Shown: positions 1 to 64,000 of the stretch, in pieces | Position numbering within the stretch: position 1 is the first letter of the stretch | How the letters are laid out: each line of letters opens with the position of its first letter | DNA from: an uncultured Alphaproteobacteria bacterium | Lineage (GTDB): Bacteria > Pseudomonadota > Alphaproteobacteria > UBA7879 > UBA5542 | Length of the DNA stretch: 64,000 nt | Assembly: GCA_903912365.1 (NCBI GenBank) | Contig: CAIWGV010000004.1 | Location: forward strand, 11,710-75,709 | Direction of reading: 5' to 3' | Program-made: the position numbers and the translations under genes | The notes under the pieces: model-generated | Told to the model about the DNA's origin: nothing | Database searches by the model: none | What the model saw: only the letters and a program-made list of their open reading frames with translations

Positions 1-1
1 G

Positions 2-163
2 GAGGCCCTGGAAAGAGGTTTTGCACAAGTTGTCAGCTCTCGGAATATGGTGGATGCTTATAGCATTGGGCAATCTCTTGCAGACTTCGATCTAGATAGG
101 CCCCCCTTCATGGAACCTCCTGTGATGACGCAAACGGATCTAAGTATGGTAGAAAATCTTTAA
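2..163 (+). CDS. 3' end of an unidentified upstream gene (partial, runs off the window start)
   Basis: The frame is open from position 2 to a TAA stop at 161-163 (…GFAQVVSSRNMVDAYSIGQSLADFDLDRPPFMEPPVMTQTDLSMVENL*). The fragment shows no recognisable domain. Confidence 0.3.
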   Translation, partial: EALERGFAQVVSSRNMVDAYSIGQSLADFDLDRPPFMEPPVMTQTDLSMVENL

Positions 164-232
164 AAACTTCTATCTTTGGGGCTTTGAATTTGATAAAAGG
201 AAAGGTTAGTAAAGTAAGATAGGAGTTTTTAG

Positions 233-1723
233 ATGAATGTAACTTTTTTCACCAGTAAGATTCCCACAACAGGCACTCTCTTTGTGGGTATTTTTGACAA
301 AAATGTTCTCTCTCCCTCAGCGAAAGAGATCAATAAAAAGACAGGCGGTTTGGTGGAGAAAGTTCTGAAGTCTTCCCATTTTTCTGGAAAAAAGGGAGAG
401 ATGCTCGCCATTCCAGCGCCAGAGGGCCTTTCCGTTCATCGCCTAGTTCTATTTGGAATTGGAAAAGAAAAAGAAATTCGGGAAAGTGATGCCATGGAAA
501 TTGGAGCTCATATGAGCCTAGAGATGCGGAAGTATCCTGAGGCCGAAATGACAATTCTTCTAGAAGATCTCCACGGGGAACACCTAAAGAATGACCGGCT
601 TGCCTCTGTTATGGCCACTGGGTTTTTGTTGCGTAGCTACGAATTCCAAAAATATAAAACCCAACTAAAGGACAAAGATAAATTCCATGTAAAAAAGATA
701 ATCTTTGGAGTGGACTCTCCCAAAGTAGCAGAAAAGATTTTTCAAGAGGAAGAAGCCCTTGTGAAAGCCGTGAATTTTGCACGGGACATTATGTCAGAGC
801 CGCCGAATGTAATTCATCCGGAAACTTTGGCCGAACGCTTGCAAGCCCTTTCCAAGATTGGATTGAAGGTGGAAGTCTTGGGCGAAAAGGAAATGAAAAA
901 ACTTGGTATGAATGCCCTCTTAGGAGTGGGTCAAGGAAGTGATAAAGAATCCAAGCTTGTCATCATGAAGTGGAATGGGGGGGATTCGAAAGAAGCTCCT
1001 CTGGCATTTGTTGGAAAAGGCGTGACTTTTGACACAGGAGGAATCTCCATTAAGCCTTCAGCCAAAATGGATGAGATGAAATATGATATGGGGGGATCTG
1101 CGGCGGTGGCAGGACTCATGTATATATTGGCGGCTCGCAAGGCAAAAGTAAATGCCGTGGGGGTTGTAGGGCTTGTGGAAAACATGCCCGATGGAAATGC
1201 TCAACGTCCTGGGGATATTGTGACCTCCATGTCTGGGCAAACCATTGAGATCTTGAACACCGATGCGGAAGGACGCTTGGTGTTGGCGGACGCTCTCTGG
1301 TATACGCAGGATAAATTCAAACCCAAGTTGATGATTGACTTGGCCACCTTAACCGGGGCCATCACCGTATCTTTGGGCAGCAAATTTGCGGGGCTTTTCT
1401 CAAATGATGAAGGTCTAGTTCAGAAACTTCGGGAGGCCGGAGAAGAATCCAAAGAACAAGTGTGGCAACTCCCGCTGGATGAACGGTACGATCGAAACAT
1501 TGATTCCCGGGTGGCAGACATGCAGAATATTGGCGCTCATGGGGCGGGCAGCATCACGGCAGCTCAGTTCTTACAGCGCTTTGTGAATAAAGTACCATGG
1601 GCACATCTTGATATTGCGGGAACTGCCTGGACGGATGAATCTCATATGTTCTCAGGAAAAAATCCCACAGGATTTGGGGTGCGTTTGTTAAACACCTTTG
1701 TGCGCAAATTTTACGAAAAGTAA
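233..1723 (+). CDS. pepA: Leucyl aminopeptidase (M17 family)
   Basis: 496 aa. The M17 signature NTDAEGRL is present, along with the typical VGKGVTFDTGGISIKP and MKYDMGGSAAV catalytic region. Confidence 0.9.
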   Translation: MNVTFFTSKIPTTGTLFVGIFDKNVLSPSAKEINKKTGGLVEKVLKSSHFSGKKGEMLAIPAPEGLSVHRLVLFGIGKEKEIRESDAMEIGAHMSLEMRKYPEAEMTILLEDLHGEHLKNDRLASVMATGFLLRSYEFQKYKTQLKDKDKFHVKKIIFGVDSPKVAEKIFQEEEALVKAVNFARDIMSEPPNVIHPETLAERLQALSKIGLKVEVLGEKEMKKLGMNALLGVGQGSDKESKLVIMKWNGGDSKEAPLAFVGKGVTFDTGGISIKPSAKMDEMKYDMGGSAAVAGLMYILAARKAKVNAVGVVGLVENMPDGNAQRPGDIVTSMSGQTIEILNTDAEGRLVLADALWYTQDKFKPKLMIDLATLTGAITVSLGSKFAGLFSNDEGLVQKLREAGEESKEQVWQLPLDERYDRNIDSRVADMQNIGAHGAGSITAAQFLQRFVNKVPWAHLDIAGTAWTDESHMFSGKNPTGFGVRLLNTFVRKFYEK

Positions 1724-1732
1724 AGGATCCCA

Positions 1733-2194
1733 GTGCAAGTTAGTTTCTATCACCTCACGCGCCTGAGTCTTGAGAAGTCTCTTCCTAAACTTTTAGAGAA
1801 GGTTCTGGCTCAGGGTTTGCGGGCCGTGGTGGTGACGGAGACGGAGGGGCAAACCCAAGTTCTCAATGATGTTTTTTGGACCTACCATCCCACCAGTTTC
1901 CTTCCCCACGGGACGGATAAGGAGGGGCGCGCTTCCGATCAGCCCATTTGGATTACTCCAAAGATTGAAAATCCCAATGGGGCTCAGATACTGGTGTTGA
2001 CGACGTTGCAGGAGAGGGAGAACTTTGAAGGGTTCTCTCGGATTCTTTATATGTTTGATGGGAATCAAAAAGAGGATTTGGAAAAAGCCCGGGTTCTTTG
2101 GAGGGCTCACAAAGGAAAAAATCATGGGCTGACCTATTGGCAACAAGACAAGGAAGGCAAATGGGTTTCCCAGGAACAGGTTCAAGGGTCCTGA
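1733..2194 (+). CDS. holC: DNA polymerase III chi subunit
   Basis: 153 aa. The N-terminus FYHL…VVV…VLNDVFWTY…FLPHG matches HolC. It lies immediately downstream of pepA, which is the conserved pepA-holC synteny. Confidence 0.75.
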   Translation: MQVSFYHLTRLSLEKSLPKLLEKVLAQGLRAVVVTETEGQTQVLNDVFWTYHPTSFLPHGTDKEGRASDQPIWITPKIENPNGAQILVLTTLQERENFEGFSRILYMFDGNQKEDLEKARVLWRAHKGKNHGLTYWQQDKEGKWVSQEQVQGS

Positions 2195-2325
2195 ATGTTG
2201 AGGGGACAGCTGTTGCAAAAAAGCATCTTTGTTTTTTTCCTTACAGAAAGGAGTTGACGCTCTCATTTTCCCATGAGATAGTTAAGTTAAGTACAGATTA
2301 AAAGATTTATAACGGAGGAATTTCA

Positions 2326-2619
2326 ATGAAAAAGTATCTAATAACAGTTTCCAGTTTGGCCCTATTGGCTGTTGTTGCTTCTTGCTCTGGCAAGATGGGC
2401 GACATGAACAGGATGAGCGAAAGTGAAGTTAAAAAGTGTATGCAAGCCTGTGAGAGACGCGGCACGAAGATGAAGCTCTCAAGCAACGATACTCGTGAAG
2501 GATGTGAGTGTGTTGACAGCTCTGGGATAGAAGACTTTACTGTGACTATACCTGGCAGTGAGATGGGTCTTGATAATACCACTGATAAGAACAGATCTAT
2601 TACGAAGAAAAACAACTAA
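2326..2619 (+). CDS. Small Cys-rich lipoprotein, hypothetical
   Basis: The signal peptide has a lipobox (LLAVVASC|SGK). A GGAGG ribosome-binding site sits upstream and an intrinsic terminator follows the gene. Confidence 0.5.
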   Translation: MKKYLITVSSLALLAVVASCSGKMGDMNRMSESEVKKCMQACERRGTKMKLSSNDTREGCECVDSSGIEDFTVTIPGSEMGLDNTTDKNRSITKKNN

Positions 2620-2642
2620 TCTAAGTAAATTCTTTTAAGAAG

Positions 2643-2674
2643 GGGGTATAGAGTTTCTATGCCCCTTTTTTTAT
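2643..2674. terminator. Rho-independent terminator (likely bidirectional)
   Basis: GGGGTATAG-agttt-CTATGCCCC forms a 9-bp stem, followed by TTTTTTTAT. It sits between two convergent genes. Confidence 0.5.
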
Positions 2675-2677
2675 ACT

Positions 2678-3235
2678 TTACTCTCGAACCGAAGTTAGAA
2701 TGCATTCCACGGCTTCTTCCAAATCCCTATGAACAAGGACAGGAGAAAGAGCTTCGAGCGCGGGGTTTTTAAGAGTTTTTTCCCCATGCCCTGTGAGAAC
2801 CAGATGGCGGATGCATCCAATCTTATAAGCGGCCTCTAAATCTCGGATATGGTCCCCAATCATGTGGGTTTCTCTGGGGTCCGCACCGAAATGGGCAATG
2901 GCTTCTTCCAACATACCGGGATTTGGTTTTCGACGATGGGTGGGATGGTCAGGGTGATCAAGACAGGTATAGATCATCTCTAGAATAATCCCCTGTTTTT
3001 TCAGTTCTGTTTCCATATGGGTATGGATTTCCGTTAGATCCTCTGGGGACAAGTCTCCTCGTCCCACACACCCTTGGTTTGTAACAATAGCCATCTTAAA
3101 GCCTGCCCCTTGAAGCTTTTGTAAAGCGGCAAAGGTGCCTGGAATAAATTCAAATTCTGCAAGAGATCTCACAGACTCGGGACGATCCACATTGATAACC
3201 CCATCTCGGTCCAAAAGAACAAGCTTTGTTTTCAC
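2678..3235 (-). CDS. gmhB: D,D-heptose 1,7-bisphosphate phosphatase (HAD-IIIA family)
   Basis: 185 aa. The HAD motif I DRDGVIN and a histidinol-phosphatase-like fold (…GDLSPE…MIGD) are present. Confidence 0.7.
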   Translation of the reverse strand: MKTKLVLLDRDGVINVDRPESVRSLAEFEFIPGTFAALQKLQGAGFKMAIVTNQGCVGRGDLSPEDLTEIHTHMETELKKQGIILEMIYTCLDHPDHPTHRRKPNPGMLEEAIAHFGADPRETHMIGDHIRDLEAAYKIGCIRHLVLTGHGEKTLKNPALEALSPVLVHRDLEEAVECILTSVRE

Positions 3236-3936
3236 TTTTTGAGTAATTTCAAACTCTCCGTTTCAATGGCGTGTTCCAATTTCTTCATGAAAGTTTCCTG
3301 GTCAAGTCCAGGCGGAATGGGTTTTAAGATATTGAGAACAATGGTTCCAGGATATTTGAGAAAAGTTCTGCGGGGCCAATGGACACCTGAGTTTAGAGCC
3401 ACAGGTACCACGGGAACTTGTAGATTTTTATATAAAATAAAAATCCCCCTCTTATATTCATTATGAGTTCCAGGGGTCGAACGGGTTCCTTCAGGAAAAA
3501 TAACCAAAGAGCGCCCCTCTTTGATACGCTCCCTTCCTTTAAAAATCATAGTTTTGAGCGCACTGGTGCTGCCACGACTGAGGGCAATCATACCTACTCG
3601 ATGGAGATAAAATCCAAAAAATGGAATCCACATGAGTTCCTTTTTTAGGATGAAAACAGGATAATGAAAAAGATGGTTTAGGGCGAGTGTCTCCCAGGCA
3701 GACTGATGTTTGATGGCAAAAATAACTGGTGTGTTGGGAATATTTTCTCGCCCCACAACTTTGGAGGAAATGCCTGCAATAACACGCAATATGAAAGAGA
3801 CCCACAGTGTCCATGCCCCAGGAATCCACATATAAAAAGGCTTTGGTAGAAGGAGGAGAGGGCTCAGTGTCGTGAGACCCACAATAGTGAAGAAGTAAAA
3901 AACAATATTAAAAACAAAGGATCTAAATTTTATCAT
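3232..3936 (-). CDS. plsC: 1-acyl-sn-glycerol-3-phosphate acyltransferase
   Basis: The acyltransferase motifs HQSAWE (HX4D-type block) and FPEGTRS are present. Confidence 0.8.
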   Translation of the reverse strand: MIKFRSFVFNIVFYFFTIVGLTTLSPLLLLPKPFYMWIPGAWTLWVSFILRVIAGISSKVVGRENIPNTPVIFAIKHQSAWETLALNHLFHYPVFILKKELMWIPFFGFYLHRVGMIALSRGSTSALKTMIFKGRERIKEGRSLVIFPEGTRSTPGTHNEYKRGIFILYKNLQVPVVPVALNSGVHWPRRTFLKYPGTIVLNILKPIPPGLDQETFMKKLEHAIETESLKLLKK

Positions 3937-4505
3937 GACTTACAAAACAGAAGAGACCGTGTGAGAATAACCACATATTTGTTATACTCCCACAATAAAA
4001 TCCGCCACCTTTTGAAATTGAAAATCCAGGAGTCATCCCTGAATATGGGAGAGAAGACGGGATAAGGCACAAGCTTTACCTCTGGCATACTTTCTTTAAG
4101 CTCTAGAAGGCTACGAGGCAGGTGATAATGGGAGGTTACAATGGTTAAAGATTTGAAACCATACTGATGGGCCCATCTTTTTGTTTCGTCAGCATTTTCA
4201 GCCGTATTAGTGGCAAAGTATCCCAAGGTAATGAGATCCTTCTTTTGGGCATAGGCTGCGATTTCATTGAACTGATCAGAAGTGTGAACACCGGATATGA
4301 GAAGCGGCGTATCGTGTTCGGTTTGAAGAAGAGCCAGTCCCGTCTTAATGCGCTCTCGCCCTCCCGTGAGAATAACAATTCCATCAGTCTTTTCAGTCGG
4401 TATGGGAATATGATTAATCCTGTAGAGAAAGAAGCAAAATCCAAGAGCCCAGCCTAGAAGAGACAGACTCAAAAAAACCATTAATAGTTTTAGAACGCGC
4501 ATCAT
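3933..4505 (-). CDS. DUF218/YdcF(ElyC)-family membrane protein
   Basis: A TM anchor is followed by ILTGGRERI…LLISG…TSHYHLPRS, typical of DUF218. I chose the MMRV start at 4505; the longer listed ORF (to 4610) would overlap ftsX. Confidence 0.55.
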   Translation of the reverse strand: MMRVLKLLMVFLSLSLLGWALGFCFFLYRINHIPIPTEKTDGIVILTGGRERIKTGLALLQTEHDTPLLISGVHTSDQFNEIAAYAQKKDLITLGYFATNTAENADETKRWAHQYGFKSLTIVTSHYHLPRSLLELKESMPEVKLVPYPVFSPIFRDDSWIFNFKRWRILLWEYNKYVVILTRSLLFCKS

Positions 4506-4513
4506 TTTCTTTC

Positions 4514-5410
4514 TTATACGCTGGCTCTTAGGGAAAGTCGAACGGTTAATTGTGCGGCGAGCATCATAAACAGGGTGATGAGGCAGGGAATCACAAGGGT
4601 AATGGACCAAACGCTAAGGCTGGATAATAAATTTTCTAGAAGAGGGATGTGGAGATCTTGAATAAAAAATTGAAGACCTAAAATTGTAAGCCCCGAGAGA
4701 ATAAATCCGATGAAGCTGCCCTTCAATCCAATGCGAAAGGCATGCATCTGAAACTGTTTGGCAATATAGGCATCTGTGGCCCCGACCAAATGGAGAACCT
4801 CGATGATATTCCGATGGATGATGAGGCTGGTCTGGGATGTAAAAGCAACGGTCCCCACAGCTGCCAGAATAATCAGGGTCACGATAGCAAAACTTATGAC
4901 CTGGGCAGATCGAGCAAGGTCCAAAAAATTACTCTGCCAGGTCAAGTGATCTTCCACCACAATATGGGGAGAAATTGTATGGAGGGCTTGTCTCAGATGG
5001 GGCAAGCTGAAGACACGACGATTTTGAATTTCCACGTCTATCAGTTGAGGGAGAAAAGAGGTCTCCAGGGAAGATTCTTTTGGGACCCACGGATTCAAAA
5101 TTTCCAGAATCTCCTGGGAACTTAATATTTTCACAGTGCCCACCCCTGCGGTTCGATTGAGAGTGTGACGGACTTTAACCTCAATTTCTGTGTGAGCTGA
5201 AGAAGATTCCTTTTCAAAGAGACTCCCCGCCGGCACTTGAATGGTAATATGATCTTGAAATCCCCGATTCCAATGGTGAATCAAAGTGCTGACAGATAGG
5301 GCTATCATGAGAGAAAGGGTAGCTAAGTATCCCATTAGGGCAACAATCCAGGGTAAAAACCGACTGGAAGGATCGGCTTTTAGAGGAAGGTCTAAGTGAT
5401 GGGTTGTCAT
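4514..5410 (-). CDS. ftsX: Cell division permease FtsX
   Basis: Four-TM topology with a periplasmic domain. It is translationally coupled to ftsE (4-bp overlap). Confidence 0.8.
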   Translation of the reverse strand: MTTHHLDLPLKADPSSRFLPWIVALMGYLATLSLMIALSVSTLIHHWNRGFQDHITIQVPAGSLFEKESSSAHTEIEVKVRHTLNRTAGVGTVKILSSQEILEILNPWVPKESSLETSFLPQLIDVEIQNRRVFSLPHLRQALHTISPHIVVEDHLTWQSNFLDLARSAQVISFAIVTLIILAAVGTVAFTSQTSLIIHRNIIEVLHLVGATDAYIAKQFQMHAFRIGLKGSFIGFILSGLTILGLQFFIQDLHIPLLENLLSSLSVWSITLVIPCLITLFMMLAAQLTVRLSLRASV

Positions 5411-6126
5411 ACCAGGATCCCTTCCTTGATGAGAGTAGGCTCAGGCTCTAATAAAAAGGCCTGCCCCTTTTCCAAGAAAATTTCTGGGTACTTTAATTCC
5501 TGGGCTAAATTTCGATTGTGGGTAGCAAGGATAACGGTGGTGCCCTGCTTGTGCATTTCTTCAAAAAGATAGAGCAATTTCAGAGCTGTTTCATCATCCA
5601 CATTCCCCGTAGGTTCATCGGCTACTAAAAGCTTGGGGCGTCCGATGACGGCTCGGCTAATGGCGACACGCTGTTGTTCTCCGCCCGACAGGGTATGAGG
5701 AAGACTCTTCAAATGATCTTTTAGTCCCACCCAGTTCAGAAGTTCAGCGGCTTCTGCTTGGGCCTTTCGAGGGGACACACCCCTTACCTGCAAAGGAAGC
5801 GCCACATTATCTAGAACCGTAAGGTGGGGAATGAGGCGAAAATCTTGAAAAACAATCCCAATCTTTCGACGTAAAAAAGCGATATCTCGGAAAGAAATAC
5901 GGGCTGTGTTTGTATCAAAAAGAGAGATGGTCCCTGAGGATTGCTTGCACCCTAAGTAAATCATTTTAAGAAGGGTGGATTTTCCAGCACCGCTCACCCC
6001 TGTTAAAAAATAAAACCCTCCAGATTCGATGGTTAGATTTAATCCGGAAAACAACCGAACTCCATGCTCAAAAACAAGGGATACATTTTGAAAGTGGATG
6101 GCGTTCTTGGAAGGGATATCCTGCAT
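5407..6126 (-). CDS. ftsE: Cell division ATP-binding protein FtsE
   Basis: Walker A GVSGAGKST and the ABC signature LSGGEQQRVAISRA are present. It lies directly upstream of ftsX. Confidence 0.85.
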   Translation of the reverse strand: MQDIPSKNAIHFQNVSLVFEHGVRLFSGLNLTIESGGFYFLTGVSGAGKSTLLKMIYLGCKQSSGTISLFDTNTARISFRDIAFLRRKIGIVFQDFRLIPHLTVLDNVALPLQVRGVSPRKAQAEAAELLNWVGLKDHLKSLPHTLSGGEQQRVAISRAVIGRPKLLVADEPTGNVDDETALKLLYLFEEMHKQGTTVILATHNRNLAQELKYPEIFLEKGQAFLLEPEPTLIKEGILV

Positions 6127-6205
6127 TCTCTACCTTAGGGTTACAAGCCCATGATAAATCATTAAAGAGGTAAAAAAAAGGGTTATGGAGGGGGTGACCA
6201 GGGCC

Positions 6206-6547
6206 GACGCATCTAAAATGAAAACAAGATCGTCACCCTGAGCCCTCGAAGAGGGCGTCAGGGCCCCGCTTAGAGTCTCATATTTTTTGTAAAGCCTTCT
6301 GCTAGGCCATTTTTATGTTGATAAACACGCCCCATAAGATTTGAGGTTACGCCTACATATAGGGTGCCCTTATACCTACTGGCCATAATATAAACTACCG
6401 GGATCTTCTCCATAGGCGCATCTTAACAAAATATCCCCTTAGGCTGAAGATGACGAAAGCGGGGCCCTGACGCCCCCCTAAAGGGGGCTCAGGGTGACGA
6501 GTTCTTTGGCATCGCCCTCTTTGTCCCCCATAAAATTTAGATGCGTC
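6206..6547. repeat. MITE-like noncoding element with nested inverted repeats (copy 1, apparently complete)
   Basis: Three nested inverted-repeat pairs are present. Outer pair: GACGCATCTAAAAT at 6206-6219 and its reverse complement at 6533-6547. Middle pair: TCGTCACCCTGAGCCC at 6230-6245 and 6485-6500. Inner pair: GGGCGTCAGGGCCCCGC at 6253-6269 and 6459-6476. The ~300-bp core is about 95% identical to 19214-19514. The element sits in the divergent ftsE/alaS intergenic region. Confidence 0.6.
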
Positions 6548-6630
6548 AGCCCTGACACCCCGCAACAACCCCATTGCCTTTTGATGAGCCTACGGGTACA
6601 CTGAAGGCCTTCTTTTAGGGGAATATACAG

Positions 6631-9216
6631 ATGAATACGGCCCATATTCGAGAGTTATTTTTAAAGTTCTTTAAAGAAAAGGATCACACGGTTGTGCCTT
6701 CCAGTTCTTTGGTCCCCCATAAGGATCCTTCCCTTCTTTTTACAAACTCGGGCATGGTGCAATTCAAGAACTACTTCACGGGGCTTGAAAAGCCCGCTTA
6801 TAGCCGTGCCACCTCTGCCCAGAAATGTCTCCGCGCCGGGGGCAAGCATAACGATCTTGAGAATGTAGGCTATACGGCCCGCCACCATACCTTCTTTGAA
6901 ATGATGGGGAACTTTTCCTTTGGGGATTATTTCAAGGAAGAGGCCATCCATTTTGCCTGGGAGTTCCTCCACAAGACCATGGGGATTCCCCAAGAGAAGC
7001 TCTATATCACCGTGTTTTCGGAAGATGAAGAGGCGGCGACTCTCTGGAAAAAAATCGCAAACTTTCCGGATTCTAAAATTCTAAGAATTCCCACCACGGA
7101 CAATTTCTGGTCCATGGGGGATACGGGACCTTGTGGACCCTGTACAGAAATATTTTATGACCATGGAGACGCCATCTGGGGGGGCTTGCCGGGCACCAAA
7201 GACCAAGATGGTGATCGCTTTGTGGAAATCTGGAATTTGGTGTTTATGCAGTTTGAGCAGCTGGCCAATGGCAGCCGTATTGCCCTTCCCAAACCCTCCG
7301 TGGATACGGGCATGGGGCTGGAGCGCATGGCGGCGGTCATGCAGGGCGTTACCAACAATTACGATACGGATATTTTAAAGGCACTGGTTCTCGCCGCAGG
7401 GGAATTAACGCGCACGAAGCCAGCGGAACCCTATCTTGTATCCCAACGGGTTATTGCGGATCATGTTCGGGCCATGAGCTTCCTCATTGCTGAGGGTGTG
7501 TTGCCTTCCAATGAAGGGCGTGGGTATGTATTGCGACGCATCATGCGGCGGGCCATGCGCCATGTGCATCTCTTGGGAACAACAACCCCAACCCTTTATA
7601 AGATGGTTCCCCTTCTGGGGGAGAAAATGGGAAGTGCCTATCCAGAGCTGATGCGGGCCCAAGAACTTATTGAGGGAACCATTCGTCATGAGGAGGAACG
7701 GTTTTCTGAAACTCTGGGACGGGGCATCAAGATTTTGGAAGAGGAGCTTCGTACTCATGGGGGTGCTAAAACTTTCTCCGGCGATGTGGCTTTTAAACTT
7801 TATGACACCTACGGATTCCCCTTGGATTTGACCCAAGATATTCTGAAGGGGCAGGGCATTGAAGTGGATGTATCTCAGTTTGAATCAGCCCTCAAAATCC
7901 AAAAGGAAAAGGCTAGGGCCTCCTGGAAAGGGTCTGGCGACCAGACAGCCGGGGCTCTCTGGTTTGACGTGAAAGAAGAGGTAGGATCGTCTGAATTTCT
8001 TGGCTATCAAACGGAGGAGGCAGAAGGGCGTATTTTAAAGATTTTGAAAGACGGTTGGGCAATTGAAAAAGCAGGGGTAGGCGATGAGGTGCATCTAGTG
8101 TGCAGCCAAACACCTTTCTATGGGGAATCGGGAGGGCAAGCGGGCGACGCCGGCCTCATCCTGGGTCCCAAAGGGCGCGGCACCGTTGCGGATGCCCAAA
8201 AACAAGCAGGAGATCTCATCGTTCATGAAGTGGAGATTACGGAAGGATCTTTGTCCGTGGGCGACCCAGTGGAATTAAAAGTAGATAGGAACGGGCGACA
8301 GAAGCTGCGGGCCAACCATTCCGCCACCCATCTGCTCGGCGCTTCTTTACAGAATCACTTGGGCGCCTCTGTGGTTCAGAAAGGATCTCTCGTGGCGCCG
8401 GATCGCTTGCGATTCGATTTTAGCTCTAATCAGGCGGTTCCTAAAGATGTCCTGCGTCAAGTGGAGACAGAAGTGAATCACTGGATTCGGTCCAATGCGT
8501 CGGTGACAACAATTCTGACGACGCCAACCCAAGCCCTAGAGGGGGGCGCTCAGGGGCTGTTTGGAGAGAAGTACGGGGATGAGGTGCGGGTGGTCTCCAT
8601 GGGACCCTACTCTAAAGAGTTGTGTGGGGGAACCCACGTACAGCGTACGGGGGACATAGGGCTGTTTAAAATTCTCAGTGAGAGCAGCGTGTCGGCCGGT
8701 GTCCGTCGTATTGAGGCGGTGACGGGGCAGGCAGCAGAGGCTCATCTGAGAGAGTTGGAAGACGCTTTGCAACAGGCAGCGGAACTTTTAAAAACAAACC
8801 CAAAGGGGGTTCCGGCCCGTCTGACTCAGTGGATGGAAGAGCGGAAAAAGACCTCAAATAAAAACTCTATTTCCCTAGACCTATCTGTAGAGGAAATAAA
8901 CGGCGTTAAATTTGGAAGTCAAATTTTGGAAAATGTTCCGCCTCAAGATCTGAAGGAACTTATGGATCAAGGCAAAGCGAAGCTGGGGTCCGGCATCGTG
9001 TTGATTATTTCGTCTTTTGAGGGCAAGATTTCAGCCCTTGTAGGCGTAACTTCGGATTTGATGGGAACCCATGATGCGCGGGAGCTACTCAAACCCATGG
9101 CCGAAGTTCTCGGCGGTAAAGGGGGCGGTCGCCCGGACCTGACCCAGTGCGGCGGGACGGATGCGAGTAAGATTCCTGCGGCTATTGAGGCGATAAAGGA
9201 ATATCTGGCTTCTTAA
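6631..9216 (+). CDS. alaS: Alanine--tRNA ligase
   Basis: 861 aa. The class II AlaRS N-terminus (FTNSGMVQFK, GGKHNDLENVG), the editing domain (HSATHLL) and the C-terminal DHHA1 domain are all recognisable. Confidence 0.95.
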   Translation: MNTAHIRELFLKFFKEKDHTVVPSSSLVPHKDPSLLFTNSGMVQFKNYFTGLEKPAYSRATSAQKCLRAGGKHNDLENVGYTARHHTFFEMMGNFSFGDYFKEEAIHFAWEFLHKTMGIPQEKLYITVFSEDEEAATLWKKIANFPDSKILRIPTTDNFWSMGDTGPCGPCTEIFYDHGDAIWGGLPGTKDQDGDRFVEIWNLVFMQFEQLANGSRIALPKPSVDTGMGLERMAAVMQGVTNNYDTDILKALVLAAGELTRTKPAEPYLVSQRVIADHVRAMSFLIAEGVLPSNEGRGYVLRRIMRRAMRHVHLLGTTTPTLYKMVPLLGEKMGSAYPELMRAQELIEGTIRHEEERFSETLGRGIKILEEELRTHGGAKTFSGDVAFKLYDTYGFPLDLTQDILKGQGIEVDVSQFESALKIQKEKARASWKGSGDQTAGALWFDVKEEVGSSEFLGYQTEEAEGRILKILKDGWAIEKAGVGDEVHLVCSQTPFYGESGGQAGDAGLILGPKGRGTVADAQKQAGDLIVHEVEITEGSLSVGDPVELKVDRNGRQKLRANHSATHLLGASLQNHLGASVVQKGSLVAPDRLRFDFSSNQAVPKDVLRQVETEVNHWIRSNASVTTILTTPTQALEGGAQGLFGEKYGDEVRVVSMGPYSKELCGGTHVQRTGDIGLFKILSESSVSAGVRRIEAVTGQAAEAHLRELEDALQQAAELLKTNPKGVPARLTQWMEERKKTSNKNSISLDLSVEEINGVKFGSQILENVPPQDLKELMDQGKAKLGSGIVLIISSFEGKISALVGVTSDLMGTHDARELLKPMAEVLGGKGGGRPDLTQCGGTDASKIPAAIEAIKEYLAS

Positions 9217-9313
9217 CTGTCATCGCGAAAAAATTCGGCACGGATTTTTGTGGCGACCGAAAGACCTCCTCGCAAGGACGATTTATATGTAGTACACTGA
9301 GAAGAGAGCTCAA

Positions 9314-9796
9314 ATGACCCCAAAAAATACTTGTTTCATCTTATTGGCATTATGTTTAGCGTCTAGAGCTTTTTCAATACCTAGTGATGAAGAAACGTCG
9401 CCGACAAAAAGAACACTTGGTCTTTTTGGAAGACGGCAGGTGCTGGCAGCAGCTAAGAGCGATGCCCAATGCCTTTATCACGAACATATGACAGAACCTC
9501 AAAAAGAACGAATCGTTGCTATTCTTCAAAAGATGGCGGAAGGGGAGAGAAGAGTTTTTATTACTTGTGTTAGGAACATTGAAGAAAACACGATCTTTAT
9601 TAAGGAACCCTTTACAGCCTCCCAAAAACTAGAAATCGCAGAAGTCGTGGGAAAATTTAAACCTGCAGACCGGGAAGCCCGAGTGGAACGCGTATTGGAG
9701 ATACTTCAGAGTCTTAGTTTTGAAGAAGGGATCTATATACCAGGATCTAGGTTCTCCTCTCTTCTTTCCTATTTAGACGACTCTGGATCCCTATAA
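9314..9796 (+). CDS. Hypothetical secreted protein
   Basis: The N-terminal signal peptide is MTPKNTCFILLALCLASRAFS. No recognisable domain is present. Confidence 0.4.
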   Translation: MTPKNTCFILLALCLASRAFSIPSDEETSPTKRTLGLFGRRQVLAAAKSDAQCLYHEHMTEPQKERIVAILQKMAEGERRVFITCVRNIEENTIFIKEPFTASQKLEIAEVVGKFKPADREARVERVLEILQSLSFEEGIYIPGSRFSSLLSYLDDSGSL

Positions 9797-9869
9797 ACTA
9801 TATTGCCCAAACCTTCCTTTCCCTATAGAGTTAAAAGATAGGCTAAAAAATATTAAACAGGGGAATGCC

Positions 9870-10610
9870 ATGACCAAATTTCTGACTACAATCTTCGTTT
9901 TTCTGATCTCTTCGGCCATAGCGGCATCACCAAAACCCCTCACAGCAAATCTAGGTGGGCTTAAGAACATGCTCACAGACAATCGGCACTTTGTAGAGGC
10001 CCATAAATCAGATTATACACCCATTGCTATCAACAATCCTCAGCGTCCCCGATCAACCATGGTCACTTGTTCGGACTCTCGCGTTCAAACGACTGCTTTC
10101 GATGAAACCCCCATCAATGATATTTTTATGATTCGAAATATAGGTAATCAATTGAGTTCAAATATGGGGGATGTGGAGTACGGCGTGCGTCATCTCAAAA
10201 CACCTCTTCTCATTGTGGTGGGCCATGACCAGTGCGGCGCTGTGGCGGCTCTTTCTTCCCAAAAGAAAATGGTAGAGCTGAATGCGGATCCCAATATCCA
10301 AAGAAGTCTCGCAGCACTCCATTTCCATTTCCAAAAAAAAAATAAAGGAAAATATTTAAAAGGAGATAAACTTCTTCAAGCGAATATAGAGTCTAACATA
10401 GATTATCAGGTGGAAGCTGCCTGTCTTCAATTTAAGAGTCTTGTTTTAGAAGGAAAACTTTACGTGGTGGGCGCCCTCTACGATTTCCTTAATATCAAGA
10501 AAAAAGGTTTTGGGAAGCTCATTATCACCAATGTGAATGGAAATAAAGATCCTAAATTTATTGAAGAGTTTGAAAAAATGGTCTTAGCGCAGGAGTTACC
10601 GAAACCGTAA
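9870..10610 (+). CDS. Beta-class carbonic anhydrase with signal peptide (periplasmic)
   Basis: The beta-CA zinc-ligand motifs CSDSRV and HDQCGAV are present, and there is an N-terminal signal peptide. Confidence 0.7.
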   Translation: MTKFLTTIFVFLISSAIAASPKPLTANLGGLKNMLTDNRHFVEAHKSDYTPIAINNPQRPRSTMVTCSDSRVQTTAFDETPINDIFMIRNIGNQLSSNMGDVEYGVRHLKTPLLIVVGHDQCGAVAALSSQKKMVELNADPNIQRSLAALHFHFQKKNKGKYLKGDKLLQANIESNIDYQVEAACLQFKSLVLEGKLYVVGALYDFLNIKKKGFGKLIITNVNGNKDPKFIEEFEKMVLAQELPKP

Positions 10611-11528
10611 GTCTTTCCACACTTCGTCTACCTTTACATCTGTTAATGCAGGACGGAAAATCACTTGGCTGATCCCATCTTGAGGTCCACAGAGGAGGGG
10701 ATTTGAGGAGTAGGAAAACAACATCAAGGACGGACAATGGCTGAGGGAAATCATGTGAATGGGGCCTGTGTCTCCCCCCAGTGCCCCTTGGGCGCCTCGG
10801 GCAAGTTCGGGAAGCTGAAACAGTGTTGTCTTGCCAAGTAAGGTCACGGCCTTAGGGCAAGCTTTTTGGATAACTTCAGCGATTTCTTTTTCTGATTCCG
10901 ATCCGATAATTACGGGGGTGATTTTCTTCTTAACTAACTTTTGGGCAATTTCTCCATATTTCTCCGCAGGCCATCTTTTATGAGGCTGGGTAGGGGAGCA
11001 CCCGGGGACGAGAAGGAAATATTTTTTAGGGAGATGGAGGCCTGAGATGGAAGGCTTCATCCAGTCGAGAGAGGGGGGAGGTACATTGTGAATGCCCGTA
11101 ATGGCCAGCTGTTCTTTATTGTGATCTAGAATATGTTTTTCATAGAGGCTCGGGGTATTGTAATAATGGGATGAACCTTTTGCGGTACCGCTCCATTCGG
11201 GGAGGGGATGGAAAAAAAGCCGCATGAGGCGAAAGTACCAGCCCGTGCGATGGGATCGTTGAAGGTCATAGACGCGGTCAAATTTTTCCTGTCTAAGCTT
11301 TTTTAAAAGCGCCCACCAGCTTGCGGGGGAATTCCAAAGCTTTTTACGATCATCCACCCAAACAGCATCAAACAAGCCAGATTTTTCAGCGAACTCTAAA
11401 AAGGGGCTGGTGGTCAAAAGAATAAGCTGGTCATTTTGGTGATGGTCTCGGAGTGCCTTGAAGGCGGCAAGCCCAAAAATCATATCTCCCAAGGCGCCAT
11501 GTTTAATAACCAGAATTTTTTTCTTCAT
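10596..11528 (-). CDS. ADP-heptose:LPS heptosyltransferase (GT9)
   Basis: The N-terminus ILVIKHGALGDMIF and the overall length are typical of RfaF/RfaC-family heptosyltransferases. Confidence 0.65.
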   Translation of the reverse strand: MKKKILVIKHGALGDMIFGLAAFKALRDHHQNDQLILLTTSPFLEFAEKSGLFDAVWVDDRKKLWNSPASWWALLKKLRQEKFDRVYDLQRSHRTGWYFRLMRLFFHPLPEWSGTAKGSSHYYNTPSLYEKHILDHNKEQLAITGIHNVPPPSLDWMKPSISGLHLPKKYFLLVPGCSPTQPHKRWPAEKYGEIAQKLVKKKITPVIIGSESEKEIAEVIQKACPKAVTLLGKTTLFQLPELARGAQGALGGDTGPIHMISLSHCPSLMLFSYSSNPLLCGPQDGISQVIFRPALTDVKVDEVWKDLRFR

Positions 11529-12673
11529 GAGACCGGTGTCAAAATATCGTGGTAAACTTTCAAGGTCTTTCTAAACATAGTTTCGTTATCAAATTGATGC
11601 CGCACATTTTTGATGCCCGCATTTCCCATGGATTTTCGTTCTGCTGCCGAGAGGTTCAAAGCATTCTCAATACGCACGGCCAGAGACCTTGAGTCTTCAC
11701 TGGGAAACAGCCATCCAGTTTTTCCATCCTCAATGATTTCCTTAAACCCACCGTGGTCGCTAGCAATCACAATGGATCCCATGGCGCTGGCTTCTGCTGC
11801 CGTTCGTCCAAAAGACTCCGGTTGGGAGGAGGGACAAATCACAAGGCTCGCCAGTTTGTAAAGAGCGGGCATGTCTTTACATTCCCCCACGATATACAGA
11901 CGGTCCCTGAATCCGTAGGTTGTTGATTGTTGTTCCAGCTCATGGACGTAGGCTTTGTTCTTTTCAGCTCCCACGAAAAGACAGATCCAGTCCTTGCGCT
12001 GCAATCGAGAGAGCGCTTCCAGAAGCACCGCATGCCCCTTGAGACGCGTGAGCCGTCCGGGCAACAGAATAATGAACTTATCATCGGGAAGCTGAAGCTG
12101 ATTCATAAGCGCCTCAATGCGGAGTTCCGTTACCCGTTCAGGATCGAAGATATTAAAATCCACACCCCGATGAATGGTGGAAATCTTTTTGGGATTCAGG
12201 CCATATTCCTTCTCAATATGCTGGGCCATGAATTTGGACACGGCAATTACTTTCCGTCCCTTTGTCATGACGCTGTTGTAAAACTTCTTTAGTTTTCCCT
12301 GGAAAGAGTAAGCGCCATGAAAAGTAGTGACCAAGGAAGTCCGGGTTTTCTTGGCTGCAAGGTAAGCACTCCAGGCGGGGGCTCGACTGCGAACATGAAT
12401 AATATTAATATTATGTTTGCGAATGAGGCTGGCCAGACGAATGCTGTTGATCCAAATGGTAAAAGGATTTTTGGAGTTGAGGGGGAGGTATTCGTGGATG
12501 ATTTCATGTTTGCGCAACACGGAAACCAGACGTCCCCCACAGGAGGCAATCACGGGGGACGCCCCTTTCTTTTTCAGAAAGATGGCGAGATCTAGGGCCC
12601 CCCTCTCCACACCCCCCATATCAAGGGCCGGAACAATCTGCAAAACTCGAGGTGTTTTTTTATTTTTATCCAT
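11525..12673 (-). CDS. Glycosyltransferase family 4 (GT1-fold)
   Basis: The N-terminus VLQIVPALDMGGVERGALDLA and the C-terminal EGFG-like block (PESFGRTAAEASAMG) fit GT4. I chose the internal MDKNKK start; the 74-aa N-terminal extension of the listed ORF looks spurious. Confidence 0.65.
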   Translation of the reverse strand: MDKNKKTPRVLQIVPALDMGGVERGALDLAIFLKKKGASPVIASCGGRLVSVLRKHEIIHEYLPLNSKNPFTIWINSIRLASLIRKHNINIIHVRSRAPAWSAYLAAKKTRTSLVTTFHGAYSFQGKLKKFYNSVMTKGRKVIAVSKFMAQHIEKEYGLNPKKISTIHRGVDFNIFDPERVTELRIEALMNQLQLPDDKFIILLPGRLTRLKGHAVLLEALSRLQRKDWICLFVGAEKNKAYVHELEQQSTTYGFRDRLYIVGECKDMPALYKLASLVICPSSQPESFGRTAAEASAMGSIVIASDHGGFKEIIEDGKTGWLFPSEDSRSLAVRIENALNLSAAERKSMGNAGIKNVRHQFDNETMFRKTLKVYHDILTPVS

Positions 12674-12961
12674 AAAATTACTATAATGGCTGTGGATTTG
12701 AAACACAACTTGAAATGCTTTGGAGCCCTCAATCTGTGTCATCATCGCCCAGAGGAGCCTGAAAGAACTACGGTTGGATCGCCGAAAAAATCTTGACGAT
12801 TTCTCCGCGAGGGCGATGGGAAGAGCAACTCTTCTCCACTGAAGCTGGTTAGCCGAGGAGATTAATAGCGAAAGAAAGTTTCCAAATTTCTTCAATTCTT
12901 CTTGAATTCGTTAAGTAAATTCCCGTATATCTTTTTAAGACTTACTCTTCTGGAATTTATA

Positions 12962-15082
12962 ATGATTAAAAATATTTTATTTCTACTGATGATAGGTATA
13001 GGACTTGCTGAGGGGGCAGTTAGCGATCCTTGGGTTCAGCGCATGCGTGGAGATTCTTATTACAAAGGATTTGGGGACCCTCATATTTTACCGGCTCTAA
13101 AACAAATCCCTCCTGAACTCCGAGATTGGGTTGAGCACATAACCATTATTTCTGGTATAAAACTAAAAAAATTCATTAACTCAGAAGAAAGTTACGGCCT
13201 ACATCTGAGAAACTGTGAGGATTGGACAGCGACTTGTATCTCAGTTTTGAACTCTTTAAGAGATCTTCCCGGTTCTTCTCACTCCTGGATAACAGACATG
13301 ATAAAGGCTTATATCCCTGAGGATTGTCCTGCATTTCCTTGCCTTACAACCCTTCATACTTTAGTTAAGATCCCTGTTGAGTCTCAGCAATGGGTAGCTA
13401 GGATGGCGCAAACTTATAGAGATAAAGAAAATTCTCGTCTTCTAAATCAACTGAGAGAAACCCCCATAAATAGTCAAGAATGGGTGGAAGAAATGGCTCA
13501 GTTCCATATCAGAGAAAATTCTGATGCCGCTGCCTATGTATATCATTTAAGACAAGTTCCACCAAGATCTCAAGAATGGATGAAGCGCATGACTCAGCGT
13601 TACGTTAAAAGAGAATATAAGGAAAAGGATGCTCTGGGTATCCTAGAAGTTCTCCAAAAAACTCCTGCTGAATCTCAAGAATGGGTAGAACACATGGTCC
13701 AGACCTATATTAATGAGAGGTGTAGCGCACATAATAGGCATGATATTTTATGGAGTCTAAGCAAAGCTTCTCTTGAAGATAGAGGATGGATTGAGCAGAT
13801 GTCTCAACTCTATATTAAAGGAAGCGATAGCGGAGATGGTCGTGCTATGATTATATATTCCCTAGCACGCATTGAATCTGTTTCTCGGGAATGGGCTGCG
13901 CAAATTCTATCTTTTTTGATAGAATCAGACTGTGACAACACCTATTACACCACATCTAGAGATGGCCACAAGCGATATATAGGAAGTATTGGATGTCCAG
14001 CCTTCGTTATAAGCAAGCTGGAAGAATTATTATCGGATCTTCAATGCCAAGTTGATCTTTTGGAACCAGCACGTGCTCAAATAATGGCAGAATCTAACCA
14101 ATTTAGGGAAAGAAGCCCCTTAAAAGGGGAAGATATTGGAGATATTTTTCATCGAGTAAGTAGAGCTCTTGCCCAACAAGTTCGGATAAATCCAACAGGA
14201 GATAGACCTTTAGGACGCGCTCTTGAAGTCCACTTTGCAGCCTCTCTTCTCGTCCCTGCGGAAGAGAGGACCCAACCTCTTTATAGGGCTGTCGAAACTT
14301 ATATCAATAAGCTAGCTCTATCTCATCCAGTCCCTCTGGAAAGGGCGGTGTCTACACTCCAGGGTTGGGTAGACACATATGCGGATGAAGACAAAAAAGC
14401 TCTTTATCGTGAGACTGTTACAAAAGGGTACGGAGATGGAACAAACCCCGATTACAACCAGGAAATTACGCCTTTATTGCGATTTGTTGTCCCTTACATG
14501 GCAACGCTTCCTGAAACAGTTCTCAGGGCGTGGCTTCTGCCAGTCTTGCAGGAATCTGCAACGGCCTATGATGGAATGAGTCCCCTCAGTTGCGCCAAAG
14601 GGATCCAAGAAAGACTGACCATGTTGGGATTTAATGATTTGGAGGGAGTTGATCCCACTCTTCGGTCTCTCTCTCAATTCTCTCGAACCTTTGTGGGCAT
14701 TACAGACCGTGGCACACACGAGGCTGACACATGGGTGAGAGACGCTGTGGAATTTATAGGTCCAGAGGCAAGATTATTGATTCTGGGGCCAGAAAAACCT
14801 ACAGAAGAAATCTTCAAAGATTTGTTCCCGCCAGCCTTCCAAGCCCTTTCTAAAAGGGCGGGACTCAACCCCCTTTATGCCGACGCTCTTTTAAAAAATC
14901 AACGGATCCAAATGCACCTCAACATAAGCCTTGAGATGTACTACCAAGTGGATACGCATTACCAGACACTCCAGGAACAGGCGAGGGCCTTCCAAACCCA
15001 AGAAGAGAGACGAGAATTTCTAGCGACTGCAGGGACTCGACGTCTTGCGGCAGCAGAAATAAGGAGTCCTGAAGATATTTAG
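12962..15082 (+). CDS. Large secreted repeat protein, function unknown. Its C-terminal region is paralogous to the 23372-24883 product.
   Basis: A signal peptide follows the MIKNILFLLMIGIGLA start. It contains about 6-8 degenerate ~35-aa tandem repeats (xSQEWVxxMxQxY…). A C-terminal block (…PLSCAKGIQERLTMLG…DPTL) resembles the 23372-24883 product. Confidence 0.45.
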   Translation: MIKNILFLLMIGIGLAEGAVSDPWVQRMRGDSYYKGFGDPHILPALKQIPPELRDWVEHITIISGIKLKKFINSEESYGLHLRNCEDWTATCISVLNSLRDLPGSSHSWITDMIKAYIPEDCPAFPCLTTLHTLVKIPVESQQWVARMAQTYRDKENSRLLNQLRETPINSQEWVEEMAQFHIRENSDAAAYVYHLRQVPPRSQEWMKRMTQRYVKREYKEKDALGILEVLQKTPAESQEWVEHMVQTYINERCSAHNRHDILWSLSKASLEDRGWIEQMSQLYIKGSDSGDGRAMIIYSLARIESVSREWAAQILSFLIESDCDNTYYTTSRDGHKRYIGSIGCPAFVISKLEELLSDLQCQVDLLEPARAQIMAESNQFRERSPLKGEDIGDIFHRVSRALAQQVRINPTGDRPLGRALEVHFAASLLVPAEERTQPLYRAVETYINKLALSHPVPLERAVSTLQGWVDTYADEDKKALYRETVTKGYGDGTNPDYNQEITPLLRFVVPYMATLPETVLRAWLLPVLQESATAYDGMSPLSCAKGIQERLTMLGFNDLEGVDPTLRSLSQFSRTFVGITDRGTHEADTWVRDAVEFIGPEARLLILGPEKPTEEIFKDLFPPAFQALSKRAGLNPLYADALLKNQRIQMHLNISLEMYYQVDTHYQTLQEQARAFQTQEERREFLATAGTRRLAAAEIRSPEDI

Positions 15083-15158
15083 CGGAGAACTTCCATAAAT
15101 TTTTCTGCCAATAAATGCGGAAATAGAGGCAAAAACCCAATTTTTTCATCTTTTACGC

Positions 15159-15195
15159 TTGACTTTTTGCCTAGAGAAGCTTAGAAATCTACGTG
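15159..15195 (+). promoter_or_regulatory. Candidate sigma70-type promoter for rplU-rpmA
   Basis: TTGACT, a 17-nt spacer, then TAGAAAT, located upstream of rplU. This is only a sequence-level guess. Confidence 0.25.
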
Positions 15196-15247
15196 AGAAA
15201 TTTTTTGGGACCTTATTGAGAGGCCCTTATATTTGGAAGAGTTAATT

Positions 15248-15688
15248 ATGTTTGCAATTATTCGCACAGGCGGAAAACAGTATAAAGTTGCCAGAAACGA
15301 TCTCGTTTTGGTAGAAAAGCTTGATGTGCAGCCTGGGACAGAAGTGATTCTGGATAAGGTTTTGATGATCGGTACTGAGGCCGAATCTCTTGTGGGAGCT
15401 CCTCTTTTGGAGAAGGCTCAAGTTATTGCCCTCGTGGAAGATCAAACGCGCTCTGATAAAGTAATCGTTTTCAAGAAGCGTCGTCGTCATAATTATCGGC
15501 GGAAGCATGGACATCGTCAGCATCAAACAGTTCTAAGAATCATTGATATTCTGACGGACTCTAGCCAACCTCGTAAGGTAGAGACAGCGGTTTCCAAGGC
15601 GCCTAAGGCAACGAAGGAAGCAGCCGTTGTGAAAGAAACAGTAGAAAAGGCGCCGAAGAAGAAGGCAGCCTCTCCTAAAGCAGACTAG
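15248..15688 (+). CDS. rplU: 50S ribosomal protein L21 with Lys/Ala-rich C-terminal extension
   Basis: MFAIIRTGGKQYKV… is the L21 N-terminus. GGAAG sits upstream of the ATG. Confidence 0.85.
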   Translation: MFAIIRTGGKQYKVARNDLVLVEKLDVQPGTEVILDKVLMIGTEAESLVGAPLLEKAQVIALVEDQTRSDKVIVFKKRRRHNYRRKHGHRQHQTVLRIIDILTDSSQPRKVETAVSKAPKATKEAAVVKETVEKAPKKKAASPKAD

Positions 15689-15710
15689 TAAACTCGAAAG
15701 GATTTGACGA

Positions 15711-15959
15711 ATGGCCAGTAAAAAAGCAGGTGGTAGTTCAAGGAACGGACGGGACTCGGCGGGTCGTCGTCTGGGTGTAAAGAAATTCGGGGGTCAGGTT
15801 GTGATTGCCGGAAATATCATTATGCGTCAACGGGGAACAAAAGTTCATCCAGGAACTAACGTGGGCATGGGCCGTGATCACACGCTCTTTGCTCTCACGG
15901 ATGGTCGCGTTAGCTTTTCACGGGGTGCGCAAGATCGCGCGTTTGTATCCATCGTCTAA
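15711..15959 (+). CDS. rpmA: 50S ribosomal protein L27
   Basis: [16 protein letters not shown]…GTKVHPG is characteristic of L27. Confidence 0.9.
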
Positions 15960-15981
15960 GGTGGTGATGGGGAGGAAGTAA

Positions 15982-16968
15982 ATGAGATATTTACTTCCAA
16001 AGTCCTGGTCTAAGATTCTTTTTATTTCTTCAATTTGTATCGTTGTGTTTGTGGCCCTCGTTTTTATGAGGGCTTTCTTTTTGATGGACCTTTCCAAAGC
16101 GCCCCTTGAAAATCAAATTACGGCACCCGTTTACCTGATCTCGTACGCAGATGGTCCGGAAGTTTTCCACAAAAACCGAAAGATGCTTGTTTATTCAGGA
16201 TTGCAAAAAGGAGTCAGTCACTTTTTCAATTATAAGAAAGATATGATTGATCCCAAATTTTTAGAAAAACATAAAGACACCTTTTCTAAAAAGCATGGGG
16301 CAGGGTATTGGATCTGGAAGCCCTGGGTCATTCAAGATGCGCTGAAGAAAATTCCTGAAAACGCCTATGTATTTTATTGTGATAGCGGCTTTGTTTTTAA
16401 AGGGGATGTGAGCCCCATCCTAGATCTTCTCAAAACAAAGGACATGGTTCTTATGACCTATACGAATAAGGAACTCTATGGTCCCCTCAGTAAAACCACA
16501 AAGGAAGAAGCCTTTATAAAAACGGGATGTGATACCCAAGAATGCCGGAATTTTTATCTTCTGTGGGCGGGGATGATTTTCATGAAAAATACGCCTGCCA
16601 CCCGAAGCTTTATCCAGAAGTGGCTTACCTATTGTGAGGACCCCGAACTTTTGGGACCGGAATCAAAATATCTCCCCTCCCGTCATAACTATGATCAGTC
16701 CTTATTAGGGGTTGCCTATTACAAAAATCCCCAGCATATCGCTCTGGTTCCAGAAGAGGAGATTGCAGACAATAATATTTTTAGGTGGCATCATCGTCAC
16801 TCAAGTAGGGAGAGTGAAAGCCTTTTCTTTGATTATGAAAAGATCAGGGGTGTTGAGCGCCGAGTCATTAATAATGGCATTTTTAAAACCCTGGCCAAAT
16901 GGGTTTATAAGTTTTCAGAGAGCAAGCCTTCTGAGGGGCGCTCCCTTACGGTTATCTCAAGGGATTGA
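15982..16968 (+). CDS. Membrane-anchored protein of unknown function (tandem paralog 1)
   Basis: An N-terminal TM helix is present. The conserved blocks YLISYADGP, GAGYWIWKPW, YVFYCDSGF, MKNTPATRSFIQKWL and AKWVYKFSESKPS are shared with the next gene (about 60% identity). Confidence 0.45.
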   Translation: MRYLLPKSWSKILFISSICIVVFVALVFMRAFFLMDLSKAPLENQITAPVYLISYADGPEVFHKNRKMLVYSGLQKGVSHFFNYKKDMIDPKFLEKHKDTFSKKHGAGYWIWKPWVIQDALKKIPENAYVFYCDSGFVFKGDVSPILDLLKTKDMVLMTYTNKELYGPLSKTTKEEAFIKTGCDTQECRNFYLLWAGMIFMKNTPATRSFIQKWLTYCEDPELLGPESKYLPSRHNYDQSLLGVAYYKNPQHIALVPEEEIADNNIFRWHHRHSSRESESLFFDYEKIRGVERRVINNGIFKTLAKWVYKFSESKPSEGRSLTVISRD

Positions 16969-16976
16969 AATAATAA

Positions 16977-17954
16977 ATGAAGCGCCTATTTTTCAAATAT
17001 TGGGGTAAGACTCTATTAATTTTATCTATGGGAATTCTGGCATTTATTGCTTTTGTTTTTATACGACTGTTCTTTTTAATGGATCCGTCCGGAGCCCCCT
17101 TGGAGACAGATGAATTAAAGGAACCCCTGTATCTTATTTCCTATGCAGATGGGCCAGATGTTTTTCACAAAAATCAAAAAATACTAGCTTATTCGGCCCT
17201 AAGGAAAGGAGTTAGTCATTTTTTCAACTATAAGAAATATATGATTGATCCTGAGTTTTTGGAGAACCATAAAGAAACTTTTGCCCAAAAAAGTGGAGCA
17301 GGATATTGGTTGTGGAAGCCTTGGATCATTCAAGATGCCTTAAAGAAGATCCCAGAAAATGCCTATGTTTTTTATTGCGACAGCGGTTTTTTAGTTAAAG
17401 GGGATGTACGACCCATACTAAGTCTATTGAAGAAAAATGATATGGTTCTTGTTGCTTATACCAACAAGAAGATGTTTGGAACTTTAGGCCAAAATGTAAA
17501 AAAAGAAGCCCTGATAAAAATGCACTGTAATGAAGAGAAGTGCCAAGATTCTTTCATGATTTGGGCAGGAATGCTTTTCATGAAAAATACGCCTGCCACC
17601 CGGAGCTTTATCCAGAAGTGGCTTGCCTATTGTGAGGACCCAGACTTGCTATGGCCTCAAGGGAAAGACTCCAAGTCTCATCATCATTATGATCAGGCCC
17701 TCCTCAGTGTGACTTATTATAAAAATCCAAAGCATATTACCCTAGTGTCAGATGAAGATGTTTGTGACCATATTCTTAAATGGCATCACCGTCATCCGAA
17801 CGACGAATATACCCTATTTTTCCATAATGATAGAGTTAGGGGAGTGGAACGAGATCTTCTTCATACCAGGGTTTTCAAGACCATAGCCAAATGGGTTTAT
17901 AAGTTTTCAGAGAGCAAGCCTTCCAAAAGCCGTCCCCTTAAACCGGTTTTTTGA
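16977..17954 (+). CDS. Membrane-anchored protein of unknown function (tandem paralog 2)
   Basis: It is a paralog of 15982-16968 and starts 8 bp after that gene's stop. Confidence 0.45.
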   Translation: MKRLFFKYWGKTLLILSMGILAFIAFVFIRLFFLMDPSGAPLETDELKEPLYLISYADGPDVFHKNQKILAYSALRKGVSHFFNYKKYMIDPEFLENHKETFAQKSGAGYWLWKPWIIQDALKKIPENAYVFYCDSGFLVKGDVRPILSLLKKNDMVLVAYTNKKMFGTLGQNVKKEALIKMHCNEEKCQDSFMIWAGMLFMKNTPATRSFIQKWLAYCEDPDLLWPQGKDSKSHHHYDQALLSVTYYKNPKHITLVSDEDVCDHILKWHHRHPNDEYTLFFHNDRVRGVERDLLHTRVFKTIAKWVYKFSESKPSKSRPLKPVF

Positions 17955-19131
17955 GCAGCCCTGCTCTTAAGAAATAAAGGGTGAGGCCCAGGCAAATGGT
18001 TGTGATGGTCAACATGACCAGAGCGAGGGTGAATACTTCTCCATCATAAAGGTACCCAGCGATAGCCACGGTAATAGCAATGATAAGGGCGCGCATGCTC
18101 ATGATCACAGACGATGCAGTCCCTTTGATTTCAGGGAATATTTCCAAAGAAGGTCCAAAAATAATGGGGTAATAAATGGCTTCAGCAACGCCCCCTATGG
18201 TTACCAAAAGGGTGATCCAATAGGGAGAACGAGGGATAAAAAATCCCACCAAAGCAAGGCCTGCCATGCTCAGGACGTAAAAGATACTGCTGTAAATAAC
18301 ACAGGGTTTATTCCCAAATAGTTGAGAGAGGCGGTTTACAAAAAAACTGACGACAGAGAAAGTTCCCACAATGACTGCTTGATGGAGAGCATACTCAGTA
18401 ATGCTCATGCCAAAGGTTTCCATATAAAGGAATGGGGCGCAGGCAATAAAAGCAAGATAGGCCCCATACATGGCGCTGGGCACAAAAGAGGCGCTCAGAA
18501 ACAAGGGGCTTCTAAAAAGTTTTTTATAATCTCGGGTCATCTTGCGTGTATCGAAAACATCAAATTCTTTCTTCGTTTCAGGAAGAGAGATGAGGGACAT
18601 AACCCAAGAAATCAAACAGATAAAGGCCACAATGGCATAATTTCCCCGCCATCCCACAGCTTTGGTGATGAAGCTCCCAATGACAGGAGCGATGGCCATG
18701 AGGGTTGTGAGGATGGCGTTCATGAGGCCAATAAACTTCGTGGCCTTTTGTCCCTGGTAGATGTCAGCCACCATGGCAGAGACAAGAACCGCAGGGGTAG
18801 CAGCCCCTAACCCTTGAATGAAACGAGAGACTAATAAGAAAGGGATCGAGGGCGCATAAACACATCCCATGGCACCAAGGGTCAATAAAGTATTTCCAAT
18901 AATCATCACCTTCCGTCGTCCATAAGAATCTGACAGGGGGCCATAAAAAAAAGCAGCTATGAAAAAGCCCAGGAAGTTATAAGCCACTGTTAGCTGAATG
19001 ACTGCTTCTGTGGTGCCAAAATAACGAACCATTTCTGGAAAGCTGGGGACTGAGATATCAATCTCAATGCAACAGGGTACCAAAAAAAGAATCAGTAAAA
19101 AGGGCAGTATTTTTTCAATAGCATTATTCAT
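17938..19131 (-). CDS. MFS transporter, Bcr/CflA drug-resistance subfamily
   Basis: It has 12-TM MFS topology and the motif GPLSDSYGRRKV (MFS motif A). Confidence 0.7.
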   Translation of the reverse strand: MNNAIEKILPFLLILFLVPCCIEIDISVPSFPEMVRYFGTTEAVIQLTVAYNFLGFFIAAFFYGPLSDSYGRRKVMIIGNTLLTLGAMGCVYAPSIPFLLVSRFIQGLGAATPAVLVSAMVADIYQGQKATKFIGLMNAILTTLMAIAPVIGSFITKAVGWRGNYAIVAFICLISWVMSLISLPETKKEFDVFDTRKMTRDYKKLFRSPLFLSASFVPSAMYGAYLAFIACAPFLYMETFGMSITEYALHQAVIVGTFSVVSFFVNRLSQLFGNKPCVIYSSIFYVLSMAGLALVGFFIPRSPYWITLLVTIGGVAEAIYYPIIFGPSLEIFPEIKGTASSVIMSMRALIIAITVAIAGYLYDGEVFTLALVMLTITTICLGLTLYFLRAGLLKKPV

Positions 19132-19213
19132 GAAAGTTCCTTAAAAAGTTGTTGGGGGATTTGTAGGTATTTATAGCACGGAGAGGAAAAAGGATCAAGT
19201 GGGCCTAACCCTC

Positions 19214-19514
19214 TCGTCAGGGCCTCGCTTAGAGCCTCATATTTTTGTAAAGCCTTCTGCTAGGCCATTTTTATGTTGATAAACACGCCCCATAAGATTT
19301 GAGGTTACGCCTACATATAGGGTGCCCTTATACCTGCTGTCCATAATATAAACTACTGGGATCTTCTCCATAGGCGCATCTTAACAAAATAGCCCCTTAG
19401 GCTGAAGATGCCGAAAGCGGGGCCCTGACGCCCCCCCCCTAAAGGGGGCTCAGGGTGACGATTTCTTTGGCATCGCCCTCTTTGTCCCCCATAAAATTTA
19501 GATGCGTCAGCCCT
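19214..19514. repeat. MITE-like element, copy 2 (left end truncated)
   Basis: It is about 95% identical to the 6256-6553 core and keeps the right-hand middle and outer inverted repeats. CCTAACCCTCTCGTC flanks both sides (19205-19219 and 19513-19527), and the right flank overlaps the last codons of der. Confidence 0.6.
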
Positions 19515-20871
19515 AACCCTCTCGTCCCTCATCATAGGGATTCTTCCCCTTTCGCGGAATAAGTCTCAACGGGATGCCTCCCAACCGAAAATCTTCCGCC
19601 AGGCGATTTTTCAGATAGCGTAGATAGCTTTCAGGCAAATCCAAAGGTTTATTGATAAATAAAACAAAGGTGGGGGGGCGTGACTTGATCTGGGTCATGT
19701 ACCGAATCTTGATTCGGCGCCCGGAGACTAAGGGCGGCGGATGATGAGTGGTAGTGGCGATCAACCAGTCATTTAAAGGGGACGTGGAAATGCGCTTCTC
19801 CCAAAGGGGATAAAGCTCGAACAACTTCTCAAAAATCTTTCCCAGATCCTTCTTGTTCAAGGCAGATACCGCCACCACAGATGGATGCGGCAATTGGGCA
19901 AGCTCTTCGCCCAGTTTCAGGCGCATTTCTTTCAGAAAAGCATCCTTATTCTCAATCAAATCGATTTTATTGAAAACAAAAAGCAAAAGCCGACCTTCCT
20001 CCACCACTTGGCGCGCGAGGGTCAGATCTTGTTTTTCGAGAGGCATGGTGGCATCCACCACCAGAAGCACCGCTTGGGCGTACTGCATGGCGCGGGCCGT
20101 ATCCGCAGCGGACAAGCGCTCCACACTTTCTGTGATGCGGGCTTGCCTGCGCAGCCCTGCCGTATCGATGAGCTTGAGGGAGTGATCCTGCCAGGTAAAA
20201 TCTACCGCCAAGGATTCCCGGGTGAGTCCCGCAATGGGGCCCGTAAGAAACCTTTCTTTACCGACAATCTGGTTGATAAGGGTAGATTTTCCCACATTGG
20301 GACGCCCAATGACCGCGATGCTCAGGGGGGGGGATACAGAGTCTTCCGGTTCCTCATGGGGGAGGGCGTCATAGAAAGGCTGCAATGCTTCGTAGAGCAT
20401 ATTAAATCCCTCTCCATGCTCGGCAGAAATGGGGATGGGGGCCCCAAGTCCCAGAGAGGCTGCCTCAAAAACCGTGGAACGTGCCGCATTTCCTTCCGCT
20501 TTATTCACCAAAAAAATGCAAGGCTTGTTGAGTTTGCGCAGCAAACTCCCCAGGGCTTTATCTTGAAGAGTAATGCCTTCGCGCCCATCCACAATAAATA
20601 AAATCACATGGCATTCTTTCAGGGCTTCCTGAGTGTGATGCCAAAGCCCGTGGAGAATAAGTTCTTTGTCTTTTGGAATATAGGCGGTTTCAAGTCCAGG
20701 GGTATCCACCAGATCGAAGGAAAGATCCCCAATGGATCCTTTACCATAGCGGCGGTCTCGGGTAATGCCTGGTTCATCGTGAACAATGGCTAATTTTTTT
20801 CCCGCCAGACGATTGAAGAGGGTCGACTTCCCCACATTAGGTCGGCCCACCAAAGCTACGAGCAGAGACAT
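19513..20871 (-). CDS. der: Ribosome-associated GTPase Der/EngA
   Basis: Tandem G domains (GRPNVGKST twice) and a KH-like C-terminus are present. Confidence 0.9.
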   Translation of the reverse strand: MSLLVALVGRPNVGKSTLFNRLAGKKLAIVHDEPGITRDRRYGKGSIGDLSFDLVDTPGLETAYIPKDKELILHGLWHHTQEALKECHVILFIVDGREGITLQDKALGSLLRKLNKPCIFLVNKAEGNAARSTVFEAASLGLGAPIPISAEHGEGFNMLYEALQPFYDALPHEEPEDSVSPPLSIAVIGRPNVGKSTLINQIVGKERFLTGPIAGLTRESLAVDFTWQDHSLKLIDTAGLRRQARITESVERLSAADTARAMQYAQAVLLVVDATMPLEKQDLTLARQVVEEGRLLLFVFNKIDLIENKDAFLKEMRLKLGEELAQLPHPSVVAVSALNKKDLGKIFEKLFELYPLWEKRISTSPLNDWLIATTTHHPPPLVSGRRIKIRYMTQIKSRPPTFVLFINKPLDLPESYLRYLKNRLAEDFRLGGIPLRLIPRKGKNPYDEGREG

Positions 20872-22172
20872 TATTCCATTGCGACGAGTGTGCCGCCCTC
20901 TGTTAAGAAGTAAATGATTTTATTGGCCACAATGGGGGGTAAAAGAGTAGGGCCAGGCAGAGAGATCTCAGAGATCACTTTGCCAGTCAAGGCATTCAAA
21001 GCAAGGGCCTGGGCGTTGGATCCTGCAAAGATGAGTTTTCCGCTTGCCAAAACAGGGCCAGACCACCGCAGGAGATCTTTCCTATCTTCCGGATCTTTAT
21101 GTTTGGGAAGTTCCGTCACCCATACAATCTGTCCCGTTTCTTTGGTGAGACACACAGCTTCATTGTTCATGCTCACAAGGAAAATAAAGTTTCCGGTCAC
21201 CACAGGGGTAGAAATACTGCCGATATGCCTTTCCCAGAGGATGCTACCAGACTTAAAATCCAAAGCCATCATGCGGTCGCTCTGGGAGAGGACAAAGACG
21301 ATATTTTTATCAATAACGGGGGAGGCCTTAATTTGGGACATCATGGCGACGGAGCTGAATGTCTTGAGAGCCGTTAGAGACTCAACCCAAAGAGGGTGGC
21401 CATTCTCTCCCTTCATGGCATAAATTTCCCCAGAGGAGTAGGGGGCAATGACAATGCGACGATCAACAGCGGGGGCACCGCCTCCCAAGAGGCAACAAGA
21501 TTCAACAGATCCTTCCTTTTGCCAGATTTTTTCCCCGGTCAAGGTATTGAGCGCCATGATTTTATTGTTCTTGGTAATCACGTAGAGGCGTCCATCCTTT
21601 ACCGTGGGGGCAGATCGAATGGGGTGAAGAACATTGGTTTTCCAAAGCACCGTGCCATCATCTGCGTTAAGGGCAACCACGTCTGCGGAAGAAAAACTCA
21701 CAAACACACGGCCCTGATCAACGGAGATACCTCCCCCTAAAAATCCTTCGCCAGAGATAAGAGATTTGAGACTCTGGTCCCATACTTTTTTGCCAGTCCT
21801 GGTCTCTCGAGCGCGGACCAATCCATAGGCATCAACGGTATAGATTAAATTCTTTTGAACAACGGGGGGAGCAAGAAGGAATCCAGAACTGTCAGATCCA
21901 GAGCCCACACTTTCTTTCCAAAGAACTGTTTTCATATCCCCCAGCTCCACGTGACGCATGAGGTGGGAAGGAGAGGAATCCAGCTGGGGCCAATCGGTGT
22001 TTAGAACGGGATCTTCTAGGTCAATGTTAAAATTCTCCGCGTCGGCGTCAGGAGACAGCAGAGCATGAGACTCCAACAGAACAGTGCGGTCTCCTTTGAG
22101 GCGTTCTTTAGAGTCGGAACATCCCAAGAGGAGAAGTAAAAAACAAAAAAGGGAGAGAAAACGTAGGTTCAT
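20871..22172 (-). CDS. bamB: Outer membrane assembly lipoprotein BamB (PQQ beta-propeller)
   Basis: The lipoprotein signal is LLLLLGCSDS. Repeated PQQ-like blades are present, and the yfgM-bamB-der synteny is conserved. Confidence 0.7.
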   Translation of the reverse strand: MNLRFLSLFCFLLLLLGCSDSKERLKGDRTVLLESHALLSPDADAENFNIDLEDPVLNTDWPQLDSSPSHLMRHVELGDMKTVLWKESVGSGSDSSGFLLAPPVVQKNLIYTVDAYGLVRARETRTGKKVWDQSLKSLISGEGFLGGGISVDQGRVFVSFSSADVVALNADDGTVLWKTNVLHPIRSAPTVKDGRLYVITKNNKIMALNTLTGEKIWQKEGSVESCCLLGGGAPAVDRRIVIAPYSSGEIYAMKGENGHPLWVESLTALKTFSSVAMMSQIKASPVIDKNIVFVLSQSDRMMALDFKSGSILWERHIGSISTPVVTGNFIFLVSMNNEAVCLTKETGQIVWVTELPKHKDPEDRKDLLRWSGPVLASGKLIFAGSNAQALALNALTGKVISEISLPGPTLLPPIVANKIIYFLTEGGTLVAME

Positions 22173-22178
22173 AAATTT

Positions 22179-22907
22179 TTACAATGCATTGCTGACATAA
22201 TTAATCATGGCCTGAGCTCGAATCTTAAAAGAGGGAGGAGATTTGGGATCTTGCATAATCTTTTCAAAGAATTCAAGGGAGCCCTCCCTATCCTGAAGCT
22301 TCATTTTTGCAAGCCCAGAAAGTTCCCAGGCAGAAAAACGCCAAGGACAATCTGTCGCTGTAAGGGATTGAAGATTCTTCAAAACTGTTTCTGGGGCGCC
22401 CCTGTCAACCTGGATGGCGGCATCTCGCAGAACGGCTATATGATTTAGCATCTGCTTGTCTTTCGAGGTGGGAAAAATGCTCCTGGTATTTTTTGCCACC
22501 TGGTCATAGAGAACTTCTGCGTTGGTCTCATCGCCTTTTTTCAAAAGAAGAGCTGCTGCCCAAAAGCGAGACAGGCTGGCATAGATGCTCTCCCCTCGAC
22601 CAGGGATGCGTTCAAAATTTACGAGAGAGCTTTCGGGATTGACTTCTGTTTCCATAAGGGCCTGCATGTAGGCATCGGATTGCCCCGCAACTTTCCCATT
22701 CTGATGGTACTGCCAAAGGAGAGAGGCCATGGTAAGGGCCAAGATACCCGCAAGGCCCATATAGATGTGCCGCTGGTGTTTTTGCCACAAAAGCATCCAC
22801 CGCTCTTGCTGAATATCTTCTTTAATTTCGTCAAAAATATCAACCACAGTCTTGTCTCCGCTTGCTAAATGTCTCTTTAAAATACCTTGCTGCCTTGTAA
22901 AGTGCAA
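22179..22907 (-). CDS. YfgM-like membrane-anchored TPR protein
   Basis: A single TM segment is followed by a helical repeat domain. It sits in the expected position upstream of bamB. Confidence 0.5.
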   Translation of the reverse strand: MHFTRQQGILKRHLASGDKTVVDIFDEIKEDIQQERWMLLWQKHQRHIYMGLAGILALTMASLLWQYHQNGKVAGQSDAYMQALMETEVNPESSLVNFERIPGRGESIYASLSRFWAAALLLKKGDETNAEVLYDQVAKNTRSIFPTSKDKQMLNHIAVLRDAAIQVDRGAPETVLKNLQSLTATDCPWRFSAWELSGLAKMKLQDREGSLEFFEKIMQDPKSPPSFKIRAQAMINYVSNAL

Positions 22908-22971
22908 GGGTTAGTTTGGGGTTTATATAAAACTAAAAATCTGATATAGTGAAGGAGAGAAGAGGTGGTGC

Positions 22972-23370
22972 ATGTCTAAATTATTCCAAGTTATTTACTT
23001 TAGTTTCTTTGTGGCATGGGCTATGGCCGCTGGGGCAGCCCATCAGGATGCTATACTCCAAGAAAGAGCCGCACAAAACTATGCACATTTTGAAAGAGAA
23101 GTAGGACAAATTTATGAACAAAGTCGTCATGTAACATATAGCGATTTTGCTTCAGCAGTTGACCTCGCTCAGAAAAACATTAAGGATTTTTTTGATAAGA
23201 GAATAAGGGAGGGAGGTTCAGAAGCCAACCGTAAGGACTGCATGGAGCAAAAAAAGAATCTAATAGAAAATCTTAATAGGAATCTTTTGGAACAAGAATG
23301 GAAAAAACTGCAAGTCTTATATCCCAAGCGAGAAGAGCAAGGATTGATTTTAAGCGTAGCCATAGAATGA
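22972..23370 (+). CDS. Hypothetical secreted protein
   Basis: The signal peptide is MSKLFQVIYFSFFVAWAMAAGAA. Confidence 0.4.
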   Translation: MSKLFQVIYFSFFVAWAMAAGAAHQDAILQERAAQNYAHFEREVGQIYEQSRHVTYSDFASAVDLAQKNIKDFFDKRIREGGSEANRKDCMEQKKNLIENLNRNLLEQEWKKLQVLYPKREEQGLILSVAIE

Positions 23371-23371
23371 T

Positions 23372-24883
23372 TTGAGACGCCCCCCTTTTTCTGCGTTGAG
23401 CAGCAAATTCTTTTCTGGCCTTTCTAGTTATAGAAAAGAAGGATACGACGAGAATTTTCCTATTATGTGGGCCCCTCAAGGATTAAGTGTTGTGGCTTTG
23501 TCTCACGCTGTTTCTATCTCTGATTTTCGAAACCCTCATGAGATAGCGAATTCTATAAAAAATGACGTGATCTGCCTAAAAGGCTTGACCCCAGAAATTT
23601 TTAAAGAGCTTTTTTGTACCAACTTCTCTTCGGGAAATCCTCTTGAAAAAGTGGCCGAGAATATGACGCGATGGGACTTAGGTCAAAACATACGGCTTCC
23701 GCCTGAACGTTTGGAATGTTATATGACATGTCTATATGAACTTCGTGTGATAGATCTAGCTTCTCGCGATAGAAAAGAAATGAGTTTGGCTTTATCCGGC
23801 GCTTCTCCAGAGAAAAGAGGTTGGATTATAAACAAGATAAGAAGGGGAAGAGAGGGGTTTGGGCGCGTACCAGAAGGGAAGTTTATTCAATTGATCTCAT
23901 CTCTGATCGATGACCCACATTTGACTGAACAAAAAGTTGATCAACAATTTAATCGGCTGATGGATGCACATCGTCCCATGCCTCTCATGCTTCATATGCC
24001 CCAGCATCAAGGCTCCACCATGAGCATTGCGATGGAGGCTCATAATTATGCAGATCAAAAAGTGGATGTTCCAGGGGCTGCCTGCGCTGCAGGAGCCTCT
24101 AGTCAAATGAGGGTCATTGATGCTGTCTTTGGGCAAGTAGAAGGCCGTCTGGGAGCCAGAGCCATAGTTCCATTTTCTGAGGTTCATGCTGCATTGGGAA
24201 GATTCTCCTCAGCTCCTGCATTCCAGAGTGTATTAGAGAATCCCGCAGATCAAGACCTGATGGCTATCATTTACACTTTCTTGAAGGCATTCTATCCAGA
24301 CAAAGTTGATTTATGGAAAGCTCAGTTCATACGCGAATCAGAAGAGGCCTATAGAGGAAGACGTGATCCCACCAGTTGTGTAAAGGGAATTAGAGAACGT
24401 ATTATTACAGGGCTTCGGGGAATAGATTCAGAACTGGATCGAACCTTTGCGCAGGTGGAAGGTCGTCATTTGATGCGCGCCCGCGCAACAGGAGCCAACC
24501 CTCGAGAAAACCCACAAGCACTTGCGCGCCAATTGTTGGAGTTGGGTATTCGACCCACAACACCTGTTGCAAAAGCAGCGGCTCGCTTTAAATCGGACTT
24601 CGAGGACAAACTGAAGACCTATGGGTTGGAAGTAGATGCAGAATTCGAGGGGCAAGCAGATATCTTTGTAGAGCTTATTGAAGGGGAGCTGGAGAATGCG
24701 CAGAGTGCTTTGAGTCAAGCTCTGAAATCAGAGTTTAATAAGGGGAATTGGAAAAAGGCATTTAAAGCGATTAAAAAGCAAAACAGGGAAGGGCTTGTCC
24801 CGGCAGAGGAAACCCCCGCACAGCGTCGGGCTCTTTTGGCTAAGGCTGCCGCAGACCGTCTTGCAAGGACTTATCCAAGCTGA
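23372..24883 (+). CDS. Large hypothetical protein, paralogous (C-terminal region) to the 12962-15082 product
   Basis: The block …YRGRRDPTSCVKGIRERIITGLRGIDSELDRTF… aligns with …YDGMSPLSCAKGIQERLTMLGFNDLEGVDPTL… in the other protein. The start is uncertain (TTG at 23372 or MWAPQ at ~23465). Confidence 0.4.
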   Translation: MRRPPFSALSSKFFSGLSSYRKEGYDENFPIMWAPQGLSVVALSHAVSISDFRNPHEIANSIKNDVICLKGLTPEIFKELFCTNFSSGNPLEKVAENMTRWDLGQNIRLPPERLECYMTCLYELRVIDLASRDRKEMSLALSGASPEKRGWIINKIRRGREGFGRVPEGKFIQLISSLIDDPHLTEQKVDQQFNRLMDAHRPMPLMLHMPQHQGSTMSIAMEAHNYADQKVDVPGAACAAGASSQMRVIDAVFGQVEGRLGARAIVPFSEVHAALGRFSSAPAFQSVLENPADQDLMAIIYTFLKAFYPDKVDLWKAQFIRESEEAYRGRRDPTSCVKGIRERIITGLRGIDSELDRTFAQVEGRHLMRARATGANPRENPQALARQLLELGIRPTTPVAKAAARFKSDFEDKLKTYGLEVDAEFEGQADIFVELIEGELENAQSALSQALKSEFNKGNWKKAFKAIKKQNREGLVPAEETPAQRRALLAKAAADRLARTYPS

Positions 24884-24895
24884 GAGAGATAGTTT

Positions 24896-25324
24896 TTAAA
24901 TAAACCACATCACATCCGTCCATTTTCCGGGATCCTTCTTTTTGGCCGCAAGTCGGGTTTTCCAATCCCCGCAATGAATCTCCAATTGATGGCCATCGGG
25001 ATCCAAAAAATAGAGAGATTTCCCGGGGGAGGAGTTGTTTTTATAAATTTTAGCCCCGGACATTTTTATTTTTTCAGAAAGGGCCTCAAAATCTTTCTCT
25101 GGCACGGAAAAAGCATAATGCGTGCTGTCGCATACTTTTTCTCGTCTTTCGTCTCGGTCTAAACAAAACCAAGTAGGATTGGGATCCTCTAGCTTTGCAA
25201 TCAAAAAGTAGGCACTCCCAGCCCACTTAACAAGAGGTGTGAATCCTAAAATGTCCCTGTAAAATTTAAAAGATCTTTCAATATCTTTAACGGCGACGGT
25301 GATGTGATTGAGAGCTGTAATCAT
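24896..25324 (-). CDS. FosA/FosX-family (VOC superfamily) fosfomycin-resistance-like metalloenzyme
   Basis: Residues I recall as FosA metal ligands line up: His7 (LNHITVAV), His in THYAFSV, and Glu in HQLEIH, plus FLDPDGH and ARLAAKKK. It is 142 aa. Confidence 0.6.
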   Translation of the reverse strand: MITALNHITVAVKDIERSFKFYRDILGFTPLVKWAGSAYFLIAKLEDPNPTWFCLDRDERREKVCDSTHYAFSVPEKDFEALSEKIKMSGAKIYKNNSSPGKSLYFLDPDGHQLEIHCGDWKTRLAAKKKDPGKWTDVMWFI

Positions 25325-25463
25325 TTGATAAATTTACTAGAAGCCATTCAGATAGGCAAGAAATGGAGGCAAATATCGCCAATCTTCAATTTAAAAGAGG
25401 ATCCCTGGTTAAACTCCCTGTTCCTTTTGAGGGTAACAGCCCGAACTGCCTTGAACAAAAAGG

Positions 25464-26216
25464 TTACCTGACTGCTGGAATAGTTTTAAAATTGGTCACA
25501 AAATGGCCATTTTTGTGCTGGGTCGGCATATATTTCCCATCCACTTCACGTACGCTCGAAATTAATTGATATAATCCTACGTCTTTGCGGTAGGCCTCTT
25601 CTGGATCTTTATTGGAGAAATCTTTACAGCGTTCAAAAACAACCACGCTCCCGACGGTTAAGCCTGATCGATTGAATATGTCTTCAGGAATATAACCATA
25701 GTGTTGGGGGGCTAAATTATTTCCAAAGGGAGGACTGTTTGGATTCGAATGAATCTCTCCTACTACGGCCCCATGAACGGGATCTTGCGCCAAGATCACG
25801 CCTCTGTAATTGACCGCTATTTTTTTATACGAGGATCCCCACGGAAGTGTTTTCTTGACCTCATCCTCGAGATCCCTTTCATTTAAAGAAATTCCTGGTG
25901 TGGGGGGCACTAGATTATAATACACACCTGTCAGACCCGGCATCATTTGGAGAATTTCTATTCTCTCTTGTGGCGTTGCTTTCACAAAAAGAATTGCAAG
26001 TGCGGTGTGTTGAGGTCCCCAAAGAGCACTCAACTCCCTCGCCAATTTGGCCTTTGTAAAATCTTTTGTAAAATTTTCATTGAGGGATCCATTTTTCCAA
26101 ACCAAAACGGAGCCAGCATGGTTTTCTACCAAAGGGGACCGAGAGCTGCCTTTAAAAAAATGGGCCCCTGCCCCCAGACTCACGAGTATTAAAAAGAAAA
26201 AAACCTTAAGTTTCAT
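25464..26216 (-). CDS. Hypothetical secreted protein
   Basis: A signal peptide follows the MKLKVFFFLILVSLGAGA start. No recognisable domain is present. Confidence 0.4.
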   Translation of the reverse strand: MKLKVFFFLILVSLGAGAHFFKGSSRSPLVENHAGSVLVWKNGSLNENFTKDFTKAKLARELSALWGPQHTALAILFVKATPQERIEILQMMPGLTGVYYNLVPPTPGISLNERDLEDEVKKTLPWGSSYKKIAVNYRGVILAQDPVHGAVVGEIHSNPNSPPFGNNLAPQHYGYIPEDIFNRSGLTVGSVVVFERCKDFSNKDPEEAYRKDVGLYQLISSVREVDGKYMPTQHKNGHFVTNFKTIPAVR

Positions 26217-26423
26217 CGGCTCCCCCAAATTTTTTTATATAGGTTAATTCTACTTAATAACTCTAAAACTGTAAATTCTTTTGTGGGATTTCTCCTTTGG
26301 AGCCTATTCATCTTATGGGCAAAGTCGCCGTGCAAGCCTCATAAGGAGGCATTTCTACAGGCATATGATTGAGAGTTGTAATCATTTTCTAAATCTACTA
26401 AAGTCCTTTCAGAAACCCAAGAA

Positions 26424-28112
26424 ATGGAGATAAATATGAACGGGCCGATTTTTCTAATCCTTTTGATTGTATCTGTATTTTTCGAAACCTCCCATGGGGC
26501 TTCGGCGGCAGAAGAACAGGGGGACCTTCAGCGGTTTCAGAGAGAAGTTGTGGATAGGCAGTATGTGCCCATCTTTTCTGTGGCCGATTCTCGGGAACTG
26601 GATGTTATTACGAGAAATTTAGACTCTAAAGTCTGGCCCATTCTCCCCACGTCCCATCGATTTGAGCAAAGAGACAAGAAGTGGTGTATCACAAAGCATC
26701 GAGACGCGCCGGGAGCAGATTTGCATTTATATGCTTTTGGGGAAGATGCTCCCCAGAGTGTTAACTACGTGGTGCAGTCTTATGGGAGGACCACTTATAG
26801 TTATGCTCAGACTTTAAAAGATGACTGTAAGTTTTGTAAAAATAAAGTTCCCTTTGTCGTGGAACAAATTAGCTACATGGATGGGCACTGTATTGATCAC
26901 AGAGACACACGCCCTGAAAAGTTGGGAAACTATTATTGGCAAAATTCTTCTACTCATTCGACAAATCATATCCCTGAACCCCCTGGGAACTATTGGGGGC
27001 TAACTTGTAGAAATGCTTTGGTTAAAGACTTTAGAAAAAGGTTGGAGGGATACAGTCAGTGGGTTTTTTATCCCTCTAAACCACTTCTGACAACTAAAAA
27101 AATCCCCATTCCCATGGGAGTCCTTTTCATGCAACATGAAGCAGAGTCCTGGGAAATAATAAATGGATGGTCCATTCCTTGGGCAGATTCCCTGCACCGG
27201 TCCTCTGCAGATGAAGGACATTATCTAACTCAGCTGAGAAAATATACCCTAAATCATCACAGCCAGTCGGAAGCCCGGAAAGATCTTTTAGGTATAAGAG
27301 ATCGCTTTTTTCCGAAAACCTTTGTATATGAAAAAGGCCGATTGGATGAAAAGATTTTTGGAAGGGCGCTGAAGGTCCCGGAAACCCTGGATAATCCCTA
27401 CAGTCAATTCTCTCTCTATCGCATGGAAACCTTGGCTGACGAGGAAATCGTCCCTTCTTGGTCCCCCGCCACATTCGGGTTTTTTCTAGACCAGATGGAA
27501 CGGCACAAAGGCGACCCTTATTTTCGAGAGAAAACCGATTATTGGCAGAAACGGTTTACGAGCCGATCGGAATCTCTCCGTAAAAATGACTTCTCCAAAA
27601 TCATGGCCGGGGATGTGGCCATCGACACGCTCATTCAAAAGGTCCAAAGAGCGGAAAGTTTTGATGCGGATGATCGGGTGCAAGACCATCTGAGGCAGCT
27701 TAAATCTCATTCGGAAGTGAAACAAGAACCAGCGGCAGCTCCCCGGGTTGGTCCCTATGAGGATTACGAAAGACCAGTTGTTGTCGAGGTGGCCGCTGTA
27801 GCTCCTCAAGTCGAGCCTTCCCGTCCTCTAAAAATAACCTTTGGAACTGGAAAGGGTTCCCTTGAAACCTTAAAATCTCCTCTGCATGAGGACGAATTTC
27901 GGTTTCCCCGAAATCTTTCCTTGGAGATAACAGAGCGAGATCCTGGCTCTATTACAAGAAAGGTTAGCGCGTGGACTACGGCGAATAAAAGGATTTTAGA
28001 GGTGGCTTTAAGCAGGGGAACCATTACTGAATTTAGGATCGTAGGAAACATTTCTTCTGTTGCTCAAAAAGAGTTGAGGATTTTATTTGGTAGCAAATTT
28101 AAAGAAAACTAA
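26424..28112 (+). CDS. Hypothetical secreted protein (562 aa)
   Basis: The signal peptide is …PIFLILLIVSVFFETSHGASA. The start codon and first codons lie in an ~80-bp block duplicated from the fosA-like promoter and start region. Confidence 0.45.
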   Translation: MEINMNGPIFLILLIVSVFFETSHGASAAEEQGDLQRFQREVVDRQYVPIFSVADSRELDVITRNLDSKVWPILPTSHRFEQRDKKWCITKHRDAPGADLHLYAFGEDAPQSVNYVVQSYGRTTYSYAQTLKDDCKFCKNKVPFVVEQISYMDGHCIDHRDTRPEKLGNYYWQNSSTHSTNHIPEPPGNYWGLTCRNALVKDFRKRLEGYSQWVFYPSKPLLTTKKIPIPMGVLFMQHEAESWEIINGWSIPWADSLHRSSADEGHYLTQLRKYTLNHHSQSEARKDLLGIRDRFFPKTFVYEKGRLDEKIFGRALKVPETLDNPYSQFSLYRMETLADEEIVPSWSPATFGFFLDQMERHKGDPYFREKTDYWQKRFTSRSESLRKNDFSKIMAGDVAIDTLIQKVQRAESFDADDRVQDHLRQLKSHSEVKQEPAAAPRVGPYEDYERPVVVEVAAVAPQVEPSRPLKITFGTGKGSLETLKSPLHEDEFRFPRNLSLEITERDPGSITRKVSAWTTANKRILEVALSRGTITEFRIVGNISSVAQKELRILFGSKFKEN

Positions 28113-28621
28113 CCCCGCTCCGACAAATAAATGGCCAATCGGCACCCTGTTTTGATCATCTGTTTAAAGGTCCTGTACTTCTCTCCTCCCAAATCCTGGG
28201 CCTCTTCTTTATGCGCCAACTCCTCTTGATGGCACGTATGAATTAGGGCTTTTAAATCTTTCTCGGGAGACTCTTTCAAAGCCACAAGTTGGGCGGCATA
28301 ATGTTCATCGATAGCTTCTTCCACGGCCACCGTACAGGCCAGGGCCGCCTCCTTTCCCAACAAGGCAGAGGCCACGCCTAAAGCGTAGGAGGCCCTGTGC
28401 CAAAGGGGTTGAAAGGCAGTGGGCGCAATGTTTCGGCTCACCCTTTCTGCTTCAAATTTTGCGAGATGCCCTTGTTCTTGCATGAGCATATGTTGGAGCG
28501 TGGGGGCGAGGGAGGATTCTCCTAAGACTCTTAATTGTCCTTCATAGATTCGCACGGCCGCTGATTCTCCAGCGTGATTGACGCGAACCATGGATTTAAT
28601 GTCTAGAGTTTTTTTCAACAA
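28109..28621 (-). CDS. coq7: Demethoxyubiquinone hydroxylase (ferritin-like di-iron, COQ7 family)
   Basis: VRVNHAGESAAVRIYEGQ and the EE…H di-iron motifs are present. Confidence 0.7.
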   Translation of the reverse strand: MLKKTLDIKSMVRVNHAGESAAVRIYEGQLRVLGESSLAPTLQHMLMQEQGHLAKFEAERVSRNIAPTAFQPLWHRASYALGVASALLGKEAALACTVAVEEAIDEHYAAQLVALKESPEKDLKALIHTCHQEELAHKEEAQDLGGEKYRTFKQMIKTGCRLAIYLSERG

Positions 28622-28662
28622 GCCTTCTCTTTTTCGTCATCAGTGGGTGGAAAGACCGGGGC

Positions 28663-29133
28663 CTACCTTCTAAAAATCCCATACCCACAAATCCCGGCCA
28701 GTCCCCCGGACACAGCCAAATTCCAGAGAGCCAAGGGAGCTCCCAAAACATTAAAGGGAGATCTATCGCAAGGGGTAATTGTGTCGCTGGCGAGCAGGGC
28801 CTCTGTGGAGCTAAAAAAAGGTTTTGTGCAGAGAGTAGGAATATCTAGCCAATGGTAAACAATAGCCAAATGGTAGGCGCTTAAAACCACACTGCCCAGA
28901 AATACACCCAAAAGCAGCCAGAGTAGCGCTCGAAAGGGAGAGTAGATTCCTATCAATCCCAAAACGCCTGCCAAACCATAAGGGATCCGCTCTAAAAGAC
29001 ACAAGTTACAGGGAGGGGTATCAAATACATATTCCACGCCAAAAGTGGTGGCTAAAATGGCGGCACTAACAGCACAAAAAAATAGGAATAAATACAGGGG
29101 TTCCCAGATGCCTTTCATAAACGTTCTCCTCAA
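28663..29133 (-). CDS. DsbB-like disulfide bond formation protein
   Basis: A 4-TM membrane protein carrying the PCNLCLLER Cys pair. Confidence 0.55.
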   Translation of the reverse strand: MRRTFMKGIWEPLYLFLFFCAVSAAILATTFGVEYVFDTPPCNLCLLERIPYGLAGVLGLIGIYSPFRALLWLLLGVFLGSVVLSAYHLAIVYHWLDIPTLCTKPFFSSTEALLASDTITPCDRSPFNVLGAPLALWNLAVSGGLAGICGYGIFRR

Positions 29134-31289
29134 CTTTTTTTCGTTACAAAACTATGGAGAACTTTCTTCAATCCCGAATGTTCAAAGTTAATGAGCAACC
29201 GGTCCATCTCCACCTCTTTCACAATGCCGTATCCAAACTTTAAATGGAATACCCGCTCTCCCAACTTAAAAGGGGCAGAGGGAATCACCAAGGTTTGGGT
29301 CACTGGGGCAGAAGGCCTTGAAACGGGTCGAAACCCACCGCCTCCTCGGTTAAAGCTATTTTCTAAAAAACACACGTATTGAGCGGGCAATTCATTAATA
29401 AATCGAGAGGGCATATTGCTTTGCCACTGACCATGGATGCGCCGGTTGCTGGCAAAGGTAATATACGCATTCTTTTTGGCACGGGTGAGGGCCACGTAAG
29501 CCAGCCGCCGCTCTTCTTCCAGCTCCGTATTGGATTTTTCCATGAGGGTGCGCTGAGAGGGAAACACCCCTTCCTCCCATCCGCTCAAAAATACCAGATC
29601 AAACTCCAATCCCTTGGCCGCGTGCATGGTCATGAGGGTCACTGCTTCATTGGAGGCCGTCTGGGCCGTTTCTGTCACCAAACTCACATGCTCCAAGAAA
29701 CTTTCTAAATCTTGGAACTCTGCAATGGCCACCACCAATTCTTTGAGGTTCTCAAGACGTCCCGCCGCGTCTGGGGATTTATCCGCCTTCCACATGTCCG
29801 TGTACCCGGATTCATCCAAAATAATTTTCACGAGCTCATCGGGAGAAGTATTGAGGCTTTGTTTATGCCACCGATCGATATTCTCCAAGAACTGCCGCAG
29901 AGAAAGGCGGGTCTTTCCCTTAATTTCATCCGTCTCAATAATCTGTCGCGCCACTTCCGCCAAGGGAATTCCTTGGGATCTCCCCACCATATGCATCTTT
30001 TGTACGGTAGTCAGACCGATGCCTCGGCGGGGTAGGTTAATGACCCGTTCAAAGGCCAAATCATCTTGGGGCTGGGCTGCGAGCCTCAAGTAAGCCAGAG
30101 CATCCCGGATTTCTTGCCGCTCATAAAATCTAAGGCCGCCCACAATGCGATAGGGAATAGCCAGCGCCAGGAAGGTTTCCTCAAATTCCCGGGTTTGAAA
30201 TCCCGCCCGCACCAGAATGGCCATCTGGGACAAGGGCGTTTCTTTCCGGTGGAAGAGGGTAATTTGATCCGCAATCCACCGGGCTTCTTCTGCTCCATCC
30301 CACACGTTCTTGATGAACACAGGGTCTCCCTGGGACCGATCCGTCCAGAGGGTTTTGCCTAGGCGTCCTTTGTTATGACTGATGAGGCCCGACGCGGCGC
30401 CCAATATGGCCGGCGTTGACCGGTAGTTTTGCTCAAGACGAATAACTTTGGCACCGGGAAAATCTTTTTCAAACCGGAGGATATTGCCCACCTGGGCCCC
30501 CCGCCATCCATAAATGGACTGGTCATCATCCCCTACACAGCAAATGTTTTTGGATTCAGACGCTAGCAATCTTAACCACAAATATTGGGCCACATTGGTA
30601 TCTTGATACTCATCCACTAGAATATATTTGAACCGCTTGGCATAGAGGCTCAGTACATCCGGATGCTGTATAAAAATGGTGAGGCAATGGAGCAGCAAAT
30701 CCCCAAAGTCCACCGCATTCACAACCCGCAGTCGCTCTTGGTAAAGCTCATAAATGCGGAGGATCGTTTTGGAATTTGTGGATCCTAAATACCCATCCGT
30801 TACTTTATCCGGCGTGAGGCCCCGGTCCTTCCACCCACTGATGACGCTCAAGAAAATCTTGGTAGTTTCCTTTTTGTCCTCAATATTCTCCATCTGCAAA
30901 AGTTGCTTGATGATGCGTTCTTGGTCATCCGTATTGAGGATGGTGAAGTTGGAGGAAAGCCCCACCAAATTTGAATGACTGCGCAAAATGCGGGCGCTGA
31001 TGGAATGAAAGGTGCCTAGCCACATACCGCCCAGGCTTTGTCCGATGAGATCCGCCGTGCGATTTTTCATCTCGAGGGCTGCTTTATTGGTGAAGGTGAC
31101 GGCAAGGATCTCAGATGGTAACGCTTTGTGCTTTAAAAGAATATGCCCAAGCCTAGAAATCAGGACACGGGTTTTTCCCGTTCCGGCACCAGCGAGCACT
31201 AAAACAGGACCCTCCGTCTCCTCCACCGCCTGGCGCTGGGGGAGGTTCAAAGAGTCTAAATGAGAGGACGGCACATCAACGGACATCAT
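29130..31289 (-). CDS. uvrD: ATP-dependent DNA helicase, UvrD/Rep/PcrA family
   Basis: Walker A VLAGAGTGKTRVL, the DEYQDTN helicase motif II and the C-terminal helicase motifs are present. Confidence 0.9.
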   Translation of the reverse strand: MMSVDVPSSHLDSLNLPQRQAVEETEGPVLVLAGAGTGKTRVLISRLGHILLKHKALPSEILAVTFTNKAALEMKNRTADLIGQSLGGMWLGTFHSISARILRSHSNLVGLSSNFTILNTDDQERIIKQLLQMENIEDKKETTKIFLSVISGWKDRGLTPDKVTDGYLGSTNSKTILRIYELYQERLRVVNAVDFGDLLLHCLTIFIQHPDVLSLYAKRFKYILVDEYQDTNVAQYLWLRLLASESKNICCVGDDDQSIYGWRGAQVGNILRFEKDFPGAKVIRLEQNYRSTPAILGAASGLISHNKGRLGKTLWTDRSQGDPVFIKNVWDGAEEARWIADQITLFHRKETPLSQMAILVRAGFQTREFEETFLALAIPYRIVGGLRFYERQEIRDALAYLRLAAQPQDDLAFERVINLPRRGIGLTTVQKMHMVGRSQGIPLAEVARQIIETDEIKGKTRLSLRQFLENIDRWHKQSLNTSPDELVKIILDESGYTDMWKADKSPDAAGRLENLKELVVAIAEFQDLESFLEHVSLVTETAQTASNEAVTLMTMHAAKGLEFDLVFLSGWEEGVFPSQRTLMEKSNTELEEERRLAYVALTRAKKNAYITFASNRRIHGQWQSNMPSRFINELPAQYVCFLENSFNRGGGGFRPVSRPSAPVTQTLVIPSAPFKLGERVFHLKFGYGIVKEVEMDRLLINFEHSGLKKVLHSFVTKKS

Positions 31290-31457
31290 CCCCCAGGTAT
31301 ATCATATTTGGAGGTTTTGTCGCGAGGGAAATGTGGAGGACCTGTTTTTTGGTAGTTTTAATTTTTGGTAGTTTTGCAATTTTAGAATAGTGAAAAATTC
31401 AACTTGACAGTCTTATTAGTTCTGTTTATTAGTTCTTTTATAAAATAGGAGTTCTTC

Positions 31458-32362
31458 ATGAAAAATATTGGCTTGTTTCTTGCTTCCACAGTATTAATTT
31501 TATTCTCGCAAAGTTACGGAAATTTTTCTGATTACAATCTTCCCCCAGAATTTCTTGGAAGAATATACTCGCTGAAACAAGCTCCTAAAGAGGAAGATAA
31601 GCAAGTGAAACAATTAATAGAAAGACAAATAGAGCTTAACAATCATTTCCTGTTTCAAACGGCAGAGATTCGTGCGTCAGATCCTGAAGGATTGTTGAGT
31701 TTTTTAAAACCAGATACTCAGCTCGAAGATTCCTCAGGAACACTTATTACTTCCGAACAGGTGGACAAGGGTTCCCGTGGAGAGATAAACAAGGTTTTAC
31801 CTGCCCTGGAAAGTTTTGCCCTTAAAGTTAAAAAATTGTCAGATGAGCTTTATCGCAGGCAGAGAGAGCTTCCTTATTTAGAGTCTAGAATTCCTTTGCT
31901 TTATTCCGGGGGGGGGGGGGGGCCGCGAGATTCGATGATTTTGTTCACCCAGATTATAGAAAAAACAAAGATGGTCAGCTTAAAAATGCCGAAGAACTTG
32001 AGGGTTTTGTTCGAGATAAAATTGAATTGTACAACTCAATTTGTGAAACTTTAGGATTTCTTAAAATCCCCCACTATAGATTTGATGAACCCTTCATAAC
32101 GAAAGAAATTTTTGTTGAAGTATTGAAGACCGTATTTCCTCCAATTTGTTTCAGCTCAGATGGAAAAATTTTCCTCATGAACTCCGATTGTTCCGATAGA
32201 GTGGACAACCTGGTAGTCAATGCATCTCGTGCTTTTGTCAACTTAGGTCAATCTAGTAAAGTGGGAGAGTCCGATATCACCCATTATTTTCAACGTCTTT
32301 TGGAAAGTTGGCAAAGACGTCTTCCCCTAACAGCAGTAAAGGGAGAGGGGCAAGGAAAATAG
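31458..32362 (+). pseudogene. Secreted protein gene interrupted by a G15 slippage tract (frameshifted as sequenced; candidate phase-variable gene)
   Basis: A signal-peptide ORF (31458-32054, frame 0) and an ORF open from 31889 to 32362 (frame +2) overlap at the G15 run. Setting the tract to 16 G (+1) or 13 G (-2) gives one ~300-aa product. Confidence 0.5.
31908..31922. repeat. Homopolymeric G15 tract
   Basis: Fifteen G counted directly, giving the GGGGG codons of the upstream frame. Confidence 0.9.
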
Positions 32363-32365
32363 GCC

Positions 32366-33079
32366 TCAGTAAATCCCCAGCTTTGCCTTTTCTTTTGCCG
32401 GGAATCGATAGAGACCTTTTCGCTCGGATACATCTTCTGTCAAGAGGGGAAATAGATTCACGGGCATAAGGATTTCCTTCAGAATCTGATCCCCTTTCTT
32501 TGTAAATCGTACCAGGTGTTGGTCTATCTTGGTGCCCAGGGGGGCCACAAGACGGCCCCCTTTCTTCAGTTGATGAAAAAGAGATTTTGGGATTTCATCA
32601 AGCCGGGAGCTCACAAGGATTACATCATAGGGCGCATGATTGGTCCATCCTTTGGCGCCATTGTGGTTTGAGAGAAAAACATTCTCCAAATCATACCTTT
32701 TAAGTCGACCTTTCGCGGCGTTTAAAATATCCCCCACAATCTCCACACTATAAATCTCTTTTACCAGTCCCGAGAGCAGGGCCGTTTGGTATCCAGACCC
32801 CGTGCCGATTTCCAAAACCCGGTCTGAGGGACTAAGCTTCGCCGCTTGTAGAATAGAGCCTACCAGAGAAGGGGGCTCCATCATTTGACCATGGGGGAGC
32901 GGCAAAGATTTATCCATATAGGCCATGTAGCGAAAATAATCATCTACAAAAGAATGCCGGGGCACCTCTCTCATGGCCCTTAAGACTGGGGGGTTTAAAA
33001 CTTCATTTTCTTTCTCACATTTTTGGACCATTTCAAGTCGACGGTCCTTCAAATTATCTAGTTCCATGTCTACCTCCAT
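32366..33079 (-). CDS. pcm: Protein-L-isoaspartate O-methyltransferase
   Basis: SAM-binding motif VLEIGTGSGYQTALLS, plus VPRHSFV. Confidence 0.8.
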   Translation of the reverse strand: MEVDMELDNLKDRRLEMVQKCEKENEVLNPPVLRAMREVPRHSFVDDYFRYMAYMDKSLPLPHGQMMEPPSLVGSILQAAKLSPSDRVLEIGTGSGYQTALLSGLVKEIYSVEIVGDILNAAKGRLKRYDLENVFLSNHNGAKGWTNHAPYDVILVSSRLDEIPKSLFHQLKKGGRLVAPLGTKIDQHLVRFTKKGDQILKEILMPVNLFPLLTEDVSERKGLYRFPAKEKAKLGIY

Positions 33080-33164
33080 AACAAAATGTTTTAAGTTTGT
33101 TCAGAAGATATTATCCAGAATTAAAAATTTTTTCTAGCCTTTTTTTTAATAAATTTTAACCGGT

Positions 33165-33749
33165 TTATTCCTCCAAATATCCTCTCAAGGAATCCAGACC
33201 TTTCTGTATTCTTTTAGTCTGCCTTTCGTCTTTCAAGATATCTTTGAGGGAGCTTAAAGAAGAATCTTCAATAAGAGAGTCCAGAAGAATTTTTGAATTG
33301 GTTTCTATTAAAAGCCGATTTAAATCGCGCCATAATTTTTCTTCTTTCTCCCATTTTTCTTCATTTCTTAAAAAGGGAAGGGGAACGTGGGCAAAGGGTT
33401 TTCTTTCAAACGTTCCAAGATTTTCATCTAAGGGCACCTGACTTAACTTAGGGCCCGAGGACAAATTTTTCCGCATTAGATTCAGATAGGTATTTGCTGC
33501 TTGGTACATATCTGGCGTGATGATGTCTGTCAGCAACAAAAGATGTAACGCTGTCCCAGACCATAAGTCATCATTGAAAAAAGGAAGGGGACAATGGTGG
33601 CGGAGTTCTTTTAGAAAGGAGTGTCGATGGTGAAAGATTGAGTGTTTTTCGGGGGGAAGAGGAGGAAGAGGAGAAAGTAGTTTTTTAAGAGGACGGGCAG
33701 TTTTTGGGTTTCGTCTGGACTTTTTCTTACGAGTAGTGTCTATGTTCAT
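33165..33749 (-). CDS. Hypothetical protein with strongly basic N-terminus
   Basis: The N-terminus is TRKKKSRRNPKTARPLKK. There is no signal peptide and no recognisable domain. Confidence 0.35.
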   Translation of the reverse strand: MNIDTTRKKKSRRNPKTARPLKKLLSPLPPLPPEKHSIFHHRHSFLKELRHHCPLPFFNDDLWSGTALHLLLLTDIITPDMYQAANTYLNLMRKNLSSGPKLSQVPLDENLGTFERKPFAHVPLPFLRNEEKWEKEEKLWRDLNRLLIETNSKILLDSLIEDSSLSSLKDILKDERQTKRIQKGLDSLRGYLEE

Positions 33750-33886
33750 TTTTGTATTTCTCCCTTTCTATTAATGAAAACATAGAGTCAATAAATAATA
33801 TAAAAAATTAAAAAAGTCTATAGGAAGAATAAAAATTTTTTGCATTAAATTAATTGATTGTATAGAGTAAAGAAAATCAAAACTTT

Positions 33887-34327
33887 ATGGAGAATAGTAT
33901 GAAAAGATTTAGCCTTATCTTGATGATGATAGCGACTGGTTTTGGAGAGTCTTCTTTCGGGGCACCTTACGTGGATGAAAAGAAAGATAGGTTGGGTCGC
34001 GTTGCGGCTCTACGACTTGCTCTCCCGGACGCGGAACTTCCCCGTGGACTTAAAAGAAGGGCGCCAAGCCCAGAGGCAGCAGAGGAAGTCCCTTTTCCAG
34101 AGTTAAAGCGCGCTCGGAGTGCCCCTGGGTCTGGGGGGAGAAAAAAGGAAAAAAACTTACAAAAAAGCCCCAGAAAACTCCAAGATGTCCTGAATCTTTT
34201 TCATGAGTTAAAGAAGCAAGGATCTCCGAAAAAAGAAGAATTGCTGGACCGCTTAGATGGCCTTCCCCTTGTGGCTCCAAAAGCCCAGAAAGGGTCTAAT
34301 CGGAATCTTTCTGGCAAGTTGAAATAA
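33887..34327 (+). CDS. Hypothetical secreted basic protein
   Basis: A signal peptide is present and the C-terminus is Lys/Arg/Pro-rich. Confidence 0.35.
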   Translation: MENSMKRFSLILMMIATGFGESSFGAPYVDEKKDRLGRVAALRLALPDAELPRGLKRRAPSPEAAEEVPFPELKRARSAPGSGGRKKEKNLQKSPRKLQDVLNLFHELKKQGSPKKEELLDRLDGLPLVAPKAQKGSNRNLSGKLK

Positions 34328-34509
34328 CACCCTTCTCAGAGAGTTGGTATTGAAAGGGAATCTAGATTTTATAGTCTTTGTCATCCAGAGCTCCTTACAA
34401 GAGTTGTGGGATCTACCCCACGTCACCCCGAGGAAGACCAAAGGTTTGACGTGGGGGGCCAGCTGGGATCCTGAAGAAGCTCATAAGGTATGACCTTAGG
34501 AATCCTCTC

Positions 34510-35388
34510 TTAAAAGGAAATCACTTTCTCCCGTGCCGTCCGCAGCTCCTTAAAATCCTCCTCCGCATGGTAGGAGGACCGCGTGAGAGGGGAGGCGGAG
34601 ACCATATGGAATCCTTTCCCCCGGGCCATGGTTTCGTAGGCTTTAAACTCCTCCGGCGTTGCATAGCGCAGCAGAGGGTGATGCTTCGGCGTGGGCTGCA
34701 GGTATTGCCCGATGGTGAGGAAATCCACCTCTGCGCTCCGCAGATCATCCATTACCTGATAAATCTCGGTCTTTTCTTCCCCAAGTCCCACCATGAGCCC
34801 TGACTTTGTAAAAATAGAGGGATCCAGTTCCTTCACCCGTTTCAATAAATTCAAGGAATGAAAATACCGCGCCCCTGGCCGGACCGTGGCATAAAGCCGT
34901 GGAACCGTTTCCAGGTTGTGGTTATACACATCCGGTTTTGCTGCGACCACAATCTCTAAGGCACCCGGCTTCCGCAAAAAATCCGGGGTTAAGATCTCGA
35001 TGGTGGTTTCAGGAGAGGTGCGGCGAATGGCCCCAATGGTTTGGGCAAAGTGGGTGGCGCCCCCATCGGGCAAATCATCCCGATCCACGGACGTGATCAC
35101 CACATGCCGAAGACCGAGGGTTGAGAGGGCTGTAGCCACACGTTCCGGCTCATGGGGATCCAACAAATCAGGCCGTCCTGTTTTAATATTACAGAAAGCG
35201 CAGGCTCGGGTGCAGACGCTGCCTAAAATCATGATGGTGGCGTGTTTCTTGCTCCAGCATTCGCCGATGTTGGGGCACGCCGCTTCTTCACAAACTGTGT
35301 TGAGTTTGGATTCTCGCATAAGCCGTTGGGTGTTCTGATATTCCACAGAAACGGGGGCCTTCACTCGGATCCAGTCAGGCCGCTGCAT
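34510..35388 (-). CDS. lipA: Lipoyl synthase
   Basis: Cys clusters [12 protein letters not shown] and CTRACAFC (radical SAM). Confidence 0.9.
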
Positions 35389-36768
35389 TTAAAAATGAAT
35401 GACCCGGTCAAAGGCAGCCAGCGTCGCCTCGTGCATCATCTCTGAGAGGGTGGGATGGGGGAACACCGTGTGCATGAGCTCCACCTCTGTAGTTTCAAGG
35501 GTCTTCGCGAGTGTATATCCTTGGATGAGCTCTGTCACTTCGGCCCCAATCATATGGGCGCCCAAAAGCTCCCCTGTGTTGGCATCAAAAATAGTCTTAA
35601 TGAGACCATCATCTTCCCCCAAGGCAATGGCTTTGCCATTCCCCTTATACGGGAAAGAACCCACACGAATTTTGAGGCCCTTGGCCTTGGCAGAGGCTTC
35701 CGTTAGTCCAACGCTGGCAATTTGAGGCAAGGAATAGGTGCATCCGGGAATATTTTGCGGCAGCAAAGGATGAAGACCTTTGAGGCCCGCAATCTTTTCC
35801 ACACAAATAATTCCTTCATGGCTAGCCTTGTGCGCGAGCCAAGGAGCGCCTGTGAGATCTCCAATGGCATAAACGCCCGGTTCATCCGTCTCACTCCAGG
35901 GATTTACTTTAATGTGTCCCTTTTCCACTTTAATTTTAGTATTCTCCAGACCCAAGGTTTCTGTGTTGGCTTGAATCCCAATGGCCACAATAACCCGATC
36001 CACGGTGATTTCGTGGGTTTTCCCCGCTGTTTCGATAATGGCTTTAACAGTCTTCGACCCTTTCTCAAGAGTCTTCACCGTGCTGCCTGTCAGAATCTTC
36101 ATGCCTTTCTTTTCGAAAGCCTTTCGAGCAAGCGCTGAAATTTCCTCATCTTCCACAGGCAAGATGCGGGGCTGGAGCTCAACCACGGTGACATCCGAAC
36201 CGAACGTATTGTAGAAACTGGCAAACTCCATACCGATGGCCCCAGACCCTACAATCAGCAATTTCTTAGGGAATTCTTCGGGGATCATGGCCTCCTTAGA
36301 GGTCCACACAAACTTACCGTCAGGTTCAAGCCCGGCTAAAATCCGAGGCCGAGCTCCCGTGGCCAAAATAATATGAGGGGCCGTGAGGGTCTCATCGCCC
36401 ACCTGTACTTTTTTTTGGCCTAAGAGTTTTCCATGACCCTTGATCACCGTCACCTTATTCTTCTTCAAAAGGTGCGCAATCCCTTGGGAGAGCTGTGTTG
36501 CCACAGCCCGAGACCGGGCCACAATTTTCTTTAGATCAAACGTCACATCCTTGGCGCCCAGTCCAAAATCTTCCAGTCGATGCATCAGGTGATAAATCTC
36601 TGCGGAGCGCAGCAAGGCTTTTGTGGGAATGCATCCCCAGTTGAGGCACACACCGCCCAAATTTTCTTTTTCCACGAGGGCTACTTTTTTACCCAGCTGC
36701 GCTGCCCGAATGGCGGCCACATATCCGCCTGGACCACTGCCAATAATGATTAGATCAAAGGACTGCAT
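35389..36768 (-). CDS. lpdA: Dihydrolipoyl dehydrogenase (E3)
   Basis: Redox-active disulfide GGVCLNWGCIPTK, with FAD and NAD binding folds. Confidence 0.9.
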   Translation of the reverse strand: MQSFDLIIIGSGPGGYVAAIRAAQLGKKVALVEKENLGGVCLNWGCIPTKALLRSAEIYHLMHRLEDFGLGAKDVTFDLKKIVARSRAVATQLSQGIAHLLKKNKVTVIKGHGKLLGQKKVQVGDETLTAPHIILATGARPRILAGLEPDGKFVWTSKEAMIPEEFPKKLLIVGSGAIGMEFASFYNTFGSDVTVVELQPRILPVEDEEISALARKAFEKKGMKILTGSTVKTLEKGSKTVKAIIETAGKTHEITVDRVIVAIGIQANTETLGLENTKIKVEKGHIKVNPWSETDEPGVYAIGDLTGAPWLAHKASHEGIICVEKIAGLKGLHPLLPQNIPGCTYSLPQIASVGLTEASAKAKGLKIRVGSFPYKGNGKAIALGEDDGLIKTIFDANTGELLGAHMIGAEVTELIQGYTLAKTLETTEVELMHTVFPHPTLSEMMHEATLAAFDRVIHF

Positions 36769-36773
36769 GATGA

Positions 36774-37982
36774 TTACTCTCCCACCAGCATGAGGGCTGG
36801 ATTCTCCATGTACTTCTTAAAGGCAGCCAAGAAAGTAGCGCCAATGGATCCATCCACCACACGGTGATCCACGGATAAGGTACAGGTCATGAGGGTCGCC
36901 ACATCAATAGTCCCATCCACTGCTACAGGCTTCTGAATGCCAGCTCCTACCGCTAGGATACAGGCTTGAGGCGGATTAATAATGGCTCCAAACTGCTGAA
37001 TGCCATACATGCCCAGGTTTGAGATGGTGAAGGCACCTCCCTGGAATTCTTCCGGCTTCAACTTCCCCTCTTTGGCCTTTTGAACCAGTCCCTTAATCTC
37101 AGAAGATAAGGCTCCCAAATTTTTCAAATTTACAGACCGCACGATGGGGGTGATGAGTCCTTCATCCAAGGCCACCGCAATGGACACATCCGCATGGGTA
37201 AAGTACCGGATGGTATCCCCCATCCAAATAGCGTTGGCGGCCGGCACTTCTTGAAGAGCCATCCCGACAGCTTTCACCACAAAATCATTTACTGTAAGTT
37301 TTGTGTTGGGCAAATTTTCATTCAAAGATTTCCGTATTTGCATCAAAGCATCAATGGCACAATCGATGGTCAGATAGAAGTGCGGCACCGTTTGTTTTGA
37401 TTCAGTCAAACGTTTCCCGATCACTTTTCTCATGGTGGAAACCGGCTTGTCCTGGAACGGGGAGGGACCGGAAATAACAGCCGCGGAACGGCCGGGTGTA
37501 TGGGCCAACACATCCTCTTTTACAATGCGTCCCTGGGGGCCAGAGCCTGTGATATGGGCAAGATTAAGGCCTCGGTCACCAGCGATTCTTTTCGCCAAAG
37601 GGGTTGCGAAGATCCGAGAAGAAGAATTCACAACCGTAGGGCTTTCGGGCGTTACTTCAACAGGCGTTACCTCGAGGATAACTTCTTTCACCACAGGGGT
37701 ATCCGTGGTGATGAATCCTTCTAAATCCGCTAAGGATTCGCCTTTTTCCAAGAGCACCGCGATGGTGGCATTCACCTTCACATTTTCGCTTGCTTCGGGG
37801 ATTAAAATTTTTCCAATCACGCCTTCATCCACCGCTTCCACTTCCATGGTAGCCTTATCCGTTTCAATCTCTGCAATGAGATCTCCGGACTTAACAGAGT
37901 CTCCCTCTTTCTTATGCCATTTCACCAAATTTCCCTCGGTCATGGTGGGTGACAAGGCAGGCATTAGAATCTTGATGGGCAT
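36774..37982 (-). CDS. pdhC: Pyruvate dehydrogenase E2 dihydrolipoamide acetyltransferase
   Basis: Lipoyl domain [12 protein letters not shown] and catalytic DHRVVDG. Confidence 0.85.
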
Positions 37983-37991
37983 GGGACCTCC

Positions 37992-38969
37992 TTATTTATA
38001 GGTTACGTTTTTGACGGCCGTGATAATATCATCCACCGTGGGAAGTGCGAGGCGTTCCAGATTTGCCGCGTAGGGTAAGGGGACATCCTTGGCACTCACT
38101 CGGGCAATGGGAGCATCCAAATAATCGAATGCGTGATCCATGATTTGGGAGGCGATTTCGGCGCCGATCCCACAGGTGGCCCAGCCTTCTTCCGTACATA
38201 CCAGTCGGTTGGTTTTCTTGACGGACTCCACGATCAACTCAATATCCAGAGGTCGTAATGTACGAAGGTCAATCACTTCCGCACTGATCCCTTGGTCTGC
38301 CAGCTGCTCCGCTGCTTTCAAGGCTTTCCCCACCATGATAGAAAAAGCGGTGATGGTCACATCAGTACCTTCGCGGACGATCTTTCCTTTTCCAAGAGGG
38401 GTTACGTAGTCACCCTCGGGCACTTCAAAGGATTGTCCGTACATTAATTCATTTTCCAAAAACACTACGGGATTTGGATCCCGGATAGCGGATTTCAACA
38501 ACCCCTTGGCATCTTCGGCGCTGTAAGGGGAAACCACCTTGAGCCCCGGGCAATGGGCATACCAGCTGGCAAAACATTGGGAGTGTTGGGCACCCACCCG
38601 AGATGCGGCTCCATTGGGTCCCCGGAACACGATGGGACATCCCAGCTGGCCACCGGACATATACAAAGTCTTGGCGGCGGAGTTAATGATTTGGTCAATG
38701 GCCTGCATGGAAAAGTTAAAGGTCATGAACTCCACAATGGGTTTAAGTCCCAAGAAAGCAGCGCCCACACCCAATCCCGCAAAGCCATGCTCCGTGATGG
38801 GGGTGTCTACCACCCGCTCAGGCCCAAATTCTTGCAGCAAATCTTGGGTCACCTTATAGGCGCCCTGGTATTCGGCCACTTCTTCTCCCATAACAAATAC
38901 TTTAGGATCTTGGCGCATTTCCTCCGCCATGGCGGATCTCAGGGCTTCACGAACGGTCATTATTGGCAT
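37992..38969 (-). CDS. pdhB: Pyruvate dehydrogenase E1 beta subunit
   Basis: Transketolase-like pyrimidine-binding fold. Its position between E1-alpha and E2 supports the call. Confidence 0.9.
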
Positions 38970-38981
38970 ATCAAAATCCCC

Positions 38982-51000: not shown

Positions 51001-51737
51001 GAGAGAGATTCTTTATTTCCCCTCAAGTTTGAAAAGTTAGTCCCTGTTCCGGAACCATATTTAAAGAGACGGGCTTCCCGGACCCACAGATCCATAATGC
51101 CGCCCTCGTTCACTAAGTCATCTTGAATGCTTTGGATGAAACAGGCATGGGGCTGGGGGCGCTCATAAGAACTTTTAGACTGAACAGCTTTCTTTGTTTT
51201 TGGATCCACATAGTAATGCCCTTGAGCTGGGCCATCGATACCATAGGACCAGTGAAGACCTGTGTTAAACCACTGAGGAGAGTTGGGAGCGGCAAATTGT
51301 TGGCAGAGCATGTAACGCATTTCGTCGAAATAGGTGCAAGCATCCTCTTCAGAAGAAAAATAGCCACCTTTCCAGCCCCAATAAGTCCAAGTACCGGCCA
51401 GACGATCAAATACTTGCTTTGAGGAAATTTCGCTGGTATATCGTTGGTCTTCTGGTAGCAATTCAAGGGCTTCAAGGTCCGCAGTGGACCGAGAGAGCCA
51501 AGAGGGAACCCCTTTTTCCGGAACGGGTTTTAAAGCGGCGGGCACGCCTGCTTTGCGGAAGTATTTCTGGGCCAACACATCGGCGGCTACCTGAGACCAA
51601 GTTTCTGGAACTTCAACGTCTTTGAGTTGAAAAACAAGAGTGCCGTCGGGATTGCGAATTTCACAGGTCGTTTTCTTAAATTTTAGGGAAGAATAGGGGG
51701 CATTCTTCGTCGTCGTGAACCTGCGGCTTATTCGCAT
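48072..51737 (-). CDS. nrdJ: Class II (adenosylcobalamin-dependent) ribonucleotide reductase
   Basis: About 1220 aa. The active-site block NPCSEY and the C-terminal CxxC…CxxC are present. I chose the MRISRRF start. Confidence 0.9.
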
Positions 51738-51803
51738 TATAAATCTCCATTTCAATTATTTTCTACAACATATAGATATACAAGAGAGTTTCTCGTCTAT
51801 ATC

Positions 51804-52268
51804 TTGATTTCAGAATACCCCGTCACTTCCCCCATCGCAAGAGATAATTTTTTATTTTTTGCAAATTTTTTTCTTGATATTTTGGGCTGTTTATGTCCAC
51901 AGTATCTTATGCGCGGGTACCATCAAAAATTTACAACGGGAATCAAATATTATTTAGGGTTATGTCGGAGAGCGGGGCAAGATCCTTACGGGAATACATA
52001 TTATGAGGACCGCTATTTTCTTTTTAAAGGGCGCAAAAAATCCCGTCGATGGGTTATTTATAATGGGTTAGCGGAAGGATCTAAGGTCCCCTCCGAGTGG
52101 CATGGATGGCTTCATCAGACCACAAACAAAATCCCTTCCTATGATCAATGGATGAAGCAATCTTGGAGACGGACACATCTTCCCAATCTATCGGGAACCT
52201 TGAATAAAGAGGGAATCTCTTCCCAGGAAGAAAAGAAAATTTCCTATAAAGCTTGGCTCCCAGAATAG
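51804..52268 (+). CDS. NDUFA12-family protein (NADH:ubiquinone oxidoreductase 17.2-kDa subunit-like)
   Basis: The block …GNTYYED…RRWVIY…EWHGWLHQT…P is characteristic of NDUFA12. The start codon is uncertain (TTG at 51804). Confidence 0.55.
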   Translation: MISEYPVTSPIARDNFLFFANFFLDILGCLCPQYLMRGYHQKFTTGIKYYLGLCRRAGQDPYGNTYYEDRYFLFKGRKKSRRWVIYNGLAEGSKVPSEWHGWLHQTTNKIPSYDQWMKQSWRRTHLPNLSGTLNKEGISSQEEKKISYKAWLPE

Positions 52269-52301
52269 ATCCGTGTAGTATTAGAGAATTAGGAGCATGA
52301 A

Positions 52302-52763
52302 ATGCGTGGAAATTTTGTTGAATTTATAACGGGGATGATCGTCATCATCATTTCTGTCTTTCTTTTGGCCTATGGCTACATGGGGACAAGAGGAGATCGA
52401 GCTCAGGGGTATGAGCTTCTAGTGAAGTTTGACCGGGCCGATGGTCTGGTTGAAGGAAGCGATGTCAAGATTGGCGGCATCCGAGTGGGGACTGTTTCCA
52501 AGCTTGTTTTGGATCCAAAAACCTATGAGGCTCTCGTCCATCTAAAAGTAAATCCCCAGGTTAAATTGCCCACGGATAGTTCTGCCTCCATCATTAGCGA
52601 AAATCTTTTGGGTGGAAAATATTTGGTTCTGGTACCAGGGGGCGATGACACCATGCTGCAACCAGGCGATACCCTTCAGTACTCTCAGTCCTCCATGATT
52701 TTGGAGTCCTTAATTGGGAAGCTCATCTTTGATGACAAGGATAAGAGTAAGGACAATAAATAA
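52302..52763 (+). CDS. mlaD: MlaD/Mce-family protein
   Basis: An N-terminal TM segment and an Mce domain (…DVKIGGIRVGTV…). Confidence 0.6.
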   Translation: MRGNFVEFITGMIVIIISVFLLAYGYMGTRGDRAQGYELLVKFDRADGLVEGSDVKIGGIRVGTVSKLVLDPKTYEALVHLKVNPQVKLPTDSSASIISENLLGGKYLVLVPGGDDTMLQPGDTLQYSQSSMILESLIGKLIFDDKDKSKDNK

Positions 52764-52808
52764 AGAGTCGCACTCAAAATAAGAGGTGATTTTAAACAGG
52801 GGTATCGA

Positions 52809-54281
52809 GTGAAATTTCAGCTGGTTCTTTTATGGGGAATTCTTTTTGTCCTAACTATTTCTCAAGGATTTTCTGCGGCTGCCATCAAGCCCTCCACCCA
52901 GCGTAACATCAGAGAAAAAATTGTCGGGTTTGATGATCCTGAATACAAAAAACTTTCTGCAAAGAGGCTTGCAATCCTCAGAGATATAGAGGGATGTAAA
53001 GATCAATTACTTAAGTTTGCCGAGGCGATAAAAAAGAATCCTCATGTGGAGGGCATAGCAAGATCAAAAATTGAGACATTGATCCAATCTTTAAAAGGTG
53101 ATGAAACCCGTCTCAAAGAGGTGGAGGCAAATCTAACAGAAAAAAGAAAAGCATTGAAGCCAGATCTTTATCGACGAAAAAAAGAAGTGTCTCTTCAAAC
53201 TTTGGAGTATTCAAGTGCCTCCGAGTTTAGCGGAGCTCTGGAGTGGGCTCATCGGAAAGGAATCATTGGAGAGCATACTTCCATTTTAGTTTTAGAGGAT
53301 AATGGGGAATTCGTACACTCCGATTTAAGAGGGCAACTGGAAGGAAGGGGTGGGCCTTATGATAGGCATGCCATAAGTGTGACGGGGGTTGTCTATGAGA
53401 TTGCCCCAGGATCTAGAATTTCTGTCTATTCTTTTAATCATTTTTATCTTGCGCACGCGCCAGATAATATGATTATCAACAATTCTACGGATATAACAGA
53501 TCCTGTTGGTGAAAAGGCAAAGAAGATTGATGAAAAATTGATTGCGCGCAAAAATAATTTGCTTATTTTTTCTGCGGGGAATGGGGGGCAATATCTGAAA
53601 GGTGCCGATGAAAGGGATCCTCTAGATTTTTTATTTAATGAGGTGAAGCCTTCTCCAAAAAATCGCATTATTATAGCAGGGTCCTTAGATCCTTCCTCAG
53701 AGGCGAGTGATTTTTCTAATAAGCCGGGACCCCGCCCCGAATTCCAAGAAAGATTTCTATTTACCTTGGGGAGAGATGTCCTTATTAGGAAAAAAGAGAT
53801 GGAATACGGAACTGCAAATGGAGGCTCTCTTGCTGCCCCCGCTATTTCCGGTGTGGCAGCTCTTGTGCTCAGTGTTCATCGAGATTTCTCCATGGAGGAG
53901 GTTGCGACCGTTCTTTTGGAGTCTGCGGAAAGGAATTTTTATATCTCATCTACAAACAAATTTGTCTACGATCCAACGGACGGGGAAGAAAAAGCGGTGG
54001 CAGAGGCTAACTATGACCCAAAAAATCTTGAACATTTTAATCCCATGAATTATGGTCGAGGTATCCTCAGTGTAAGGCGTGCCTTTATTTGGGCTGATAT
54101 CTATGAAAAACTTAAGAAAGAACTACCAGAGGCCACGCTGGAAGAAAGGCTCCCCGAAACCAGAAAAAGATTTAAGGAAAAAATAAGGGAGGAAGACTAT
54201 CTTCACGCCACGAACATTCAGAGAGCTTTTCGAGATTGGAAGGTGCGGGGGAGCCCAAGAGGAGGGAATATTTCTCGATAG
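52809..54281 (+). CDS. Secreted subtilisin-like serine protease (S8), divergent
   Basis: Signal peptide present. Asp block LVLEDNGEFVHSDL, His block DRHAISVTGVV, Asn block FSAGNGG and Ser block GGSLAAPAISGVAALVLS all align to the subtilase triad and oxyanion positions. Confidence 0.6.
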   Translation: MKFQLVLLWGILFVLTISQGFSAAAIKPSTQRNIREKIVGFDDPEYKKLSAKRLAILRDIEGCKDQLLKFAEAIKKNPHVEGIARSKIETLIQSLKGDETRLKEVEANLTEKRKALKPDLYRRKKEVSLQTLEYSSASEFSGALEWAHRKGIIGEHTSILVLEDNGEFVHSDLRGQLEGRGGPYDRHAISVTGVVYEIAPGSRISVYSFNHFYLAHAPDNMIINNSTDITDPVGEKAKKIDEKLIARKNNLLIFSAGNGGQYLKGADERDPLDFLFNEVKPSPKNRIIIAGSLDPSSEASDFSNKPGPRPEFQERFLFTLGRDVLIRKKEMEYGTANGGSLAAPAISGVAALVLSVHRDFSMEEVATVLLESAERNFYISSTNKFVYDPTDGEEKAVAEANYDPKNLEHFNPMNYGRGILSVRRAFIWADIYEKLKKELPEATLEERLPETRKRFKEKIREEDYLHATNIQRAFRDWKVRGSPRGGNISR

Positions 54282-54282
54282 T

Positions 54283-55290
54283 CTACAAATAAATATCATC
54301 CTTCATCAGGAAATCTTTCACATACGTCCCGACACCCTCTTCAAGAGATGTGAAAGGTTTCGTATATCCAGCTGCCTTTAGTTTATCCATCTTCGCTTCC
54401 GTAAAGTCCTGGTAAGCCACCTGAAGAGTTTCCGGCATGGGGATATACTGAATCTGACTTTCGTCCTTAAAGCTGAGAGTTTTTTCTCTGACAGCTTTAT
54501 AAACGCTTACTGCCAAATCATTGAAACTTCGGGCTTTGCCCGTGCCCACATTAAAGAGCCCATTAACGTCGGGATGATCAAGCATCCAGAGCAGGACATC
54601 CACGCAGTCTTGAACATAAATAAAATCCCTGGTTTGTTCACCGTCTTTCATTTCCTTGCGATGAGATTTGAAAAGTCGAATAGGATCCCCTCGTTGGAGC
54701 GCCTCAAATATCTGGACCACCACACTGCGTTGACTGCCTTTATGGTACTCGTTGGGGCCGTACACATTAAAAAATTTAAGTCCCACGCATTGGGTCGGGG
54801 CTTCCGCATTTTTATCCTTTGTGCGGGCCACCCATCGATCAAACAAATGCTTGCTCCAGGCGTAGGCATTGAGAGGGCGTAGTTTGGCCAAGAACTCTGG
54901 TGTCTCATCATCCACAAAGCCTTGGTTTCCTGCGCCATAGGTGGCGGCAGAGGAGGCGTAAATGAACCTCTTCTTGTTGATGGCACACCACAGCCATAAG
55001 GATTGGGAGAACCGAAAGTTGTTGGACACAATGGCATCTGCGTCCGTCTCCGTGGTGGTGGAAATAGCGCCCATGTGAAAAATGGCGTCAATGCGCGAGG
55101 CATTTTGATTAAGAAACTGGAAAAGTTCTTGGGGCATGATGAACGAGTGCAGCTCTCGTTTGCCGATGTTCTTCCACTTGGCGTCCGCTCCCAGTACATC
55201 ACACACAACCGTGTCATAGTGCCCGCGGTCTTCTAACGCCTTCACAAGGGCTGACCCAATAAACCCCGCACCACCTGTAACAATATGCAT
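54283..55290 (-). CDS. hldD: ADP-L-glycero-D-manno-heptose 6-epimerase
   Basis: MHIVTGGAGFIGS (NAD-binding), the YxxxK block YAWSK, and end-to-end similarity to the HldD pattern (…YASSAATYG…FNVYGP…). Confidence 0.85.
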   Translation of the reverse strand: MHIVTGGAGFIGSALVKALEDRGHYDTVVCDVLGADAKWKNIGKRELHSFIMPQELFQFLNQNASRIDAIFHMGAISTTTETDADAIVSNNFRFSQSLWLWCAINKKRFIYASSAATYGAGNQGFVDDETPEFLAKLRPLNAYAWSKHLFDRWVARTKDKNAEAPTQCVGLKFFNVYGPNEYHKGSQRSVVVQIFEALQRGDPIRLFKSHRKEMKDGEQTRDFIYVQDCVDVLLWMLDHPDVNGLFNVGTGKARSFNDLAVSVYKAVREKTLSFKDESQIQYIPMPETLQVAYQDFTEAKMDKLKAAGYTKPFTSLEEGVGTYVKDFLMKDDIYL

Positions 55291-55423
55291 CTTTTTCCTC
55301 GCTACCACTATGAAAGACCACTATACGAATTTACATAGAAGGAGGCAACTCTTAACCATCAGTTGACCTCTTCTCCCCTTTATGACAATATGCGGGCGTT
55401 GTTAACCAAAGAGAGGAAACACC

Positions 55424-56737
55424 ATGAAAGCGGTTGCTAATTTTTTCGACAAATTGATGCGTAAGTACACGCCGGATCCTTTTATCTTCGCCTTGTTTTT
55501 AACCTTTCTTACCCTGATTGCAGGGATTGTTTATACTCCTGCTTCTTTGCCCGATATGCTTTTCTATTGGGGGGATGGGTTCTGGTCTCTTTCTACCTTT
55601 ACCATGCAGATGGTGATGATTTTTGTGGGAGGGTATATTCTAGCCTCCACAGCGCCCATCCAAAAAGTTCTTCAAGCCATTGCAAAGAGGGTTAAAACCC
55701 CTTCTCAGGCGGTATTTGCTGTGACAGTGGTGTCCTGTTCCGCTTGTTGGCTCAACTGGGGCTTCGGATTGGTGATTGGGGGTCTCTTCTGCCGAGAGGT
55801 GATCCGGGTGTTGCCGCGGGCAAATTTTCGCCTCATGGTGGCAAGCTCTTACAGCGGATTCTTGGTGTGGCACGGGGGGTTATCTGGAACCATTCCCTTG
55901 ATGGTCGCTACAGAAGGAAACTTTGCCCAAGCCCGCATTGGTCACTTGATTCCCATTTGGGATACTATTTTTTCACCGCTGAATATTACCATCGTGGTGT
56001 CACTCATGATCGTTCTTCCCATCCTCAATTGGTATATTAGTAAAACGGAAGAGGGGGAGGTTCATCTTTATACGGTTGCTCCAGAAAGTAAAGTTGAGGA
56101 ACCAAAAGAAATCAGTCCCGCAGAAAAGTTGGAATATTTTTCTCTCATTTCCAGAACAGCCGGTACCATGGGCCTGGCCTATCTTGGGTTCAAGATCTAC
56201 CAAGGGAAGTTCTCTTTAGAGTTGAACAACATCTGTCTTTTCCTTCTGTTTGCCAGCTTGTTCTTGCACAAGAACATCTATACTTTTAACAAGAGTGTAG
56301 GGGAAGCGGTTACAAAGGTGGGGCCCATCATTCTTCAGTTCCCGTTCTATGCGGGCATGATGGGAATGTTGGAGAGATCAGGCCTTGCCAATATGCTGGC
56401 TACCTGCTTTGAGAAGATCTCTACGAAAGATACCTTCAACTTGTTGACCTTCTACTCGGCAGCTTTCTTGAACTTGTTCATCCCATCAGGAGGTGGTAAG
56501 TGGGTGGTGGAATCTCCCGTTGTGATTCAGGCGGCCCATGAGCTGGGAACAAGCTTGCCTATGGCTTGTATGGCCGTGGTATGGGGGGATTCCTGGACCA
56601 ACATGATCCAACCGTTCTTTGCCTTGCCTTTGTTGGCTATCGCAGGACTTAAGGCCCGGGACATCATGGGATACTGCATTATCTCCTTGATCGTGTCGGG
56701 AATCATTATTTCTACATCTTTCATGATTTTTAGGTAG
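55424..56737 (+). CDS. atoE: Short-chain fatty acid transporter (AtoE family)
   Basis: N-terminus …RKYTPDPFIFALFLTF… and a polytopic membrane protein of ~437 aa. Confidence 0.65.
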   Translation: MKAVANFFDKLMRKYTPDPFIFALFLTFLTLIAGIVYTPASLPDMLFYWGDGFWSLSTFTMQMVMIFVGGYILASTAPIQKVLQAIAKRVKTPSQAVFAVTVVSCSACWLNWGFGLVIGGLFCREVIRVLPRANFRLMVASSYSGFLVWHGGLSGTIPLMVATEGNFAQARIGHLIPIWDTIFSPLNITIVVSLMIVLPILNWYISKTEEGEVHLYTVAPESKVEEPKEISPAEKLEYFSLISRTAGTMGLAYLGFKIYQGKFSLELNNICLFLLFASLFLHKNIYTFNKSVGEAVTKVGPIILQFPFYAGMMGMLERSGLANMLATCFEKISTKDTFNLLTFYSAAFLNLFIPSGGGKWVVESPVVIQAAHELGTSLPMACMAVVWGDSWTNMIQPFFALPLLAIAGLKARDIMGYCIISLIVSGIIISTSFMIFR

Positions 56738-56761
56738 ACGACCTGCTATAATAAGGACGGT

Positions 56762-57637
56762 ATGAAAAAGATACGTAAAGCAATTTTCCCCGTGGCGGGA
56801 CTTGGAACGCGGTTTTTACCGGCTACCAAATCCATGCCCAAGGAAATGCTAGCGATCATCGACAAGCCCATCATTCAGTATGCGGTAGAAGAGGCCAAAG
56901 CGGCCGGTATTGAGGAGTTTATCTTCGTAACGGGCCGGGGGAAATCAGCGCTCGAAGATTTCTTTGACTATTCCTATGAGCTTAATGCCACCCTAATGAG
57001 GCGGGGCAACAAGGATGACTTGGAAATAGTGAACCAAGTTGTGCTGGATCCAGGACAAGTTATCTACACCCGCCAACAAGAGCCCTTGGGACTTGGTCAT
57101 GCGGTGTGGTGTGCCCGTCATTTGATCCAAGACGAACCTTTTGCAGTGTTATTGGCCGACGACCTAATTCTGTCCAAAAAATCCTGTCTTCAGCAGATGA
57201 TAGAAGTTTACGAAAAAAAGCAGGGTAATATGGTTGCGGTGATGGAGGTCTCAAAGGAAGAAACGTCCCAGTATGGTATTATTGATCCTGAATCTCAAAC
57301 GGGCAATGTGATTAAGATTAAAGGGATGGTGGAAAAACCCACTTCCCAAAAAGCACCCTCTCAGTGGGCTGTGATCGGGCGGTATATTCTGCAGTCGGAT
57401 ATTTTTCAAGAGCTGGAAAATCTCAAGACAGGGGCCGGAGGAGAAATTCAATTAACAGATGCTATGAGTAAACTGTTAAAACGCTCAGATTTCTACGGGG
57501 TCGAGTTTGATGGCCGACGGTTTGATTGTGGGTCCAAGCAAGGACTTCTAGCAGCCAATATGACCTGCGCTTTAGAACGCCCAGACATGCGGACGGCTGC
57601 CCTTAAGACCATGAAAGAGCTAATCGAAAAGTCATGA
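56762..57637 (+). CDS. galU: UTP--glucose-1-phosphate uridylyltransferase
   Basis: KAIFPVAGLGTRFLPATK is the GalU signature. Confidence 0.9.
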   Translation: MKKIRKAIFPVAGLGTRFLPATKSMPKEMLAIIDKPIIQYAVEEAKAAGIEEFIFVTGRGKSALEDFFDYSYELNATLMRRGNKDDLEIVNQVVLDPGQVIYTRQQEPLGLGHAVWCARHLIQDEPFAVLLADDLILSKKSCLQQMIEVYEKKQGNMVAVMEVSKEETSQYGIIDPESQTGNVIKIKGMVEKPTSQKAPSQWAVIGRYILQSDIFQELENLKTGAGGEIQLTDAMSKLLKRSDFYGVEFDGRRFDCGSKQGLLAANMTCALERPDMRTAALKTMKELIEKS

Positions 57638-58950
57638 AAATTTGTATGATCGGAACGGGATATGTGGGGCTTGTGACAGGCACGTGTCTGGCTGAGCTTG
57701 GGTTTGATGTAACCTGTGTGGATCTCGATCATGAGAAAATAAGCCGGCTCAAGAAGGGGGAAATTCCCATTTATGAACCTGGCCTTGAAGACCTTGTACA
57801 AAAAGGAATAAAGTCAGGACGCTTAAAATTTTCTACAGATATTAAGCCTGCCGTTAAGGGGTCAGAAATTGTGTTTATCGCTGTGGGCACGCCGCCTTCT
57901 GAGACCGATGGCCAAGCAGACTTGTCTTATGTATTTGCGGCAGCCAAAACCATCGCAGAGTCTATGGAGGGATATACGGTGGTTGTGACCAAGTCCACCG
58001 TTCCCGTGGATACGGCAAAGAAGCTGGAAAAATATATCAAGGAAATAAATCCAAAGGCGGACTTTGATGTGGTCTCAAATCCAGAATTCCTTCGGGAAGG
58101 CTCAGCGCTGGAAGACTTCATGAATCCTGACCGCATTGTGGTGGGGTGTCGGAGTAAACGGTCAGAAGCGGTCATGCGCCGGCTTTATAATCCTTTCTTT
58201 CTTTTGCAGACGCCCTTGGTCTTTACTTCCCCTGAATCCTCAGAAATCATTAAATATGCAGCCAATAGTTTTCTCGCCGCCAAGGTTACCTTTATCAATC
58301 AGGTGGCAGACCTGTGCGAAAAATGTGATGCAGATATCACGGATGTTTCTCGAGGCGTGGGGCTGGACTCTCGAATTGGGCGGAAATTCTTACAAGCGGG
58401 CCCTGGATATGGAGGATCTTGCTTTCCCAAAGACACCATTGCCATGGCTAAAACCGCGGAGGAATATGGATGCGCCCTTACCATTGTTGAGTCCGTCATC
58501 GCGGCCAATGAAGCCCGTAAGAGCGCTATGGCAGACAAAATTAAAAAAGCGTGTGGAAATTCTTTAGAAGGAAAAAAGATCGCTGTTTTAGGTGTAACCT
58601 TTAAGCCCGATACGGATGACATGCGAGATAGTCCTAGCTTAGCAATCATTCCCAAACTGCAAGAGATGGGGGCAAGCGTCACGGCCTATGATCCTGCAGG
58701 CATGGACAATGCGAAAGCCTTGTTGCCAAAAGTAAAGTGGGCGGAGGATGTTTATGAAACATTAAAAGACGCCAATGTTTTGGTTATTCTGACGGAGTGG
58801 AACGAATTTCGATATCTGGACTTTTCTGAAGCAAAGAAATTGATGGTGGATCCGCTGATCGTGGATTTAAGAAATCTCTACCCTCTAGAAGATATGAAGA
58901 AATCAGGATTTTCTTACTATTCGGTGGGGCGTCCCCCTGTTAAAGGATAA
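57634..58950 (+). CDS. ugd: UDP-glucose 6-dehydrogenase
   Basis: MKICMIGTGYVGLV NAD-binding N-terminus and the catalytic Cys block GGSCFPKD. Confidence 0.9.
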   Translation: MKICMIGTGYVGLVTGTCLAELGFDVTCVDLDHEKISRLKKGEIPIYEPGLEDLVQKGIKSGRLKFSTDIKPAVKGSEIVFIAVGTPPSETDGQADLSYVFAAAKTIAESMEGYTVVVTKSTVPVDTAKKLEKYIKEINPKADFDVVSNPEFLREGSALEDFMNPDRIVVGCRSKRSEAVMRRLYNPFFLLQTPLVFTSPESSEIIKYAANSFLAAKVTFINQVADLCEKCDADITDVSRGVGLDSRIGRKFLQAGPGYGGSCFPKDTIAMAKTAEEYGCALTIVESVIAANEARKSAMADKIKKACGNSLEGKKIAVLGVTFKPDTDDMRDSPSLAIIPKLQEMGASVTAYDPAGMDNAKALLPKVKWAEDVYETLKDANVLVILTEWNEFRYLDFSEAKKLMVDPLIVDLRNLYPLEDMKKSGFSYYSVGRPPVKG

Positions 58951-58952
58951 AT

Positions 58953-60347
58953 ATGAAGATCTCCAGCCATCAGTTTCATCCTAGCGTACTGAGAGAGTAC
59001 GACATCCGTGGTATCTATGGAAAAACATTGTCTGAAGCGGATGCTTGGGCCATTGGTCGATGCTTTGGCCAAGTGGTGCGGCGAGAAAAAGGATCTGTCG
59101 TTGCGGTGGGTCGGGATGGTCGGGAAAGTTCCCTTCCCTTAGAAAATGCTTTGGTGCAAGGGTTGAGGGAAGAGGGAGTTAATGCCATTCGGGTAGGCAT
59201 GGGCCCAACACCCCTCCTTTATTATGCAGTGAAAGATATTCCTACGGATGGGGGCGTTATGATTACAGGGTCTCACAATCCAGGAGATTACAACGGATTC
59301 AAGATGACGCTGCAAAACCGGCCTTTTTTTGGAGAGGATATCCAAAAATTTGCCTTAATGGCTCGTCATTTTGAAGAACCCGTGCCCTTTGGCGAGGATA
59401 CAGAGTATGACATTCGCAAGAAGTACGTGGACCGCCTTCTGAAAGACTACGATAGCCCCAGACCTTTGAAAGTTATTTGGGATGTGGGAAATGGGGCCGC
59501 GGGAGCTGTCTTAAAGCTTTTGACGGATCAATTGCCGGGGGAGCATGAGATCCTTTTTGAGGATGTGGATGGGAATTTCCCCAATCATCATCCCGATCCA
59601 ACCCAGCCGGAAAATTTGCAAGATTTAAGGCGTCGCGTCATTGAAACCAAAGCAGACTTGGGTGTTGCTTTTGATGGGGATGGAGACCGTATTGGGGCTG
59701 TTGATGATGAAGGCAATATTTTCTTTGGGGATCAGCTGTTGATGCTCTATGCCAGAGAGGTTCTCAAAACTCACCCAGGGGCCACCATCATTTCTGACGT
59801 AAAAGCCAGCGAGTCTTTGTTTAACGATATCCGGGCTAATGGAGGGAATGCCCTCATGTGGCCCACGGGGCATTCCCTGATTAAATCTCAGATGGCAGTC
59901 ACAAAATCCCCCCTTGCGGGAGAAATGAGCGGCCATATTTTCTTTGCAGATAAGTACTATGGATATGATGATGCGCTTTATGCCGCCATTCGACTGATGA
60001 ATATTGTGGGACGAAGCGATCAACCTTTATCTCATATGTATCATCAATTCCCAAAACTCTTCAGTACTCCTGAGCTACGTTTTTCTTGCGACGAGTTTCG
60101 AAAATTCGAGGTCATCAAAGAGGTAAAAGAAAATTTGAAAGAAAATTCCGATTTGGAAGTCTCCGACCAGGATGGGGTTCGGGTAAAGACGCCAGATGGT
60201 TGGTGGTTGCTGCGTGCTTCTAATACACAAGATGTGTTGGTGTGTCGTTGTGAGTCTTCAACCCAAGAAGGATTAAACAGGCTCAAAGAAATGGTAATTC
60301 ACTACTTGAGGTGCAGTTACGTGCCGATCCCGGACGAACTTCTATAG
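58953..60347 (+). CDS. manB: Phosphomannomutase/phosphoglucomutase
   Basis: Active-site GSHNPGDYNGFK and metal-binding FDGDGDR. Confidence 0.85.
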   Translation: MKISSHQFHPSVLREYDIRGIYGKTLSEADAWAIGRCFGQVVRREKGSVVAVGRDGRESSLPLENALVQGLREEGVNAIRVGMGPTPLLYYAVKDIPTDGGVMITGSHNPGDYNGFKMTLQNRPFFGEDIQKFALMARHFEEPVPFGEDTEYDIRKKYVDRLLKDYDSPRPLKVIWDVGNGAAGAVLKLLTDQLPGEHEILFEDVDGNFPNHHPDPTQPENLQDLRRRVIETKADLGVAFDGDGDRIGAVDDEGNIFFGDQLLMLYAREVLKTHPGATIISDVKASESLFNDIRANGGNALMWPTGHSLIKSQMAVTKSPLAGEMSGHIFFADKYYGYDDALYAAIRLMNIVGRSDQPLSHMYHQFPKLFSTPELRFSCDEFRKFEVIKEVKENLKENSDLEVSDQDGVRVKTPDGWWLLRASNTQDVLVCRCESSTQEGLNRLKEMVIHYLRCSYVPIPDELL

Positions 60348-60355
60348 GTGTTGAG

Positions 60356-60442
60356 TGGTGCCCCCGGGGAGAATCGAACTCCCACGCCCTCACGGACAAT
60401 AGATTTTGAGTCTATCGCGTCTACCAGTTCCACCACAGGGGC
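60356..60442 (-). tRNA. tRNA-Leu (anticodon CAA)
   Basis: I folded it by hand: 7-bp acceptor stem GCCCCTG/CGGGGGC, anticodon stem ATAGA/TCTAT around loop CTCAAAA, a long variable arm, T-loop TTCGATT, discriminator A, and an encoded CCA. Confidence 0.85.
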
Positions 60443-60505
60443 CAAAGTATAGCCTATATTACATTTCTTTTATTTTCCGTCAATAGAAAGTCTGGTTTTG
60501 TTTAT

Positions 60506-61459
60506 ATGTTTTGCACAAGATCATTTTTTATAGTAGGATTCCTTTGTATTTTTAAAAATAAGGAGAAGAAATTGAATAGTCCATCTAAAAGGATTCTAAT
60601 CGTAAGTTGTCTTGTATCAGTTGTTTCGACGAGTTCATTTTCAAAAATAACAACAGAGAGGGATCTAGAGAATCAAACTCAAAAATTTCATACAGCAGTG
60701 ATCCAATCCTTACCAGATTACCAAGCCCTTGCAGCTCAGAAGGAAGCTGAAAGTGAAAAATTTTTTCCAAAACATGAAACCTTGGGGCAAGAGAGAGATC
60801 AGTTAATTGCTGATTTTAAAGAAAAAGAAGAGAGAATTCTCTCGTTCTTTGGCGCCATTAAAAAGCAGGCTGAAGAGGAAAGGATTTCCCAAGAGCAGGG
60901 GATCTTGGAGTCTTCATCAATGCTGCAAAACTTAAAGTTCCGGATGGATGAAATTTTAATGAGTCCCCTGTACATAGCTCGAGCAGAACAAGCGAGGTCT
61001 AACCATCAAGCGCAGGTAACAATAGCAAGGGCTGCATACGAACATGCAGTGCGCCCAGACCGTTCTTGGAGGACTATCAATGATGGAAGATATGAGAATG
61101 AGCATCTGAGGAGCCTTTTGTATAGAGATCCTTTAGCCGAAATTCATAGAGATATGGGGATCAACGCTTTGCAAAAATATATTGAAGATGAAAAAGAAAG
61201 TTTGCGCCCTGAAATTTCTGACATGATAGAAAGCACTTCGGAGCTCATAAAGGCTGTTGAAGATGAGAAGGGTCGTGTTCTCAGGTCTTTGCAAGAAGAC
61301 CATGAGCAGAATATTCGGATGCACTCGCAGAAGGTAAACGATTTGGTTCGGGAAGAGAAGGAAGTTCTAGATCCCTTCTACGCCCGGATGGCAGAATTTG
61401 ATGCGGATGCCCTTAATTACGTTTTAACGGCCAATGATATAGGGGCTTTTGACCTATAA
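60506..61459 (+). CDS. Hypothetical protein adjacent to the tRNA, predicted helical and charged
   Basis: A hydrophobic N-terminus, a Glu/Lys-rich central region, and no recognisable domain. An intrinsic terminator follows it. Confidence 0.35.
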   Translation: MFCTRSFFIVGFLCIFKNKEKKLNSPSKRILIVSCLVSVVSTSSFSKITTERDLENQTQKFHTAVIQSLPDYQALAAQKEAESEKFFPKHETLGQERDQLIADFKEKEERILSFFGAIKKQAEEERISQEQGILESSSMLQNLKFRMDEILMSPLYIARAEQARSNHQAQVTIARAAYEHAVRPDRSWRTINDGRYENEHLRSLLYRDPLAEIHRDMGINALQKYIEDEKESLRPEISDMIESTSELIKAVEDEKGRVLRSLQEDHEQNIRMHSQKVNDLVREEKEVLDPFYARMAEFDADALNYVLTANDIGAFDL

Positions 61460-61485
61460 TATTTGTAAAACCAAAAATCTATTGA

Positions 61486-61511
61486 GGGGGACATTTGTTC
61501 CCCTTTTTTTG
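61486..61511 (+). terminator. Rho-independent terminator
   Basis: GGGGGAC-attt-GTTCCCC stem, then TTTTTTT. Confidence 0.5.
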
Positions 61512-61582
61512 TGCCAAACCATTGTTTTTTGTTCACAAAAATGATACGTTAATAGAACAAATTAAAAATTAAAGGTATATCT

Positions 61583-61894
61583 ATGTCAGGGAAGACAGTT
61601 ACCCGAGTCCACTTAAGTCAAGCTTTAAGAAAGAAAACCGGTCTTAGCCGTAAAGAATCCCTGGGATCCATAGAGGCGGTTCTGAACGAAATAGTTATGG
61701 TTTTGAAAGAAGATAAAAGCATAAAAATACCTCTGTTCGGGGTGTTCTTTGCCCGCCAAAAAAAAGAACGCATGGGCCGCAATCCTAAGACCTTAAAAGA
61801 CGCGGTGATTTCGGCGCGAAAAGTGGCCGGGTTCCGCGTTTCACGCCTCATGAAGGACCGCATTGATCTTTCTCTTAAGAAGAAAAAACACTAA
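61583..61894 (+). CDS. ihfA: Integration host factor alpha subunit
   Basis: The HU/IHF fold is present, with the …GRNPKT…ARKVAGFR… arm. KTVTRVHLSQAL is an alphaproteobacterial IHF-alpha-like N-terminus. Confidence 0.75.
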   Translation: MSGKTVTRVHLSQALRKKTGLSRKESLGSIEAVLNEIVMVLKEDKSIKIPLFGVFFARQKKERMGRNPKTLKDAVISARKVAGFRVSRLMKDRIDLSLKKKKH

Positions 61895-61945
61895 ATTCTG
61901 AGACAATCTTGTTTTTTTCCTTATAAAGCCGTATATTCCTCTCCG

Positions 61946-62022
61946 TAATGATGTCGGAGTGTGGCGCAGCCCGGTAGCGCACTACGCTGGGGGTGTAGGG
62001 GTCGTGGGTTCGAATCCCGCCA
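61946..62022 (+). tRNA. tRNA-Pro (anticodon GGG)
   Basis: Hand-folded: acceptor CGGAGTG/CACTCCG, D-stem GCGC, anticodon stem CTACG/TGTAG around loop CTGGGGG, T-arm GTGGG-TTCGAAT-CCCGC, discriminator A, and CCA. Confidence 0.85.
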
Positions 62023-62172
62023 CTCCGACCATTATCAAATCAGGTTGGAAGACCAGCTCAAAACCTACGGTATTATTTTACCGCCATCATTTTTCTCATA
62101 TAAATGCTTGCTTTCCGGGGCAAATTAGTTTACATATACGTTCATATTAACTTAAAGTTTTTGAGAGAAGAA

Positions 62173-62631
62173 ATGAAAACATATTCGATGAAGGCGTCTG
62201 AGATCCAGAAAAACTGGCATATCATTGATGCAGAAGGTCTTGTTTTGGGGCGTATGGCCTCTATCGTTGCAAACTATTTGCGCGGCAAGCACAAACCAGA
62301 ATTTACTCCGCACATGGACTGTGGGGACTTTGTTGTTATCATCAATGCTGAGAAGATAAAGCTCACAGGTAACAAGCTGAAAAACAAAATTTTCTATTGG
62401 CACACAGGACATCCCGGTGGAATCAAAGAACGTACCATGGAAAAGATCCTGGGAAGTGCGCATCCGGAACGGGTGGTTGAGAAGGCTGTTCAAAGAATGA
62501 TTACGCGCGGTCCTTTGGGACGTCAGCAGATGTCTCACTTGTTTGCTTATAAGGGACCTAACCATCCTCATGAAGCCCAGCAGCCAGCGTTTTTAGACGT
62601 GGCGGCCATGAACCCAAAGAATAAAAGGTAA
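62173..62631 (+). CDS. rplM: 50S ribosomal protein L13
   Basis: [30 protein letters not shown] is the L13 N-terminus. Confidence 0.9.
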
Positions 62632-62636
62632 TTATT

Positions 62637-63140
62637 ATGACAGAAAAATCTATGGAATCAGTAACACCTAAAGCTGTTGTGAAAGCCTTGCGGGTTTCTT
62701 CAGCGACAAAGTCTGAAGTTGTGGGCACAGAAAAAACATCAAAGATTGATGCCTTGGGTCGTGCTAGCGCCACCGGTCGCCGGAAGGATGCTATTGCGCG
62801 GGTTTGGATTAAGTCCGGATCTGGAAAAGTTCTTGTGAATGATCGGGATTGGAATACGTATTTTGCGCGCCCCACGTTGCGGATGATCATCAACCAACCG
62901 TTGGAAGTTGTTCAGCGCGTGGGTCAGTATGACATTATCTGCACGGTTGTGGGCGGTGGACTCTCAGGACAAGCGGGGGCCTTGCGTCATGGTTTAAGCC
63001 GGGCGTTGATTAATTTTGAGCCAGAGCTTCGGGGAATCCTGAAGGCCGGTGGGTTCTTAACCCGGGATAGCCGTACTGTTGAGCGTAAGAAATTTGGACG
63101 TGCGAAAGCTCGTCGTCGCTTCCAGTTCTCTAAGCGTTAA
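62637..63140 (+). CDS. rpsI: 30S ribosomal protein S9
   Basis: The C-terminus RRFQFSKR is the S9 signature. Confidence 0.9.
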
Positions 63141-63163
63141 TTCAAACAAACTCTTTTTTTTGG

Positions 63164-63194
63164 AGGGCGGGAAACTATACCCGCCCTTTTTTTA
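63164..63194 (+). terminator. Rho-independent terminator after rpsI
   Basis: GGGCGGG-aaactata-CCCGCCC stem, then TTTTTTTAT. Confidence 0.55.
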
Positions 63195-63330
63195 TTTGTC
63201 TTTGAAGCGGAGGAGATAATTTGGCTGATGAAGAGAGGAGAAGAATAATCCCAAAAAAATTAATCTTTCCCTCAAAAACACCTTTGCCAAAAGCCAGACA
63301 TGGGATATAACTAAGATATAGCTAAAATAA

Positions 63331-64000
<670 letters not shown>

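Follow-up and report, generated by a model that had tools for sequence, protein, structure and literature searches.

A repeated palindromic element beside ftsE and alaS in an alphaproteobacterial contig: ISAs1-type ends around a decayed nuclease-hairpin module

In the contig stretch of 64,000 nucleotides analysed here (the window), taken from an uncultured alphaproteobacterium, a palindromic element occupies much of the divergent ftsE/alaS intergenic region and recurs further along between two other genes. Is such an element a structured RNA, an immobile duplication or a transposon remnant, and, if it moves, what moves it? We conclude that the element is genuinely mobile and belongs to an already known kind, and that it is not a new RNA. 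In the explanation that we consider probable, both copies in the window are dead-cargo derivatives of a non-autonomous ISAs1-type cassette (a MITE or mobile insertion cassette, MIC) of about 500 bp.

Two copies of the element and their flanks

The three inverted-repeat pairs by which the first-pass annotation had recognised the element are present (I2, I3 and I1; Table 1), as is the second copy, estimated there at about 95% identity and found here to be 95.7% identical to the first over 304 nt (alignment 19215-19517). The proposal that the repeats form one nested structure stands in part: the pairs exist, but the outer one consists of ISAs1 ends, and the middle and inner ones of hairpin halves. 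Both copies are likewise real, but the limits first drawn for them are replaced in Table 1 by the true ends, set by the family terminus CAGGG...CCCTG. The flanks of the two copies are unrelated in alignment, and no third copy was found in the 64-kb window. As to the description of the element as GC-rich, it is so only mildly (0.46-0.55 against 0.40-0.45 in the immediate flanks), and its content falls within the range of the neighbouring genes.

Copy 1 takes up 356 of the 504 bp between the start codons of ftsE and alaS. There is no direct target duplication at its flanks; these (6190-6198, and 6555-6561 with the sequence ACACCCC) prolong the inverted repeat for 7-9 nt past the end of the element (I4, I5). 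Copy 2 lacks 59 nt on the left, corresponding to the outer and middle left arms, and is bordered by a 10-bp target duplication that sits within a 15-nt direct repeat, the left part of which spans 19204-19218. At its right end, the change from CCCTG to CCCTA creates the TAG stop codon of der (19513-19515). Its left end is non-canonical and may be a pseudo-end or may have arisen when two CGTCAGGGCC repeats recombined with loss of the sequence between them. The junctions of copy 2 are identical in an independent assembly.

Table 1. Features of the two element copies and their surroundings (window coordinates)
Feature	Position	Strand	Remarks
ftsE	5407..6126	-	neighbour of copy 1, divergent from alaS
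Left flank, copy 1	6190..6198		GGGGGTGAC
Copy 1	6199..6554		356 bp; internally deleted, ISAs1-ended cassette; bounds set by family terminus CAGGG/CCCTG
Outer repeat pair, I2	6199-6217/6536-6554		95% identity
Left terminal inverted repeat, copy 1	6199..6219	+	CAGGGCCGACGCATCTAAAAT, ISAs1-type
Middle repeat pair, I3	6230-6245/6485-6500		100% identity
Left hairpin, copy 1	6230..6271	+	TCGTCA head, 12-bp stem with one bulge, GAA loop, CCCCGCTT tail
Inner repeat pair, I1	6243-6271/6457-6485		86% identity
Truncated ssn-like GIY-YIG ORF, copy 1	6270..6413	-	47 aa; Pfam PF01541
149-bp deletion junction, copy 1	6278..6286		at TCATATTTT short direct repeat
5' leader of nuclease gene	6414..6456	-	conserved with full-length copies (alignment)
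Right hairpin, copy 1	6457..6500	-	upstream of nuclease gene, head outward
Right terminal inverted repeat, copy 1	6534..6554	-	reverse complement is CAGGGCTGACGCATCTAAATT
alaS	6631..9216	+	neighbour of copy 1, divergent from ftsE
MFS transporter gene	17938..19131	-	neighbour of copy 2
Target-site duplication, copy 2, left	19208..19217		10 bp, ACCCTCTCGT
Copy 2	19218..19515		298 bp; same internal deletion as copy 1; left 59 nt missing
Left end, copy 2	19218..19231	+	3' half of left hairpin (CAGGGCCTCGCTTA); abuts target duplication
149-bp deletion junction, copy 2	19236-19244		same junction as copy 1
Truncated GIY-YIG ORF, copy 2	19237..19371	-	44 aa; PF01541, E 4e-7
Right hairpin, copy 2	19415..19461	-	-13.2 kcal/mol, z = -1.9
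Right terminal inverted repeat, copy 2	19495..19515	-	terminal base mutated, CCCTG to CCCTA
der	19513..20871	-	neighbour of copy 2
Target-site duplication, copy 2, right	19516..19525		10 bp, ACCCTCTCGT; encodes last der codons

Ends and target duplications of the ISAs1 type

The outer repeat pair proves to be the terminal inverted repeat that is conserved among insertion sequences of the ISAs1 family (CAGGGCYGACGCATCTAAAWT). We built an end pattern, GGGCYGACGCATCTAAAWT, from the three ends in the window and scanned genome contigs with it, obtaining matches in more than 118 stretches from many phyla, often at contig ends. The dinucleotide CA precedes the pattern in 92-94% of 119 sites, with no conservation farther out. 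The terminal repeats of copy 1 fit the ends found around ISAs1 transposase genes elsewhere at 21 of 21 allowed positions, and the same 21-mer bounds ISAs1 transposase genes at two loci (L036 and L120). Furthermore, elements of 1169 and 1626 bp with these ends encode ISAs1 transposases (NF033564, E 1.8e-122; PF13808; PF01609), and an ISAs1 tblastn match adjoins the repeat at all 19 loci that have such a match. ISAs1 ends also occur in metagenome-assembled genomes of Alphaproteobacteria and Holosporaceae (L004, L011, L056). In the literature, the inverted repeats of ISAs1 elements measure 14-22 bp, start with CAGGG and are accompanied by a 10-bp direct repeat (PMC11946415); in ISArsp11, for example, the repeat reads CAGGGCTGATGCAAAGTCG and the duplication is 10 bp long (PMC6305408). 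Tn3-type ends, suggested by a GGGG start, were considered and rejected, since conservation stops sharply at CA/GGGC in the 119 ends and the linked transposases are ISAs1.

The same ends also bound many elements of 130-530 bp that are devoid of a transposase and mostly have 10-bp target duplications. Among the 20 two-ended elements of the scan, ten show a perfect duplication (10 bp in seven, 9 bp in two and 11 bp in one) and three more a 10-bp duplication with one mismatch, 10 bp being the commonest length among the two-ended elements surveyed. From the genome scan, elements bounded by ISAs1 ends but devoid of a transposase look common across many phyla; our literature search found no description of such widespread elements, nor any paper on an ISAs1-derived MITE carrying cargo. 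One full-length relative of the window element (L127) has a perfect 10-bp target duplication, GCTGGATTAG, and a damaged left repeat (CAGGGCC--CACATC). Both here and in copy 2, the 10-bp duplications abut the CAGGG/CCCTG termini exactly and lie outside the hairpins. The window had been said to contain no transposase, which holds for the ISAs1 type, the only one tested: tblastn gave no match in the 64 kb. None of the retrieved contigs of this lineage yielded an ISAs1 transposase either.

A nuclease gene remnant between CGTC-headed hairpins

The middle and inner repeat pairs are the two halves each of two CGTC-headed hairpins that flank a nuclease gene. In copy 1, the left hairpin lies directly 3' of the nuclease stop codon with its head facing outward, and its DNA fold reaches -12.1 kcal/mol (z = -3.2). 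The right hairpin reaches -13.9 kcal/mol (z = -3.8), and a compensated pair sets its stem apart from that of the left hairpin (GCCCCC/GGGGGG versus GCCCTC/GAGGGC). The right hairpin of copy 2 is weaker than those of copy 1, with 13 of 200 shuffles folding at least as well. The module includes the TCGTCACCCTGAGCCC... hairpin; GTCAGGGC is found once outside the two copies in the 64-kb window, where there are no dispersed solo hairpins.

The same hairpin-gene-hairpin layout is seen at three other loci (L123, L136 and L137) and in N. gonorrhoeae. Under a strict test, equivalent hairpins flank homologues at 23 of 34 IMG/VR loci, an enrichment of about 12-fold over the outer flanks; this was assessed by near-versus-far density, a permutation control being unsuitable as the same hairpin recurs between loci. 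SRM/NTS hairpins flanking ssn genes have already been published (PMC11893778), and we withdrew a claim of novelty for CGTC hairpins around small GIY-YIG genes, these being the published Ssn family. The published SRM motif, HGTCWYN(0-2)YYVSBRHN(0-5)WNVSBRGN(0-2)RNCYNB, has no match in the window or in L122, L124, L127 and L128, while the positive controls did match (twice in L123 and 11 times at the N. gonorrhoeae locus); we therefore call the hairpins SRM-like rather than SRM. The earlier likening to Rickettsia palindromic elements is apt for the CGTC head and architecture of the inner hairpins, but these lack the AT stem start and the CCA tail.

The termini and the hairpins echo one another in sequence: TGACG is the reverse complement of CGTCA, CAGGG/CCCTG occurs within the stems, and GGGGGnGTCAGGGCC is present four times in copy 1. 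Such echoes could mean co-evolution of hairpin and transposon end, or an action of Ssn on the single-stranded ends of the transposon.

Between the hairpins, which had been described as noncoding and free of any credible ORF, we found a minus-strand GIY-YIG remnant scoring above the Pfam cut-off. The PF01541 match of the copy 1 ORF (E 7.8e-8; 33 bits, against a curated cut-off of 22.6) covers profile positions 3-41 of 78 only, that is, the N-terminal half. Its first 43 codons are homologous; beyond them the reading frame runs through a fused tail to the stop codon of the original gene; in the window copies together, 43-44 codons of the nuclease survive. Exact look-up of the 47-aa ORF returned no record. 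Alignment with full-length relatives (L124, L127, L128, L122) mapped a 149-bp deletion, by which the nuclease lost its C-terminal half and with it the catalytic Glu; copy 1 measures 356 bp as against 505 and 492 bp in full-length relatives. The deletion junction is common to both window copies despite their different flanks. Keeping residues 1-43 only, the window ORFs are, as genes, non-functional members of Ssn.

Intact 97-aa versions of the gene (P0010, P0131 and P0132) are encoded within the same element on related metagenome contigs; coverage of the region by a conserved gene or RNA in relatives, which the first-pass annotation had named as counting against its reading, is thus half borne out. 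P0010 scores E 4e-16 against PF01541. It shares 52% identity with a homologue of SsnA from N. gonorrhoeae, the only one found in the chromosome concerned, where it is located in a dRS3/NTS hairpin cluster. Every residue that is invariant in the family alignment is kept in P0010, Y8, Y19 and E66 among them; on our reading of the alignment, these would correspond to SsnA residues Y6, Y17 and E64, which have been mutated in published work (PMC11893778). In the same study, Ssn was characterised as a single-stranded DNA nuclease, not a transposase, that cleaves site-specifically next to a hairpin. Between copies, the intact ORF is 93% identical in DNA, with 6 synonymous and 8 non-synonymous differences (dN/dS about 0.34).

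Mobility of the cassette, alternatives and known systems

Related metagenome contigs hold the full parent element of 492-505 bp and show further insertion sites, at rne/PCMT (L127) and in L122 and L128; known copy number in the lineage is low, at about 3-5 sites. Five independent contigs terminate inside the element. The source organism is represented in samples that include ERZ1426828, ERR4193932, ERZ18638863 and ERZ27313292. JGI metagenomes scanned for the arm sequence AAGCGGGGCCCTGACGCCC yielded seven loci, of which two are related (L132 and, in L130, a lone remnant of the arm); viral contigs scanned for it yielded none. An empty der/MFS site was sought through exact-protein look-ups; the DNA retrieved all carried the same insertion, and no empty orthologous site was recovered. 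Closely related metagenome strains display four flank combinations, ftsE/alaS, ftsE/PCMT, rne/PCMT and rne/alaS; the elements found in them measure 356, 492, 505 and about 344 bp. Sizes and combinations together fit a reciprocal crossover, and we infer true inversions behind the flank swaps rather than chimeric assembly, with the proviso that all relatives are metagenome assemblies, which are liable to mis-joins at repeats. The cassette marks rearrangement breakpoints between strains, and the four flank combinations around two copies point to a recombination hot spot.

We propose that in the parental cassette the outer 21 bp on each side would act as ISAs1-family terminal inverted repeats, enclosing a hairpin-ssn-hairpin interior in which a minus-strand single-domain GIY-YIG gene lies between two inverted CGTC-headed hairpins. 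An ISAs1 DDE transposase encoded elsewhere would recognise the CAGGG... ends, cut and paste the cassette in trans and leave a 10-bp target duplication; the predicted pre-insertion sites are GGGCCTAACCCTCTCGTCCC at der and ...GCTGCTGGATTAGATTACC at rne. The 149-bp deletion between TCATATTTT repeats has halved the nuclease, leaving the DNA shell only, and dispersed copies would become substrates for homologous recombination, exchanging flanks between strains. Mobilisation in trans by a hypothetical ISAs1 partner is probable. In line with this, the first assignment of the element to MITEs or non-autonomous selfish repeats is upheld by the ISAs1 ends, by the 10-bp duplications of L127 and copy 2, and by the assemblies that break inside the element. 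What weighs against it is that no transposase was found, that copy 1 has no duplication and that copy 2 is atypical in its left end and 15-nt repeat; the low copy number, the damaged left repeat of L127 and the lack of a match to the published SRM motif also count on this side.

Could the element instead be a two-copy gene for a structured non-coding RNA of about 300 nt, as was also suggested at first pass? The long hairpin predicted there is confirmed: the two strands fold at -164.6 and -186.5 kcal/mol (z = -9.1 and -10.0), no shuffled sequence folding as stably on either strand. This stability and the intergenic positions would suit an RNA, but we regard one as very improbable, given that neither strand folds better than the other, a property to be expected where the DNA itself is palindromic, and that the unpaired core is a protein-coding remnant colinear with the intact gene of relatives. 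Rfam gave nothing at the gathering threshold and, at E<5, one chance-level match only; the element yielded no convincing promoter or terminator; and the two copies have different contexts and are associated with target duplications. A simple segmental duplication or chance palindrome, immobile in either case, would be in keeping with the presence of only two copies in the window, but is the least probable account. Two copies with shared flanks had been named as the observation that would speak for it; the flanks are unrelated, more copies exist in related contigs (rne/PCMT, L122, L128), L127 has its perfect 10-bp duplication, and the ends are identical to a widespread IS terminus.

A further account has the cassette mobilised by the GIY-YIG (Ssn) nuclease that it encodes, which would act on the hairpins in a RAYT/REPIN-like or homing-like manner, the ISAs1-like ends being incidental. 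The hairpin-ssn-hairpin layout is IS-like, and its discoverers discuss a possible domesticated mobile element (PMC11893778); moreover, the ORF has been kept intact at a dN/dS of about 0.34, and most homologues are flanked by hairpins. Nevertheless, this too is improbable: duplications of 10 bp that abut the termini, outside the hairpins, are an ISAs1 signature; the form that spread in the window genome is without the catalytic half of the nuclease; no solo hairpins are dispersed in the 64-kb window; and Ssn is a single-stranded DNA nuclease (PMC11893778). Compatible with ISAs1-type mobilisation, though still unlikely, is a co-option of copy 1 as a regulatory element of ftsE/alaS (promoter, terminator or attenuator). 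The element may affect the expression of these genes, as first proposed, in that it fills most of the space between their start codons; in L124, where rne is the other neighbour, alaS is again preceded by this right arm and 76-nt leader, so that its promoter must be located either in the leader or within the element itself. Against co-option, no outward-facing sigma-70-like site was found, the sole match lying inside the nuclease ORF and the count not exceeding that of shuffles, and nothing distinguishes copy 1 from copy 2.

Under the ISAs1-cassette explanation, an anonymous palindrome becomes annotated as an ssn pseudogene with two SRM-like hairpins inside ISAs1 ends, where annotation pipelines would otherwise leave the cassette blank or call spurious ORFs of 44-60 aa. 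It would follow that an Ssn nuclease-hairpin module could ride as passenger of a classical DDE-transposon shell, the spread of such modules having been left open by the 2025 paper (PMC11893778). The broader proposition that ISAs1-ended cassettes carry Ssn modules within and between genomes is speculative and rather doubtful at present; if true, the 10-bp duplication of L127 would be the first direct footprint of ssn module transposition.

Mobile insertion cassettes are exemplified by MIC231 of the Bacillus cereus group. Like MICs as a concept (PMC4133298), the present element combines IS-type ends around a passenger gene with the lack of a transposase and a presumed mobilisation in trans; unlike them, it belongs to the ISAs1 and not the IS231/IS4 family, its passenger is an Ssn nuclease with hairpins, and the passenger function is lost in the window copies. 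With ISAs1 elements proper it shares the CAGGG ends, the 10-bp target duplication and insertion at different loci, but it has no transposase gene, its interior is unrelated and contains the nuclease module instead, and its inverted-repeat arms extend to 73 and 98 nt as against 14-22 bp. REPIN/RAYT systems are similar in placing a nuclease gene between cognate inverted hairpins and in folding into a long hairpin, but here the enzyme is of the GIY-YIG type where theirs is an HUH tyrosine transposase, a GTAG tag is lacking and the mobility signature is of the DDE type.

CGTC-tagged REPs, including RPE-4 and RPE-6, are 20-40 bp long, number tens to hundreds per genome, have an AT stem start and a CCA tail, and according to Di Nocera (2013) have no dedicated enzyme (PMC3733652). 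The CGTC head, GC-rich stem, short loop, unpaired tail and arrangement as an inverted pair recur in our hairpins, whereas the latter have a CC stem start and a CCCCGC tail, measure about 42 nt as a unit and were seen only inside the cassette. In content, the cassette resembles the NTS/SRM-ssnA modules (Ssn, cd10448; Chenal et al. 2025, PMC11893778), in which a single-domain GIY-YIG protein of about 95 aa is likewise encoded between inverted CGTC-headed hairpins. The cassette hairpins differ in being a longer variant with a 12-bp stem and a CGTCAC head that does not match the SRM motif, in the lack of dispersed hairpins in the window and in the truncation of the window gene. Absent from the account of those modules, ISAs1 ends and a target duplication enclose the cassette described here.

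Outer repeats and ISAs1-type ends

Repeat finding recovered the three nested inverted-repeat pairs described in the first-pass annotation (see table), and 95.7% identity across 304 nt between 19215-19517 and copy 1 bore out its estimate of about 95% for the second copy. No further copies were present on either strand of the window. The long hairpin it had predicted for copy 1 is formed in predicted folds of both strands (-164.6 and -186.5 kcal/mol; z = -9.1 and -10.0 against shuffled controls), whereas the description "GC-rich" holds only to the extent of a mild rise. The window carries other repeats as well. Two adjacent ~1-kb stretches (16112-17409 and 16821-17940; 71-77% identical) are tandem paralogous genes, one of them the 325-aa ORF 16977..17954, and a 75-nt repeat (25302-25376 and 26363-26437; 81% identity, 1,061 bp apart) and three 36-nt repeats (13474-13815; spacing 105-201 bp) probably represent coding sequence that is paralogous or repeats internally.

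The outer inverted repeat of the element is an insertion-sequence end. We built the end pattern GGGCYGACGCATCTAAAWT from the three outer ends in the window and scanned it against one genome per species, with ~17 chance matches expected by our own estimate. The matches listed include >118 stretches, from Verrucomicrobiota, Bacteroidota, Chloroflexota, Desulfovibrio, Kiritimatiellia, Acidobacteriota, Alphaproteobacteria, a Holosporaceae MAG and others, and many of them lie within ~100 nt of a contig end. In 119 of the sites listed, the two bases preceding the pattern are C (94%) and A (92%) and conservation stops beyond them, and the terminus is therefore CAGGGC... Two-ended elements fall into a long class with one ORF each (1169 bp in locus L036, 1626 bp in L120) and a short class, of 133-528 bp, in which no ORF is present. 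In L036 the ORF encodes an ISAs1-family transposase (NCBIfam NF033564, E 1.8e-122; Pfam DDE_Tnp_1_assoc and DDE_Tnp_1), and among the listed sites an ISAs1 tblastn match lies directly inside the repeat at all 19 loci having one. Among the matches listed, 74 end sites have an interior of 400 nt or more, and 64 of these lack an adjacent transposase. Furthermore, 10 of the 20 listed two-ended elements are flanked by a perfect direct repeat (10 bp in seven cases, 9 bp in two and 11 bp in one), and three more by a 10-bp repeat with one mismatch. These flanking repeats agree with published descriptions, in which ISAs1 inverted repeats of 14-22 bp begin CAGGG and yield a 10-bp direct repeat (PMC11946415), and ISArsp11 combines the repeat CAGGGCTGATGCAAAGTCG with a direct repeat of 10 bp (PMC6305408). 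Among the listed loci L004-L121, transposase-less ISAs1-ended elements of 133-528 bp, mostly with 10-bp target duplications, span many phyla.

Coordinates and sizes of the element, its parts and related loci
Feature	Locus	Position	Strand	Size or remark
Copy 1, ftsE/alaS	window	6199-6554		356 bp
Copy 2, MFS transporter gene/der	window	19218-19515		298 bp
Outer inverted-repeat pair, copy 1	window	6199-6217/6536-6554		95%
Middle inverted-repeat pair, copy 1	window	6230-6245/6485-6500		100%
Inner inverted-repeat pair, copy 1	window	6243-6271/6457-6485		86%
ATG ORF, copy 1	window	6270..6413	minus	47 aa
ATG ORF, copy 2	window	19237..19371	minus	44 aa
GGGGG(N)GTCAGGGCC(N)CGC sites, flanks	window	6190-6198, 6555-6561		
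GGGGG(N)GTCAGGGCC(N)CGC sites, hairpin halves	window	6253-6269, 6459-6476		
Element, rne/PCMT	L127			492 bp; target duplication present
Element, rne/alaS	L124			505 bp
Element, ftsE/PCMT	52,860-bp contig of ERZ1426828			~344 bp, inferred from 499-nt gap
Element copy	L128/L132			93% identical; ORF intact
Element copy	L122			pseudogenised
Inverted repeats around Ssn homologue	L136	739-786 and 1114-1163		
Inverted repeats around Ssn homologue	L137	2919-2963 and 3287-3331		
Transposase-less ISAs1-ended element	L015	2396-2539		
Transposase-less ISAs1-ended element	L057	3284-3464		
Transposase-less ISAs1-ended element	L061	2194-2721		
Transposase-less ISAs1-ended element	L082			

The nuclease gene stump and its hairpins

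The core of the element, which the first-pass annotation had taken as noncoding, is a gene stump: its minus-strand ORF scores above the curated cut-off of Pfam GIY-YIG, with an alignment restricted to positions 3-41 of the 78 in the profile. A reconstructed full-length query found P0010, an intact 97-aa nuclease 94% identical to the query, together with >2,500 homologues about 95 aa long; in related metagenome contigs, P0010 and the other members of its cluster lie inside the same element. Alignment revealed that both window copies share a 149-bp deletion between two TCATATTTT repeats, which takes out nuclease residues 44-93 and leaves the rest of the reading frame joined to the original stop codon. 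P0010 is 52% identical to a gonococcal homologue and retains the invariant Tyr, Tyr and Glu, which, by our own reading of the alignment, would be the positions mutated by Chenal et al. 2025 (PMC11893778). Between the L124 and L128 ORFs, 6 synonymous differences over ~59 sites and 8 non-synonymous ones over ~232 sites weakly suggest constraint on the intact form. In the protein collection, many close Ssn-type homologues are shortened to 40-77 aa, frameshifted or interrupted by in-frame stops (P0001-P0009; L122, L123), which suggests frequent decay of these genes.

The middle and inner pairs are present as repeats, and their nested arms prove to be the 5' halves (middle) and 3' halves (inner) of two hairpins. 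The left and right arms (73 and 98 nt) are homologous over their full length with a 25-nt indel. Each can also fold by itself: TCGTCA forms an unpaired head, the GC-rich stem spans 12 bp and has one bulge, the loop is 3-5 nt long, and CCCCGCTT is left as an unpaired tail. Local DNA folds of the copy 1 arms reach -12.1 and -13.9 kcal/mol (z = -3.2 and -3.8), and one compensated pair differs between the two stems. Lineage-specific hairpins likewise bracket GIY-YIG relatives in L123, L136 and L137. A strict hairpin test was passed at 23 of 34 IMG/VR loci of the family, where hairpin density is ~2.6 per kb near the gene versus 0.44 per kb more than 300 nt away. On a N. gonorrhoeae chromosome with a single homologue, a 40-kb stretch holds 19 dRS3 motifs, 16 of them no more than ~900 bp from the gene. 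Two such 2.17-Mb chromosomes (NZ_CP119140.1 and NZ_CP119142.1; hits H1 and H4) are filed as plasmids in PLSDB, as are several Sinorhizobium, Aeromonas and Shinella chromosomes.

Ssn proteins (cd10448) are site-specific single-stranded DNA nucleases (Chenal et al. 2025, PMC11893778), and the same work describes the NTS/SRM-ssnA-NTS/SRM layout; we therefore rejected hairpin bracketing of GIY-YIG genes as a novelty. Of the CGTC-tagged REPs, Di Nocera et al. 2013 (PMC3733652) state that they "lack a dedicated transposase". The published degenerate SRM motif matched its positive controls and found no match in the element's hairpins, which we therefore call SRM-like. The Ssn homologues in L136 and L137, 60-66% identical to the parent gene, have long flanking inverted repeats of unrelated sequence; the motif does not match these either, and so under-detects hairpin diversity. 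A solo 40-nt arm remnant (AAGCGGGGCCCTGACGCCCTCTTCGAGGGCTCATGGTGAC) lies at 1781-1822 of the JGI metagenome contig L130, with no ISAs1 end and no nuclease gene.

Insertion sites and flank pairings

A perfect 10-bp duplication, GCTGGATTAG, borders the element (CAGGG...CCCTG) in L127 and takes in the rne stop codon. Copy 2 has ACCCTCTCGT on both sides (19208-19217 and 19516-19525), encoding the last der codons, and a G-to-A mutation of its terminal base recreates the der TAG stop and makes the repeat look 15 nt long. A stop codon is the exact site of both duplication-bearing insertions (der, window 19513-19515; rne, L127 ~2837-2846), and with the canonical G in copy 2, der would gain two codons (Gln-Gly) and end at a TGA inside the element. 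Copy 2 lacks the left 59 nt, either because an inner CAGGGCC served as pseudo-end or through deletion between two CGTCAGGGCC repeats. No target duplication was found at copy 1, where the flanks GGGGGTGAC and ACACCCC prolong the inverted repeat instead. Copy 1 contains four instances of the motif GGGGG(N)GTCAGGGCC(N)CGC: one at each outer junction, with the flank included, and one in each inner hairpin half. In addition, TGACG within the ISAs1 end is the reverse complement of the hairpin head CGTCA. These echoes could stem from insertion into a hairpin that was already there, or hairpin and transposon end may have evolved together.

Five independently assembled contigs end inside the element, and closely related contigs show four flank pairings around two element copies. 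The variants in L124 are those of L127 in the left part and those of window copy 1 in the right. Together, sizes and variants fit one reciprocal crossover between inverted copies, which would amount to an inversion; the four joins could also be artefacts of metagenome assemblers, as chimeras at the repeat.

A probable non-autonomous cassette

The description that suits the element best is a non-autonomous ISAs1-type cassette (MITE/MIC) carrying an Ssn nuclease-hairpin module as its passenger; in the window genome this passenger is dead. Judging from the ends and duplications, an ISAs1 DDE transposase supplied in trans would move the cassette; tblastn found none in the 64-kb window, and none was present in the lineage's retrieved contigs. 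Mobility driven by the Ssn nuclease itself fares worse as an explanation. So does a structured RNA, for which Rfam returned no match at the gathering threshold and one chance-level match at E<5, and so does plain duplication of the two copies, whose likeness ends at the element edges. A regulatory side-effect of copy 1 on ftsE or alaS is possible, since the copy occupies 356 of the 504 intergenic bases, although a search for an outward promoter detected none.

In the literature searched we found no description of ISAs1-derived MITEs, of an ssn module enclosed by ISAs1 ends and a 10-bp duplication, or of the apparent cross-phylum abundance of transposase-less ISAs1-ended elements. The components themselves, MITEs, MICs, ISAs1 and the Ssn module, are each already known.

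Follow-up and report, generated by a model that had tools for sequence, protein, structure and literature searches.

Holosporales form an ancient lineage whose members live as obligate symbionts of protists, and almost nothing is known of the ways in which they manipulate their hosts. The candidates named in a 2025 review are limited to the T6SS and a handful of periplasmic proteins from Holospora (PMC11909080). The 63-kDa and 89-kDa proteins of Holospora obtusa are exported by the Sec pathway, reside in the periplasm and are released into the host at invasion (PMC5911502, PMC9866348). Judged by published descriptions, the protein considered here, p1, resembles this pair in its apparent Holosporales lineage, in its signal peptide, in being lineage-specific and in its presumed action in the host, but p1 gives no sign of the DNA-binding domain reported for the 63-kDa protein. 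We regard the p1 family as a concrete candidate for Holosporales host manipulation, with a putative active site that includes H424 and C544, and p1 itself as probably a host-targeting effector. With about even confidence, we interpret p1 as a modular effector exported by the Sec pathway: interchangeable repeats would bind a target, on which a new and probably thiol-dependent domain would then act.

The p1 gene occupies positions 12962–15082, stop codon included, of the window, by which we mean the whole 64,000-nucleotide stretch of DNA that was analysed; this gene and all other features given by coordinates as part of p1 or its paralogue are on the + strand. The ORF is intact and is open from an upstream TTG (12902–15082), with the ATG at 12962 giving a 706-aa protein that consists of a signal peptide, a repeat array, a linker, a conserved C-terminal domain and a tail. 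The identical protein is present in public collections as 706-aa and 697-aa gene calls (ENA ERZ18638863, scaffold BUCK21-1_SAMEA6872854_METAG-scaffold_64). Promoter and terminator scans gave nothing above shuffle expectation, and we attach no weight to them.

The predicted Sec-type signal peptide (aa 1–19, MIKNILFLLMIGIGLAEGA; 12962–13018) has a hydrophobic core that reaches a maximum Kyte–Doolittle value of 2.96 in an 11-residue window, has no lipobox cysteine and falls below a pLDDT of 50 in the AlphaFold model. The same kind of N-terminus is present in 10 of 11 full-length homologues (P0003, P0005–P0010, P0016, P0017 and L005a), and a signal-peptide-like N-terminus is also found in L009. 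The leader is not universal in the family, being absent from P0018 and from the paralogue p2 described below. Based on its composition and on the conservation of the leader across the family, we infer that p1 is Sec-exported, in line with the signal peptide proposed in the initial annotation of this DNA. No secretion system genes are visible within the window.

The leader is followed by degenerate tandem repeats of ~35 aa. These had been claimed, as 6–8 copies over residues ~60–330 preceded by weaker ones, from peptide strings that we find, without exception, at the positions given for them; we count nine units over aa 21–340 (13022–13981), starting at aa 21, 52, 104, 139, 169, 201, 236, 271 and 306. 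The repeats can be summarized as 8–9 tandem two-helix units of 30–52 aa each, with unit 2 expanded to 52 aa and unit 9 terminating in a beta-hairpin cap. Within each unit, helix A (xSQEWVxxMxQxYI) is followed by helix B (xxILxxLxxxP). Compared pairwise, the units reach a mean local score of 33.6, versus 17.1 ± 0.58 for shuffled units (z = 28), and the alignment of aa 139–235 with aa 236–340 gives 102, where shuffling yields 45 at most. When a repeat HMM was constructed from homologue units with p1 excluded, p1 was the sole match among the 512 ORFs of the window (E 1.9e-21). Five p1 units are matched individually by the homologue-only HMM at iE ≤ 0.05, and an iterative search begun from a single P0009 unit reaches p1. 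The best-conserved core of the array, identified from individual homologue-HMM matches (iE 4e-6 to 0.05) and pLDDT, comprises units 4–8 (aa 139–305; 13376–13876). The p1 repeats also conform to the consensus of a 35-aa subgroup, [IVL]P.[ED][QE]R..[VF]V..A..LIT..M.G..R..IL..L. No tandem repeat was found in the array at the DNA level, indicating that the p1 units are old and diverged.

AlphaFold predicts a helix pair in every unit, with helix A beginning exactly at each SQEW motif; the modelled array helices include 104–117/124–135, 139–151/157–165, 169–182/189–197, 201–214/221–233, 236–249/256–267, 271–284/291–303 and 306–321. In 10-residue blocks, pLDDT is mostly 82–97 over aa 131–310, in a model that, like that of the C-terminal domain, was built from a shallow alignment (9–13 sequences). 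According to this model, aa 21–340 is an alpha-solenoid of two-helix, ~35-aa units, the alpha-hairpin form of a fold that the initial annotation had raised as a question. The array is acidic (pI 6.1 in p1 and 4.3–6.4 over the homologues) and variability among units is spread over about ten positions, 9–13 and 25–31, which fall in helix A and the beginning of helix B. The acidic charge and the placement of the variable positions are compatible with a protein-binding, targeting surface.

Neither the repeat nor the C-terminal module matches a family in Pfam, NCBIfam, PADLOC, PHROGs or the PDB, and the expectation that p1 would not correspond to a characterised housekeeping family from end to end is upheld in those collections. 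The Pfam repeat models (TPR, Sel1, HEAT, ARM, PPR and ankyrin) give no match to p1 at E ≤ 1. Those homologues that have regular repeats give none to Pfam at E ≤ 0.1, save a sub-threshold TPR_2 in an unrelated part of P0014. The only sequence-level PDB match of the repeats is a de novo designed toroid of 6 × 35 residues, dTor_6x35L (E 0.0023). Foldseek comparison of both AlphaFold models (pLDDT 78) with the PDB returned nothing significant, all matches of the repeat model having E > 0.9, and PDB sequence and profile searches were likewise without significant result.

The description of p1 as a repeat protein is correct for its N-terminal half, but a distinct conserved domain is also present at the C-terminus. 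A linker composed of two helices and a low-confidence segment (aa 341–415; 13982–14206), with weak conservation in P0004, P0005 and P0019, leads into the domain core (aa 416–640; 14207–14881), which is mostly alpha-helical with one beta-hairpin. An HMM of the domain built without p1 or p2 matches p1 at E 2.6e-73 among the 512 window ORFs, and the AlphaFold model, again from a shallow alignment, has a pLDDT of 77.9 and a pTM of 0.72. The C-terminal tail (aa 641–706; 14882–15079; alignment columns 401–468) contains a segment, QTQEERREFLATAGTRRLAAAE, that is kept as ETPEQRRAxLAxAAAxRL in p2 and P0003. This C-terminal part, ~290 aa in all, is a separate, previously undescribed conserved domain that defines the family.

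Two motifs mark the domain. The first, A-L-E-V-H (aa 420–424; 14219–14233), positions His424 at a helix end just before the beta-hairpin, and this residue is conserved in 16 of 16 aligned members. The second, W524...E531-S-A-T-A535-Y536-(x6)-S543-C544-A-K-G547-I-Q-E550-R551-L (aa 524–552; 14531–14617), was defined from the same number of aligned sequences; A535, Y536, S543, C544, G547, E550 and R551 are present in all 16, E531 (as D or E) in 15 and W524 in 14. Cys544 is the single cysteine in the entire p1 C-terminal domain and, in the AlphaFold model, directly precedes helix 545–555, i.e. it sits at the N-terminal cap. As a mark of family membership we used a His (A.E[VI]H) ~100–125 aa upstream of E..AY...SC.KG[IV].ER, the corresponding pairs being H424/C544 in p1 and H224/C336 in p2; the His and the Cys are present in all 16 aligned members. 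Given invariant H424, A535–Y536, S543–C544, G547 and E550–R551 in 16 diverse members, the earlier statement that no enzyme motif is visible was too strong. The invariant His/Cys constellation looks like a putative active or ligand-binding site, and the conservation pattern suggests that the activity of the domain is probably thiol-dependent. The residue order H424...E531...C544 fits the His–acid–Cys order of clan CE/CD cysteine peptidases, in which these residues are set on an alpha/beta fold; the p1 model is nearly all-helical and no peptidase structure was matched.

The invariant residues could instead be structural or ligand-binding. In a non-enzymatic adaptor or scaffold, the solenoid and the C-terminal domain would both be binding modules, for example tethering or sequestering host or bacterial envelope proteins, and the invariant His, Cys, Glu and Arg would serve to coordinate a structural metal or bind a ligand. 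Many effector repeat proteins work through binding alone, the domain is almost wholly helical with no enzyme fold matched, and metal sites, too, typically combine His, Cys and Glu. However, a structural zinc site is poorly served by a single His and a single Cys, and a lone, invariant Cys that caps a helix and has Ser, Gly, Glu and Arg close by, all of them invariant, is typical of nucleophilic cysteines. We consider a purely binding role unlikely.

The same domain recurs within the window in p2 (23372–24883), which encodes 503 aa from a TTG or 472 aa from an ATG at 23465, the latter being the public call. A paralogue 8 kb from p1 with a C-terminal block in common had been noted; the separation is 8.3 kb, and the relationship is recovered both by BLASTP (22/61 identities, E 1e-5) and by the HMM built without p1 or p2 (E 4.8e-12), whose match spans the AMEAH and SCVKGIRER motifs. 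The p2 C-terminal domain (24014–24880) carries His224 in AMEAH and Cys336 in TSCVKGIRER and is of the ...GLRGID subtype, in common with L006–L009; p2 and the L008 protein are 32% identical over 157 aa (E 2e-20). As well as having no signal peptide, p2 has no repeat array, and its N-terminal region differs from that of p1. By sequence comparison, p2 is a true but distant paralogue of p1 with the C-terminal domain alone in common. The possibility that a frameshift has cut p2 off from a signal peptide encoded in ORF 22972–23370, just upstream, was rejected, because the stop codon of that ORF (23368–23370) precedes the only homopolymer run and the frames overlap by just 5 nt. In an indexed protein search, the 132-aa ORF upstream of p2 matched itself alone.

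When 1.84 billion representative proteins were scanned in full with HMMER, only 17 relatives emerged; of the genomes that contain them, those that are named are one MAG from an uncultured member of the Holosporaceae and one from the Alphaproteobacteria. Searching GTDB species representatives with p1 alone as the query gave no match, word-indexed protein searches, whether queried by p1 or by the C-terminal domain alignment, returned p1, p2 and one JGI protein and nothing else, the family coming into view only through the full HMMER scan, and we found no description of the family in the literature. Among bacteria, the C-terminal domain family appears to be restricted to a few Holosporales-type symbiont genomes, to which giant viruses of protists are added. 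A lineage restriction, which the initial annotation had raised as a point to check, is supported, as is the suggested link to host-associated bacteria, the named genomes being of host-associated types.

The viral members come from IMG/VR giant-virus contigs and from one metagenome contig that is virus-like; in them the domain is joined to either DUF285 repeats or a proline-rich region. The giant-virus proteins L014–L016 keep the conserved His (AFEVHN, AYQVHN and GHEIHN). Profile–profile comparison of the bacterial and viral members gives a probability of 97.8%, and still 91.9% (E 7e-7) with the 8-residue search pattern deleted from both alignments; since the viral members were found by a motif pattern search, the first score is biased upward, and the deletion controls for this only partly. 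Foldseek comparison with BFVD gave uncharacterised proteins as its best matches, from Feldmannia species virus (E 2.3e-3, TM 0.42) and Tetraselmis virus 1. No hallmark genes turned up when the genes flanking the viral homologues were scanned with Pfam, so the assignment of L015 and L016 to giant viruses rests on their IMG/VR 'GVMAG' names. The proteins on giant-virus contigs are probable homologues of the C-terminal domain, which would then not be confined to bacteria. At least three other N-terminal modules are joined to it: giant-virus contigs have DUF285 repeats, L006 has a ~36-aa repeat of another kind, and giant-virus MAGs have a proline-rich region.

These distributions bear on whether p1 could serve the bacterium itself, as a periplasmic or cell-envelope protein that never reaches a host and that takes part, for example, in envelope remodelling, its gene lying next to the LPS-core glycosyltransferase genes. 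p1 has a Sec leader with no recognisable signal for crossing the outer membrane, and it adjoins GT4 and GT9 glycosyltransferase genes, with rplU and rpmA downstream. However, the glycosyltransferase genes are on the opposite strand and are not kept around the homologues; no neighbouring gene is conserved at the homologue loci, which indicates that these are stand-alone genes. The small number of family representatives, variable in repeat number and type, also speaks against such a role, as does the finding of the same domain in giant-virus proteins, which have no periplasm. We judge a role confined to the envelope to be quite improbable.

Programmable nucleic-acid binding of the TALE, mTERF or PPR type, with one base read per 35-aa unit and a C-terminal domain acting on DNA or RNA, is suggested by the length and two-helix form of the unit, both as in TALE-likes, by the basic NLS-like tails of the giant-virus members and by the weak binding of host DNA by the Holospora 63-kDa periplasmic protein (PMC9866348). 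MTERF4 (E 1.6) and the TALE superhelix 4hpz (E 2.6, TM 0.24–0.27) do appear in the Foldseek list for the repeat model, but neither is significant (TM ≤ 0.38) and 4hpz is not a structural match. The arrays are acidic, they vary over some ten positions rather than at one di-residue, and no TAL_effector, PPR or mTERF model of Pfam matches even at E ≤ 1. On the grounds of charge, variability pattern and lack of matches, we rejected this reading, which is very improbable. A role against competing bacteria, as a polymorphic toxin or T6SS cargo whose toxin domain is the C-terminal one, would account for a variable N-terminus before a conserved C-terminal module in a lineage where T6SS is common (PMC11909080), but has hardly any likelihood given a Sec leader atypical of T6SS cargo, rplU and rpmA in place of an adjacent immunity-like gene, no PAAR, VgrG or Rhs features, no PADLOC match and homologues in viruses of eukaryotes.

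Our preferred reading of p1 as a modular effector can be put as a sequence of steps. In what would be an intracellular (Holosporales-type) alphaproteobacterium, p1 would be a lineage-restricted modular protein carried across the inner membrane by its 19-aa leader. Its release from the periplasm into the host may follow the precedent of the Holospora Sec-exported periplasmic proteins. The solenoid, a repeat class without a described family, would offer a protein-binding surface, and a most likely thiol-dependent active site in the homologous core (His424, Tyr536, Ser543–Cys544, Gly547 and Glu550–Arg551, plus Glu531) would modify or cleave a host protein. The occurrence of one C-terminal domain on several N-terminal modules implies that the domain is the constant part, presumably the working one, and that the repeats are interchangeable, presumably as swappable targeting parts. 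Because the domain is also present in viruses of protists, we would place its action inside the eukaryotic host cell.

A more ambitious proposal, possible but doubtful as a whole, is that the domain represents a new enzyme fold, thiol-dependent and acting to modify host proteins (e.g. a ligase, protease or transferase, in a ubiquitin-like or other host pathway), that giant viruses and Holosporales-type symbionts have exchanged it in the protist hosts that they have in common, and that it is steered in each lineage by interchangeable repeat arrays (35-aa alpha-hairpin, DUF285 and others). A working domain present in both symbionts and giant viruses of protists would point to a host target common to the two and to genes passing between them within protist cells. 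Should the domain prove to be an enzyme, the known host-modifying activities would gain a new fold, and the new helical repeat class could serve as a modular recognition scaffold.

The repeats of p1 share the general architecture of alpha–alpha solenoids (TPR, Sel1, HEAT/ARM, proteasome PC, TALE, mTERF and designed 35-residue toroids), in which units of 30–40 aa, each of two antiparallel helices, are stacked, but their consensus is unlike that of any described repeat. The IpaH/SspH/SlrP NEL effectors of Shigella and Salmonella resemble p1 by analogy only, in combining N-terminal target-selecting repeats with an all-helical C-terminal domain that has an invariant Cys. Their repeats are LRRs, whereas those of p1 are alpha-hairpins with no LRR found by Pfam; their catalytic motif is CxD, whereas that of p1 is S-C-A-K-G; and they are T3SS substrates without a Sec leader, whereas p1 has a predicted one. 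No NEL structure is among the Foldseek or PDB-sequence matches of the C-terminal domain. The DUF285 (PF03382) repeat proteins of giant viruses and of the virus-like metagenome contig (L013 and L014) differ from p1 in their N-terminal DUF285 array, their lack of a signal peptide and their strongly basic, NLS-like tails, but they share its C-terminal domain, in which the His and S-C-x-K-G-I-x-E-R motifs are similarly spaced.

The gene lies within a single open reading frame at 12902–15082 (+) of the window, and translation from the ATG at 12962 yields p1, a 706-aa protein with a predicted signal peptide, a repeat array and a C-terminal domain (C-domain). In public data p1 is present as 706-aa and 697-aa gene calls from an ENA metagenome scaffold (BUCK21-1_SAMEA6872854_METAG-scaffold_64) and also in a Logan assembly. 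Its GC content is that of the adjacent DNA and its neighbors are unremarkable. Upstream, on the opposite strand, lie the GT9 and GT4 glycosyltransferases; downstream are rplU and rpmA, and beyond these come two membrane-anchored paralogs, an MFS transporter, der, a BamB-like protein and a TPR_21 protein. The tandem paralogs encoded at 15982–16968 and 16977–17954 (+) share 63% identity (E 2e-160), and both carry a membrane anchor at the N-terminus. In Pfam, their sole similarity is a sub-threshold one to GT34, a galactosyl/mannosyl-transferase family that is mainly eukaryotic (E about 1e-4). An NCBIfam scan of the 15982–16968 copy returned nothing.

Nine repeat units are present in p1, starting at residues 21, 52, 104, 139, 169, 201, 236, 271 and 306. 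Their mean pairwise local score is 33.6, whereas shuffled units give 17.1 ± 0.58 (z = 28); the two halves of the core array align with a score of 102, and shuffles reach 45 at most. An HMM built exclusively from the units of homologous proteins matches p1 alone among 512 window ORFs (E 1.9e-21) and picks out individual units at residues 137, 171, 203, 235 and 273. In an AlphaFold model of residues 1–380 (pLDDT 78.1, pTM 0.73, with 10-residue blocks over 131–310 mostly at 82–97), every unit forms two helices, each SQEW motif marks the start of helix A, and the ninth unit is followed by a β-hairpin and two further helices. The shuffling statistics, the homolog-only HMM and the modeled helix pairs confirm the degenerate tandem repeats proposed in the initial annotation, whose quoted peptides were all found at the places given for them.

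No tandem repeat was found in the p1 array at the DNA level, and its units are therefore old. Those of the homologs P0009 and P0018 are nearly identical, indicating that in some lineages array expansion is ongoing. The p1-type repeat (SQEWVERMAxxYIT) and its P0009 counterpart (IPAEQREEVVxxAKxxLITDGMxG) are unlike in appearance; an iterative search from one P0009 unit nonetheless converges on the repeats of all members, p1 included. The common consensus is [IVL]P.[ED][QE]R..[VF]V..A..LIT..M.G..R..IL..L, with a period of 35–36 residues. Because the arrays are acidic (pI 4.3–6.4) and their variable positions are scattered across helix A and the first part of helix B, the sequences favor binding to proteins rather than a nucleic-acid code of the TALE type.

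Word-indexed protein searches with p1 recovered nothing besides p1 itself. When 1.84 billion representative proteins were scanned in full with HMMER, 17 reached E ≤ 0.001: (i) P0003, a 670-aa protein with 45% identity over residues 417–696, (ii) about a dozen proteins sharing the C-terminal ∼290 aa alone and (iii) four sharing the repeats alone. Full-length members have a common plan, in which a signal-peptide-like hydrophobic N-terminus (10 of 11) is followed by ∼35-aa repeats and the C-domain. Five family loci were identified in a pattern scan of GTDB, using one genome per species. The first, in an uncultured Holosporaceae MAG, again encodes a signal peptide, repeats and C-domain, in a gene interrupted by an assembly gap. 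Two more belong to one Alphaproteobacteria MAG, in which the product of locus L009 combines a signal peptide with degenerate repeats and the C-domain. The remaining two, L006 (PNNF01000058.1, 7278–8213) in a Chlorobiaceae bin and L007 in an Algoriphagus bin, are on short, low-GC contigs. The L007 contig is close to identical with a stretch of L009, whose Alphaproteobacteria MAG comes from the same project, and the placement of both loci in unrelated phyla probably reflects binning errors. In L006, the C-domain is joined to another ∼36-aa repeat (NNHRxIMEWLL). Split genes were seen at L010 (584–2305 and 2286–2882), where the C-domain runs on in an overlapping second frame, suggesting a frameshift or sequencing error, and at L005 (1351–3598), where the repeat region is broken by a stretch of Ns.

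A comparison of gene neighborhoods across the homolog loci found no conserved neighbors. P0003, the closest full-length homolog (locus L004, 2271–6575), adjoins a Tn3-family transposase, a phage-type integrase and a PRiA4_ORF3 gene, so a family gene can sit beside mobile DNA. From the family relatives and the alphaproteobacterial gene content, we infer that the window organism belongs to the Holosporales.

The C-domains of p1, its paralog p2 and the homologs match no model in Pfam, NCBIfam, PADLOC or PHROGs, and a profile search of PDB sequences returned nothing. The AlphaFold model of p1 residues 380–706 (13-sequence alignment; pLDDT 77.9, pTM 0.72) is helical with one β-hairpin, and Foldseek found nothing significant for it in the PDB (best E 0.47, TM < 0.3). 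Across 16 aligned sequences, the most distant members among them, H424, A535, Y536, S543, C544, G547, E550 and R551 are invariant, position E531 is always D or E and position W524 is W or Y. C544 is the sole cysteine of the p1 C-domain, making an intradomain disulfide impossible, and immediately precedes a predicted helix (545–555). Nucleophilic cysteines usually sit directly before a helix. That the C-domain is a thiol-dependent enzyme is a tentative proposal, which we hold at somewhat short of even odds.

A scan of JGI metagenomes identified one contig, L013 (Ga0233451_10017705; GC 34.5%), on which two tandem genes (1157–3157 and 3158–4888) encode DUF285 repeats (PF03382, E 4.7e-123), the C-domain and a strongly basic NLS-like tail; a RING-finger gene (530–1102, minus strand) adjoins them. 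IMG/VR contributed three contigs, two with GVMAG names, a label we take to denote giant-virus metagenome-assembled genomes. L014 (7116–8867) encodes DUF285 repeats, the C-domain and a strongly basic, NLS-like KKKRTT tail, whereas L015 and L016 have a proline-rich N-terminus, the C-domain and a basic stretch. Since the viral contigs were retrieved through the pattern SC.KGI.E, its eight residues were deleted from both alignments before bacterial and viral C-domains were compared again; the profile–profile probability was 97.8% unmasked and 91.9% (E 7e-7) masked. The His motif is also present in the viral contigs at the expected spacing. Independently, Foldseek comparison of the p1 C-domain model with BFVD ranked uncharacterized proteins of two viruses highest: Feldmannia species virus (E 2.3e-3, TM 0.42) and Tetraselmis virus 1 (E 9e-3). 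These matches are borderline alone but consistent with the sequence evidence for viral homologs.

The paralog p2 (23372–24883, +) aligns with p1 by BLASTP at 22/61 identities (E 1e-5). The initial annotation had proposed this relationship, which is borne out by a C-domain HMM built without either protein (E 4.8e-12, both signature motifs within the match). The outline of its interpretation also stands, but it overlooked what is most informative, the C-domain with its invariant His/Cys signature and the giant-virus relatives. That the repeats, family and paralogy are real is close to certain. No signal peptide and no significant repeats were found in p2. It is of a '...TGLRGID' subtype, whose relatives include proteins encoded in an Alphaproteobacteria MAG (32% identity over 157 aa, E 2e-20). 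A tail motif, ETPEQRRAxLAxAAAxRL, is common to p1 (14882–15079), p2 (24800–24880) and P0003 and could be a C-terminal sorting signal.

Upstream of p2, a 132-aa ORF (22972–23370, +) has a signal-peptide-like N-terminus; a single gene combining the two was considered and rejected, and they are separate genes. This ORF has no Pfam match and, searched against 5.8 billion proteins, matched only itself. Signal-peptide-like N-termini, again with no Pfam match, occur at 25464–26228 (−; 254 aa), 26424–28112 (+; 562 aa) and 43281–45242 (+; 653 aa), and this genome seems to encode many orphan exported proteins. The genes for a 1227-aa class II (B12-dependent) ribonucleotide reductase with a TSCPD domain (48072–51755, −) and a subtilase-family protein (52809–54281, +) are ordinary.

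Three observations favor action of p1 in a host cell over a housekeeping function: (i) the C-domain occurs in protist viruses and Holosporales-type bacteria, (ii) the family is extremely narrow and (iii) repeat number and type differ among members. Holosporales-type bacteria live inside protists. The chances that p1 is a host-directed effector appear evenly balanced, and its Sec export is rather likely; the only evidence on delivery is the putative Sec-type leader. Holospora provides a precedent, in which Sec-exported periplasmic proteins are released into the host (PMC5911502, PMC9866348). A 2025 review of the group emphasizes how little has been established and regards the T6SS as the leading candidate route (PMC11909080). 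Within p1-family proteins, the C-domain would be the fixed component and the N-terminal repeats the swappable ones. The repeat class and the domain of p1 are both new, and they are combined in an effector-like architecture of a familiar kind, with the same modular logic as the IpaH effectors (LRR plus NEL), to which p1 has no homology.

Follow-up and report, generated by a model that had tools for sequence, protein, structure and literature searches.

Between uvrD and pcm, the window (by which we mean the whole 64,000-nucleotide stretch of DNA that was analysed) carries a plus-strand gene of about 300 codons, the reading frame of which breaks at a run of 15 guanines. On one side of the gene lie uvrD (29130-31289, minus strand), dsbB, and COQ7; on the other lie pcm (32366-33079, minus strand), two orphan ORFs, lipA, and pyruvate-dehydrogenase genes. 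The elements of the locus are as follows.

31333-32364, plus strand: lineage-specific segment (promoter region and gene), between the upstream region of uvrD and the stop codon of pcm

31346-31438, plus strand: upstream region with two local direct repeats, found by repeat search, and a TTGACA

31447-31451, plus strand: Shine-Dalgarno-like AGGAG, 6 nt before the ATG, read from the sequence

31458-31520, plus strand: predicted Sec signal peptide MKNIGLFLASTVLILFSQSYG, with N as the next residue, recognized by inspection of the translation

31458-31907, plus strand: N-terminal half of the gene, 150 codons in frame 0

31908-31922, plus strand: poly-G tract, G15 in the window and G14 in other public assemblies of the same organism

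31922-32362, plus strand: C-terminal half of the gene, 146 codons and a stop in the +2 (= -1) frame

31923-32054, plus strand: out-of-frame tail, 43 codons in the G15 allele (198-aa product) and only REIR and a stop in the G14 allele (159-aa product)

The identity of the host can be read from the neighboring genes. UvrD is 94% identical to its counterpart in L003, a MAG labeled 'uncultured Holosporaceae bacterium', and 62 to 70% identical to those of other Holosporaceae and alphaproteobacterial MAGs, which places the window in an uncultured member of the Holosporaceae, a family whose members live inside protists as symbionts. None of the 185,579 GTDB representative genomes belongs to this species, and the best UvrD match among them is 94% identical. 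In L003, the closest species, the synteny lipA-orf146-orf194-pcm-uvrD-dsbB is kept, but the spacer between pcm and uvrD measures about 180 bp versus 1,032 bp in the window. Indeed, blastn aligned window positions 32365-34260 with L003 positions 7880-9779 and window positions 28094-31332 with L003 positions 9958-13145, and the spacer alignment with L003 held no remnant of the gene. Since more distant relatives lack synteny on that side, gene gain and gene loss are not distinguishable.

The tract itself, flanked by TTATTCC and CCGCGAG, is an outlier in the window, where G runs comprise 16 of G6, three of G7, one of G9, and then this single, uninterrupted G15; with the longest C run at C9, it is the only G/C run of more than nine in 64 kb. 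At a G frequency of 0.24, the calculated chance expectation is about 3e-5 runs of at least 15 G in 64 kb, so the tract is not a compositional accident. Nowhere else in the 64 kb did we find a locus disrupted at a homopolymer. The C9 (19431-19439) is intergenic, in an inverted repeat downstream of der (engA), and the G9 (20325-20333; C9 on the coding strand) is an in-frame part of der, where it is read within ...SPPL.... The longest A/T homopolymer of the window, an A10 at 10333-10342, sits inside an intact beta-carbonic-anhydrase ORF (9870-10610; Pfam Pro_CA), and ten is a run length at which transcriptional slippage is known at A runs. Cut-offs for phase-variable poly-G tracts have been set at 7 or more, with experimental support from 8, and the G15 exceeds every published one (PMC6321876). 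It is likewise longer than the poly-G/C of at least 7 to 8 expected of a phase-variable simple sequence repeat (SSR) locus, and it lies within an ORF in which the gain or loss of a unit decides whether the product is full length or truncated.

Translation of the locus bears out much of an earlier note on this DNA, made from the sequence alone. Its count of 15 consecutive G at 31908-31922 was reproduced, as was its frame-0 ORF (31458-32054, 198 aa, ...LLYSGGGGGPRDSMILF...), which starts at 31458, reads the tract as GGGGG, and stops 43 codons past it at 32054. The +2 frame is open as described, from 31889 to the stop at 32360-32362 (...GGGGAARFDDFVHPDYRKNKDGQLKN...), but its continuation counts 146 codons from 31922 rather than the 147 aa given there. 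Swapping the tract length in silico showed that G13 yields one 300-aa ORF and G16 one 301-aa ORF, in agreement with the prediction that either length would fuse both parts into a protein of about 300 aa; G14 yields 159 aa, ending in ...GGGGGREIR and a stop, and G15 yields the 198-aa product that lacks the C-terminal half. The gene is thus OFF as sequenced, as had been claimed. The junction peptide of the ON product would be LLYSGGGG(G)AARFDDFVHPDYR, and the OFF products end in ...GGGGGPRDSMILFTQIIEK or ...GGGGGREIR. The placing of the tract in the 5' half of the gene did not hold: it occupies codons 151 to 155 of about 301 and is therefore located mid-gene.

The N- and C-terminal halves are one coding sequence, with the frame break exactly at the tract. 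Their codon-position GC contents are nearly superimposable (0.49/0.33/0.32 for the N-terminal half and 0.50/0.33/0.32 for the C-terminal half). By a log-odds codon score for which the remaining genes in the window served as the training set, the N-terminal half scores +0.19 bit/codon in frame 0 (-0.31 and -0.42 in the other frames), and the C-terminal half scores +0.20 in the +2 frame (-0.22 and -0.65 in the others). For the C-terminal half, the calculated probability of 146 open codons arising by chance in DNA of 38% GC is about 4e-5. No start codon for this half lies near the tract. Its first one, a TTG, comes at 32027 and is taken by some gene callers as the beginning of a 111-aa fragment. 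Accordingly, gene callers split the locus into 198 + 111, 198 + 61, or 159 + 61 aa. Over about 300 AT-rich codons, the frameshift at the tract is the sole lesion. A join of unrelated sequences, whether chimeric or a poly-G artefact, was ruled out by the common coding signature of both flanks, by the pcm and uvrD synteny in the sister species, and by the reproduction of the junction by several assemblers.

Signals for expression and export precede the tract. A -35-like TTGACA at 31404-31409 is followed 17 nt further on by TATTAG, both as read from the sequence, and a scan for consensus promoters called none upstream of the gene. The TTGACA, the AGGAG, the ATG, and the signal-peptide-like N terminus are all intact. 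The stretch MKNIGLFLASTVLILFSQSYG followed by N has the layout of a Sec signal peptide, with a basic n-region, a 13-residue hydrophobic core, small residues at -3/-1, and no lipobox cysteine. This N terminus, recognized by inspection, makes export of the roughly 300-aa protein probable, whether to the periplasm, to the cell surface, or into the host. Ahead of the gene we also noted direct repeats, with TTTTTGGTAGTTTT present twice at 31346-31375, 16 nt apart, and TTATTAGTTCTKT twice in tandem at 31413-31438; neither motif has another occurrence within the window, and they may represent sites for a regulator or small duplications caused by slippage. At the other end, the stop codon (32360-32362) faces the convergent stop codon of pcm (32366-32368) across 3 bp, leaving no room for a terminator between them.

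The gene product has no recognizable relatives in any of the collections searched. Pfam, NCBIfam, PHROG, and PDB-sequence searches gave no match, a word-indexed search of 5.8 billion proteins returned no relative, and an exhaustive phmmer search of 1.84 billion representatives recovered only the gene's own fragments, P0001 (159 aa) and P0004 (61 aa), and one spurious match. The latter, P0005 (HMMER, E = 8e-6), is a repetitive, eukaryote-like coiled-coil protein aligned over a 38-residue helical stretch only, and it was rejected as compositional. In JGI metagenomes, a protein scan revealed no relative and a scan with 23 nt of the upstream flank no further alleles, and neither the window nor 80 related loci yielded a paralogue when searched by tblastn with the fused protein. 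Run without an alignment, AlphaFold2 produced no confident structure, with a pLDDT of 38 when given the fused protein and of 44 when given only the C-terminal half. By these searches the gene is a species-specific, low-GC ORFan, a status that means selection on the full-length product cannot be demonstrated.

In its base composition the gene departs from its neighbors, with a GC content of 39% and a GC3 of 32%, versus 47 to 50% and 48 to 57%, respectively, for pcm and uvrD (uvrD GC3, 57%). It falls in the same class as numerous other low-GC3 ORFs of the window (GC3 of 0.32 to 0.43; 9314-9796, 12902-15082, 22972-23370, 23372-24883, 25464-26228, 26424-28112, 33165-33749, 33887-34327, 45397-46308, and 52809-54281), most of which have signal-peptide-like N termini. 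A Pfam domain was absent in 8 of the 10 ORFs tested, including all 8 of these low-GC3 ORFs that were tested. Between orthologues of the window and L003, identity is only about 59% for orf194 and orf146, versus 94 to 95% for uvrD and lipA. The low-GC3 set looks like a fast-evolving exported or effector-like repertoire. Elsewhere in the window, two similar ORFs of about 325 aa each lie in tandem (15982-16968 and 16977-17954). Both carry a membrane anchor at the N terminus, and the former matches the mainly eukaryotic galactosyl transferase family GMA12/MNN10 (Glyco_transf_34) of Pfam, below threshold.

The earlier note had proposed comparing tract length between related genomes, and this comparison proved informative. 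An exact look-up of ten possible products in a collection of 15 billion proteins found the G15 product (198 aa) on three contigs and the G14 product (159 aa) on three contigs; the products of G10, G12, G13, G16, G17, G18, and G19 were absent from that collection. Among about six public contigs there was hence no ON length (G10, G13, G16, or G19), G14 and G15 both being OFF. Two contigs, L001 (ERZ27313292, a 79.8-kb k141 contig) and L002 (ERZ18639024, a scaffold from SAMEA6872855), are 100% identical to the window, G15 included. G14 is found in L083 (ERZ18638863, a 99.6-kb scaffold from SAMEA6872854), and a 2.6-kb contig of ERZ1426634, known from its protein only, encodes the 159-aa product. 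At the level of assemblies, G15 occurs in at least three that come from different pipelines (ERZ27313292, ERZ18639024, and the Logan assembly of ERR4193932) and G14 in two. SAMEA6872854 and SAMEA6872855 share a common study label and differ in tract length.

The alignment of L083 with the window spans 20,481 bases and contains 25 substitutions but only one indel, G14 versus G15; within 20 kb of sequence that is otherwise clonal, length thus varies at the tract alone. The variation in length that characterizes a phase-variable SSR locus is therefore present, as seen in consensus short-read assemblies. All 25 substitutions fall in 24254-24669 (415 bp, about 7 kb from the tract), inside the ORF at 23372-24883 (plus strand, 503 aa, no Pfam domain), where they account for 16 synonymous and 7 non-synonymous codon changes; this patch looks like the recombination import of a diverged allele into a clonal background. 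The Logan assembly of ERR4193932 divides the locus between two contigs: L085 spans the G15, shows a G>T mismatch 20 nt downstream of it, and ends 30 nt after it, and the other begins at 31923, the first base after the tract. This break looks like an unresolved graph at a length-heterogeneous or error-rich site, and it is what reads with differing tract lengths would produce.

A tract that is polymorphic in length, a gene that is split at this tract, and two halves that form one coding sequence are what a slipped-strand switch predicts. We assign a probability of roughly one half to the reading that the locus is a hypermutable, contingency-type poly-G switch in an exported accessory protein of an uncultured member of the Holosporaceae. 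During replication, the G tract would gain or lose one G by slipped-strand mispairing. Cells with G13, G16, or G19 would make the full-length protein (ON), and cells with G15 or G14 would make the 198- or 159-aa product, both without the C-terminal domain (OFF). Since a change by a single G would bring either G14 or G15 to an ON length, each population is expected to include ON cells as a minority, and the mix of ON and OFF cells would constitute a contingency-type, bet-hedging switch acting on an exported accessory protein. This reading takes the length difference to be biological rather than technical, and it presumes that a functional ON form exists and that switching is selected. In phase-variable loci both ON and OFF lengths occur, with reversible switching at about 1e-5 or more per division; the genomes concerned typically carry several such loci (a 'phasome'), the products of which typically act at the surface or in host interaction. 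The phase-variation switch proposed in the earlier note thus gains the G14/G15 polymorphism, the unity of the two halves, and the Sec-like N terminus, but only OFF lengths have been found.

This last observation would also fit a recently inactivated ORFan, that is, a pseudogene. In this account, a lineage-specific accessory gene would have gained or developed a long G run, been inactivated by slippage, and begun to drift; its tract would vary because runs of such length are inherently unstable, with none of the states functional or under selection. That no ON allele was found is nevertheless weak evidence, because only two independent lengths are available and an ON length would be missed by chance with a probability of about 0.44. 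The pseudogene account also draws on the lack of a homologue in the searches, on the absence of the gene at the syntenic site of the sister species, on a low GC content like that of many other ORFans of the window, and on the young pseudogenes that reduced symbiont genomes commonly carry. Set against this, the start signals and signal peptide are intact, an uninterrupted 14- to 15-mer is an extreme outlier where other G/C runs stop at nine, and one frameshift, with no other lesion, is all that disrupts about 300 codons. The latter point is weak given near-clonality: because the sampled population is almost clonal, missing secondary lesions are uninformative. The searches gave no orthologue for comparison, and the strains are too similar for dN/dS. 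We hold inactivation to be possible but somewhat doubtful. It is improbable, in our view, that the true tract is in frame (G16 or G13, for example) and the gene intact, with G15 and G14 arising from PCR or cluster stutter and poor base-calling, although Illumina platforms are prone to errors in homopolymers this long. The samples were probably sequenced with the two-colour chemistry of the NovaSeq, a platform deduced by name only from the label 'BUCK21-1' (Buck et al. 2021); the StratFreshDB lake metagenomes to which this label would link them were sequenced on the NovaSeq 6000 and assembled with Megahit (PMC8121793). Given such chemistry and PCR stutter, errors of ±1 are plausible. The assemblies do disagree by one base, the break and nearby mismatch in the ERR4193932 assembly point the same way, and the authors who described chlamydial poly-G tracts raise the same sequencing caveat (PMC4488443). 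Against a miscall, however, G15 and G14 are each reproduced across assemblies, the former by different pipelines, and an in-frame length is given by none. Furthermore, the G9 in der and the intergenic C9, which are useful internal controls for homopolymer error, were assembled identically in L083 and in the window, with no other indel in the 20 kb.

Alternatively, full-length protein could be made from the 'OFF' DNA by recoding, either through -1 ribosomal frameshifting on G GGG GGG or through RNA-polymerase slippage. We consider this very improbable. The downstream frame of the G15 allele is the -1 frame, and tRNA-Gly should re-pair perfectly on a G run. Yet G GGG GGG is slippery only formally. 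A programmed site would also call for a stable stimulatory RNA structure 5 to 9 nt after the heptamer, and no such structure was predicted, the 131 nt of 31860-31990 being less stable than their shuffles (z = +2.2). Moreover, G15 needs a -1 shift and G14 a +1 shift, so no single programmed event fits both alleles, and the frame relationship is not conserved between them. A precedent for polymerase slippage comes from insect endosymbionts, in which transcriptional slippage at long poly(A) runs rescues frameshifted genes. The run at our locus is of G, however, rather than an A/T run of at least nine, and transcriptome-wide data assign all homopolymer insertions to A/T runs and none to G/C runs, described there as not prone to slippage (PMC5574713).

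Returning to the contingency switch, phase variation at SSRs is textbook knowledge for mucosal pathogens. The locus resembles the poly-G/C genes of Campylobacter jejuni, Neisseria, and Helicobacter in having an uninterrupted in-ORF G run above the supported threshold, one-base changes that toggle between a full-length and a truncated product, a product that is probably exported or surface associated, and a tract length that differs between near-identical genomes. Unlike those genes, with their usual 8 to 11 residues, it carries a longer tract, located mid-gene; its host is an uncultured intracellular symbiont of protists rather than a mucosal pathogen; and here we see one locus in 64 kb, OFF lengths only, and a gene without homologues. 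Poly-G tracts have also been described in the coding regions of the pmpG family of Chlamydia pneumoniae and C. trachomatis, with frameshifted and in-frame lengths reported or suspected (PMC4488443). There, as in our case, an obligate intracellular bacterium has a poly-G tract inside the gene of an exported or, in our case, probably exported protein, and the caveat about sequencing is shared. However, the Pmps are autotransporters of a large and conserved family marked by GGA(I,L)/FxxN motifs, whereas our protein has no detectable family or motifs and its host is an alphaproteobacterium. The slippage-rescued genes of Buchnera and Blochmannia are similar in that an endosymbiont gene has as its only lesion a frameshift in a long homopolymer, but their tracts are poly(A) or poly(T) rather than poly-G.

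To our knowledge, phase variation is hardly documented for intracellular symbionts of protists; among the top-ranked full-text literature matches for Holosporales together with phase variation or homopolymeric tracts, nothing treated the subject. We tentatively suggest that this may be the first contingency locus in the Holosporaceae or in any protist endosymbiont, in which a tract of 13 to 16 G would stochastically switch a free-standing, recently acquired exported protein among three heritable states (full length at 300/301 aa, 198 aa with an alternative tail, and 159 aa with the N-terminal domain alone) and through which the symbiont would hedge its interaction with the host, a view that we hold with clear reserve. 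More speculatively, tract length might also modulate transcription or translation through a G-quadruplex, 15 G being the shortest homopolymer able to fold into one with three tetrads. Should the gene prove to be a young pseudogene or its frameshift a miscall, it would be nothing unusual and would serve chiefly as a warning for MAG annotation. The locus also illustrates that public metagenome assemblies can directly reveal tract-length polymorphism of this kind. If the switch is real, this orphan exported protein would be one that the symbiont gains from displaying only part of the time, and it could then lead to a factor of host interaction in a lineage that is still uncultured; the traits hedged in this way might include invasion, recognition, or killer traits.
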